A stretch of 59,686 nt of DNA, the filler included, from Basidioascus undulatus (taxonomy: Eukaryota), in the NCBI GenBank assembly GCA_000826855.1. It is 5 parts of 5 records of this genome, joined end to end, with 100 filler letters (N's around TTAATTAATTAA, not from the genome) between each part and the next. Parts side by side here need not be neighbours in the genome. Positions count along the whole stretch, not along the records: positions 1 to 7,759 come from JTLS01001497.1; 4 more parts are not named here. One strand, given 5' to 3'. The notes below the pieces were generated by a model. That model was not told where the DNA came from. It ran no database searches and saw only the letters and a list, made by a program, of their open reading frames with translations. The position numbers were made by a program, and so were the translations under genes. Positions within the stretch are counted from its first letter, which is position 1; every line of letters starts with the position of its first letter. Shown here one piece after another: positions 1 to 59,686 of this stretch.

Positions 1-1020
1 ATAGCGCAGTCACACCCAGCGAGCATCAGCCTCTCAGGTCGCGTGCGATCCGAACCAGACCGCGCCCGATTCCTTTACCGCGCCCTCCTTCTCCCCCGCT
101 TTTTCTCCTGCGGAGAAGAAGCAGGGGGGGGACTCGCTCGTATCGCTTCTTCTTCTGCTCCTACTTCATCTCTCTTTGCATTTTCTCTCTTCTATGCTTT
201 TGCTTTTTAGAGCGAAGCAAAAGAAGAAGTAGATGCGGGGGAAGAGCGAAAATTAAGCGGTGAAGGGATTGAGTGGATACACAACCGAGAGGGAGAGAGC
301 AGATGACAATGGTGGATAGAAGCGCAGTTCTGACTTTTCGAAGGTCATTTATGTGATTCCTAGCAGTCCACTGCGACCAGCCGCCTGCCGAGGCAACGCA
401 CAACACATACGCGCGGTGACCTCGCCCCTCGCTACTGCACCTCAGCCACTCTTGGTCTGCGGAAGCTATGGATAGGAATAGATCTCTACCATGCCTGACA
501 CCTCCTTTCGGGCTATAAACAAGGCTATCGCCGCCAGCCACTTGAAGGTTATCTTATCACCACCAGCCTGCCCGTTGCAGCATGCAGACACAATGCCAGA
601 TTCAAGCGAATACATTTCGAGGCAGTTGGGTAATACTTATGTGGGCTAGTACCTGTACTCAATTGATGTCGCTACTTTATCAGGCCTCGGGAAGCGTACT
701 CATTCAAAGGGGACGGACAACGAAAAAGAACGCCGGCTTTGACGGAGTAGCTCCACCTTCGCTGTGACGGATCCGATGAACTGAATGTCGCGGTATGGGT
801 AAAGGATCTTATCAGAAATAATACACTTAAAACCATCTGAAGAATACCGAGGTCGACGGCACTTCAATGCTTGACATTACACCGCTGTCTGGTTAGGCTC
901 GAGGCGCTGACATCGCGCCGAGCACTCCATGCTCGCGTCGTCGTCACGACTCGACCACCCCACGTCCTCTCTTTCTATTCCACCACCGCTCATCCATCTG
1001 CTTTTCTCCTCCGATCCGTC

Positions 1021-1605
1021 ATGGCGCAGCAACAGAACTTCTACGAACTCTACCGGCGCTCTAGGTCCGCGCGCTGCTGTCCTGCCGTGTGCAGCTCCTT
1101 AGCTCCTCGGCAGCCAGGCTGACGCTGTGGCGGTGATTGGGATTGGGGCGGTCCAAGCATCGGCATTGCCCTCACGGACTCGCTCGACGAGCTCATCCAG
1201 AGCGGGCACATCAACCCGCAGCTTGCGATGAAGGTGTTGATGCAGGTGGGCAACGACCGCCACGAGAGAGCCGAGACGGGCAGGTTCGCGGGACTGATGG
1301 GAGGCGCCCGGTGCCGAGGACAGTTCGACAAGAGCGTGACGGAGACGCTGGCGAAGTCGGTGAAGAATAAGACGCAGATGAAGGTGCGCCCGCCGCTTGC
1401 GCTTCCACCGCCTCCAACACGGCTGACGAGAGAGGATGGGCGGGAACAGGGTCACCTCCACACCTACCGCCTCTGCGATGAGGTCTGGACGTTTGTCGTC
1501 AAGAACCCGACGTTTAAGATCGACCAGGGCGAGGTCTTGACCGCAGACAAGGTCAAGATCGTCGCGTGCAGAAACCAGGAGGGTGCAGGAGAGGGGAAGA
1601 AGTGA
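1021..1605 (+). CDS. TOA2: Transcription initiation factor IIA gamma (small) subunit, 4 exons
   Basis: Splicing at GT-AG sites gives [53 protein letters not shown]...[20 protein letters not shown]...DKVKIVAC. These are the diagnostic TFIIA-gamma motifs. Confidence 0.96.
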
Positions 1606-2385
1606 GCTGGAGGGGGACGCGGTTGTCGAGGGCATTGTACGAGTATCGCATTGTAATACCACCACCTATTCCCACCGTCTTGTACGCTGAATCTGGTGGA
1701 GCCGGCGTTTGGGCTGTGTACTGTACCGGCTTGTGAACGTTGCATGATTGTAGCTTATTCCTCTAGAGCTGGCTTTCCATGAGATGCTTCTCCGCCCGCT
1801 GACAAAGCCGATCGCTCACCTGCTCATCTAGGTCAACTCCAGTTGAGGACACCCAGGACTCTGTGCTGGTCCTCTTTCGGCATCTTGTCCCGCTCCGGCC
1901 GGGCTCTGCGAGGCCTCCCACTGTCTTTCTCTAAGGTTGTGGCCTGTGTGGTACCATCGTATTGCACAAGCGAAGCGGTCGTGTCCATTCTCTTCGGTTG
2001 TCTCAAGCTTTTTCCTGTGCAGCCAAATATGGGCGAGAAAGGCTCAGGCAGCTCTGTACCGTTGCCGAACCGTCACGGCCCTGTCTGGCGGCATCGGCAA
2101 TCAAGCGTTGCGCCTGTCAATCGGCATCGAAGTCTGACACTGGCACTCTTTCGGGAAGCGCAGAACACCAAACCCTTCATGGAAGCGTTGTAAGTGGTGT
2201 GACGCTCACCACGTCAGCCCCGTGTTCGCTTAGCAGAACAAAGTCAGGATTCTCGTACAAACAGCTCGGAAGAAGGATGGATACCGCTACACAGATCATC
2301 AACCAGGGAGAAAATGTGAAAGAATCAGCCCGTTCCGCCTCACGCCGCTCTTATGCCAAACGTGGGACACCAGCCAGGGACCGTC

Positions 2386-4175
2386 TCAGAGCCCCGGCGG
2401 CGGCCTTGTTGCATACGTAGAGACGGTGGACACCGTCAGCAGTCCGCGACAGCAAAGAAAAGGGACAAAGGGAGAGAACGACGCACGGAACTGCGCCGTA
2501 GACGCCTTGGCCTTCGCGACGCTGCTCCTCGGCCGGAGGCGCGGGAGGCTGGCCAGGAGGAGGAGCCGGCGCACCGCCGGGCGTCGCACCCGCTTGCTGC
2601 GCTGCTTGAGGGTACTGAGCGTAGTCTGCGAACAGCAGCCCAGAGACGCGTCGGGATTGATTAGCAGCAGTGCCAGAGTGCGAGAGGAATGCGACGTACA
2701 CGCCGCGTACTGCTGCTGCTGCTGCTTCTGCCACTCGATGAAAGCCCTGCTTGTCCAAGCACTTCAGCAAGCATGCCAAAGAAAGATAGAAAAGCGACGG
2801 ACGGGTCCTTGACGTTGTAGCCGTACGCAGCCCAGTACGCCGTGAACGCGTCCTCCCCGTTTGCGCCAGAAGCGTCGCCACCCGGTGCGGGGGGTTGGCC
2901 ATCTGCGGGAGGCGGGGGCGGAGGCTGCTCGCCGCCGGGCGGGGGAGGCGGCGCAGGCTCGGAGGGCGGCGGAGGAGCTGGGTAGCCCTATGAGACAAGA
3001 GGCAATAAGCGGTTCGTTCGCCAGAAGCGGTCAAGCCAGAAGCAAAGGGGATACGCACGTAGCCAGGGTAGCCAGGGTACCCACCGTATCCCATCGGTGG
3101 CTGCATGCTCGCCTGCCGTGCCTTCTCCCATTCCTGGCGGACGATAATGAGCAGATCGTCCGCGAGCTCCTTCGCGCGGGGGAACACGCTCGAGTCGGGC
3201 CCGGAGATGGAGATGTGCATGGGCTCGGTGGACTCTGCGCCCGTGTCGGGCTCGAAGAAGCCCGAGCCGCGACCCTTGATCTGCACACGGGTGCCCGTCT
3301 CGGACTGGATGTACTTGACGAAGAGACCCTGGGAACATCCGTCAAAGCCAGATTTAGTCGCGCTGTACCAATCGCAACAGGGCGCAGAAAGAGCGTACCG
3401 AAGGCCCGACGACCTTTGCGCGAACGTTGAAGTTGCGCAGCGGCTCGAGGTTGATGTACACCTTCTCCTCGTCCCACTTCCTGTTCCGCTCCGCGCGTAT
3501 GCGCTCTTCGTACTCCCTGCGCGCCTTCCCGCGATCCTCGATCAACGGCCCGAGCTCCTGGTTCTTGAGCTCCTCGATCGTCGCGACGGCCTTGTCGAGG
3601 ATCTCCTGCGACGTCGCGGCAACGTGCAAGAACAGCGGCGGGTCGTTCTCGGTAGCCTTGGAACGGTCGGGGTACCAGGTTCCCTTGGTCGTCACGGACG
3701 CGCCCGTCTCCTCGAAGATCTACGTGACCATACCGTCAGCCAGACGACTCACATCCACCTAGTGCATCAAGTGCGCACCTTCTGCTGCGTCGCACCCTTG
3801 GTGAGCATATAGCGATTCCGCAAGTCATTGACCTGTAGCCGCCGTCCACGCGTAAGCATCACGCCTATGCTCCTGCCCTGTAGCTGCTGCATTCACGTCG
3901 ATGTCCTTGGTGAACGGCGCGTCATGCAGCGCGGGGACACTCATTCCCTGCTGAGCGCCGCTGCCCCTCGGCGCATACTGCGCGGCGATCTTTGCCGCGG
4001 CAGCCGCTGTTGTATGTTTGGAAGACGGCATGAGCTTCACTGTCGAAATCCTCGGAGCGCTGAGAATCTACGCACCAGCAGCAGCAGCAGCGTCCGCGGC
4101 AGGATTCCCGGCTGGGCTCCTGGAGGCTGCGGGAGATGCGGACTGGTCCCAACGAGAGCGGCCGGCGTCGGACAT
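2386..4175 (-). CDS. KH-domain RNA-binding protein, KHDC4/BLOM7/RIK-like, multi-exon
   Basis: Motifs FTKDIDVND.RNRYMLTKGATQQKI, TTKGTWYPDRSKATENDPPLFLHV and FNVRAKVVGPSGLFVKYIQSETGTRVQIKGRGSGF. Pro-rich tail ending VPPPPGL. ATG at 4175. Confidence 0.88.
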
Positions 4176-4302
4176 GGCTAGTGTGAGCTTGGTGTGAGTC
4201 GAGGACGAGGACGAGGAGGCGGACTTGGGCGAACGTTGAAGGCAGGCCGTCCAGTTACAGGCGCGGACATCCGGCGGTTGTCCGCCGTGTAAAGCGCTGC
4301 AG

Positions 4303-4875
4303 CTATCGTTTATCGTTTCTTTTCCACCACCTGCCGTGCCATAGCCTCATAATGCGGAATTGCACACTTGAAGATATTGGATACACGTGCATTTCGTCAT
4401 CATCGAAGTCTGCGTGGTACTCACTACAGTTGAGAGGTGAGAGTCCCAGACACTCGTTATCCCATAGCACCACCTCCATCGGCTGCGCATTGGAGAACGT
4501 GAGGGATGGAGGCCTTACCACTATCGCATAGTCCCCCTCCTGGACGCTGACAGCCTCGTAAGAGCCCTCGGGGTGGTCAGAGAAGGCCGACGTTCCGGTG
4601 TGCTTCAAGTACTTCATGTTCTCAGCTACCCTACGGGGGAGAGCCACCTGGTTCCTCAGGAGCCCCCAGCACGGGGCTATTACCAACCGCGCACTACCAT
4701 CTACGGACCCCGAGAGCACACTGTACCTGAAGGTCCCTCCCTTGGTCATCATGATACCCAGGAGCCCCTGGTTGTAAGCCTCACTTCCTCCTCTCTTCTC
4801 CATCAGGTCAGAGGCAAGCCTGGCATAGCGGTTCTTGAACCTAGAGGAGACCACAAAACACGACCTTGCGCACAT
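4303..4875 (-). pseudogene. Divergent multisubunit RNA polymerase largest-subunit (beta'/Rpb1-like) catalytic DPBB fragment, intronless, probably of viral or mobile origin
   Basis: Motifs colinear with Rpb1: KGGTFR~KEGRIR, VDGSARLVI~VDFSARTVI, QVALPRRVAENMKY~QVGVPKSIAKTLTY, EGDYAIVVRPPSL~DNDPVLFNRQPSL, YHADFDDDEMHVY~YNADFDGDEMNLH. DFDDD lies at 4396-4410. Confidence 0.85.
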
Positions 4876-5002
4876 AGTAGAAGAACTGCTTCATAGGGCT
4901 GCTGGGTCTGCTGTAGTCGCGGTGGACCCTGAAGCTGTCCATACCTGGCAGATGCTTCGGATGGGGTATCAGTGGACCGCCAACCCTAGTTGCACCTGTA
5001 CC

Positions 5003-5290
5003 ATGCGCGTACTCGAACTGTTAGGCTTGGTAGCCAGGCTGGACTTCCAGGAGGAGTACGTGGACAAGAAGGCGCTGTATGCGTCAAGGGAGTTCAAGCT
5101 CCTAGCTTCCCTGCCTCCCCACCCGCACATCGTTGAGGTAGTAGGGCGCGTCAAGGGAGGCTACAGGATGAGGAGGTACAGGTACACCCCCTGGGAGGTT
5201 CTGGAGGCAGGGGGTGGCAAGCCTCAGCTGTGGGAAGTCATGCTCCTAGACGCACTCTGTCATCTCCATGCCAACAGCGTCCTCCACCGA
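5003..5290 (+). pseudogene. Truncated compact protein kinase (N-lobe to catalytic-loop HR), intronless
   Basis: MRVLELLGLVARLDFQEEYVDKKALYASREFKLLASLPPHPHIVEV...LLDALCHLHANSVLHR. Shows a beta3 Lys, alphaC Glu, the HPHIV motif and alphaE-LH...HR. The sequence switches to antisense MFS DNA before the catalytic Asp. Confidence 0.75.
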
Positions 5291-6690
5291 TGTCCAGGAG
5301 TATTTGGTTCCGCCCCAAGCGAGCGCAAGAATAATAGACGTTGTCGCGCCGATAGATATCAGGTTCCCGTTGCGAAAGCATCGAACTATAAGCTGTGCCC
5401 CTGACGCCGAGTCAATCAATGACTCACATCCAGTCCATCCTCCCCATCTTCTCCCGGAAAGTGTCACGGGGCGTCTTGAGGTTGAGGAAGACAAGGATCA
5501 AGACGATCGCGACACCCGCAAGCGGGAGGTTGATGTCTGCCGTTTAGCACAACAGTGAGCCGGGGCACTCACACCCTGTCGCGTCCCGTCACTCACAGAA
5601 CAGCCAACGCCAGCTGACACTCTCCGAAAACACACCGCCGATGATTGGGCCTGGTACGGGTGAAGCGTGAGCTTCGACAGAAACTTGGCAGGCAAGGTGG
5701 GTGAGAGTAGCCTCACCAATTGCGCTGGCCATCGCCCAGACTGATCCGAGGATCGCAATGAACGTTCCACGTTCCACGAGGGGTACCAGGTCGGCGAAGA
5801 TGATCTCGCACCTGCCGACCGCAAGTTGTGAGCTGCCGGCGCAAACTGCGGAAAACAGCCTTAGCCTTACAACGCTAGAATGCCGCCACCGCCCACCCCT
5901 GAATAGCTGCAGTATTCCGAAAGATTGACTAGTATCCCTTGCTTCAATTGGACTGAGGTTGGAACTGGATAAACCCCTCGCAGCGATAAGCCAGTTCAAC
6001 GTCTGCGCAGCCCCTGCGAGTGCGCTTCCGAGAGTGAAGAAGAGCAGGCTCGGCGAGCATGACCGTCCAGCGACCGAACTGAAAAGGGGTTCATTAATCA
6101 GAAATTTTCTGGAGTTGCGACTATTCATCTGAGATGTACGATGTTCGCCAAGCCACCGCTCCATGGGAGGAACCCTGTGGAAGTGAGGGCGTAGGCTGGC
6201 CGGTGGTGGAACCGGTGAGTTTCAAGACGACTGCACTGGCACGGCTCGGAAGAACCTCGGCTCACCTGTACCGACCCATGAAAACTAGCCCTCCCCGAGG
6301 TCTTCGATAATGGTAGGCAAGGCGGTGGAGACTGGAAGAGGAAGTTCGAAGACGTCAGCAGCATTCGACCGTCTGTCGACGCCTGTCGCTGAGAGAGTCG
6401 ACCCGAACCTGCTGTCTGTCCCACGTTGACCCACCATCAATCAGCATCGAACCAGTCCGTAATTTAGACAGGGGAATACTCACGAGATCCAGCACGCTCA
6501 GCAGAGTCGCGACGCAAAGGCTGAGGAACACGGCCCAAAACCGGGCGTCCCTCGGCGGCGGGGAGGTGGTCGTGGCTGGTTCCTACTTATGAGGAAGCTG
6601 GGGAATGCTCGGCTGTACCGAGTAATCGCTGCGTATCTTCTGGCGCAACGATGGAGTCGCCGAAGAGCTTGTCGGGGGTGCTGCCAACAT
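5288..6690 (-). pseudogene. DHA2-type (14-TMS) MFS drug:H+ antiporter pseudogene, 3'-truncated
   Basis: Motifs RDARFWAVFLSLCVATLLSVLDL, VSTALPTII, AYALTSTGFLP, IIFADLVPLVERG, GPIIGGVFSESVSWRWLF.INLP and LAWGGTKYSWTS. In-frame TAG stops at 6583-6585 and 6285-6287. Ends abruptly at ~5288. Confidence 0.88.
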
Positions 6691-7759
6691 GGTCGCTGAG
6701 ATTAAAGTGTGGAGAAAAGAACGCTGCCTGAGTGAGGGCAAGTTTTTGATATACATTTCATTTCTTTATGCCGAGCCCACCACACACATACTCCGGCACG
6801 ACATGCGACTGAATATGGGAGGGCTTACGCGTCGACGGCGGGCTCGACCCCGTATGACGAGGACTTTGCTGAGGAGAACAACGCTGGCGGAGTCGGGGTC
6901 GGGCACCAGGGCAGGCCGACTCGCCGTCGCAGAGGCCTGGGACTGACACGCAACAGTACTTTCTCTGGAAATGAAGTGACTGATAAATCTGCGAGAAGTT
7001 TCTAGATCTTTGGACCACAATCAGACACAAATGAACATTCTCATTCATCTCGAGGTATAAGAGGCACTCCCTCGAGCCTGGTCTCGACTGTCCAATGACA
7101 GCTGAAGTGTTGAGCTAGGCTCAGGCTCAGGCATTTAGACCAAGTACACGTACTGCTTTGATCGAGGTCGAGTTGCGCAGTCTCACCCAGTCTCTGAAGA
7201 GCGTGCGGCTGAGGCATGGTATGGCCGGACATGGGTGCCAGCGCCCCACCTGCCCCACCATTATGTAGCAGCGCCCGACTCCAACCGAGATGGCGACCCC
7301 GCTGAAGAGGACTAGCCCGATGATGATACGACGGCACAGAATGTGGAGGAATGAAGACGAGCCCGACGGCGATATCACCGAAATCAACACTCAAAGCACC
7401 ACGCATGTCTATTCTGCACTCTCGCCTGTACTGTTTCTGAGGATGGAATGCACACAAAGGTCCAGACCGGCCAGTTGCCTTGCACGTAAAAATGGAGCCT
7501 TATAATAAGGAACGTTTTGATCAGGCAGTTAACCTCACAGCCTCACAGCCGATTCGTGAATCTGCTGGTCTTCCACGCAGCGGTGCGAGCGACCGCATGC
7601 CGGGATGATAGATCATACTTTCTAACATCAGGCCTCGACGGTACAGCTCAGCAGCGAAGTAACAGAACGCGATAAAGATCAAAACAACAGCCCTCTCCCT
7701 CCTCCCTCCCCCACCTCCCTTCACCGCCTCCTCCCCTCCGTCCTCCCCTCCCCCTCCTC

Positions 7760-7859
7760 NNNNNNNNNNNNNNNNNNNNNNNNNNNNNNNNNNNNNNNNN
7801 NNNTTAATTAATTAANNNNNNNNNNNNNNNNNNNNNNNNNNNNNNNNNNNNNNNNNNNN
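7760..7859. other. Assembly gap with TTAATTAATTAA linker
   Basis: 44 N + TTAATTAATTAA + 44 N. The same structure occurs at four places. Confidence 0.97.
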
Positions 7860-7861
7860 GC

Positions 7862-8017
7862 GGGGACCTCGACCCGTCCCTGCTCGAGACCTTTGCGTTC
7901 TCGGGCGGGTTCGATAACTTCGACTTTGATTCGATCTTGAACCCTGGCAGCTTCGCGGGCGGGGATGGGCCCGGAGGAGGGGAGGGCGGAGGGGAGGGCG
8001 GAGGGGCGGGGCAGTGA
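7862..8017 (+). CDS. Probable C-terminal coding end of a gene whose body lies in the gap (acidic/aromatic plus Gly-rich tail)
   Basis: Open frame from the gap: GDLDPSLLETFAFSGGFDNFDFDSILNPGSFAGGDGPGGGEGGGEGGGAGQ*, with host-like codon use. Confidence 0.5.
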   Translation, partial: GDLDPSLLETFAFSGGFDNFDFDSILNPGSFAGGDGPGGGEGGGEGGGAGQ

Positions 8018-8759
8018 GAAGACGGACTGCGATGTCTTTCACTGTATTCTCGCCTCGCTTTCTCGACTCTTCGGCCGCGCACACTGCTGTCACTTTTATC
8101 GTCGTACTTTATCACGCCTCCTCTCGTCTCGTCCTCATTCACCGGCTCGGACCGCCCTCGCACATTTCGCTACCCGTCTACCCGTCTTCCGCCTACCACC
8201 TCACCAAAAGCCTACCCCCTCCCGTCTACACTCGATGCCCCTTCCATCCCCCCTTCCCCCCCACCCCCGTTTGCATTCCTCGCGCCTCCGCTCGATACCA
8301 CGGCCGTCTCCCTTGGTTCGCCGCTCCCACATCCGGGACGGCTTGGGAGACCCCGACGCCTTCACTTCTTTGTAGTATCTCGCTTCGTTTCGCTTCTTTG
8401 TTCGGTGTCTTCATCTTTGTTTGCAGGGTCTGTTTTTGTTGGTGCCTCCGTGCTGTACATCTATTTCCTCGTTTGCTGGGCTCTGATGTGGACGGGCCGG
8501 AATGTCGTTGTAGCTCTTGAATGTGCTGCTGCTGCGAGAGAGTGCAGCTCAACGCTCGCTTTCAATTTACTAAAGGCTGTACAAAGGACGCCTGCCAAGG
8601 CCGGTTATCGGGAGATTCGCCGGAGAGCGAATCATGCGGACGGCAGCTGCGGCCTGCACCTTCAAGAATCGGAAAGCTGCGTCTTCGTCATCCTCCATCA
8701 CGAATTCAGATTCTTTGCACACGCCTCGTCGCTCATCGCAAACAGCACTGACCCTCATC

Positions 8760-9790
8760 ATGCCCCATCAACCACACCGTCTCCTCGCGCTGATCTTCCC
8801 AACTTTCGAAGTACTCGCATCCCTCCGCGCACACTCTCGTAACATGCCACTAACCATCGACCCCAGCACCTCGACCTCTTCGGGCCCCTCGGCCTCCTAC
8901 TCCCTCGCTCCGTTGCATTCTCCTGCGTCATTGCCGGGCTCGACGGCCCGGGCGCGTACGAGAGCTCGATGGGGAATCAGATCTTGACGCAGACGACTGT
9001 GGGGGTGGACGAGGCGCTCAGGGGGGAGGTCGAGTGCGTGGTCCTTTTTTTCATTTCGTGGTTTGAGGGCTTATAGATGGGGAGAGCACAGGTTCGACAC
9101 GCTTGTGATCCCCGGCGGGATGGGGACCCGCAGGCTGCTGGACCAGCCGGACGTGCTGCAGAAGATTGGGCAGCTTGCGGAACGCGCGAAGTGGGTGTTT
9201 ACTGTCTGTACGGGGTCTGTCTGTGAGTCGGCTTGCTCTAAATATTGTTCTACTAGACAGTCGAAGCGACTTACTAACTTGTGGGAGGGTGCAGTGCTCG
9301 CTGGGACTGGACGACTGGACGGCGTGCGGGCGACGACGAACAAACGGGCATTTGATCAGCTCACGCCTCGCTGTACGCTTTCCTGCACCCTTTCCTGCGC
9401 TGCGCAGAGCACTGAGAAGCGGACGGTGGTGGGTTCCGTTACCAGACCCATCTGTGAACTGGGTCCACCGTGCGCGGTTCGTCCGGGACGGTACGGTGTC
9501 CTTCGGCTCTTCTGCAAAACCGAACCATCTAATCTTCTTTACTATACCCCCCGTTCTCACCCTTGTCAGGCAAGTACTTCACCACCTCGGGCGTAACAGC
9601 CGGTCTCGACGGCGCCCTCGCCTTCGCGTCCATCATCGAGTCAGGCATCCAGCCGGACGCCAGAGACGCGGACAAGTGGGGCGACCGCACGGCGTCGAGG
9701 AGGAATGCGTGGGGGATCGAGTACCGCTGGAACGAGGACGCAGAGGCGGACGAGTTTGCGGATGGCTTTCCGGAGGAGTTGAAAGAGTGA
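8760..9790 (+). CDS. DJ-1/PfpI family protein (isonitrile hydratase-like), multi-exon
   Basis: Motifs LIFPTFE|HLDLFGP, DTLVIPGGMGTR, TVCTGS (nucleophile Cys), GRLDGVRATTNKRAF, ARFVRDG and KYFTTSGVTAGLDGAL. Confidence 0.9.
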
Positions 9791-10555
9791 GCAGAACCTG
9801 GTGCGGGGCAATCACACGCTGGTTTGTGCATGGGGATGCTATGTGGTCTGACTGGAATATAATCTTCTAAATGGCACATCGACAGCATACCCCCGCTATT
9901 CAGACTGCCAGCTGGTGGTTCGTTTCGCTCAGGAGGTTCACGCTCACCGTCCTCGCATGCGTCAAAGGATTCTTTCACTCAACCTTGCCGCAGTTGGCGA
10001 GCTCGCATCGTTCGAAGAGAACCCACCCTCTCCTTCTGCCCGAGGTGGGTGCCTATCACTCAAGCCACGATATTATTATGTTTCACCCGACAATAATACC
10101 AAGCGTCTCACGGGCAAGGTTCAGCTCTTTCCGCGGCGTGCCAAGCTCGAAATTGGCGAAAGCCGTTCCTGTCGAGCAGCAGCCTAAAAGCACCTACACC
10201 AAAAGAGAAATGAGCAACAGCCCTTATGGAGTGTTTACCTAGGCTCCATACCATCGGTTAAGCCAGAAGGGGTTCCAAGGGGCTTGGCTTACAGCGGTTG
10301 CGTTCCCCGTCTGTTGCTGCAGACGTGTTTTGGCTTGTCTCGGATACCCTGCTACCTCGTTGTTGAGAGCGTCGAAGTCCATTTCTTGCTCTCCTACGCC
10401 ACTCAATCATATTCTTTTCTCCATGTCTCATCTGTTCATACTGAAAGCCCTCGCTCGCTATGTTGCGCCTTCTCGTACTATTCATCCTCTCTGCCTTTGG
10501 AGGCCTCATCCTCGGCGCGCGTTCATTCCTCCACGGCAGAAGAATCTGAGATCGA

Positions 10556-11551
10556 ATGGGTCCGATGACTGGACACGACGAAGCAGCGCTGGACGACCCT
10601 GGCTGCTCTGTGGGCCGTCGCTGGGCTCGGGGCGGTCGTACTTGGGAGCGTTTGGGTGGAGGAGCGCGGACATCGTCGAGTACGGGGCAGTGTGCTTCGT
10701 TATTGTTGTTTCAGGTACGTCTACCCTGATCCCCATGTATTGAACCTCTTGGCTGTGCTGAGTGCTGAATCTTTGGCGCACCTGTCACAGTCCTCCACGT
10801 TCCTCCAGCTCTCCCCGACGCTCGACAACTCCCTGATCCCCTCCTCCCATTCCTCGCCCTCGCACTCTGACTGGACAAAACCTACTGCGATTCCGACCTC
10901 CTGGGCTCTCTGACTATGACATTGCTCGCGGCGAACCCCGGCTTGCTCGTCCGGGTTCTCATCTGTTCGCTCCCGTGCGATGGCGCCGTGGTGCTTCCCT
11001 TGGGGTTCCCGGCTTTGCTTTTGGCCACGGGCTGGGTGAGATCTACTCCGACTTCAATTCCCCGCCATTTATGTTGGAGCTGAACCGTTTTCACGAACTG
11101 TACAGGTCCTCGCCCTCGCCGTGGTGGGCGTTCTAGTGGCTAGGGAAGTACACCCCCCGCGCCGCTTGAAGTCTGTTCCGGCACGCACATCCTCGGTACT
11201 CAGAGCAACACAATCACGGGCACGAAGAGCTACCCGTTCCTGAACTAGACCCTGGAAGCCGTCGTTCCTGCCCTCGTCATGCAGAACACCTCCGGGCTCG
11301 CCTTCCTCGCGTACTGCGTCGACTACTCCCTCTCGCGCCCTCGCGGCGTACACCGTCCAGTCTACCTCTGCACAACCCTTATCTCTGTGCTAGTCTCCAC
11401 GTCGGCGTCCCTCCTGGGTGTGAACTCCGTCGTGCCGCTTTCCGACGTCGAGCGCCGCATGGCAGCGAGGCTTGCCACGTACGTAGCGGTCATCGCGTCC
11501 TGGCCGGTCATCTTTGTGGCGCTACAGCTTGTCAGCTGGATGAGGAGCTAA
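10556..11551 (+). pseudogene. Possible degenerate membrane-protein gene
   Basis: Hydrophobic segments (LPLGFPALLLATGW, VLALAVVGVLV, TYVAVIASWPVIFVALQLVSW) separated by GT-AG-like introns, with an apparent in-frame stop near 10868. No family recognised. Confidence 0.3.
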
Positions 11552-14184
11552 GTTGGTGAGGCGCTGCTGTCTACCGGACTTGAGCTGGGGATCAACGAGC
11601 CCAAGGGGATAGATGAGAAGGGTGAGTGGGTAGGCACGACGAGCGCGGTGTAGATGGTGCACGGGCAGCGATGTTCTATTGCACTGCATGGACGATTCCC
11701 GCCCAAAAACGTGTAATAAAGGCGGTATGTGCGGACTTGGACCTTCATGCTGGCTGCAACATCTGAAGCTCTGGTTCAACGCCGTCGTGCACGGCGAGGC
11801 AGGGCCATGGACGGGCGGCTACAAAGCCTACTGCTGATACGAAGAGCTTAGAAAAAGAGGGTGCCTGCGGTGGTCGTCAATTCGTCCGTCTGGAAGGATC
11901 ATTGCGGCCTCAATCCACCTGCACGGTCCCGGGCATCTTTTGCATGGGTCATTTTCAGCTTTCGCAGGCTGCGCTGCAGAACCGCTCTTGGGGCTAACCT
12001 GCTCAGCAAAGAGTAGCAGGTCCGGGAATTTGGAAAAGATCTTTTCTCAACCCTGTGTGCGGAGATCTATACTATACATCTCGTCAGAGGTTGGTCCTGA
12101 ATGAGCGATCTAAACATGTTGGCAGTATACGCCTGTACGCGCCTAATTTTACCTTTTACGGCCCACCTAACGTCCAAAAATATAAAATTCATAGTTTAGG
12201 GGAATTCTTGAGCCTTCCAGCTTGATCAGGTCCGCGAAGAGGAGCAGCGTACGCAAGCGAGGAAGCTGGAAAGCCTTCAGGCAGCTACAGCCACCGTGAC
12301 CGGCCAATGTCGCTCCAGTTCTCTTCACTTCGCATTTCGAACATTCCCTTCCCCCTCCCAAAACTTTAGATGAGAAGCGGTCTGCGTCTATAGTTAGTGA
12401 AGTCTCGCACAATCAGTCACGGTGAGATCGATCCGGAAAGCAACCTGCTAGCTGCGGCCCAATGCGTCCGGGTCATATCACAGTGCAACTCCAATAAGAG
12501 GCTCGTGAGTGAAGGCTGCACACTGTGAAGACATTTTCTGAATTCCCAAAAGTTGGAGTCTTCCCATGAGGGACTGGGGCGTGCAAGGCTCCCTCGCATG
12601 CATGGCGAGACGCAGCGGTACAAAGGCTGACGATGTGCAGATTAAGCTATACGCTGGGGCTGTCTTGACGCATTGGCTTTTTAATGATGGAGGTTAATCA
12701 TGAAGAGATGCTACAAAGGGACAGCTGACGGGTTGGAGGGTGCGAGGTGTTTTGCACGCTAAGACGCACGTCGCAGTGGTAGGAAGTCTGCAAGCCCAAC
12801 CAGCAATAAATGTTGTCTTCTCCCAAATTAAATAAATGTTACCACTGTTTGAAGACTTTTTACGGGAAATAAAGTACAGATAGATGCAAAGAGTCCTGGA
12901 ATCGTCTTTCACGCTGGCAGATTGGGTGCATGGGTTTGTGAGCTCAACCATAACAGGGCTCCGCGTGAACACACGCACAACAGACGTGCCGAGAGGAAGG
13001 ATGTCCTTTGCGACTATTACTATTGCTTAGTATGATTATCAGAAACTCAGGAGTGCAGTGTACAGTCCTACGGCCACAGAGCGGCCGCAGTGTTAGAAAC
13101 AGCGGGCAGCACATTTGTCGCAGTGCTCACAGCTGTAAGAGCGCACAGCATCAATGTCCGTGCTAGAAGTTCTTCTTCCGTATGTAAGATCAGCAAACAG
13201 GATGAGACGTGGTAATAGTCGTGCCTGAACCTGGGATATCCTCTCGTAAGTTACAGATGGATGCCCTTGTACAAGTAGAGATGCTCGAACGGAGCAAATT
13301 CTCACCGTCCGGAAGACGTTCCCGCAACGAAATGCCCGTGTCCGGGGTGCAAAAAAGAGAAACGCGAAGGAGCGACGCAGCTGACTAAGCGAACGATCCC
13401 AAGCTTCCATCCATACTTTTCCTTTTATGCCCCAGAGTGTCCTGACGCCCACGATGGCGCTCAACTTTGGACCTGCACTAGCAGCTGCACCGCTGCCCCC
13501 CAAGAGACGCGCCGGCGCCTTCCTCACCGCCCCGCTCCCGACGCTTTGGGCACAGAATCCTGAGGAGCGCACAGTGGCGGACCAGTGCGAGGTAGCTGAG
13601 CGGTGATCGACGCAGGTGGACTTTGGCTCGAGGTGAGTCTGCGTGGCGCCTGCTGCTATGACGCTCAACTTTGGGAGTGGGGCATTGTTTGGGCGGGACT
13701 GGAGGGGGAGGGCTGCCTTCGGTGCTGTGACTATGGGCGGGCATGGGGGATCTGGAGATGGGAGATGGGATGCTGTGGCTGCATGGCGAAGACGGAGAGA
13801 TGGGAGCTCTGCGGAGCTGATGCACTGACTCCACCCAACCCGTAGACCGACCAGCTTAAACCTGAACGAGTAGAACCTCTACCGCGGGCGCTGCAGCCGC
13901 TGAACGATTGATACGCGCTTCTCCAGCGTGAGTGCCCGTCCCACGTTCTCGCAGGGAAGGTCAGAAGACGCAGGGGCAGGGCGGGCGCTCTCCCCTCGTT
14001 ACGATGTCGAACATCCGAGGCTGTGCTGGGGGAGAAGAGAGAGGGCAGGAGGTGCAGGATCCCAAGTTGCACTGTTAGCTGATGAAACGCTCCCTGCCAG
14101 TCCACAACCCATCTCCAATCGGCTGCCACCTCTCCTTAGGCCTCCTGCCCATGCGTCCCAACGGGCAATAACACTCCAGCCACG

Positions 14185-15617
14185 ATGGATCCGCACCACC
14201 CGCCGCACGACCTCCCCGACCTCTCGCACCTCCTCCCACCGCAGCCGGCGCTCCTCCACCCGGACTCGGCGCTCCACCCGCCGGACTCGTCCGCGGCGCA
14301 CCGGCCCATCACGCCAACCTCCTCCGTCGGCTCCGCGTCCCCTTCATTCAATTTCTTCGCGCACTCGCCCGCGCACTCGGATAACACGTCGCTGTACGAG
14401 CTCGACCCGTCCGAGTACCTCGGCCTCGGCGTCTCGCACCCCTCCACGCCCTCGCCTTCCCCGCGCCTCTCCATCTCCAGCCCGTCGCCCTCAGACCACC
14501 CCAGCCCGCTCCCGGGTGACGAGGGCGAGTGGTCGGGCATCCAGACTCGCGTGAAGCGCAGCGCTAGCGCCCCGGGCCACCCGCCCCAGTTCGGCGAGCA
14601 GGGTGCCGGGCACCAGCGCAGCGCGAGCTTTGGCGGGTCGGATGGGGGCGACAAGGGGAAGGAGAGGGAGAGCGAGGCGAGTGGGGAGAGCACGCCGGCG
14701 AAGAAACCGAAGCAGGGCGCGAGCTCGAGCTTCGTACCCAAGCTGTACCAGTGCGTGTCCTCCCCTCCCGGCTTTGCTGGACCCGCTCGCGTGCTGACCG
14801 ATGGCGACGATGTAGGATGGTCAACGATCCCACGTCCCAGACCTTGATAGCGTGGAACCTCGCCGGCACCTCGTATGCTGTCCATCGCCATCTGGAAATC
14901 GTTACCCACTCATCGCGTCCGTGCTGCACAGCTTCATCGTCGCCAACCTCGGCGAGTTCTCGCGCGAAGTCCTCCCCCGACACTTCAAGCACAACAACTT
15001 TTCCTCCTTTGTCCGCCAGCTGAATATGTACGGTGCGTGCCTGCCCTTCTTCTTACCATTCACCTTCCTTTGCTTTGTCTGACGTTCGCACTCAACAGGC
15101 TTCCACAAGTGCAACAAGACGCCGCGCGGGCAGAAGCAGCAGCCGGAGCACCAAGTGTGGGAGTTCTCGCACTCCAAGTTCCAGCGCAACCGGCCGGACC
15201 TGCTGGAGGAGATCAAGCGCAAAGCGATGGATTCCACCTCCGGCTCAGCGACGTCGCCCGGCGGGTCCGGCTCGAACCCCGCTGCGGACGTCGCGAGCTC
15301 GCTCGCGCTCCTCCAGGTCTCCCAGAACGAGCTGGGCCAGGGCGTGAGCGGCGTGCAGGAGGGATTGGGCGGGCTCGAGCGCGAGCTCGCGCAGACTAAG
15401 GAGGAGGTAAGGCTGCTTAGGGGTGTCGTGAAGCAGCTTTATGCGTTTTTGTGGGGCGTGCACGGGTCTTGTAAGTAGTTGCACCATTCCATTTTGCATC
15501 GTCGTGCTTATGAGGGGTTCCTCCACAGTACCTTTCGCGTACCCCACCGAACTGCTACCACAGCGGCATCCCCCCGCGCCTCCATCCCCGCAACAACACC
15601 CCGCCGATCACATCATC
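14185..15617 (+). CDS. HSF-type DNA-binding transcription factor, 3' part lost in the gap
   Basis: [14 protein letters not shown]...[46 protein letters not shown]...[22 protein letters not shown], followed by a coiled coil. Confidence 0.93.
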
Positions 15618-15717
15618 NNNNNNNNNNNNNNNNNNNNNNNNNNNNNNNNNNNNNNNNNNNNTTAATTAATTAANNNNNNNNNNNNNNNNNNNNNNNNNNN
15701 NNNNNNNNNNNNNNNNN
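15618..15717. other. Assembly gap with TTAATTAATTAA linker
   Basis: N run with the central linker. Confidence 0.97.
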
Positions 15718-15760
15718 CCCCTCCCCCTTCCCCCCCCCCCCCCCGGCCCTGCCCGCGCAG

Positions 15761-17095
15761 ATCGAGTCCGCTACCCTCGACTTCCCCCCGAATCCCTCCT
15801 CCACGCCGAACCTCGAGAAGCTCGTGAGCCTGACGAGCTACGATCGCAAGTGGATGGACGAGCTTGTAGGCGCCGTGTGCGAGAGCTGGGACGAGGAGGA
15901 CCCCAGAGCACAGGGTGGGATGCGGTGAGTCTTCTGGCGCTCGCGGTTGGGGAGATGGAGAAGGTTTGCGGGGAGGGTGCGGGTGGGTCGGTGTGCGGGC
16001 TGTGGAGAAGGCCATGGATGGGATGGGATGCGGAGGGGGGTTGGGAGTGGGATGGGAGGGGGATAGAAATGGAGATGGGAGAGGATGAGGGACTGGATGG
16101 GTTGGGGATCAGGTGGAAGGGGGATGAGGATCGCGATGGTGATGGCGATCACGATGGGATAGGGAATGGAAGCTGATTAGAGTGTGAGGGAGCAGGTTCA
16201 AGGGCAGCGACGACTATCTGCGGGCCAAGGTGCGTTGTACGCGCAGTCGAGGAAGGGGGGGAAGATGGAACTGATGAGGTGGTGTGGGGCGACAGTTCGA
16301 GGACTACATCTGTTCTGCGCTCTCGGCGATCAAGTATACCGACTACTTGAGGATTGTCGGCGGGAAGCGGAACGACGGTGCGACTTCGGGGATGAGTGCG
16401 TCCCCTCTCGCCACCTTCCTCTCTTGTCATCACACTCTGTTCCCCCTTCCCATCTCCTCCCCCTCCGTCCCTCCCCGTCTCCCTCTCTTCCCCGTCTACT
16501 TACCCGACCTTCTGTCTTCACCTCGCTCCACCGACGATGCCGACGCTGACGGTACTCGAGGTGTCCAGCAGACTTGGACAAGTCACCCACGACCGCCTTC
16601 GGCGAAGCGTGGATCGCCGCGCTGCGGAAAGCGCCGGCCATCGCAGATTGGGACAAGCGGACGGACTCGGCGCTGTTTGATCTGATCGAGCCTCGGTGCG
16701 TCGGCCTCCTCCCGTCTACTCCCCTTCGCCCACTCATCCTTCTTACCCTAACCCGCACTAATCCCGCCCCGACTCCCACTAGCCACCCTTGCCTCCTCAC
16801 CCCGACCCCCCTCTCAGACATCGGCATCCGCCTCTCCGAAGGGCTGCACGACCTGCATCTGGACGAGCAGCTGAGCGCGGCGCGCGAGTGGGGCGGCCGC
16901 GCGTGGGCCGAGGGGTCCAAGCGCGCGAGCGGCGTGGACGGGGACAAGATCCGCGCTGCTGTGGGAGGGTGGGGCGCGTACTTGGCGGGACGATTCGGGG
17001 GGAAGGAGGAGAAGGATGGGAAGATCGGGGAGGTGAGGGTCGGCGAGGGAGATGGGGGGTGGCATAATGAGAGGTGGAAGAGGGAGAAGAAGTGA
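15761..17095 (+). CDS. AVL9: Late secretory pathway protein AVL9, C-terminal exons (5' part in the gap)
   Basis: LSLT-like LTSYDRKWMDELV...WDEEDP, FKGSDDYLRAK|FEDYICSAL, WDKRTDSALFDLIEPR|HPC and SDIGIRLSEGLHDLHLDEQL match fungal Avl9 C-terminal motifs. Confidence 0.82.
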
Positions 17096-17950
17096 GGAGG
17101 GGAGGCGGTAGTGCATTTACGATTTGTTTTTGCATGTTTTGTTCGCTCGTTGCATTTGCTTTTGCGAGTGGGATGATGCGGAGCATGCTCATTTTGCATT
17201 GCATTGGTGCATCGTGCGTTGACGGGCGCGGACGTGTGCCGATTGCTCATGTCGGGAGCAGAGTGTCCGACTACGCGCACTTCGTTGTGCAGCGTGGTAG
17301 GGACATTGGCCTTTTATTCTCGCACGGGCGTCCTGGGCATGGGAGCCGGAGCGACGGCGATGGACTGCCAGACACACCTTCACGTCCACAATCACACTGT
17401 CTGCTGCATCGCCTCCTGACCGTAACCCTTCCCTGCCTTGGTTTTTTCATGTGGGTAACTTCTTTGTGGTTTGACTTGGTCTTCCGAGTGAACCGTTCGG
17501 GCACGGACGTGCGCGGCGTAGCCAGCGCCGCCCGCCCGAGCACAGCCTTGGAAATGCAAGAGCTGTTTGCAAAGGATGTTCAAACTAGTAGAGCCTGCAA
17601 GAATACAGTGCCGCCATAGCCTCATGGTGAATGATCACCCGGCGTGATCTGTCCGCGACTCTCCTGTCGGCCTGTTGTGTCAAGTCTGCACCGAATCCGT
17701 GCTTCCAGTCTTGCCGTTACCGACACCTTGATTGCTCGTTTTCGTAGGACTCTTGACCTGCAGAATATCCTGGGGTTTCCAGTAAAACGTTTTGAGAAGA
17801 CCAACGCGTAGGTGGCGCCCAGGAAGGCAGTCAGCCGGTAACACAGTACTCCAAAGTTGCATCCGAGGTTTGGAGCAGAGTAGCACGGATTGGATTATCG
17901 CAAAAACAGGGTGGGAGAATGCAGGGGCGTTGTGCATTGGCTCAACCAGT

Positions 17951-18917
17951 CTACAGCACGACCGCGAACACGAAGCCATCATACCCCTTGCTGCCCACTG
18001 TCTGCACCGCCGTCGCGTCTATCTTCCCCTGCCTCTCCAGTTCCTGCAGCGTATCATAGAGCCCCCTCATTCCCTGGACAAACTCGTCCTGGTCCGCAGC
18101 ATCTAACACCTTGCCCCCGTGCACGACATTGTCGACCACGATCACAGTGCCCTTGCGGGACAGCTGCAGCGCTCGCCGAAAGTACGCGCTATTGGAGAGC
18201 TTGTCGGCGTCGATGAAGAAGAAGTCAAATGGGCCCTCGAGCTGCTCGAGACTTTCCGAGGCGGGTCCCGTTATGACGGAGACTTTCGCGGGCAAGTTGG
18301 CGCGGGCGATGTTGACTCGGGCGACCTGGGCGAGCCAGAAGAATCGTTCAGCCGACTGTGAAAAGGGCGGAACATGGCGCAGGTACACACCTCCGCACGA
18401 TTCTCATCAATCTCGAGCGTGATGAGCTCTCCATCCGGCTGGAGAGCCATACTGAGCCTGCAATAAGGGAGAGGAGAAGGCAGGTTCAGCCTCCGCATTT
18501 CTTCACGCTCGTTTGACTATTCGGGGGTTGCGTACCATATGGTGCTATACCTGTCAATCAGCTGTGTTCAGAAAGTGTTTTCATTTGATGCAGCGAGATA
18601 AGCCTACTCACCCTCCAAGCGTCCCGACTTCACAGATGCGCTTCGCCCCGACTGCTTGCGCCTGGAGCTTCAGCAGCTTTCCTTGCGCCGGGCTGACTGC
18701 TATGGGCGGAAATCCTGCAGCAGTGCTCGACTCTAGTGCGGCTTCGAGAGCCGGATGAGAGTGAATGATCTTCGACTCGATATAAGCGGCGACATCCGTC
18801 CTGCGGGCCAAAGAGGGAGGTGGTTAGGCTCATTCGACATGCGATACCGATCACCCGAGAAGACAGTAGTGATATGCGATAGCCGCACCATGTAGGGTGA
18901 GTAACTTCTTCGATCAT
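17951..18917 (-). CDS. SAM-dependent O-methyltransferase, family 3 (CCoAOMT/COMT-like)
   Basis: Motifs PPIAVSPAQGKLL, EVGTLGG|YSTIW, ITLEID, FDFFFIDADK, IVVDNVV and QTVGSKGYDGF. Start MIEEVTHPTW at 18917. Confidence 0.92.
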
Positions 18918-19249
18918 GCTAGAAGAACGAGGTGTGGTGGTACTTGTCGAGGTGGTGCGGGGAGTCTCTTAAAGAGAGAGCAACAGGGCTTTGGCCAGAA
19001 AAAAAGTCGTTTCAAGTCATGCATTATGGGACATCGCAGCTTCCGCAGCAGGCGGGCCACGATAACCTTATGCCGCGGGGGATGAGTGCGACAAGGAATC
19101 AAAAAGAGCGTTGCCAAGTTTTCCCAGACTCATCCGAAGCTTCCGATGGACGCTCACTTGAAGAGGGCGAAATCCCCTCAGTGATGAAGCACTCAAGGCT
19201 ATGAAGGTCGCGACATTTTCGTTGTGCCCTTCCGTATCAAGCTCATCAT

Positions 19250-20305
19250 CATGGCTCCTCGAAGCAAAGCAATTCTTCGCAGGCAGAAATACACGTTACA
19301 TTACAATTATTCAAGTCGAACTCGCTTCGGGTGCAGAGTCCGGATCCTCCACCCAACGGCCCTCCTTCATCTTCCACACCTGCGAGACTTCGTCGAGGAG
19401 GATCTGAGACGGATGGCTGAGCATCTCTTACCAATTTATGGTCCCGGAAGACAGCTCACAGTCCTCGTCGTCCTCTCCACCTGCCTCGGCTCAACGACGA
19501 TTAGCCCAAAAGCCTCGTATCCTGCCGACACCATTCAGCTTCGGGTGCAGTGCAGTTCCAAAGCTCATCCGCGCACCTCTCACTTCAGCAACAACGACGT
19601 CCTCGGGCTCAAGGACTACCGAGTCCTCGGGCACTCCAAATGCCGCCTTGACATCGGGCGGGAGCGTGCCCCAGACGCGCTCGCGGAATTTCTCCCAGTC
19701 GAACCCGGGCCAGAGGTGGTCCGGCACGGCCTGCTCGTCCGGGGACGGTGGCGCGTCGACCACGTACGCCCCGCCCGAGATCTTGAACCGGTCGGACGTG
19801 GCGCACGACTGCAGGAGGTAGTGGCAGGGGGAGCCACGCCCTTTGTAGTACGCCCACCACGCTTCGACTTCGTACACTGTGGCATGGGGAGGTACGTGAG
19901 GGCTTGCGGTGCTGGTAAATGACGACAACACGTACCGGACGGTCCTAGGAGGTTGATTGGGATCCAGACCAAGTCGCTCTCCTTTTTCTCGTCTGCCACG
20001 AACCCGCCGTGCCGGTGGTACCTGGCCAGCGGTCCCTCAGTGTCGTCCGCCGTCGCAAGGACAGGATACGGCGCTGGCGTTGACCGAATCAGTTACACAC
20101 CCAAGGCCCTGAGCGTCCATGCGCACTGACTGTCGCCGTGATCCTTCCTGTTCCGCTCAAGCATCTCCTTCATGTTCTCCTTCCACTCCGGGTCCGGCTG
20201 CCTCGTCGCCATGAACCGCGGGAAGCTGAACGCCGTGCCGGCGCATGGCTGCCTGGCCGCGCAGGAGAGCGAGGGGATGACTCGGCTGGCAGGGAATCTG
20301 AGCAT
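19250..20305 (-). CDS. Hypothetical protein, possible mitochondrial presequence; 3' end uncertain
   Basis: MLRFPASRVIPSLSCAARQP (Arg/Ser-rich, lacking acidic residues), followed by GC-rich exon-like frames (EVEAWWAYYKG...WPGFDWEKFRERVW) bounded by splice-like sites. Confidence 0.4.
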
Positions 20306-21010
20306 GATGTAAAATATGTCACTTTGTGATTGACGGTGTAGGGCAAACAATGGGAGGAGGGTCAGGTAGGCGTTGCCGGGTCGCGCGGACGAATAAGGTG
20401 CAAAGGGCTAACGATGACAACTGCCTTCCCTCTGGCTCGGGTTGCCTGTTGGGTGCAGAGGACACCTTGAGTTATCAAGTGGAAGTGATACAAGTACTCT
20501 TGGAAACGCCCCACTTCTACAGTAGAGCAAGCGCCGACGTTCTGTCATTCTGTTGAAAGCCGCCCTGGACGACGAGACAAACAGTCCTTGCCTGACACAT
20601 GCAGTTGAAATACACCAGGTACAGCACTTCCAGATCGGAAAACAATACTTCAATCATATCAAGGACTTCAGAATAAGAAGTGCTGAATAGGCCAGGCAGC
20701 GCAGTCACGGTCAGCCTCGAAGGACGGACTGCGTCGAGTTGGTCTGAGCCAGAACTATGGCCCCCGTTGTTAAATTCTTGAATTGAAAAAATTAAATGAC
20801 AAAGTAGAAGGATGCTACAGACCCCGAACGGCAAGGCCGGTCATGTTACTTGCCGTGTACCCTGTGCGTTCCGAACCCGCCACAGCAGGGACTCCGCCAG
20901 GCACGCGTCCTTGCAGCCCCACAGCGGTGTTTCGCAGCTTCTCCTCAACTCTGACTTTCTTCTCGCCGCTCTCCGCTCCACCGCCGCCGACAAAAACACA
21001 GACTGCAGCG

Positions 21011-22699
21011 ATGTCGCGCCCGCCGTATTGGTCCCAGTCGCAGCGTGTCCAGCCGCACCCGCTCTCAATCGACCAGACCGGCCTCGAGCAGCAGCTGCTC
21101 TTCCTGCCGCGCGTGCCCATGCCGCTGCCGCACGGCGTGCACAGCGCGGCGCAGTTTTTGACGTCCCTCTTTTCACGATATGGCAATGTCGTACGTCTGC
21201 CAATTTCTAATCCAATACACGATCTCGTATACTCAAGCGCGGGGGGGGACATCGCGACAGGTGCACGTCCTCGCATCGAAAGAGCGCACTTGGGGACTCG
21301 TGCGCATGTCGACCGCCGACGAAGCGAACGAGTGTCTCCTCCGCCTCGCGAATGCGCCCATCCCGGGCGGGAGCGGGGCGCCGATGGACGTGCGCCGCGG
21401 GAACGCTTCAAAGTACGTCTACGAGTGCGAGCTGGCGTACGGCGTGTACCGGCCTGAGCGGGAGCGGGAGCGCGAGAGGGGCCGGGATTGGGAGCGCGAG
21501 TGGGAGGAGAGCAGAAGATTGAGGGAGCGCGAGAGGGAGAGGGAGCGCAGGTGCGACTGCGAGCGGCGGAGGAGCAGCTATGATCGCGAGGAGTCGTCGG
21601 GCTCGCACAGAAGGACATCGACGAGCACGTCCGGGACCGCAGTGCACGCAGAGGGAGATGCGCTGGCCCCGCCTGAGGCGCGCCTTGTCTGGATCACCGA
21701 GATCAATCCGGACACGCAGACGTCTGACCTCAGGTCATGGCTGCGTCGGCGGGTGGGTGACGTGTGAGTGTTCCCTCCTCCCCCCCCCCCTTCCCCTGCC
21801 CCATCCATCTCCTCCACTGTCTGCAGGCTTTCATTGATCTACTTACCTATCGCCCTATGCGCCCACCCCGCAGCGAGTCATGCCAGCTCTACTCCGCGCC
21901 TGACACGACGAGCCAGCTGTGGGCGACGGCGACGTTCGTGCGCGAGGCGGACGTCGGCGTCGCGCTGCGCCTGGATAGGGCGTACGAGTTCAACGGGCGC
22001 GTGCTGCGCATCTCAAGGGAACATCCGAGCCAGCGCGACCTGGTGCTTTCTTTTTCCGACGCCGCAGCGGCGCAGGCCGCGGAACCGGAGCCGATGCAGA
22101 CAAGTCCAGATCACGCGGCAACGCAAGTCAAGCAGAAGCTGCCGACGCAACAACCAGATACGATGGACCCTCTTGCGCTACTCACTTCGCTCGCACCTTC
22201 GCTAGTCCCACTCGCATCCGCATCTACCCCCGCCCCCACAACACCCGCCGCCGCCGCCGCCGCCGCCACCGCACCGCAGACCGTCCCCGAGCTTCAGACC
22301 GCGAACCGGATCCTGGAGGACGAGCGCAACCTTCTGGCCCTGCAAGTCAAGTCTCTGACCGCCGAGCTTGTGCGCTTGAAGGAGAAACACGCCACTGTCA
22401 CATCAAACGGGACGACGGCCACCGCAGCGGAGTTCGACAAGCTCAAGGCCGCGCTGCAGGAGGTGCAGGCGCGGGAGCACGAGCGCGAGTGCGCGCTGGA
22501 GGAGACGAAGCGCGAGCGGGACCATGCGGTCGGGCGGGCGGAGGCGCTGCAGAGCGTCGTTGCGCAGCTGGGGCTCGGCGGCGGAGTCGGAGGCGGGCAT
22601 GCGAGCCCGCCGGTCTCGCTGAGTCCTGGGAGGAGCGCTAAGCGTCAGAGGGAGGATGATGGCGCGGGTGGCGGTAGTGCAGGGGCGGATAAATGGTGA
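21011..22699 (+). CDS. Protein with two putative RRM domains, RE-dipeptide tract and C-terminal coiled coil
   Basis: LTSLFSRYGNV..VHVLASKERTWGLVRMSTADEA, then ERERERER, then LVWITEINPDTQTSDLRSWL..ATATFVREADVGVALRLDRAYEFNGRVLRISRE. Confidence 0.65.
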
Positions 22700-23086
22700 T
22701 GGAGCGCCGGCGCTGAGATGATTGTTGATCATCGTCCTCGTTGGCTCTTTGGCTCCCATCTCGTCGGCTTCAATCCGTTGGCTTCAACTCGAGCGAGGCC
22801 CGTCGATCGCCTCAGACTGGATCTATTGACCGCTCGACGCCCATTTCGACTCACACTCCGTCCTTAAGCTGACCATCCTCGATCGCACATCGGCTTCAAC
22901 TTCGCACCGGTGCGTGCCCGCTAGATTCCCGCGACCCTCGGGACTTCCGCACAACGCCTTTCACACAGCACTCGAAGCAGTACTGGTGCCCCTCTCATAA
23001 TTCAATCGTATCGCACAACTCTGCGATGCGCCCTTCGTCACGAAACCAACTCAAGCAACAGCTCAGAGTCCCTTCCTCGCTCGCGC

Positions 23087-26000
23087 TCACGGACCGCCTT
23101 CCCCGAGCTCGGTGCTGCCGCGCTTTCCTACCTCCTCAGCCTCGACTCCCTCTCCCGTCGCCTTTTCGCCAGACCCCTGAGCTTCGATCGCGGACGCCAC
23201 CGTCGCGGTCGAGCACCCGTCCTCTTCCCCCTCACTCGAGCTCGAACCCAGCCGGGCCGCAGCCTCGAATCCAGTCATGGTGGTCGGGGACTCGTCCCCT
23301 TCCGCGTCCGGACTCGGGCTCGCATCCGCCTCGACTGCCACGCTGGACGCATCGTCGGGCTCGAGCGCTTGTCCTCGCCCGCGCTCGGGCTCGAGCTCGG
23401 GTCCAGCGATTCCGTCTCCTTGTCCGCGGGCGTCTGCGTTCTCGGGTGCGGCGGGTCCAGCTCCATCTCCGNNNNNNNNNNNNNNNNNNNNNNNNNNNNN
23501 NNNNNNNNNNNNNNNTTAATTAATTAANNNNNNNNNNNNNNNNNNNNNNNNNNNNNNNNNNNNNNNNNNNNCTGGGGGGGCGGGGGGCGCCTTGTCGTCC
23601 AGGTCTGGGGGAGGGGGGAAGGGCGGCCCGTGGTAGAGCTGGGACGAGTGGCGATGCGGGTCCAACAAGGGGTTGTTGAACGTCGCGGTTTCGCCCTGCT
23701 GGTGGAAGGGCTGCATCGTGCGCGATCGGCGGATACTGAGCGCTTCTGCTTCTTCGGCGTCCTGCTCGCGCACATCGGACGGCAAGAGAACGTGGCAGGA
23801 GGAGAGGAAGGTCAGACGAAGGCATTGCGATGAGAGGCGGGAGTAGACTCACGGCTCGGTCAATCGCGACGGGCAGACCGCGATGACGGCCTCGAATCAT
23901 GACGACCATGAGCAACAGCTTGGACAGCATCGACATCTCGCCGCTGAGCGAGTACGGTTGCTGTGACGTGCATTAACAGCCTTCAGCTACTGTTAAACTA
24001 AACATGAGCACGAAAAAAAAGCGCACTGAAGACACGCCAAGAGACAGGCCCACAGTGCCATAAGCGGACACTGCAGCCAACGAGCATGGTGTTAACTCAG
24101 GCTCGCAAGTACCCACCAAAGTTTGACCTACCGAGCTCGAACAGGATCGAGAAGATGGAGAAGTATGACGACTTCTCGGGATCCCAGATCTTGCCACGCT
24201 GCGCAAGGAAACAAAGTTAGATGAGTAGATCACGCGATCTCACAGTGCGGCTAGGCGTACCTCAAAGATGCACAATAGCCACAACGCAAACGCCAGCCAC
24301 CAAATGTCAAATGCGAGCTGCTTCTTGACGTGCCTATTGTCCCCTCTACTCCTCAGCATCCGGCTCCGCATCGGAACTCGGTCACCAACGTACCAGCCCA
24401 GGTAGGCACCCCTGCAGGTGATCCGAGTCAATATCGATGCAGGTCTTCGTTGGCAAAGATCTTGCTCAACGCACCAAACTTTCCCACGGCTGCCCTCCAG
24501 GTTCGCGGGCTCCTCGTCTTCCGGGTCGTCCTCGAAGATGCCAAGCGACTTGGCCTCGTAGACGTTCGTGCCGCGGACGCTCATGGCGATGGGGTAGACG
24601 TAGACGAACACTGTGGCCGATTTCGAAGGTCAATCCCTCGGCTTTCAGTGTGCTTCAACCCAAACAACGCACTCATCACGACGTAGACAATTCTGGTCGA
24701 GCATGGCCGCGTCAGCTTCGTCGTCTTGGCGACTGGATGAGAAAGAGGGGAGAACTGACTGCACGGAAGGCGCGAGCGACCCCAGATTGACAATGCAGAA
24801 CCCTGCCGCTCGGACGGCGGTGGACTGCATCACGCCGGCGGCAATGCGCGGGCCGATGGGGATCGCTTCGATCGTGGGGTTGCCAATGTCGAGCACGAGG
24901 AAGGATACGAAGTCGGTCAGACTAGGCGCGTCGGTCAGCTGCGTCAGTTTGCGCGTGCCGGTTGCGCAGTGGGCAGGCGTGAACGCACATCATAGCTACG
25001 ACCACGGTCAAAAGGAACCACGTTTGGTGGCTCGGGAAAAGGTAGATGAAGCTGTAGGACAGAGCTGGATTGAGCAACCACACGGCTGGCGGGTGGACGA
25101 TTGTGGGAGCGGCACGAACCATCGTCGTGGGTGGTCGAGCAGAAAATGCAGCGTTTCGAACACGCGGCTGTTAGGTGAAACTACCTTGGTGCCGATCCAG
25201 CTGCAGATCCCCAATCCCCTCGGGTGAGCATGCGCAGACGACAAGCACCTTGCCACGGGACACGTACATGATAAAGCGGAGCATGATAGGAAAACAGGTG
25301 TTGCCGAGCTATGTACGCGCACGCCCAATCAGCGTGTGCGGGTAAAAGTTGGGGGAAGGCCTTTGGGACGCACAAGGATCAGAGCGGAGACGGTGAAAAT
25401 CATGGCGTAGGCGGTTTGGAACTCGATCAGACTGGTGTCGACGAGGGACATGCCGGTGTTGCTGCGCAGCCGAAATGCCTTCAGCGCTGCGTCTGCAACC
25501 CTAATTAGCGCGCGGACGCATCGACTTACCTGTACGCAGAGACGACTTGGAAGGCGGAGTACCTGGGCGATGAAGGTACAGGGTCAGTCGGCTACGCGGG
25601 TCACGGTCGAGAAGGAAGTGGCAACGCACCAGACGGTGTGGAGCGTCCCGCCCTGTCGAGTGACAATGTCCTCGAAGCGCGGGATGAGCGAGATATACGG
25701 CGCGATGATGATGAACCCGATGAGCTGTAAGACGAGGTAGTACTGTCCATTCCTCCCCATCCCAATCAGCGTCTTCACCCCTTCACGAAAAGCAGCACAT
25801 CAACAAAACGCACGCCGACCAACAGCCACGCGAGCAGCTTAAGCGCGCGGTACTCCACGCCCCCCAGCTCCTCCTCCTCCTCGTCCGTCAAGCCCTGAAA
25901 CACGCTATTGCGTCCAACAACCGCATCAAAGCTGATGTACGGGACCTCCCTGGTGGCGGTCCCGTGCAGCGTCGTCCCCCCTCCGCCCCCGCCACCCGTA

Positions 26001-27822
26001 GCAGTGCGGTGCGTGGACGCAAGCGTGTTCGTGCGCGGCATGGTGACGGTGCGCGAGAAGCGGCGCTGCACGGAGGGGATGACGGCCTGCGCCGCGCGCG
26101 ACATGAGCGTGAAGGGGGTGGGGAAGCCGCCGAAGCCGCGGTTCATCGTTGTGGTCGTGCGCGTCGCCGTGCGAGGGAAGCCCGCGCTCGTACCGGAGCG
26201 GCTGGTGTAGCGTGTGGCGCCTTCCGCGCGCCCAGCGAGTCAGCGTAAGTGTTGAGGATCGGAGGAGACAGGACGCACTCCGCTCGAGGGGGACTCCCCC
26301 GCCGCCGCCGCCCAGCCCTGCTGCAGTCGGGCGACGCGCGCCCCACTCCGGCTCGCGGATCGCGATGGTTGCGGAGCGGGGGAAGCGGTCTTCCGCTGCC
26401 GTGTTGGGGTCGTAGGCGGGCGTGTGGACGGCAGGGAGGTGGTCTGCGGAGATTGAGGACAGCTGAGCAGCGTCGACGAGAACAACAAGATCTGAAGATG
26501 GTGTACGGGCGACAGAGGGATGGAGAGCACCGCCAGGCTCAGAAGATCGGCGATCGCCGCGCAGGATCGAGATACCGTCCGCAGTCCTATAGCACCAGCC
26601 CAGATCAGATTGAACGTGCACTCAGCTGAAAGTCTCTGAAAAGCGCACCTAACTGTCCCACCACTCCCATGCCTCCCGCGAGTAAACGACCTGGACTCGG
26701 CGAGCGGCTTCTGGTCCTTCTCCTCCGGCTTGGCTTCCCCGTTCTGCTCTAGCTCCCCCTCCTGCTCCCCCACGGGGCTCATCGCCCTCGGGCTCTCCAC
26801 TAGCGCCTCCAGCCTGCCCTCCTCGGGCAGCTCGCTCGGCTCCCTCCTCGGGCTGCGCTGAGGCGAGTTCGGCTGGCTCTCCGAGATCCACCCGCCGGGG
26901 TTCATGCGGTTGACGAGCGCGGGTCCATCGACGCGGCGGATCATGGTGGGGAGGAGCTTCCGCTTCTTGGACTTGGAGGTGCTCTTCGGCGGCTTGGGGG
27001 AGGATGTCCCGAAGGAGGAGTGGGAGGAGGAGGAGGGCTTGTCGGGCGAGGGCCGGAGCGTGGTCGTGAAGGAGCGGAGACGCGCGCGGATGCCCGTTTC
27101 GCGCGCGGTGCCCTGCCCGGACGTCGCGTCCAGGGTGTTCTTGCGCTCGGCCCGCGCGGCTTTCTGCTCGCGCAGGACATGCTCGAACCGCTCGTGAAAG
27201 AAGTAGCTGATCCCGCCGAGAGAACGTCAGCTGAGGCCCGAGACGGACTGAGCGAGGTGGCCAAGCACGCACCGTCGGATGAGAACCATCACGATCGAGA
27301 CGGTAGAAACGGATCCGGTGGCCATAAGAATAAAGAGGATGACCTGCTGCCATGCTGCGTGAGAGGGAGGGATGGCGAGGGTCAGGAGCTAGGAGGACAG
27401 GACGGCAGTCCGTTTCCAAACGCCCGATTTTCCCGCTCCTACTCCTCGGACCTGCGACTCCTTCGACAAGAGACAAAATATTGGGAGGAAGGAGACTCAC
27501 GCGTCAAGATCGAGAGGTTGATCGTCGACAGGCCGGTGACGGTTGCGGCCGAGACGCAGACGAACAGGCAGTCGATGAACGGCACGTGGTTCTCGCCATT
27601 AGACGCGTAAAAGATCCCGGCGACGATGAGTGGTATAAACGTAAAACAAAGAAGGTGAACTCTGTAACAGAAGCAGTCATGGCTCAGTCTGAAAGTCCCT
27701 CGAGCGTGTGGGCCCGGAAGAACCCACCGGTAAAAGTTGAGGTGCTCGCTAGCCCAGACTCGGATGACCTTGGCCCTGGATGAAGGCAGCAGGTGGTTCG
27801 GGATGTGGATGTTGCGGGGCAT
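23087..27822 (-). CDS. TRK1: TRK-family high-affinity K+ transporter, multi-exon, spans a gap
   Basis: Motifs LNFYR|VHLLCF, FIDCLFVCVSAATVTGLST, YISFDAVVGRNSVF, ELGGVEYRAL, QSTAVRAAGF, SVRGTNVYEAKSLG, SAYGTVGLSLG and MIRGRHRGLPVAIDRAV. The final exon beyond the gap is inferred. Confidence 0.93.
23472..23571. other. Assembly gap with TTAATTAATTAA linker
   Basis: N run with the central linker. Confidence 0.97.
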
Positions 27823-28490
27823 GTCGCCAAGAGTTTCCACGGCGGAAGTGGTTGATTATGTGTAGGATTCCGGGGGACGAGAGGACAAGGTGGGTAGGAG
27901 GGGATCGCTGAGCGGCGGGGCGGGCTGAGGGTGTGCGGGAACGGAGCACAGCCCGACGGGAGCGACAAGGCGCCGGGCTACGTGAGCGTCGTGTAGGGAA
28001 TCCGAACTGCTTCGGTGTAACGAGGATGGCCAGAGAAGATGAAAGCGGGAAGGGAAGGACGACGGCGTCGGTCGCAGTCCCAACTTCACCGGCCGGCCGG
28101 GGCTTCAACAGCGTGGGAAACGATGCCAACGCCAATATTTCGGTTACTCTCGATCGTGCCTTCTATCCAAGGAACTTCGTTTTCTAGCCAAGGGACACGC
28201 GCGGTATGCACGGTTTGATTTCGTTCTATTCGAAAGCCCACAACATATGAAGAAGTGCATCGGATCCCTGAACTTCTTCCTGTTTTCGGGACAACAAGGT
28301 CCTGTAAATTAACAGAAAGAGGTGGCACGATCGACGCCCGCGGAAGGCGTGAGGCTTTCAAGCGGTGACGGCGGCTGCGAGGCTTGGTCAAGATCTGCAC
28401 ACCGGATCTCTCCGGTTCTGCGTTAGGTACCTTCCTTGAACAAGAACGCTATCTGTGGGAAGAGAAAAGTCCCGTCATGAGTAAGCCCAC

Positions 28491-28526
28491 AGGGGAGCTC
28501 AGGATCGTAGGGGAGCTCAGGATCGT
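28491..28526. repeat. Perfect 18-bp tandem duplication
   Basis: AGGGGAGCTCAGGATCGT x2. Confidence 0.85.
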
Positions 28527-31419
28527 GGGCGAGCGGCGAGCCCGCATCGAGACTTGAATGAGAATGCAGCCGCAGCGTATCTTCAGGCGAAGATGCGGTC
28601 CAGTTCACTGAACAATCATTCCCATACAGCATTAAACGGCGTTGTTTTTTTTCTCGAAAGAAAGGGCTTTGAAATACCGTGGGTCCACCACCGAAAGCTC
28701 CCAGTCCTGTAACCGGCTCTCCTTCCTCCGCTGAAAACTGACAGCGCTCTATTGTTTGCAATGGGAACATGCCAGCACACCAGATTTTTCCTTCAATAAA
28801 TTCCCCTTCATTTAAAGATGGGATAGGAGAGGACCTGCTACTTTAACAGCTCAGCCCGCATTGGCATTCGGCATCGACGTCCTCCACCGTAAGTAACATT
28901 GCCAGCATGTCTGACAATACGCCAACACTTTCTACTTGCAACTTTACTGTATCCCGAGCTTTCCAGAGGGTATCCCTGCAAGAGCATGGCTCCAAAAAGA
29001 ATCACATCAATCTCGCCCAGATGTCGCCCTTTTCTCCGTCCCCGAGCTCTCTTCTTCTCCAACCCTCAAGCTTGGACTGGGCCGGCCGGGCCCCATATCG
29101 ACAGAGACGAGGCTTCAGGCAGTTCTGGAAGTTCTCTAAAGCCGGAAGCGTACCCCCCGCGTCGCTGGGCGGGGCGTGCCGTGCTCCAGAAATGAAGGCC
29201 TGGCGGACGAAGAGGAAGAGCAGGGCGGCGAGGCCTGTTTATAGCGTTCGCAGATGTCGGTTTTCTAAATATCTCAGCATATGTTGTGCAATGGCATTAC
29301 CTGTACTCTTCTCGGCGTGGATCAAGGTCAGTACGTGTTTGATAGTATCACTTTGGACTGGTTACCTTGCGAACAAGGCTCCGGCGACGAGTACGAGGGG
29401 GGTGGGCGGTCGCCATGCGATGTTGCTCAACTTGACAACAGCGAGCGGAATGAGGTCGAAACACCACACTAGTGGGTACCTTCCCATCGGTACTTCTCGT
29501 CAGCGACAACATAGCGGGGCTCGGCGACCACCGCAACTCACAGCAGCATCTTCCTCGCGGCTTTCAGCACATGTTCACCGACGGCCGGTGCCTCGTTCGC
29601 CGACGCCGACCCGACCGACCCCGCGGCCGATGTATTTGCTAGGATCCCACCCCCCCACAAATCCATTTCCTGCCGACGTGTGTCACGCGCGGGCAGAGTA
29701 TGACTAGTCGACGTGGGAGCGTGCCTCGTCTGCGTGCGACTTTGGCCTCGCAGAAGCGGTACACGCTCGGGCGCGAGCGGCGGAGCTCGTCGATGAAAAA
29801 GCGGATAAAGATGAAGAGGTAGACGAGGCAGCTGATGAGGAGAATGACGAGGGCCCATGCCTGAAGACGCAGGGTAAGCTTGAATGGCCCATATCCGCAC
29901 CACTCTCACTAAGCGCAGGAGGTAGGGGAGGAAGCAGCAAGCAAACACACCCAGTACCACATCAAAATGACCGTGACGCTGACGCCGCGCCAGCACCATG
30001 CGTCACCACGGTTCGCGTCCCAGAAGCTTTGATGCGGAGCAAAGGCGGTCGGACCGACCACAGCCATGATGATCATGAACGCCTACCCTATCCTGCTATT
30101 GTCAAGTCTCTGCCAGCGTCGAGCGTCAACGCACCCACCCGAGTCCCAAAACTGTATTCGCGGCCCACGCCCGTGGCGTCCGGCCCATGAGGAGAGTGAG
30201 CGTGTATACGTAAATGTTAAAGGTCCCGTGGGCCATAACATTGAATCAGAGCGTGGTTCATTTAGAAGGGGAAAAAAACTAGAGTGTCTGCTCCATACCA
30301 GCTCTCCCTCCAATTTAGCACAACGCGCCTAGAAGTGCCAGTAGGCTTGTACGTCGTATCTTTGAACTGTCGGAGTAACACCTTGTACATATGGGGACCA
30401 TGTACACCCCGCGGCGGACGAACCACGCCCAGTTCAGACTGAATCCCGCGTCATCCGCAGCGTTGCAGATCAGGTCGCTGATGAGGTAGAAGCCCTGCTC
30501 GATGCTTTATTCTGCAAGTATTTCAGTATCCCTGAGCTGACCTACCAGAGGAGTTCGGAAGAACCCGGGGAACCCATCCAACCCCCTGTGAGGCACGATG
30601 AAGGAGAGGGGCTGCTCGCATTCCGTGTCAGCTACCCAAATGCCATGCGCCATACGCTGAAGGAGTCCACCAAGCTCGCCAGGATGCAGTAGATCACTAA
30701 AGAGGCGCTTATTGCGCTTGCCAGACCCGCGGTGCCGATGACGTGGTTCAACGCCCAGCCCCGCTTTACCAGTGCGGGAGAAATCGACAACGACGCACCG
30801 CCAGACCAGCCCTCTCAGCCCCATTGTAGCGTAGTACGCCTCCCAGCCGGCTTCGGTGTGGTTGATTTGGACCATTCACCTCCAACTCGATCAAGTTAAG
30901 GAGATGGACTCAGATGCAGATCAGAACAGCTGCGACCACTCTTGCAAGGTGCTGCTCTTGCATGTGAATGCGACGCGGTTCATGTGAAGCCGCCCAAGTG
31001 GCGGAAGTAGCGGGCTGCATCGATTTCAGAACTTGGCTTGGACTCTAATGCAGGGTCGGTCCACGGCGTGGATCGAGCTTCGAGAATAAGGTGCTGCTGT
31101 CGCCGAGCTACGGCGGCGATCACCACTGTAATCCTCCGTAGGGAGTCACCACGACTTGAAGATTAATAGCACCTCGCAGCAAACCTGAGAACAGAGATGT
31201 CGACTTCTGCAGCAGTCCAACAGATGTACAAATAGACCAAGCTGTTCATCGAGACAGGTAAAGCGCAAATCGTGAGGAGTCGTGAACATGACAAAGTAGC
31301 GACAGTAGCATCGGGAACCTAGAGAAAGATCAAACAAGAAGCAGTATACAGAGTCCCTTGAGATACGGAGGGTATGTGAGGTTTCGGGGCCTCGTCAGCG
31401 CAGGGTGGGCGCTGAGCGT

Positions 31420-34400
31420 CTACGAGTCCTTGAGCGCAAGCACGAGCGCAGTGCGTGTCGGCGTGTAGACCTGCGTGCCGACCAAACTGTAAGCCGTCTG
31501 CCGAGAAAGAGACAGAATGAAAATGCAGCATACCTGCAGCCAGTTCTTGCGGCCGTTCCACTCAAGCGGGGTCGTGAAGAACTGCGTCTTGACATTCACC
31601 CGCTCGTGGCCGCCGAAGCGCTTCTCATCCGAACTGCGCGTCGATCGAGTGTGAGCCGGATGACCGCGGGTCTTTCGGAAAGGTGAAGCTGACCTGAGTA
31701 CGATCCGGTACTCCCCAGGGACATCGACCCCCACGCGGTAGTCGGTGAACGACTGCGTCGGGTGGAAGTTGAAGATGAACAGCAAGCCGGCGCGCTCAAA
31801 CACGACGACCTTGTCGCCCTAAGTCGCAACCACCGGGATCAGAAGGGTTCATTCTGCTTCCAAGGCTAACGACGCGGCGAACCTCGTGCTTGAGCGAGAC
31901 GTAGGCCTGCGGAGCGCTCAGCCACTTATACCTGCTCTCGAGCTGGTTCATCGCCGCGTCGAACTGGCCGAGTAGGGAAGTGTGAGCAGCGCGACTGGAT
32001 GATGCTGAGAGTGAGGAGCGCACCTCGTTCAGGTACTTGTAGCGGAGCAGAGGGTCGTCGGGCAGGTTGAACTGCCGGCGTGCATGCTGGAACGAGTTGC
32101 CGTTGCCCTCGCGCGGGAAGTCAAGCCACTGCGATTCAAAGTTAGCACACTGCTACAGACCGCATTCACACGGAGACTTTACCTCAGGATGACCGAACTC
32201 GTTACCTTTTGACAACCGTAAGCGAAAGTCCGGGTATGCAAAAAGGAGGGTCGAACGTACCCTCGAAGTTCAGGTAACCTTCACCGCCCAGAGAGTGCAC
32301 AATGAGCCTGCACAGTCAAACGTGTCAAAGGTATTGCAGTGCTTGGTCCCTAATAAGCGGACTGACCGAATAAGCTTGTGCAATGACAGACCGCGGTCAA
32401 TGATGGGCGTGAAGGGCGTCAAGTCCGACATGTTGGTGTCTGGATCGCCCACACTCATCAGCCTCGCTCGTCTTCGGATCCAGAAGCGGTCGCACTCACA
32501 CATCTCCTTGTCCATCAACCAGAACGCGATCGTCTTATCGCCCACGAGCGCCTGGTCGTGGCTCTCCGCGTACGCGATGCTCTTCTCGCCGTGGCGGCGG
32601 TTCGTGAGCGTGTGGCAAATGTTGCTCATGTCCCACTCGTCGTCGCTCTTCTCCTTGAGGAGATTGATCCACATGTCGGGCACGGCCATCGACAGGCGGT
32701 AGTCGAAGCCGACGCCGCCCTCGGGGACGGGCCGGCAGAGCGCGGGCATGCCGGATACGTCCTCGGCGATGGAGAGGGTCGGGAAGGGGAGCGACTTCAG
32801 GAGGGTGTTCGCCTGCAACGAAGGTGTGAGCGTGAGGTTGGGGACGGGTTCCGGTGTAAGACGCACAAGCATGAGGTAGACGACGGCCTCCTCCTCGACG
32901 TTCGGACCAAAGTACTCGTGGTAGCCACCTGCGGAACTCCAGGTGAGCAGACGGTTTAGAGCGGCGGTACAAGGGTATCGCACCCGAGAAACCCGTGCCG
33001 ATGCCGTGGTGAGTGTACAGCATGCTCGTCACGCCGTCGAAGCGGAAGCCGTCAAAGCCGTACTCCTCGAGGTAGAAGCGCAAGTTGGAGAGCAAGAAAC
33101 GGAGGACCTCGTGGTTGCCATAGTTGAACAGGCGGCTGCCCATGCCCCAATAGTCAGTCTGGTCGCTTTCGCAGCGTGCTACACGATGAGATGGCGCACC
33201 TGTCCCAGAGCTCGTGCCGCCCCTTGGCACCCTCGTGGAAGTAGCAGTGGTCGGTGCCGTCAAACATGTTGAGGCCGTCGAGGACGTTCTTACACGCATG
33301 GCTGTGCACGACGTCGAGCAGGACGGTGATCCCGAGCCCGTGCGCGGTGTCGATCAGCTCCTTGAGGTCCTCGGGCGTGCCGTACCGAGACGAGGCGGCG
33401 AAGAACGAGGTGACCTGGTAGCCGAACGACGCGTAGCTGGCCCCTCCTACCATGTCAGCCAGCGTTGGCCTGATGTTGAAAGGGATGAACGCACTAGGCA
33501 TGCTCCATCACCGCCATGAGCTGGATCGTGTTGTACCCAAGCGCCTTGATGCGCGGGAGGGTGTCCTTCGTAAACTCCTTGTACGTCCCCACGCGGAGCT
33601 CGGGCGTCGAGATGCCGACTGCAAGCGGGTCGTCAGTTTTTTGGTTTCGCAAATCGGACTGAGAGGGACGCACTATGCCCCTCGTACACCTTGATCGCCT
33701 CCGGCAGCGGCGGGCGCTTGTTCTTGAACTGGTACTTGGTCGGCGGGTTCCAGAAGACGGCGTCGTAGACGGGCGAGACCGAGAGATCCTGCGTGACGCG
33801 CTTGATCCACGCTGGGATACGGTCGACGCGCTCGCCGGAAGGAAGGCCGAGGTGGATCTGCGGAAGAGAGAAAGGTGGTCAGTACCTTGATCAGGGCATT
33901 TGCGGGGTCCCGCGGGGAGACAACATGCGCATGAAGGCGACAAGGAAGGAGTGTAGCAAGCAAAACACACGTATCCCGCACGAGTGCTGTACTGCGCTAT
34001 CGTAGACGTAGTCCAGAGAGGAGTGACCCAACACACCTTGACCTTGGAGTTGTGCGGGATCGCGGGCTTGCCGTTCACGGGCGGGAGCGTGATTTCGAAG
34101 ACGCCGAACGGGTTCTTGGTCATCTTGTGCGAGGAGCGATCCCAGCCGTCTGATAAAGCAGCACACCACCTTTCAGTCCCCACTTGTCCTGGACAAACAG
34201 AAGACGCTCACTGAAATCCCCAATGAGCCACGCCTCGCTCGCCCCCGGCGCCCACTCCCGGTACTGTATGCTCCCGTCCGCCTTGACCTGGAACCCAAAG
34301 TTCTCATAGCCCTTCGAGAATTTGTCGAGCCCGCCCTCAGTCTGCTGAAGGCGCTCGAGCCACTGCTGGTACGCCGAGTATCGGTGCTGAAGCTGGGGCG

Positions 34401-34506
34401 CAAAGTCGGACAGCCACGGGTCGAGGGCGAGGACGCCGCACCCGGGCAGCTTGGAGAGGTCCTGGGGCTTCTCGGGCGGATACGAGGCCTCCGCGCTGGT
34501 TGCCAT
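31420..34506 (-). CDS. GLC3: 1,4-alpha-glucan branching enzyme (GH13)
   Basis: Motifs [79 protein letters not shown] and [17 protein letters not shown]. Confidence 0.97.
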
Positions 34507-35494
34507 TGTGGAATTTGTGGTGGTGGTCGTGAAGCAAAGTGTAAATGGGGATTCGGAGGATGTGGTTGCTGGCCGACCGCTATACCGGGCGAGCATACGA
34601 GCGCCTTCCCCCACGCGAAGTCGTGCGACGTCATTGATCTGCATGGGGTTCGGTCCATGGACTGTCCATGGTTTATAGGTTAATGTTCAAGAACTTGGAG
34701 AATCGACAAACTTTGCATTTTGCAAACGCGTCCTCTCTTGCACCGACGAACTCAAAATTTTACTATAGAGTCGGTATAAACGTCCAAATGTAAATGAGGA
34801 GACATGCATCAGCTGGTTGGGAGCGCACATCGCACTGCAGGGATCTGCCGGAACTGGCAACTAATTGTTACCTGGTCCCCTTGCCCTGCTTTGGCAGTAC
34901 AACCCGCTTAGAGACACTGTTCCTTGCTGTTTCTGGTCCAAGCTAAAGTAAAAGCTAACACGGATGCATATCATTGTTGTATCTGCTCCCCGCAAGCACG
35001 ACGCAATTGTCTGTTGAAGAGAATTGTTGGTACATTGTCGGTCAAACTGTTGGAACTGTTGTAGTCCGTCGCGCCCGGATGCCAGTACTGTACATCGCCA
35101 TTCATCATGAGGACTCCCCTCTCTTCTTCTTTTCTTAACATATTGGGATATGCCATGGTGGTCATTTGTTTTCGGTTGCCAAGGACACCCATCACCTACA
35201 CCTCAACCGGTGACACCAACGTCGTCGTGTCGATGACTGACACACGACCTCAGTGGTACAGCCTGGACGCATTCAGTACCGAAAAAAGTTATTACGGCTG
35301 TTCGCGGGTATTCCTAAGGCTTTCAACATACTATGATCGAGAATAACATAGGCTGGGGGCGGCTCCACCAGTCCATGACGCTTACGACGCATTTCTTGCA
35401 ACTTCGTTGCAGCTCTCACCCGCTCTTCTCCTCAACACTCCCATCGCCAGGACCTATCGAACCCCTCTTAAACTGCGCCTCGCTATTAAACATA

Positions 35495-36483
35495 ATAGCT
35501 CCGTTCAGAACCCGAAGACCATCTACGCCAAGCAGCCGGAGGGCTACCCTGTTCCCGGCGAGCTCACCAAGCTGATGAAGGACGATAAGATCGACCTGGA
35601 GAATGTGGATCTCCAGGGGGCTTCTTGGCCAAAAACGCTTGTGGGTACCTTGTATCTTTAATTTGACGGACCAAATTCGCTGAACGTATCTCAAGAGCGC
35701 AGTGTTTTGAGTCTTGACCCGTACGCTATTTTTCCTACCTCCGGCCGTTCGGAAGCGCCCGGCTGACAGCGTGCGTCATCACTCAGGTACATGCGTAGCC
35801 GCCTGCGTGATGGCGGAGAAGGATACTGCCTTCCTTTGAACGCTCCAAACCGTTGAGTGATATGCTGCAGCATTCTCGCTGAGCGAGAAACACGCTGACA
35901 TCGCTCTGGGCGTAGCCTGATCAACTTCGGCGTCTCGGTCGTTCTCCCTTCGGAAAGGGACAAGGTGAAGAATGGTGATCAGGGTGCAAACAAGTTCGCA
36001 CGCTTCGTGGTGGTGAGTATCAGCGCTTTCTAACCAGTCTCTCAAGGTTGACCTTCCTCGGCGGAAATCTTCAGTGCGGAATGATCATTGACTATAATGC
36101 GTCGGAAGAGGAGCGATTCCTCGTGAAGACCCTTTGGGAAAGAGATTCGTATCCAAGGTGCGAGCCATTCTGCTGTTTGACCCACCCGTTGACCGGCTGC
36201 GGTGGTTCACGCTACACTTGAGGATTCCTCGTTGCTTCTCTGGGTAAGTATGGATCTTGAAAGGCTTGGGGTCATTTTTACTGACACCATGGGTGTAGCC
36301 GATGAGAAGATTCCGACGAAGTTCTATGACACTATCCCGAAGGAGATTGCCGAGGGGAACATCAAGTGCGTTTGGACAAGATACACCCCCCACTGTCAGA
36401 TACTCAACGGCCGTACATGAAGAGTCATGGAAGATGTCACGCAAGGTAGGAAAAGCGGTCGCGGTTTTCTGCCGGACGAGTAG
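35495..36483 (+). pseudogene. Degenerate paralog of the NADP-dependent MDR oxidoreductase at 38869-40659
   Basis: Apparent start codon is ATA. Frameshifts are present. VLSLDP|YMRSRLRDGG, INFGVSVV, ANKFARF, FYDTIPKEIAEGNIK and GKAVAV match the neighbour, and the central part is deleted. Confidence 0.85.
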
Positions 36484-36924
36484 GGCTGGGGCTTTACAAT
36501 TGGAAGACGTGTAGCCTGATATTGTCATATTTTCTTATCATGCGTATGGCATGAGCGACCGAGCGACGACTGGCAACAGCGTTGCAAGCATCACACAGCG
36601 TGTTCTGAGCACCCTCCTTCGCCCGCACACCCCCGCTACTCCTCTCGCCATTTTATCTGGTTGACCACTCATACCGTTTCCCGCCATATTTCTCGTTTTC
36701 CATGTTTAGACATGCTGAAGAATCATCTGTCTCCGCTTTATAGTGAACAAGCACGCTCGGACATAACGCCGAAGACGCAGCCCCAACCTGCGATCATAAC
36801 GTCACGTGCGACGACCTTCGGCCGTGGCACAAAACAGGCTATCAACCCGTTGCCAGCTCCTGAGGACTGCTTCCTTTCATCCTACCACCACCTTCTACTC
36901 CTGCACCGTAGTACAACACATATC

Positions 36925-38313
36925 ATGAGCGTCAAGGCCAGCACTCATCTCCGCCAACTGCTCAAGCAGGACGGCCTGATCGTGAGCTCCCGTCACTCGC
37001 TCACTTGCCATGTCCGATTCTCATTCGCGTCGGATTCCTATGAAACAGGTCGCCCCGGGTGAGTCCGAAATCTGTCATGCCTGCCAGAATCCTCGAGCTG
37101 AAATAATGAGCTTGATTACCAGGTGTGTACGATGGAATTTCTGCTCGCCTCGCCCTCGAGGCTGGGTACGAAGTCCTCTACATGTCGGGCGCATCGACCA
37201 CCGCTTCCATGCTTGGCCAGCCCGATTTGGCAGTGGCCACCCAGACCGACTTTGTCCAGGTCAGCTTTTGGCTTACGAAGGCAAATTACTGGCGAGAGGC
37301 TGACATCAGTATCTTACAGAACGCGTCCATGATCGCCGGCCTTTCCCCTGCCACTCCTTTGATTGCAGATGCCGACACCGGGCACGACCGTGATACGATA
37401 CCATATGTAGAAGAAAAGGCTGACTGGAACGTCCCCTCAGTTTCGGCGGGCCATTCATGTGCGCCCGCACGCTGACGGCGTACGACAGAGCCGGCGTTGC
37501 AGGCCTTCACATCGAGGACCAGGTCAGCCGCGTCCCTCCCCCCTTTAAGCCTCTTTATAGCCATGTTCACCGTGATATACAGGTCCAAACCAAGCGGTGC
37601 GGTCACCTTCTCGGGAAGCAGATCGCTCCCCTGCCGGAATTCATCTCCCGCATCCGTGCTTCCGTCGCCGCCCGCACTGAGTCGGGTTCCGACATTGTTC
37701 TTATTGCTCGTACCGACGCTGTGCAGGGATTCGGGATGGATGAGGCGATTTCGCGCTTGAAGGCCGCTATCGAGGCGGGTGCGGATGTAGCTTTCCTGGA
37801 GGGCGTCAAGAGCAAGGAGGACGTCGAGCGGACGGTAAAGGAGCTGGCGCCCACCCCGGTGCGTCTCTTGATCCCTTAACTTCCGAAGATACCAGACTAA
37901 ATCCGTCTAACAGGTCATGCTCAATGTTGTACACGGCGGCAGCACGCCTGACTTCACTGTGGCGGACGCCAAAAATATGGGCGTGAGAATCGCCAGTGCG
38001 TCTAATTGACCCTCGTCCAACCCGTTATTAACCTTATTTAACAATTGTGTCCGCTAGTTTTCCCTCTCATCTCCTCCGTCGCCGCCATGCACGCGATTCG
38101 TGCCTCCCTCGCCTCGCTCAAGGAGACGGGCTCGGACGTCAAGACTGCGCAGGGCATGGGTCCTCGTGGATTCTTCGAGGTCATGGGTAAGCAGAGAGAC
38201 CAGAAATCTTTGAATCAGAGCCGTCTAGATGTCTTACTCCTCGCTAAACAGGGCTGGAACACGCGATGAAAATTGACGCGGCAGCGGGAGGGGCGGCGTA
38301 CTCGAGCGTCTGA
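36925..38313 (+). CDS. ICL/PEP-mutase superfamily lyase (oxaloacetate hydrolase class; 2,3-dimethylmalate lyase-like)
   Basis: Motifs VAPG|VYDGISARLAL, YMSGA, PLIADADTG|FGG, GLHIEDQ|VQTKRCGHLLGK, LIARTDA, DVAFLEG and NVVHGGSTP. Confidence 0.92.
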
Positions 38314-38868
38314 GTTTGGCCTTCGGAACGAGGCCGACGTGTCCTGGATGGCGTCCACGATAGACTCCACGTACATTGATCAAATAGAGCTTGCATTGGG
38401 CTCGGGCAATCATAATTCACCGTTTTGCATGAGCGTGTCGGTCAAGGCCAAAGCGCACCTCGCTCACTTTGACGACGCAGTCGCCGTCCTGGCTGAAGCC
38501 TAGCCTGTTCGACCTGCTTCCATTCGTCGTCCCCTATTGGCTACAATACGACAGAATATTCCTTTTTGACATCCCTATCTGCTTCGTTGAAAGTGCAGAG
38601 CTCGCTGATCCCCGCTCGCGGCAGCGGTTGTGGACCTCCACCTCGCGTCGTTCCGCCTGTAATGTCTCAGCGACCGAGAAGACGCACGACGTCAGCAGCT
38701 CGTTAAGCCGGTTCTTCTCAAGACGAGATTCCTCCGCCGACTGGCCTCCTTGGCGAGCACACTCTTCCCTCAACCGTCACCCCGTCGCACACGCTGCTGT
38801 ACCGCTCAGACACAGTCCCTCACACAGTGCCCTCACCCCTCATCCGCTTCCTCTCGCGACTGTCGATC

Positions 38869-40659
38869 ATGGCCCCCGTCAAGAACACCAAGGTCCTCTT
38901 AGTGAAGTCTCCCGAGACTTACTTCACTCCTGGAGAGCACACGAAGGTCGTCGATGAGGAGATCGACCTGGAGACGGTCCCTCTCAACGGGGGGTATCTC
39001 ACTAAGACTCTCGTGAGTGCATCCCCCTTTACACCCAACCTCAGGGCAAAAGTCTGGGTTGGTTGTAATGTTCAGCGGACCTGCTAATTTCTGTCTGATC
39101 GCGCAGGTCTTGAGCGTTGACCCGTACGTCCTCCTTTTCTGTCTCAACCTATGTTTCGCCGCTGAATGCTCGTCTTTGGTCATTAGATTCGCTCTCGCAT
39201 GCACGATGGCGGTGAAAGTTACATGCCTGAATTCAAGAAAAACGAGCCGTACATACAATTCTAGATAGGCTTTGGCTGAAAGCTGAAAAGGGCGGTGGTT
39301 GGTTGGGACAGGATCGAGAACTTCGGCGTCAGCGTTGTGGTTCGCTCGGAGATCGACAAGGTCAGGAAGGGTGACCACCTTTACGGAATGTACCCGGTGA
39401 GTTTGAAGGTCTCGTAAAAGAACAGAGTGATCTAGAGCTGAAGACGGACGGCGTCGCAGTTTGAGTCGTACACTGTTTGGCCAGCGGCGGCGGCGAGCAA
39501 CTTCAAGGTGCTGGAGAACAAGGAGCGCCTGCCTTGGAGTATTTATGTTGGTGCGTTTTCTGGATGAGTTTGGGTTCGAAGATAGGGAGGATCTGGCTTA
39601 AAGCTCGTGAAGCTCACCAAACCCTTCACCCGCTGCTGCTTAGGTCTGGCCGGCATGCCTGGTGCGCTATACGACTTTTCGGAAGCACGCACACTTTGAA
39701 CTGACATCCTGTCGTTCTTTCATTCAGGCAAGACGGCATGGTATGGCCTGGACCTCTACGCAGGGGAGCTCAAGGCCGGCGAGACGATCTACGTCAACGC
39801 CGCAGCCGGTCCCGTCGGCGCCTTCGTGATCCAGGTGCGCTGTGTCCCTGCGCAATGGACACGCAGCGGCATCGCTGACTGAGGTGGCGTGGGTATAGAG
39901 GGCCAAGGTGGCGGGAATGTATGTTATCGCTTCGGCCGGGTCGGAGGAGAAGTGCAAGTTCGTGAAGGAGCTAGGAGCGGATTTCGTCTTCAACTGTAAG
40001 GTGCGAGCGAATCCCCACAGCTCGAATACGCATCGCTGACATCGCTGGTCGTGGTGGCGCAGCAGGAGAAGGAGCCGCTGCAGGCTCTCGAGGAGTCGGG
40101 CAAGCGTTTGGACGTGTACTGGGAGGTGCGTTGTGGTTCGAGGGGTTTGTCAGACTAAAAATCCGAGCGCTAACCATGGCGGCTTCGGAACAGAATGTGG
40201 GCGGAGCGCACTTCGAGGCTGCCCTTGAGAAGGCCAACAAGTTCGCACACTTCAGTATGATGTTCATTGCAGTCTCACCGCTTGATGTTTACTCACAACT
40301 TTATACAGTCGTTTGCGGCTTCATCGTTGACTACAACGTGAAGAAGGAAGACCGCTACCCGATCCGCGGTCTCACTGAAATCTTCGCTAAAGAGATCAAA
40401 ATTAGCGGATTCATCGTTGGCTCCGTGGAGACCGAAGAGGAGAATGAGCGCTTCTACTCGACCGTCCCGAAGTGGATCGCTGAGGGCAAGATGAAGTGAG
40501 CGCGCTGCGTCAGGCGTGGCGGGACGTTGCTGACGGCCGCCTCTGTTTTGCAGGGTCCTGGAGCACATCACCCACGGCATTGAGAACGCCGACAAGGCGT
40601 TGTTGAACATTTACAAAGGGCTGAACCTGGGCAAAGCTGTGGTGCGCGTGGCGGACTAG
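38869..40659 (+). CDS. Zinc-independent NADP-dependent MDR oxidoreductase (prostaglandin reductase/alkenal reductase-like)
   Basis: Motifs LSVDP, GMPG|KTAWYGL, GETIYVNAAAGPVG, VIASAGSEEK, ENVGGAHF and NLGKAVVRV. Confidence 0.92.
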
Positions 40660-41822
40660 AGGATGTTGTTTCTTGGTGGACTCGTTCCACACGCTGGCAT
40701 GAGAGCACGTTGAGTTTGCGGATAATTTGAACGTGTTCAGCTTGATTAGTGCCGATGTAGAGAGGTCTTTCATTGAACACATGTCAATCTTTTGGGCAGT
40801 GTCAGTTTGTGTCGCCTTCGCAGCGCAGTCGCAATGAGGAGGCACGTCCACATAGCCGCTGCACATGGCCGAGGCGGCGGCAGTCAGCCGAGGTACTGAG
40901 CGTAAGGTGTTTCATATGGGCACGGTCAAGAAAGGTGCCACTTTTTCTCAGAACAAAATAGGGGCATGGAGAAGTCTATTTAGGCCATCGAGGACGTTTA
41001 TGCCGAAGGAAGAGGAAGACGAGGACCGAGCCCCAGGTGCAGCAGCTCGCGAGCAGCCAAGACTTGCTTGACGCTTCAAGAGCAGCCCCTCTCCTGGTCG
41101 TGCCCGGGGCTTCGGTCCCTCTTGTCTTCCGACCAGACCGTACAGCTTTCACAAACTCGCGCTCGTCGCTCTCAGTAGTAGCGGCGCCAGCATTGACGCC
41201 AGAATATTCGAATCCTTGTACCCGTAGGAGACAGATATCTTCAAGGGGCGCCCTTAATCAGTTCCCGAACCAGGCGACCGCGTCGCTGCCTCCCTCCCGG
41301 CCGGCCGGAACGATCTTCTCAGGCGGCTGTTCATCGTTCTCGAAGGGACTGGTCATTCTGTTGGACGGCTCTCATCGTGAGTACAAATTACAAGCTCGGG
41401 ATAGGTTTCGTACCTCGTCTGCCCTTCAGACGTGTCGGCGGATTCAATGCCGAGCCCAGCGCACCGCCCCGCCGCAGCCATCAATTGCTCTCAGGGCTGT
41501 CTTCCATTCCTCTACATCTCAAGCTCATCGCGTTCCGCACTTGTCCCATTCATCAGAAACTCCTCCTTCGAAACTCCTCACTCGCTGGCTCCTGCATCGC
41601 TGTCCAGCGAATCGCTCGCATCTCCACGACATCTCACGACCACCCACCAACCTCAACTGACCTAGACACCAACAGGTGCCCTTTCAGGATACAGTACGTC
41701 TATATCCTTGAAATATGGAATGGGCTGTCTTTGTGCTGGTGGCTAGGCGGACAAGACGGGTGAAGTCGCAGAGCTCGTCCGAGCTCATACCCTTCTGTTC
41801 CCCTGCACAGTCCGCCATCTGG

Positions 41823-44800
41823 ATGGCGTACGACCCCTACAGTCCTCCTCGCCGCCAGCGCGAGGACGACAACGCTCACCTTGTGGACACCTACGACGAT
41901 CTCGATAACGACTCCTACTCGCACGGCCCGAGCCTCGAGCGCGGATACGCTCAGGGCGGCGCTGCGCTCGACCCCTTCTTTGGCGACGACGACCATCTCC
42001 CTCCTCCCTCCGCCTCGCGCACGAACCAGGGCGCGCTCATCACTTCCCTCGACTCCACACCCTACTTCGGGCCGCCGAGTCCGAATCATTTCAAGGACTG
42101 TAGCCCGCTCGCGCAGTCGGCTGCCGCGCCCGCGGGCAAGACGGTCGAGCAGCTCGGCTATGAGGAGAGCGACTTCTCGGACGACGAGGATGAGGGGCGG
42201 AGGAGGCCTGGGATTGGGCAGAGGCTGAAGGACATGATGCCGAAGTTTGGGCGAGGGGAGAAGAAGCTTGAGGGCGAGCGGGTGCTCTACCTGAACAATC
42301 CGCCTCTGAACGACGCCCAGGTGCGCTCTCTTTTTCAACCTGTGATGCCAATCAGATGCTCTGACTTCGGATCGACCATATTCGCTCAGAAATTCATCTC
42401 GAACTACGTCTCAACCAGCAAATACAACGTCATCACCTTCGTACCGAAATTCCTCGCAGGTGCGTCTCGCCCGTCAGCGCGTCACTGGTAGCGTAGGACT
42501 GATCATTTGCCTCATACAGAGCAATTTTCCAGTAAGGTTTTCAGCCTTCTGAGCAGGATTCATGGTAACTGATTTTTGTTCCTGGGCAGAATACGCGAAC
42601 GTCTTCTTCCTGTTCTCCGCATGTATCCAGCAGATCCCGAATGTGTCCCCCACAAACCGGTCAGTCGATCGCGAGCCATTATGTCCTGGTCTTGAGCTTA
42701 CAATGTTGGAGACAGTTATACCACTATCGTCCCGCTTTCGCTGTGCGTCCCCTCGTTCATGGCTGCATCCCCTGCGCAGTGCTGACATGCGAACGAAAAC
42801 CCAACAGCGTCCTGCTCGCATCGGCCTTCAAGGAGATCTCGGAGGACATTAAGCGCCACCGATCCGACAGCGAGCTCAACGCGCGCAAGGCGAAGGTGCT
42901 CATCGGCAGCTCGTTCGAGGACCGCGCGTGGCGCAAGATCCGCGTCGGCGACATTGTCCGGCTTGACAACAACGACTTTATCCCCGCCGACCTCGTACTA
43001 ATGTCCAGTTCCGAGCCGGAGGGCTTGTGTTACGTGGAGACTGCCAACTTGGACGGGTGCGTCCCGTGGGAGGCAGGCCCTCCTGGCCTGCGCGTGATCG
43101 CTGACCGCGCGGATATGCGCCAGCGAGACCAACCTCAAGATCAAGCAGGCGAGTCCGCAAACAGCCGAGCTCACGTCGTCAAGCCTCATTTCGCGCTTGT
43201 CCGGTCGCCTTCGTTCCGAGCACCCCAACAACTCCCTCTACACCTGTTCGCCGGCTTTCATAACTGTAGCAATGTCTGAGTGACTGACTGTCCTAATTCC
43301 GTACAGACGAGGGTACTCTGGAGCTCAAGAACGGCCCGACGGAGCGGCAGGTGCCGCTCGGACCGGATCAGATCCTGCTCCGCGGCGCGCAGATCCGCAA
43401 CACGCCTTGGGTATACGGGCTAGTCGTTTTCACCGGGCACGAGACGAAGCTCATGCGGAACGCCACGTATGTGCTGTATATCCTTGTTTCTCAACCTAAA
43501 GCCGCTGAGATTGGTAAGACAGCGCCGCGCCGATCAAGCGGACAATGCTCGAGCGTCAGGTCAATGTCCAGATCGTCTTCCTCTTCGGTATTTTAATGGC
43601 TCTCGCTATCGCGTCTACCATCGGCGCTTCGGTCCGCAATGTGCGTGAAGATTTTCTTTGATACGCTGATGCAGCACTCACGTGCAAGGCACGCAGTGGG
43701 TGTACGGTCACACCATGTGGTACCTCGCCTTGACGGAGGAGACCAAGAGCAAGGCGATCCAGTTCATCGAAGACATCCTTACGTTCATCGTGCGCTCTGC
43801 TTCCTTTCCATACAATCAGAACCTCCCAAGCTGACGCTCCACTGGACGATAGATCTTGTTCGTCGCATTTTATCTTAAGTATTACGCTTGCGCTTACGTT
43901 CGAATTCCAGGTACAACAACTTGATCCCTATCTCGTGAGTTTTAGATTGCAGTTCAATATCAGAGCCACAGCGAAGCTCATCTTGCACGCGCGCAGCCTC
44001 ATCGTCACCATGGAAGTCGTCAAGTTCCAACAAGCGCAACTCATCAACTACGGTACGTAAAATAGGGTCTTTCGGACTCGTGGTATTCTAACGAGTCCCT
44101 TTCAGATTTGGATATGTACTACGCGAAGACCGACACGCCCGCGTTGTGCCGAACGTCGAGTCTTGTGGAAGAGCTCGGTCAAATCGAGTACATCTTCTCC
44201 GATGTATGTCTCTCCTTTAGTTACTACGCTCGAGCATCGCTCACAGGCTCCCACACAGAAAACCGGGACTCTCACGTGCAACGTGCGCCTGCTGTGTACT
44301 TTTCTCCCCAAACCGCAGGCTAAAACGGACGGCAACAGGAAATGGAATTCAAGATGTGCTCGATCGGCGGCACCGCCTACGCCGAGGTTGTCGACGAGTC
44401 GCGGAGGGGCGAGCCCGGTCCCGACGGTCAGCTGGTCGGCGGCTGGAAGTCGTTCGCCGAGCTGCGCGCACTCGTCGAGTCTGGCGCGCCGGGCTCAGAC
44501 GTTGCCGCGGAGTTCATCGCGCTGCTGTCCATGTGAGTGAAATGATCATCCGTTGCTGGATTGCGCTGTTCTGACATATCTGGATTATTCACTTGCAGCT
44601 GCCACACCGTCATTCCCGAAATGAAGGACGACAAGGTCATCTACCAGGCCTCGAGCCCAGACGAGGCGGCGCTTGTCGCTGGCGCTGAGGTGCTCGGCAA
44701 CCGATTCACGGTGCGTAGCTCCCTTGCCCATGCTGCGCCGAATCGTCGGGGTCTGACGTGTTAAACGGTCGAGCAGATCCGCAAGCCCAAATCCATCTTC

Positions 44801-47800
44801 GTCGAGATCCGCGGCGTCGAGCACGAAATCGAGATCCTGAACGTCTGCGAGTTCAACTCTACGCGCAAGCGCATGTCGACGGTCGTGCGCATGCCCGACG
44901 GCAAGATCAAGCTCTACACCAAGGGCGCCGACACGGTCATCCTCGAGCGGCTGTCGAGCAACCAGCCCTTTACGGAGCAAACTCTCGTGCATCTTGAGGT
45001 AAAAGCACAGTTCTGCACAGCGACGCGCGCGAAAACTGACCAACTGTTGCACTATCAGGACTACGCGACCGAAGGTCTCCGCACTCTTTGCTTGGCCATG
45101 CGCGAGATCCCGGAGGACGAATACGCGAGGTGGAGCGCAATCTACGATGAAGCCGCCGCAACGATCGTCAGTACCTCTGGTGTCTCGCCGCCCCTCAGGA
45201 CTCATTCTTACCCTTTCCGTGCCCCAGAACGGTCGTGGCGATGCGCTCGACGCCGCTGCGGAAATGATCGAGAAGGACCTGTTTTTGCTCGGGGCGACGG
45301 CGATCGAGGACAAACTGCAGGACGGCGTGCCCGACACGATCTACCAGCTTCAGCAGGCGGGCATCAAGGTCTGGGTGCTCACCGGTGATCGGCAAGAGAC
45401 CGCCATCAACATCGGGCTGTCGTGCAAGCTCATCAGCGAGAGCATGAACCTCGTCCGTCCCACGATCCAGCACTGTGTGCTGCTCTGTAACTGACATGTG
45501 GCCTCGACAACAGATCATCGTCAACGAGGAGAACGCACACGACACAAAGCAATTCATCACGAAGCGTCTCGAGGCGGTCAAGAGCCAACGTCTGGCCGGC
45601 GAGTTCGAGGAGCTGGCGCTCATCATTGGTGAAGTTCTTTTCAGTTTTCAAAGTATTGCGAGAGCTGATGTCGTCGCATGTAGATGGCAAGAGCCTAGGT
45701 TACGCGCTGGAGAAGAACATCTCCAAGAAGCTCTACGAGCTCGGCACGATGTGCAAGGTGAGCTCAGGTCCGCCTCGTGCGCACTGGCTGCACGACACGC
45801 CTGACTGACGCGCCTCCCTTTGTCTTCCAGGCTGTCGTCTGCTGTACGTTTCCATACTCTAACTCGTACAAACCCGACACACGCTGAGCTGCTCTCAACA
45901 GGTCGCGTCTCGCCGCTCCAGAAGGCTCTCGTTGTCAAGCTTGTGAAGAAGAACTCATCGTCACTTCTGCTCGCGATTGGTGACGGCGCGAACGACGTGA
46001 GCATGATTCAGGCTGCGCACGTCGGCGTCGGCATCTCTGGCGTGGAGGGCCTACAAGCGGCGCGAAGCTCTGACGTGGCCATCTCGCGTACGCTTTTCTC
46101 CGCCTATGGCACATGTGCACGTGCTCATGATTTTGTGCATGACAGAATTCCGGTACCTCAAGAAGCTCCTGCTTGTTCACGGCGCATGGAGCTACCAGCG
46201 CCTGGCGAAGCTTGTTGTCTTCTCCTTCTACAAGGCAAGTCCTCCTCGATCGACGCAAGCACTCAAATTCACGGCGCTGACACGGCGTTGCGCATTAGAA
46301 CATCTGCCTTTATATGACTCTGTAAGCGTAATGTAGACTATTACCGTAGCTATTACTGATCTTTTAACCTGCAGATTCTGTAAGCGTAGCAGTGATAACG
46401 CTTTCGAAGCTCTGCACTGCAGCTAACGTGACTTCTATCAGGGTACTCGTTCTTCAACGGTTACTCCGGCCAACCCGCGTACGAGTCGTGGACGCTCAGT
46501 TGTGCGTGGATCTTGAACTTGATTATCGGACGCACTGATATCTGATAAGTTATGCTACAGTCTTCAACGTCCTCTTCACGGTTCTTCCGCCTCTCGTCAT
46601 CGGAATGCACGTCCTCCGTACTATTCTAGCGGACACGGCTTGCTGACAGGACTTCCGTGCCCCACAGCTTCGACCAGTTTGTTTCGGCGCGCATGCTCGA
46701 CCGTTACCCGCAGCTGTATCAGTTCGGGCAGTCCAACTCCGCCTTCAACAAGCGCACGTTCTGGGCATGGGCGAGCAACGCGCTTTACCATTCCTTCGTG
46801 GGTTGTCTTGCTCGGCACGGGTCGTTCACCCAATTAACCCATGTGTCCTACCCGCAGCTGCTTTACGGCTTCTCGGTCCTCATCTACTGGGGTGACGGCA
46901 AGAACAGCAACGGTTACGATCTCGGTATCTGGCCGTGGGGAACGATGCTGTACAATGCCGTGCTTTTGACGGTTCTCGGAAAGGCGGCGCTCGTGTCCGA
47001 GTGCGTATTCGGCTTTGCTGTTCTTCGGGAAAGCCTGGCTGACGAACGTTCGCACTGCAGCATCTGGACGAAGTGGACCGTGATCGCCATCGTACGATCT
47101 ATTTTGAGCCCATATTTTGCGAAGCAAAACTTAACTCGTCTTTACAGCCCGGTTCGATGGTCTTCACCCTTATCTCCCTCCCGCTCTACGCCTGGATCAC
47201 TCCCATGCTCAAGTTCTCGATGGAGTACAAGGGCGAAGTCGGCCCGATTTGGGGCGTGGGGTGCGTCACTGATGGCTCACATGCTCGCGAAGCCTCCTTT
47301 CGCTGATTCCTCACAATACAGGCTGTTCTGGTTCTCGCTCCCGATCATGGCTGTCGTGTGCTTGATTCGGGACTACATCTGGAAGGCCTACAAGCGCAAC
47401 TACCTACCGAACATGGTATGCTTCATCCCGTTGTTTCGCCAGGTCGTCGCCGTACTGACATTTCGCAACGTCGCACAGATCCATATTGTTCAAGAAATGA
47501 GCAAGTACAACCTGTGCGTTTTCGCCATGTTGATGTCATTTCATACTGCCGCTAACGCTCCCCCACAGGCACGACTACCGACCACGACAAGAGCAGTTCC
47601 AAGCAGCCGTTCGCAAGGTGAGTGCCACATCGTCGTCACACTGGACAACGGCTGATTTATTGCTGTCATTGCAGGTTCGCGCCGTCCAGCGCATGCGCCG
47701 GACGCGGGGCTTCGCGTTCTCTCAAACAGAGGGCACGCAAGAACAAGCCCGTCTAGTACGTGATCGCTAGCCGCCCCGCCCTCCGCTACGACCGGTTGCT

Positions 47801-47928
47801 GACGTACATGCGCTGGGATAGATTCGGGCGTACGACACATCGGAGTCAAGAGTACGTCCCAGCTGGCCGATCCAGTCCCACCCGCTGTCACTTACCAACC
47901 ACATTGCACACAGCCATCAGGGTTGTAG
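41823..47928 (+). CDS. DRS2: P4-type phospholipid-translocating ATPase (flippase)
   Basis: Motifs [79 protein letters not shown] and [11 protein letters not shown], plus the Drs2/ATP8A tail RGFAFSQ. Many short introns. Confidence 0.96.
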
Positions 47929-48234
47929 CGCCCGCCATCAGTCTTGCCGCCTTTTCTCTTCCTTCCGGGACTCTTGCTGGCTTCGCCATGTTTAATGACG
48001 CTTTTCCCTCGCGCACACTGCTTGTACTTTGCACGCAATCATATCCCCATCTAGCGCTGCTTCGGAACCTTACGATTGTATGGAAGCCTATCCACCCAAC
48101 GAAGAGAAGCCAAAGGAGACTGCAATGCGATGTCAAGCACGGATAGAACGGCTCCGATAAACTACGATGCATGGTAGAAATTGAGAAAGATATGTAAGTG
48201 TGGGGCAGAAGATGAAAGAAGGTAGGCGCATAGC

Positions 48235-51200
48235 TCAGACGTCTTCAAGCGAGACGTTGATTTTGCCGTCCTGAAGCCGCGCGGTTTCAATCGCGAGCTC
48301 AAGATCGGACGCATCTTGAATGGTTCTGAATGATCCAAGAGATGGCGAGGCATAAGCAGTGCACGAGCCATGGGTGAAGCAGGGAAACAGGCTCTACATG
48401 CGCGTTCCGTCTTCGTCCCTGAAACGCAGTCTCACCGCGTTCGCCCGTTTGCCAAACTTGGACAACACCTGAGGAGTAGCGGATTAGTTAATTTCCCAAT
48501 CAGCAGCTGCTGCCGAGAGACCGAGCCGCACCTGAGTAAGGAAGTCGTCGAAAGTCATGTCCGGGCTGACCAGCATGCCGCGCACATGGTCCATGTAATG
48601 AAGCTAACCATGTGGCAAGCGGCATCAGTTTATTGTCGCTGTCGTTGTATCATGTACGGAACTTGAGAGCGCACTTTGAAGCGAACTTTAGTTTCTGGGA
48701 AGGGCATGCCCGTCGCAATCGGCGAGCCAGCTTGCAGGTACTGCAAGACACCGTGTCCCAGCGCGTCAGCGCACGAGTCCAACGGACCACAGCGAGGGAG
48801 AAACACACAGGCCGACTCACATACTCCGCGGCTGAGCCGTACCCACTCTCCTCATCATCAGCGACGACCGACTGCGCATGCTTGACGACCCCGCCGGCGC
48901 CGTACGTGCCCCTCCTTCGGAGGCTGCCGCTGCCCTTGCCGAGCGTGCGCTGGCGCACGCGCACAGCAGCGGACAGCGGCTGCATCCCATTGAGCTGCGG
49001 GGAGGACGCCGCGGCGGAGACGGAGCTCGCAGCGGTCATGGGCGTGTGCTGGCTGCCGTTGAAGCTTGCCCAGCCAGGGGAGGGCGAGTCCTCCGTCGCG
49101 GAGGACGAGTAGCCGCGCTCGGCGTCGCGCAGCGCAGTGACGTACTGGTCCGCGGCGCCCTCCGAGACGGAGCGGTGGCGCACGCGCGGGAACTCGCTTT
49201 CCGCCGGCGCGGGCGTCGCGGGCGTGAGCGCGAAGGCGACTCGCCCGTCGGGTTCCTCGGAGGGCGTGAGCCCGCCCTGGACCGACGGGAGCTTGGGTCC
49301 CGGCGAGAGGAGCCCGCCGCCGACGGACAGCTGCGGCAGCCGCGGCGGCGCGTCGGTGTCCCGTTCCCGCGAGAACATCAGGTGGTGGTCTGCCTCCTGC
49401 CCCGAGTCGTAGCTCAGCGGGACGGGGCTAGTATCTGCCGAGCGAGGCCAGTTGGCAGGGATGTTGCGTGCGGTGTCGATCGGGCCCGGGCGCGATTTCC
49501 GCCCGCTGCGGCCGGCGAGCGTCGCGCTGCGGGAGGGGAGCGCAACGGACGGCGGGGGGCGCTCAGTCGTTGCGCTGCGGGAGCCGCCGGAGGAAGGGGT
49601 ACCGGGTCGGGAGAGCGTGGAGGAAGAGGTGTCGAGGCGGGCGAGTCGGAGGCCGGGAGTGACGGAAGAGGAGGGTGTTGAGGACCCACCGTCACGCTGT
49701 CGCTCGACGTCCTTCCACCCCGCCTCGACCAGATCGAAGCTCGACTTTCGCCGGCCGCACGAGGCGACGGCGGCGGCGGCATCCTCGTCTGCCTCGGAGA
49801 CGGACGGGGACGGGTTGAGGCTGCTCGGCAGGCGGGAGCCGGCGTAGCGCAGGGAAGCTTTGCGGCTGGGGAGGGTAGAGGCGGAGGATGAGCCGAGCGT
49901 CGTTGCCGGTCCAGCCGAGACGCTGCGGTTGAGCGGGGGAGGAACGAGGCGTCCCTCTGGGACAAAGTCCGCTGCGGACGCCGACTGCCCCTCGTCCGCC
50001 AAGTGCCGCCCGTGCATCCCGCCCTCGGCAATGGTCCGCGCGCGCCCGAGCCCAGCGAGACCGGGGCTCGCGTCGCTTGGGGCGCGGACCCGCCCAGAGA
50101 CAGTCGAGGGCGCAGATGCAGGCGTGGGACTGCGCACGCCCGAGCGGTCAGACGGGTCCCACACGCCCGCGCCGGGCTTGGCGCGCTCGCTCGCCTGGCG
50201 GTTGAGCTTCTTGGGCTGCCAGTGTGTCGGGTTGCGCTTGAGCGCGGCGTCGCGCTGGGCGGGGGTGAGGTTGGAGGAGACGGAGGAGGCGGCGTCGGTG
50301 GTGGAGTCTGGTCGGGAGGAGAGGGGGGCGAGGGAGGGGCGGAAGGCGGATTGCGGGGATGAGATGATTTCGGGGCCGACGGTGGAGGCGACTGAGGGAG
50401 GGCGCGCAAAGACCACTTTGGCTTGCCCGATGAAGTCCCGCGGCTTGAGGTTCCGGACCTGGCGCTCGTTCGGGCGGAAGACGAGCCCGGGCTGGACAGA
50501 GAAGGGCATGTACCCCTGGATCATCCCCCCCGTTCTTTCAGTGGCTCGCGACAAAGAGCCACAGGAGAAGAGCGGCACGCACCACCGCGTCGTCCGCCAG
50601 CGCATCGTCAATCACGCTCAGCTGCTCGGTGTTCGCGCCCTCGCGCGCCAAGTCGAGGTGCTGCTGCCCCTCGCGGGCCTGGCCAGCATAGTAGTACGTC
50701 AGGCTGAGGTTGAAGAAGATCTCGGTCGGGACGAGGCGGTAGTCGAGCCCGAGCTGGGAGTAGTCGCTGTGTCCGATCCGACCCTCGCTCACTCGTGAGC
50801 TTTGAAGTGGACTTGGTGAAGGGAGAGGTTGAATGGACATACATCCACGAGTTCCCCCGCATGTAATGCAACGCAGTCTCGAAGTCGTGCCGCGAGTGCG
50901 TGTACCGCCCGCGGAGGAAGTTGCACACGCCCGACTGGAAGTAGGCGATCGCGAAGTAGGGGTCGAGGCGGCTGTGGGGGAGCTCTAGAGGTCAGTCCGG
51001 GCTTCGGCGGGCATGAGGATGGAAACCGTTGGGGAGGTGGCATTTACACAGCTGAGGCGAACAGCTCGACTGCACGCTTGTGGTCCCCGAGCGTAGCATG
51101 GATCACAGCGCGGTTGACTGCGCGGGCGGGGGTACGGTGAGCGGATTGGAGGATGTGCGGGAAGGAGAGAGACAGACGACCGACATTCAATCTTTGCAGA

Positions 51201-51677
51201 TTCGTTCTTCTGCTGCATGCGCTGTGGATGCCAGGAAATGCGGGGAGAAGGCGTGTCAACCGCACGGTGATGCCGGAATCAGTACCGACCCCGCGCTGCA
51301 TCCTCCGGTATTCATGTAGGCCACTGTCTGAGCTCAGGACCATAAAGTTCTTCTTCTTCTCCTCCTGCCATCACACCCGCCCCATGAAGTGCGGTCGTCG
51401 TCCACCCACCCCTTCGTGCCCCCTGACCAGCCACCTCATCCTCCGCCCACCTCTCACTACCCTGGCGATCCCACCACCGACTTCCCCGAACCAGACTCAC
51501 CTCGAATACCGCCTGCGCCCCCTCAAAGTCCTGCGCATCATACAGCGCCAGCGCGTCGATCCACGCCTGGAGCTCGATCTGTTGTTCCCCCCGAACCCCC
51601 GGCAGTCCAGGTCCGCCTTCTCAGCGCCAGCTCCTCGCACCACTCCGCCTGAACGCAGCCCAGCTACCCACCTTCAT
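48235..51677 (-). CDS. noxR: NADPH oxidase regulator NoxR (p67phox-like TPR domain plus C-terminal PB1)
   Basis: IELQAWIDALALYDAQDF, RLDPYFAIAYFQSGV, MRGN..IDYSQLGLDYRL, PFSVQPGLVFRP and NLKPRDFIGQAKVV. PB1 domain: TKVRFK|LHYMDHVRGMLV...LRFRDEDG..TIQDASDLELAIETAR. Confidence 0.88.
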
Positions 51678-51834
51678 CCCGCCGAGGATCTGCGTCGCTT
51701 AGGAACAAGCTGATATCTGCGGGTGCGTGCACCAGGCACGGCGCGGTCGGGCACAAGGGGAAGGCGGGAGGTGGGGCGGGCACTGAGGGGGGTTGCTCAG
51801 ATAAGCGGGGAGTTGGGCAAGGCGGATAAGAAGG

Positions 51835-51934
51835 NNNNNNNNNNNNNNNNNNNNNNNNNNNNNNNNNNNNNNNNNNNNTTAATTAATTAANNNNNNNNNN
51901 NNNNNNNNNNNNNNNNNNNNNNNNNNNNNNNNNN
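51835..51934. other. Assembly gap with TTAATTAATTAA linker
   Basis: N run with the central linker. Confidence 0.97.
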
Positions 51935-54415
51935 ACGCTCCGCAGCCGCTATACCACCGGCCGGCCAGCGCGATGTCCCGGGCGGCACCGCAGCCGCCTC
52001 CGCGACCAACGAGCTCCATGTCGGCGGTCTCGCCCCACTTTGCTCCGCCCTTTTCGCCTCTGCATCAGCTTGCCGACGCCCCTCCTCCGCGCGTCGAATC
52101 TGCATTCCAGCCGGCCGCGGCGCACGCGCGGCAGCGCTCGAACTCCGCCCCGCAAGCCGGCAGCGACTTCGCCCCGCTCCTGCCGAGCAGCCCGCTCGAG
52201 CGCGCCAGCGGTTTCGCGCGAATGGATGCTGCACTCGAGGCGATCGTCTCGGGCACGCCCGTGCCTGTCTTCTCGCCGGCGAGCACGCCACAGCCGCAAG
52301 CCTCGCGCCGCTCCTCCTTCCCCCTTCCCCCTCCGACGACGACGTCCCGTCGCACCCCGGACTTCTCCAATCGCCCCCGTTCAGGCTTCACCCCTTCCCC
52401 GCACGTACCGTCGCCCATGCCCTCGCAGCTCGTCGAGCCCGGTCCGGCGGTGCACGAGCCTCTTGGCCTGCAGACGATCGGAGAAGACGGCGAGAGCCAA
52501 GCCGGGACTATTCGCGAACCGATCGCGCTTTCGGGCACGCTCCATCGCGACGCTCTCGCGGAGGGCGAGAAGTCCGTCAAGCTGCTCGAGGACCTCGCGC
52601 TGGAGCAGACCGCTGAAGAGACCGAGAGGGCCCTGAGCGCGAGCGGCATTCCTCCGCCGCAGGCCAACAAGACTCTTCCCTCGCCGCCAGTGCCGTCTGC
52701 GAAGTTCGGCGCGCCGTTCAAGCCGCCGAGGGCGCACGAGATCTTTCCCACCTCTTTGCCGAAGCCAACTAGCCCCCCACCGACTACCGCGCCGCGTCCC
52801 CAGCAGCCGCCGAAGGCGGCTTCGCCGCCGGCGTCACCGCTACGCGATCGCGAGGGCGGCTTAACAGTACTCGAGCAGCGCCTCCGCGCAAAGTCGCCGC
52901 CGCTCCTTTCGCCCAGCGCACGTTCGCCTGCGTTGACGAGCATTGCAAGCCTCAGTCGCGCATCGCCTTCGAAGCAGACGACCCCGAGCCCCGACCAGCG
53001 GACCACACCGGCAGCGTCGCCTTCGACGGCACCCGCCACACCCCCTTCCCCACGCACCGTTGCTCCTCGCGAATCGACTACAGGCGCAAAGCCCTCCGAC
53101 CTCGCTCCACCGCCTCGTTCCGCAACAGTTCGGCATGAGCTCTCCGCAGCTCCTACTCCAACTCCTGCAGAACCTCAGCGAGCTACGCCCTCATCGCCCG
53201 ACACCAGTCGCCGCCGGAGCGCGCCGTCGACCTCTTCGACGCTTCCTGCGACGCCCCAGCCCGCGGAGAGGAATGAGCGGCGTCTCTCGCTCGCTGAAGA
53301 CAAGAAGAAGACGGACCGTCAATCTGTTGCGGTGGCGGATGAGAAGGTGTGTCCCTCTGTCAGATCTTCGCGTCCCAACATGGCGAAATTCTGACTCAAT
53401 CCTCCGCAATCGCTATAAGGATAAGAAAGACAGGCGGTTGTCTGCCCCCGGCTTCGAGGAGATCAAGTCGGCCGCGGTCGGGCGTGTACAAGCTTGGCTG
53501 AGTGGCACTGTGCTGCAGCCGCCCGACGCGGGTGCGCCGAGCGAGCTCGTACGCGAGCGCGAGGCCAAGCCGATCGAGCGCCGAACGAGAGATCGTCCGG
53601 CTGCAGAGGGCGACCGCCCGACGCCGACTCGCCACGCCCCGATGTCTCCGGAGCCTGCGGAGTCGCCGCGCGACGTTCGAAAGAACGCGGCTTCTCCTTG
53701 CCAGCTCGACTCACACTCCATCCCCATCGGTTCTCCGCGGACGCTCGCGTCTGCTTCGTCGGCCAAAGTCTCCTGGCCGGCTCCCCGTTCCACCTCGCCC
53801 CCCGCCAAGCCCACATCACCGTCTCCCACATCCCCGCGTCCTGACGCGCAGTCGACAGCCGAGCTTCTCAGCCCACCACCGCGCGTCAAGAAGCAGCTTC
53901 GCGAGTTCCCGCCGCCCGTCAACTCGTCCGATGCCGGGCCAAAGTATGATGTTCGCTCAGCACGCGGCGGGCGCGGCGGTATCGTCACCTCCGTTACGAG
54001 CCTCTGGACCCAGACCATCGAGGGCGAAGCGCAGACCGCGAAGCAGCCCGCCAAGCCCACCCCAAAGAAGACCCGCCAATCCGCGCCGCCTGCGCTCAGC
54101 AAGCCGCCCGCGCTGCTCAAGATGGCGACGTCCAGGTCGTCGGCCTCAGGGCCGGCGTCGGCGACACACGACTCTGCATCGAAATCTACCTCAGCACCCG
54201 CGTTCCTCAACACGACTCTTCCCCGCGCGCACCTCTCTTCCACGGGGACTCTTGCTGGTCCGCCGAAGAAGGAAGCCGCTACACCGACACCGAGACGAGT
54301 CAGCGCGCCAACGAAAGGCGCAACGTCACCTCCGCCGGGCAAGGTCACGGACGTGTCGTTTGGCCAAGCCAGACTTGAACAGCTTATTCGGCAATACGCC
54401 AATCCGACCGCTTAA
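51935..54415 (+). CDS. Long Pro/Ser-rich, probably disordered protein; 5' part probably in the gap
   Basis: Two long frames joined by a probable intron near 53347-53420. Short ordered-looking motifs GGLTVLEQRL, KSAAVGRVQAWL, YDVRSARGGRGGIVTSVTSLW and FGQARLEQLIRQY. Confidence 0.7.
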
Positions 54416-54949
54416 TGTTTCTCCTCCCTCATCATGACCGAAACGACCTGCGATGTAACCTAATGTCTGTACCACCTGTTGATGCATGCGACGAGTTCTA
54501 CCATCTATTGCACTTCCATGAAATATACTTGAGCTCGTCGAGACTGACGAGAAAACAGCATCGGAAGCACGCTTAGAGAATCCCACTTGAGATTAACCTT
54601 ACTTTGGCTTGATAGGAAGGGGAGGAAAAGGAGTGCGCTTTGGATACACCCTTTGTACCACAGCGATTTCTGTCGCCGCCGGGTCTGGAAGGCGGGTTGC
54701 AGATCGTGAAAATGTGTGTATGTACTTCGCTCTCATCCCACAACTCCGCCTATTTTGGCAAAGTCGGTTTCTTTTAGAGGTCGTTGAGTGCAATGTCGAA
54801 CACAGTGCGCTTTCAATGCAACGATCATTTCCGACTAAGAGCCGGAGGTAAACAGTTGTCGGACAGCCAATGGCATATCAAGCACGAAGAAAGTATCTTA
54901 TTCCCACTCCCATTTCCCTTTTTACTTTTTCTGTATATCATGTAGTCGC

Positions 54950-56030
54950 CACTGCTGCACCTCGACGTCGCCCTTCGAGACTGCTCGAGCTTCGAAAGCT
55001 CGTCCGTCCAATTCTGCGCAAGTCAGACTGCATGACAAAGCTACAGTCACTCCAACGCGCAAGCGAGCGCATTATTGAATCATGAAGAGCTTACCTCCGA
55101 GTCTCCGGGATGCAGAAGAACGCGACGAAAAGGGCAATCACGCCGGTGCAGGTGAAAAAGAACGCCGTTTTCGCGCCCCTGCAAGCAGCCGGTGGCCCGG
55201 CCCCACAGGCTCAGTTTCACGCTGGGGAGTATCAAGCAAAGAATTAGTAACGCACCAGTTCGCTTTGGCCTCGTTAAGCATATACGGTGTGGCGTAATTG
55301 AACACCAAGCTGAATGCAGCCGCGCCCGCAGCGGCGAAGCCAGACGTGCGCGCTCGCAGTCGGGCGGAGGACACTTCTGCCACGAAAGCCCAGCCAAGTG
55401 GATCTACGGAGAGAGCGTAGGCCAACACCCAGATGCAGGCCACGGCGGTCTGCATTGTGGGGACCAAAACATTGTAAGGCTTGCAAGGGAGCATTTGCAA
55501 CAGTGCACACAGGCCGACACACGAACGTATTGTTCACGGTGGAAGTCCTCGGAACTACTCCGCAGATGCCAATGCCAAGAAGAGCGAGTATGATAGTGCA
55601 GCTTCCTCCCAGGAGGAGAGGTCTGCGGCCCACCTTGTCGGTGGTCGCGCCTGCGATGAGCAACCGCAAAGAAGGACGACTCTGCGATGAGAAGATGCTT
55701 TCAGATCGTCTGCCGGTGCTACGTCTGGGAATGTCAAGCCAGAGAAGGTCGACGTAAGGAACAATTAGACTGATGAGAAAGGGTCCTCAAATCCGGCGCT
55801 TTGAAAGAAGTATGTAGAGTATACGAAGACGGGAGGGTTTCCCAAGAAGCTGCTGCTTCGCAAGCGGCCAAAACGAGATGAAGGTCCGCCGCTGCCCAGA
55901 GATGTAGATGTCAGCTTCACTGTGATGATTGGAAAAACTTTGTAGGCTCACCCTGTTGACGCCCTTGAAAAGCTCGAGGAAGGATGTCGACCGCTGCTCC
56001 TCCTTGGCCGCCATCTCCTCCGCCACTGTG
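54950..56030 (-). pseudogene. Sugar porter (maltose/alpha-glucoside permease-like) C-terminal remnant
   Basis: Motifs SFLELFKGVNR|RRTFIS, TDKVGRRPLLLGG, LGWAFVAEVSSARLRART, YATPYMLN and FFCIPET. No clear intact N-terminal half, and the frames are disrupted. Confidence 0.65.
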
Positions 56031-58562
56031 GCACAGAAGATCTCAATACTCCAATTCGACTTGTTTTTGCTCTGTTAGAATGGCCCTGGAACTTCCAGTT
56101 ACGTCCCCGGAACAAACAGCTGGCTGGCTTCCACTCACGCTGCTGGGACGGCCGCTGGACGAGTTTCCCTGCGATACCTGCGGGAGACCTTCGCTAATGA
56201 AAAAACTTTGGTAAGAACTTTGGGAAAGGCGAAGGGTTTCAGTGCTCTGAGTGACCGCGATCTTCGGAGGAGTAAAGCCGCAATGTGGACTGCTCGATCC
56301 CAAAGCGGCGCTGGCGGGTCGCTGGAGTGTCTTTCCTTGCCTTCCCCGCATTCCAGGGCAAACAAACCACTTCTATAGACTGTTAACAAAACTCGCAGGC
56401 TGATGACGCAAGTGATTTGGAGAAGGTGCCCCGCGGAGCAAACAGACGGTTTTGAATGAGCGGTTGACTGCGTTTCATGTGTCGTCTCGCCGCTGCTTGG
56501 CTGGGCGCAGTAGACGTGGACCAGATCCCCATACAAGGGTGCCCTTGTATGGCAATTGACCAGTGGGATCATCGGCGAACGACTGCAAAATAACAACCGC
56601 AATGGCGAGTACAGGCAGAAGAACACTGGCGGGGCTTGACCGCAGTTCAGTTGAGCGCAAGCCCGACCTGAATAACAGGCCCTGAGATTTGGACAAAATC
56701 AACACCCTTCTTTTTAGCACCTAGGTTGTGCGCACCCGTTTCGCTATCCTTAAGGTCGCTTTGACCATTCGTCAGTCCCGGATGGCAGCCCAACTTAAGC
56801 GGCGCGACCGTTCCCGCCCCTCAAGTTCGGCAGCCCCTTCGCCCCTTCGCGCTACGTCCGCCCCGCCGATCCGCTGGCAAGCTATCAACAAAGCCATCTC
56901 GCATAGCACATCCACCGCTTGCGCTGCTTGCAGAAGGAGAAACAAACGGGATCGCTGAGAAATGCAGGCGAAGTTGGGCATGAATCAGCGCACGCGGGCT
57001 GCAGCCAATCAGATCGCAGCACGGTGCGTCACATGGTCAGCGTCGCACGCCACAGTACAAAGCGCTCCTCGACTTCCCACATTCCCCTTCAACTGCAACC
57101 ACCATCTCGCCTCCCAGCGCCGCCCGCCCTCGCCATTGGGATGCCCCTCGTCGCCGCAGCTTGCCAGGACCAGCTCGACTCCCGGTCGACGCTCGACGCC
57201 CGTCGCAGCGTCCGCCCAGTCTCGCTTGATCGGTTCCTTGCTCCACGCTCGTCGACCGAGGGGCGTCGGCGCCGTTCGTCGTCCATCTCTTCAACCCCGA
57301 TCGTCTCGACAGGGCTTACCGCACACCGCCGTGCCGCCAGGACCAGACTCGGATGGGACCTCTCTAAAGAGAGCTCGATTCATCTCTGCGCTTCCTCGCG
57401 GCGCGGTCGGCTGAACGACAGTGGTGCATGGCGACGATACGACACACTGCCGAGGTGGCTTGCTCGGCTCTGCGGTACGTATTGTCCACACACCGCGGTG
57501 TCGGCGATTGGAAGTCCGTTCGTTGAACGTCGAGGCTTGAACGCGTGGCCAGGAGCAGCCGGACCGTCCGCTGTGCGCTTCCAAGCGCATCGCACCGTCC
57601 AGCCTGTCTTCCTCGCTTGCAGCAGAGCCCTCGCCTCTCGCCTCATCCAGGTCCTCGTCATGTGTGCCCGCTCGAGGATCGTACGTCTCCCCTTCCCACC
57701 CCGCATCACCCTTGTTGTCTAGAGTGCACCCACCCCTGCGGTTCCCCCGAGCCAGGACCAGCAGCGCCGTCTCCGTGCTCCGTGCACCGTACGCCTGCCT
57801 GCGTTCCTCGCCCTGCCACAGCACAGCATCCTACCCACCCACGGTCGCGTACCTTCTTTTGTCTCTCTTCCTCTCCCGTCTGTACAACGATACTGCCATG
57901 TCCCCCGGTCCACCGCGACCCGGAGCCAGGACCAGCATCGACGTTCCCCGCCGCGCCCCCGTGCGCCGCGAGTCGTGTCTGCGCTTCCTCGCACCGGGTC
58001 CGCGCTCAAGCGAACCACCACACCCACACCGCCGAAGCCTGCGCCGTCGGTCCCGCCGAGTCGGTAAGAGGTCAACCACTGCCCCTCCCTCTCGGCAACG
58101 AGGACTGAACGTGTCGGATCCGTCATTCTTCCTCTCTTCTTTCTCCAACTCTTTACCTTTCTCCCTACCCACGTTACCTTTCTTCCCCACCCGCTTTTTT
58201 CATCGGGTCTTCACCTTCTCGCCTTCCCTGCGGGCTTACAGCGTCTCGTGCCTTTCTATCCCTTTTGCCACGGGACGCTGCAGGGTTTTTTTGCCGTCCG
58301 CTCTGCTCGCCCTGAGGGTTGACCAGCGTGGACGGCGAGAGCACCCCGCAGCGCTCCTCGTGCCGTCACATGTCGCGAACGTCGAGTGCCTCCGCCTCCC
58401 CACACATGCATCGCAGAGTTTGTTCCGCGCACGAAGCTCAAGATTGACGTCAAGCTAGGGCAGGTGAACGGTGACAACACGAACTCACCCTCGCCCAATC
58501 CTCTTCGCTCCACGACGTCTCTTTCCTCTCTAGAAAGTCGTTCATTCGGCACGCTGAGTCTC

Positions 58563-59515
58563 ATGTCGATGGACGAGTCTGCCCGCGACCCACGCCACAC
58601 CTTCCCGCACGCGCTGCCCATCGCGCTACACCCAAACGTGCACATCCACCCGCCTCTCACGCACCGCGGCCATGGGCCACCGCTCGTCCTCGTCCTCCCC
58701 TCCGCCGCGTACGCGAGCTCAAAGTACAAGGTCGAGTGTGCGCCGCTCCCCCCGCTCTCTCATGTTCCCTCCATCCCTTGCTTTCCTCCTTGCTTTCCCC
58801 CTTTCCTTGCTTTGATGCTGATTCGCAGGAGGGCGGGGAGGTACACAGCCCCGCCAGCAAAGAAATGGGCGGAAGAGGGGTTCTGCGTCCTGGAGTACTG
58901 GGATGGACAGGGGAAACTCGATGAGGGCGTGCAGGTTCTTTTGGGGAGGGACGAGGTGGACAGGGATTCGAAAGGGTACGCGGTGGTCGGTGCGTTGCCA
59001 TTCCTCTTCGCTTGCCACGCACAAACACATTATTCGCCCCGCCTACAGTCCACTCCCAAGCCTCCCTCTCCTCCCTCCCCCTGCATCTCTCCCCCAAGTG
59101 CATAGTCTCCTACGGCCCCCTCGTAGCCTTCCTCCCCGCCTCCTCCCTTCCACAAGCATCCACGCCGCTCCTCCTCAACCTCCCCGGCGAGCGGCCGCTC
59201 GCGCTTCCGGAGCCCACGGCAAAGTGGGTCGAGCAGCACGTTTATCCGGCGGCGACGGACTGGGCGTTTGGGCTCCCTGCGAGCGAGGGGTGGGAGTTTG
59301 CCGCGGGGAGGACGGCGCATGGGAGGGCGGTGGGGTGGGTGAGGAGGCATTTGGGAGGGCCGGTTTTTGACATTGTGAGTTGGAAGCGGGGCACTGGGAG
59401 CTTGGGCGGAAGAGGCGCAAGGATAAATAGGCTGATAAAAGATGGAACGGTAGGAGAAGATCTGTGATGAGCATGATAGGTTCCTGCTCGAAGAACGCTC
59501 GGTGGAGAAAGCGAG
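58563..59515 (+). CDS. Fungal dienelactone hydrolase/carboxymethylenebutenolidase-like protein, 3' end not resolved in the window
   Basis: HPPLTHRGHGPPLVLV, PPAKKWAEEGFCV and AHGRAVGWVRRHLGGPVFDI|EKICDEH...ERSVEK match the family pattern PPLSRRG.GP...KWAEEG...GGPYFDLEAIWEEH. Confidence 0.75.
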
Positions 59516-59686
59516 TGCGTGTCGACCGTCTTCATCCACTGCGTCCTTCTTTCTGCATCAAGCTGAGCTTCCGCGAACAGTGGCGTTAATGGTCGATGAG
59601 CCCTAGTATCTCTCTCCCTCCCTCCTCTCCTTCCTTCTCTTATCCTTCCCCTTATCATCCTTCCCCTCATCCTCCGGGGCACCTCT

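Follow-up and report, generated by a model that had tools for sequence, protein, structure and literature searches.

The question raised by this locus is how a frame resembling the largest subunit of a multisubunit RNA polymerase (RNAP) came to lie between two spliced genes of a fungus-type genome, and whether it is a polymerase gene, a damaged host gene or a piece of something else. The window referred to below is the whole stretch of DNA that was analysed (59.7 kb).

An RNA polymerase-like frame between two host genes

The first-pass annotation had described a minus-strand frame carrying KGGTFR, VDGSARLVIAP, QVALPRRVA, EGDYAIVVRPPSL and YHADFDDDEMHVY, and all of these motifs were indeed found, in that order, in the open frame 4303-4890 (Table 1), within which an ATG at 4875 yields 190 aa. 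The extent originally assigned to the feature, 4303..4875, was right as to the presence of the frame but too wide as to its origin, given that nucleotide similarity to other copies spans 4370-4835 only; by eye, the first ~18 and the last ~22 codons of the frame read as run-on into unrelated DNA. The similar part runs from a switch-2-like K-G-R block to the DPBB Mg loop, ending just past ...MHVYPISS, and is equivalent to residues ~105-260 of a ~600-aa subunit. The zinc-binding N-terminus and the bridge-helix-like and trigger-loop-like parts, present in full-length relatives, are absent from it. This qualifies the "catalytic domain" of the initial reading: with 155 codons of a ~600-codon gene, the window holds a relic rather than a catalytic subunit.

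Table 1. Features of the locus (positions along the window)
Feature	Position	Strand	Basis or remark
KH-domain (KHDC4/BBP-type) host gene, spliced	2500..4102	-	Pfam KH-I_KHDC4-BBP, 2.3e-20
Open frame enclosing the RNAP piece, 195 codons, stop to stop	4303..4890	-	Both ends run on into flanking DNA
RNAP piece, internal, of a miniature beta-prime/Rpb1-like gene, 466 bp, 155 codons	4370..4835	-	Variant match in X1/X2/X3, tblastn, Pfam
GAT (Asp) codon, fourth residue of DFDDDE, Mg-binding loop	4399..4401	-	Private G-to-D change
Weakly MFS-like host gene, spliced	5330..6500	-	X3 contig, CT..AC joints, depth 10; MFS_1 E 0.086

The profile check that had been suggested placed the frame above the cut-off of Pfam RNA_pol_Rpb1_2 (PF00623; 44.2 bits vs 25.3, E 3.2e-11), and phmmer matched it to 120 RNAP largest-subunit chains in the PDB, the top one being a bacterial beta-prime (7.8e-8); both results agree with the switch-2 and DPBB assignment made at the outset. 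An exhaustive search of a library of 1.8 billion proteins gave 243 matches at E<=1e-3, the best at 8.9e-39, and a word-indexed protein search with the fragment, among proteins of near and longer lengths, returned none at that threshold. PHROGs gave weak matches only (4.8e-7 and 2.2e-6), and tblastn against PLSDB gave 36 records, all below 60% identity; among the 15 of these listed, the matches with an annotated feature were bacterial rpoC. In IMG/VR, a pattern search with the fragment alone found no match, and the alignment of the miniature beta-prime family described below (A1) produced 91 pattern matches, four loci of which were confirmed, all of them ordinary giant-virus RPB1 at 22-27% identity. 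The miniature family has no member in IMG/VR.

The piece is flanked by two ordinary genes of fungal type. In run X3, a contig over the KH-domain gene skips seven stretches of 56-74 nt that are bounded by GT..AG on the minus strand; the 5' end of this transcript lies ~270 bp away from the relic, and the transcript of the MFS-like gene ends near 5330. By tblastn, the beta-prime ORFs of the ten element loci considered below matched the window at 4336-4857 (10 of 10). When all frames of at least 100 aa from these loci were searched, no other element gene was found in the 59.7 kb, only the ten beta-prime ORFs matching, and phmmer of the local window frames against the element ORFs revealed no further one. 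The DNA polymerase, capsid and capping genes anticipated as neighbours do not occur near the relic in the window. No direct repeat, target-site duplication or flanking repeat was found around it. A plus-strand frame at 4829-5401, considered as a kinase from a look by eye only, was rejected, as it had no Pfam match at E 10, no PDB match below E 0.35 and no relation to element ORFs.

Longer copies in public sequencing runs

Further information came from contigs of three public runs, X1 and X2 (runs of two studies) and X3. Their variants match 4370-4835 alone, at ~90% identity, with an abrupt start and stop at these two points; beyond them, the nucleotides of the window are unrelated to the continuation of the variants (edges read by eye), whose loose ends are common to all three runs and unlike the window flanks. 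X3 behaves like RNA, its contigs over the flanking genes being spliced, and includes an 1800-nt variant contig at depth 131 that matches the relic at contig positions 281-746. The same run has no cover of 4170-4336 or 4838-5330, nor any relic contig with the window's own letters, and among the runs listed for the stretch none was an RNA run. The differences between window and variants were counted in part, from 40 of the 99 rows (which include at least about 35 of the 46 differences of X3). Of the 37 listed, 34 fall on the third base of a codon (p 1.4e-13) and 36 are synonymous, while the lone replacement restores a Gly and with it the canonical DFDGDE. At position 4400, two contigs of X1, one of X2 and one of X3 have the other letter, giving GGT (Gly), and DFDDDE is thus a private mutation of the window copy, since the variants read canonical DFDGDE. 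Taken as a whole, these patterns indicate that the organism harbours further, longer copies, which are under purifying selection and of which at least one is transcribed. Repeat-induced point mutation, considered as the source of the transitions between copies, was ruled out by the concentration of differences at third codon positions.

It is highly probable that the locus holds a 466-bp piece of the mini-RNAP gene of a compact dsDNA element, captured intergenically and non-functional, and that longer copies of this gene are present elsewhere in the organism. According to this proposal, an internal piece of the mini beta-prime gene would have been captured between the KH-domain gene and the transporter-like gene of a fungus-type genome, probably by end-joining at a chromosome break, and the open frame and the 36 synonymous differences are read here as a recent arrival from an already diverged variant. 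The open 195-codon frame and the synonymous changes could also mean selection on the piece itself. The window copy of the Mg loop keeps its three Asp but has Asp in place of the Gly between the second and the third, and the piece would presumably be unable to act as a polymerase because of this G-to-D change in DFDGDE, the missing N-terminal zinc motif and the missing parts after the Mg loop.

A different possibility is that the piece is in use. The 190-aa frame might encode a small protein, or small RNAs templated by the piece might silence the live copies to which it is ~90% identical, an endogenous viral piece thereby conferring immunity. This is unlikely: although the frame is open and begins with an ATG at 4875, resembles a transcribed copy at ~90% identity and has a junction that recurs in the runs of two studies, it is truncated at both ends, which are unrelated run-on, and its Mg loop is mutated. 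In addition, a frame at least as long appeared in 8 of 500 shuffles of 4201-5000, and the length of the frame is by itself weak evidence.

We also considered it very unlikely that a complete gene or element occupies the locus and that the assembly collapsed or jumped over multi-copy repeats, leaving the fragment as an artefact. Such an error would fit the fact that 4337-4837 is split into many short variant contigs with raised depth (183-201 vs 46 in X1, up to 604 vs 17 in X2), and that, among the contigs listed, none is exact across 4757-4794. However, host flank is joined to the relic on both sides, by one ~4.4-kb contig in each of X1 and X2, exact across 2500-4432, and by a 271-nt contig of X1, exact across 4795-5065, and the loose ends of the variants differ from the window flanks at both edges in the three runs. 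For the 5' edge of the relic, the bridging contig comes from X1 alone, which may itself be the sample behind the window's assembly.

A contaminant or chimeric contig, in which the assembler would have fused foreign DNA to fungal sequence and which the first-pass annotation had named as a refutation, would explain a slight shift in composition (GC 0.556 vs 0.616 and 0.574 in the flanks; GC3 0.667 in the frame vs 0.907 in a host exon) but is hardly credible, as the identical flank-to-relic junction is found in contigs from the runs of two studies, and the single-copy depth there equals that of the flanks.

A miniature beta-prime family and its gene neighbours

At 36-48% identity, the closest relatives of the fragment are miniature beta-prime/Rpb1 proteins of ~600 aa that form a coherent family; its members of named origin are from assemblies of Puccinia, Aspergillus and Ophidiomyces. 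With a core profile that scores the family at 100 bits or more and long subunits at 93 bits or less, the window row reached 209 bits (rank 10 of 175). The invariant K, R, R-P-P and D-D-D-E columns of the family alignment (A1), as well as the near-invariant Q-P and W, are all present in the window row, which departs from these columns solely at the Gly of DFDGDE, nearly invariant in the 33-row alignment. The window has RPPSL and HADFDDDE instead of NRQP(S/T)LH and NADFDGD, and a spacer ~40 residues shorter than the cellular dock insert. Of the motifs initially regarded as rewritten, RPPSL and H-DFDGDE proved to be family traits, whereas the Asp in DFDDDE is private to the window copy. The short dock insert noticed from the beginning is likewise borne out by the family, whose profile, relative to archaeal Rpo1N, omits about 40 residues between the QVALP and RPPSL blocks and whose core envelope measures ~165 aa vs ~200 aa in long subunits. 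In a tree whose groups were set by profile score, their labels being therefore not independent of the alignment, a single branch (SH-aLRT 99) split the window row and 77 family rows from 39 long rows, all the cellular or giant-virus-type subunits sampled; the nearest row to the window was P0002 (46% identity). The model of a full-length family member was confidently folded (pLDDT 81.7, pTM 0.80) and aligned end to end with the largest subunits of Pol II, III and IV, poxviruses and iridoviruses (TMq 0.41-0.49). The chance that the fragment is a decayed duplicate of the largest subunit of host Pol I, II or III is next to negligible, in agreement with the early rejection of a decayed Rpb1: the Pfam family Rpb1_2 is common to both and the best solved matches of the family profile are archaeal and eukaryotic subunits, but, among the 60 PDB rows listed (from which Pol II and Pol III are absent), Pol I and Pol V subunits of solved structure match at E about 1e-5 vs 8.9e-39 for the miniature family, in which the fragment nests; RPPSL, H-DFDGDE and the short dock are traits of that family.

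Full-length members are found on metagenome contigs, in dense, intronless gene sets. Their neighbours are a beta-like subunit of ~845 aa, encoded by an ORF separate from that of the beta-prime-like one, a family-B DNA polymerase (Pfam DNA_pol_B; best solved relatives archaeal PolB, at 2e-43, Pol alpha and poxvirus polymerases), a D5/DUF5906-type helicase, RNase H/NADAR and a TFIIS-zinc-ribbon protein. The latter is a putative capping enzyme, to judge from K-x-D-G and SAM-binding-like motifs and weak methyltransferase hits; its profile (A4) retrieved only TFIIS zinc ribbons from the PDB, and Baculo_LEF5_C gave a weak hit on the ribbon. Pfam scans of about 100 ORFs from loci L005-L013 (13-22 kb per locus, 44-79% of each contig) detected no capsid, packaging ATPase or VLTF3, and a hunt for a capsid in the PDB with two element-ORF profiles (A2 and A3) had no match; the AF2 model of the one large unassigned ORF, behind A2, had a pLDDT of 35.6, too low for use. 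Taken together, these genes constitute an autonomous system for replication and transcription. In it, the parent subunit (~600 aa) would work with the beta-like partner, the element also coding for the DNA polymerase, helicase, RNase H and TFIIS-ribbon protein. The original notion of a streamlined RNAP from a non-cellular, fungus-associated element is thereby upheld by the miniature family, its neighbouring genes and its named members from fungal assemblies.

The relic marks what is apparently an undescribed element family. A broader proposal, to which we give a little less than an even chance, is that a live, transcribed and selectively maintained compact dsDNA element exists in a Dikarya-like source organism, maybe at high copy number or as an episome in one strain. 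Besides a two-subunit mini-RNAP, it would have an RNA-primed-type PolB, a D5 helicase, an RNase H and a capping-type enzyme fused to TFIIS. It would represent an undescribed lineage of DNA mycoviruses or cytoplasmic plasmids of higher fungi, intermediate between giant viruses and the killer plasmids of yeasts, and the relic would be its footprint.

Significance and comparison with known systems

The relic physically ties a set of separate mini beta and beta-prime subunits, PolB, D5-type helicase and TFIIS-ribbon protein to a fungal-type chromosome, and the run data place in the same organism sister copies that are transcribed and under purifying selection. To our knowledge, the mini beta-prime is the smallest beta-prime subunit of archaeo-eukaryotic type. 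If the element is live, this very small subunit would be useful for structure and function work, and the element would make a DNA-mycovirus or plasmid system of higher fungi accessible to testing, besides adding a new branch to the debate on the kinship of giant-virus, killer-plasmid and baculovirus-type polymerases. The available text of PMC13533422 asks why Dikarya "are not infected", and the portions of the literature at hand contained no description of a large DNA virus in these fungi. According to the accessible part of PMC13348850, RNAP-encoding DNA plasmids of fungi had been known only as yeast-type virus-like elements (VLEs, cytoplasmic linear plasmids) until 2026, since when they are also known from Zoopagomycota and Mucoromycota.

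The system shares several features with the Nucleocytoviricota: the N-to-C fold order, which is that of poxvirus Rpo147 and iridovirus/ranavirus RPB1 as well as of Pol II, III and IV, and the partner genes PolB, D5-type helicase and TFIIS ribbon. As in the archaeo-eukaryotic type, the Mg loop of the family ends in E, and in sequence it is best matched by Rpo1N of archaea and by Pol I/II. In contrast to the giant-virus and cellular subunits, the family is less than half the size (~600 vs 1250-1970 aa), aligns in sequence only over profile positions ~108-250 of 586, replaces NRQPSLH with RPPSL and has almost no dock insert; over the 13-22 kb scanned in each, its element loci displayed none of the double-jelly-roll capsid, packaging ATPase and VLTF3 genes of the Nucleocytoviricota.

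The RNAP of VLEs consists of a beta/beta-prime fusion and a small subunit. In pGKL2, a small dsDNA element of fungi that codes for a helicase and a capping enzyme as well, ORF6/ORF7 (YKP6) provide an RNAP of reduced multisubunit type (PMC6211774 and PMC13348850, in the parts available), and the latter source, in the same part, describes VLEs as having two RNA polymerase subunits and a protein-primed PolB. The element studied here resembles them in combining a minimised multisubunit-type RNAP with a helicase and a putative capping enzyme in a compact dsDNA genome, but its beta-like and beta-prime-like subunits are separate, its PolB is a DNA_pol_B related to archaeal PolB, Pol alpha and poxvirus polymerases and its helicase is of D5/DUF5906 type.

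Baculovirus and nudivirus RNAP is composed of LEF-9, LEF-8, LEF-4 and LEF-5, namely a ~500-600-aa beta-prime-like and a ~850-aa beta-like subunit together with a zinc ribbon resembling TFIIS and a function in capping. The element subunits have shrunk to the same degree, and a putative capping function and a zinc ribbon are tied to the polymerase here too; nudivirus LEF-9 is a distant structural match to the family model (6.4e-6). However, giant-virus and cellular subunits rank higher structurally for the family, no match to the Pfam LEF-8 or LEF-9 families was obtained (with thresholds of E<=10 for the window frame and E<=0.01 for 10 family members, Rpb1_2 alone was reported), and the hosts are arthropods in one case and fungi in the other.

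Pieces of plasmids and viruses captured in nuclear DNA are known as yeast "NUPAVs" and endogenous viral elements. The relic is like them in being short, promoterless, truncated, intergenic and devoid of edge repeats, and differs from them in that its donor is neither a known VLE nor a giant virus. Finally, giant-virus footprints have been described in fungi, as far as the consulted parts of the sources go, in the form of fundsalpha/betaviruses (PMC7017919), Mycodnaviridae (PMC13533422) and marker-only "GEVEs" in cordyceps fungi (PMC13524828). From the same partial texts, these footprints, unlike the family represented in the window, come from early-diverging or zoosporic hosts and have a full-size or split RPB1, while sharing with it the presence of viral-type PolB, RNAP subunits and D5 helicase inside fungal assemblies. 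The cordyceps marker hits, themselves unvalidated in the available part of PMC13524828, might belong to the miniature family.

The polymerase fragment and its miniature family

The first-pass annotation had pointed to a non-cellular RNA polymerase (RNAP) catalytic domain marked by five motif blocks, all of which were read exactly as it gave them in the minus-strand, stop-to-stop frame 4303-4890. The profile check agreed with the RNAP identity, Pfam RNA_pol_Rpb1_2 matching this frame at E 3.2e-11 with 44.2 bits, where the cut-off is 25.3. The length of the frame is weak evidence, because the DNA is rich in G+C and 8 of 500 shuffles reach it; it is homology that decides. When the fragment was compared with the PDB by phmmer, 120 largest-subunit chains were matched, the best being a bacterial beta-prime (7.8e-8, about 30% identity), and among the matches listed were Pol V (8.5e-6), Pol I (1e-5) and archaeal Rpo1N (3.2e-5). 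Judged by its sequence, the fragment's match to RNAP is well above chance.

Word-indexed protein searches with the fragment found no relatives. When 1.84 billion representatives were searched exhaustively with HMMER, 243 matched at E<=1e-3, 60 of them at E<=1e-10 (top relative P0002, 8.9e-39, 48% identity); the strong ones are mostly proteins of 560-670 aa, aligned over about residues 80-270. The fragment and 32 of these matches align as a coherent family that shows, in order, the N-terminal motif C..H..C.GH, a K-G-R block, GS.R.VI.P, VRPPSL, Q-P, W and G columns, H-(A/G)-DFDGDE, and two conserved blocks, QQL.QG..G..SR.AR and AQQ.ALDSHRA, which from their position and from known beta-prime motifs we take to be bridge-helix-like and trigger-loop-like, respectively. 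A Pfam scan of 10 members found Rpb1_2 alone, save for one with an added N-terminal NADAR; P0005 is a member in which NADAR is fused directly ahead of the beta-prime-like subunit. The model predicted for P0007, a full-length member of 651 aa, is confident (pLDDT 81.7, pTM 0.80) and aligns over its whole length with the largest subunits of Pol III, Pol II and Pol IV and vaccinia Rpo147 (TMq 0.30-0.47), and with iridovirus, ranavirus, algal-virus and poxvirus RPB1 models (TMq 0.42-0.49), so that the family is a reduced form of beta-prime/Rpb1, less than half as large.

Against solved subunits, the sequence match of the family profile is confined to positions ~108-250 of 586, scoring best with archaeal Rpo1N (4.9e-22), Pol I (2.4e-21) and Pol II (2e-20) and more weakly with bacterial beta-prime (1e-17 to 1e-14). 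The short dock insert that had been proposed was borne out, since the profile skips ~40 Rpo1N residues between the two blocks concerned.

A probable captured piece, its sister copies and rival explanations

Contigs of three public sequencing runs were compared with the window over 2500-7500: X1 and X2, from two studies, cover 0.84 and 0.74 of the stretch, and X3 comes from the sample of X1. X3 behaves as RNA: one of its contigs skips seven stretches of 56-74 nt with GT..AG ends in a KH gene and another splices a transporter-like gene. In the latter, 37 and 25 letters between two joints are not those of the window, and it may come from a paralogue or from exons other than the window's.

Further variant contigs match the window over 4370-4835 only and then diverge from it, with the same loose-end letters in X1, X2 and X3. 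Their continuation is family-like (E-N-x-Y context upstream and A-V-E-E-A-x-x-W downstream, in frame by eye on comparison with P0002), and the window's own continuation past both edges is, by eye, unrelated to theirs at the nucleotide level. Since variants and window part at both edges, the captured piece was delimited to these 466 bp, and the ends of the open frame are chance run-on. When every frame of 100 aa or more in ten metagenome contigs with full-length-type members (the element loci, L005-L014) was compared with the window, the ten beta-prime ORFs alone matched, and a sensitive phmmer search of all local window frames agreed, finding no other element gene; the window thus contains a part of one element gene and no more of the element than that. 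Flanking repeats were looked for around the relic and none was found. A small further repeat adjoins it, as indicated by the second version of 5041-5287 in X1 and X2, noted with the stretch 5041-5729. Between the relic and the 5' end of the KH transcript, which it precedes, are ~270 bp, and the relic is downstream of the 3' end of the transporter-like gene; GC3 is 0.667 in the open frame and 0.907 in a KH exon.

An 1800-nt X3 contig, at depth 131 (KH transcript, 161), matches 4835-4370 over its positions 281-746, with 46 differences; some ~93 codons precede the match and ~351 follow it, which by length fits a full gene of ~600 codons (30 letters were read at each end). The organism thus transcribes a longer sister copy, and the element family seems to be alive in it. 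Several copies of the relic's sequence, ~10% diverged, are present in the organism's runs, each X1 variant contig lying near single-copy depth (30-67; flanks, 46). One 648-nt X2 variant contig has a depth of 568 against 17-18 in the flanks, which hints at a high copy number in the X2 strain, contig depth not being a copy count.

Of the 37 differences listed within 4400-4798 (from 40 of 99 rows), 34 are third-position changes in the minus frame (binomial p 1.4e-13); in this partial count, 36 are synonymous. Repeat-induced point mutation was rejected as their source, the changes respecting codon positions. As replacements are nearly absent, most of the ~10% divergence would have arisen with both lineages under purifying selection, and the relic would have been captured fairly recently from an already distinct variant. 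The sole replacement among them, at position 4400, affects the fourth residue of DFDDDE, which is Asp in the window but Gly in the X3 contig, in two contigs of X1 and in one of X2; Gly is nearly invariant there in the family alignment. The Mg motif had been described as rewritten: H...E and RPPSL are indeed family traits, while the additional Asp is a mutation private to the window's copy.

The original observation is therefore confirmed and its inference supported, the object itself being a non-functional relic, very probably a dead captured fragment in the manner of the 'NUPAVs', the captured fragments of yeast, or of other endogenous viral pieces. Exaptation, by which the host would have retained the piece for its own use, could appeal to the excess of synonymous changes, and has to be set against the private Asp and the loss of both gene ends. 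An assembly collapse, merging distinct copies, would be suggested by the summed depth over the relic (183-201 in X1, up to 604 in X2, with flanks at 46 and 17-18); this is raised because the variant contigs stack there.

A host paralogue would share the Rpb1_2 domain, and the claim of a streamlined RNAP rather than a decayed host Rpb1 was supported. A core profile parts the two groups cleanly: the family scores 100-223 bits in ~165-aa envelopes and long subunits, giant-virus contigs included, at most 93 bits in ~200-aa envelopes, the fragment reaching 209 bits (rank 10 of 175). In a maximum-likelihood tree (117 rows, 166 columns, LG+G4, quick search), a branch with SH-aLRT 99 separates 77 family rows plus the fragment, which stands in an unresolved group with P0002 and P0012, from all 39 long rows, the groups being defined by profile score and the long rows carrying no labels for fungal Pol I, II and III. 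Contamination, which would make the segment foreign to this DNA, meets contigs identical to the window that bridge both sides of the relic (one of ~4.4 kb in X1, another in X2, and a 271-nt one in X1). A fungal host fits the short GT..AG introns in X3, the fungal names among family members and a P4-ATPase (flippase) frame; among solved structures, this frame is closest to the chain named 'Probable phospholipid-transporting ATPase DRS2' (3.8e-16), Drs2 being a protein of yeast.

Coordinates of the features in the window and in the element loci
Feature	Position	Strand	Remarks
Open frame	4303-4890	-	195 codons; ATG at 4875
Captured piece	4370-4835	-	155 codons
Match of element beta-prime ORFs	4336-4857
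Raised summed depth	4337-4837
Sole listed replacement	4399-4401	-	codon
KH transcript, 5' end	about 4102
Contigs identical to window, KH side	2500-4432		X1, X2
Contig identical to window, other side	4795-5065		X1
Open frame adjoining relic	4829-5404	+	191 codons; no Pfam or PDB match
Second version	5041-5287		21 differences; departs at 5287 in X1 and X2
Transporter-like gene, 3' end	about 5330
Differing letters between X3 joints, transporter-like gene	5811-5975; 6052-6140
DJ-1/PfpI-type frame	8988-9593		ordinary host gene
Flippase frame	42569-47652		ordinary host gene
Open frame	48653-50611	-	653 codons; no Pfam match; in G+C 0.67-0.73 block (49001-51000)
N runs	7760-7803/7816-7859; 15618-15661/15674-15717; 23472-23515/23528-23571; 51835-51878/51891-51934		four pairs of 44 bases, 12 apart; masking-like rather than assembly gaps
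NADAR-RNase H fusions	L005:5554-6609; L013:8491-9468		opposite domain orders
DUF7277-like protein	L006:16630-17811; L007:7100-8482; L008:8790-9953, 15760-16746; L013:9501-10376, 10413-11618		twice in L008 and in L013; conserved among elements
PIF1-like helicase	L013:12981-13910		2.4e-39; contig end

The parent element

A search with P0007 gave 22 proteins at E<=1e-5, and the six with organism names are all fungal (three from Puccinia sorghi, and one each from Aspergillus alliaceus, A. hancockii and Ophidiomyces ophidiicola), on contigs of 2.9 to 154 kb. IMG/VR yielded no family member, the 4 loci confirmed of 91 pattern matches all being giant-virus RPB1 (22-27% identity). A metagenome scan gave 55 loci, including the ten element loci (27-31% identity to P0007, E 9e-82 to 4e-29), whose contigs (G+C 0.31 to 0.60) are densely filled by long intronless frames on both strands.

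Element gene set from clustering and Pfam scans across the ten loci
Product	Loci	Match
Beta-prime-like subunit	10/10	Rpb1_2
TFIIS-zinc-ribbon protein, 720-756 aa	7/10	TFIIS ribbon
Family-B DNA polymerase (PolB)	7/10	DNA_pol_B, up to 8e-42
DUF5906/D5-type NTPase	5/10	DUF5906
RNase H, twice fused to NADAR	4/10	RNase_H, NADAR
Beta-like subunit, ~845 aa	4/10	Rpb2_6 and Rpb2_7
DUF7277-like protein	4/10	weak matches
Protein of 516-569 aa, function not assigned	3/10	no match

The best solved relative of the PolB profile is archaeal PolB (2e-43), followed by Pol alpha and poxvirus polymerases, and the beta-like profile matches archaeal Rpo2 and Pol III/II second subunits (1e-21 to 1e-20), vaccinia rpo132 (7e-14) and ASFV (1.5e-10). 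In the TFIIS-ribbon protein, K-P-D-G-E-R and D-V-G-S-G-x-G-Q stretches are conserved and methyltransferase matches are weak; we presume from familiar motifs that it is a putative guanylyltransferase-methyltransferase capping enzyme, and a PDB profile search matched its zinc ribbon alone. By eye, a G-S...D-S-D-W-D-F stretch of the DUF7277-like protein resembles what we take to be a nucleotidyltransferase motif, and the protein might be a poly(A)-polymerase-type enzyme. The PIF1-like helicase may belong to the element, or host or other mobile DNA may begin there.

This gene set implies replication and transcription independent of host polymerases: the miniature beta/beta-prime pair forms the catalytic core of the RNAP, cleavage and capping of transcripts would be the task of the TFIIS-ribbon protein, and RNA-primed DNA replication would fall to PolB, the D5-type helicase and RNase H. 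Scans for capsid, packaging ATPase and VLTF3, covering 44-79% of each larger contig, gave no match, and the model of one capsid-candidate protein had a pLDDT of 35.6; the parent element could be either a virus or a capsid-less plasmid.

Comparison with known systems

The value of the relic is that it physically ties a fungal-type chromosome to compact, self-transcribing DNA elements, a family that apparently has yet to be described. Baculovirus LEF-9/LEF-8/LEF-4/LEF-5 are reduced to a similar degree, although the family has no profile match to them. Yeast-type VLEs are likewise small fungal elements with their own RNAP, but in theirs beta and beta-prime are fused in one subunit. They also have a protein-primed PolB, according to the accessible text of PMC13348850, unlike the elements described here. 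Provisionally, in largely open-access literature, no account of the miniature beta-prime family was found, the accessible parts of PMC7017919, PMC13348850, PMC5294986, PMC13533422 and PMC13524828 included. In the available portions of the last two, Dikarya are treated as free of giant-virus infection (PMC13533422) and marker-only, unvalidated matches are given for 'cordyceps fungi' (PMC13524828), which might belong to the same family. Compared with giant-virus RPB1, the family is half the size and a capsid module was not seen in the element loci, but fold order and partner genes are alike.
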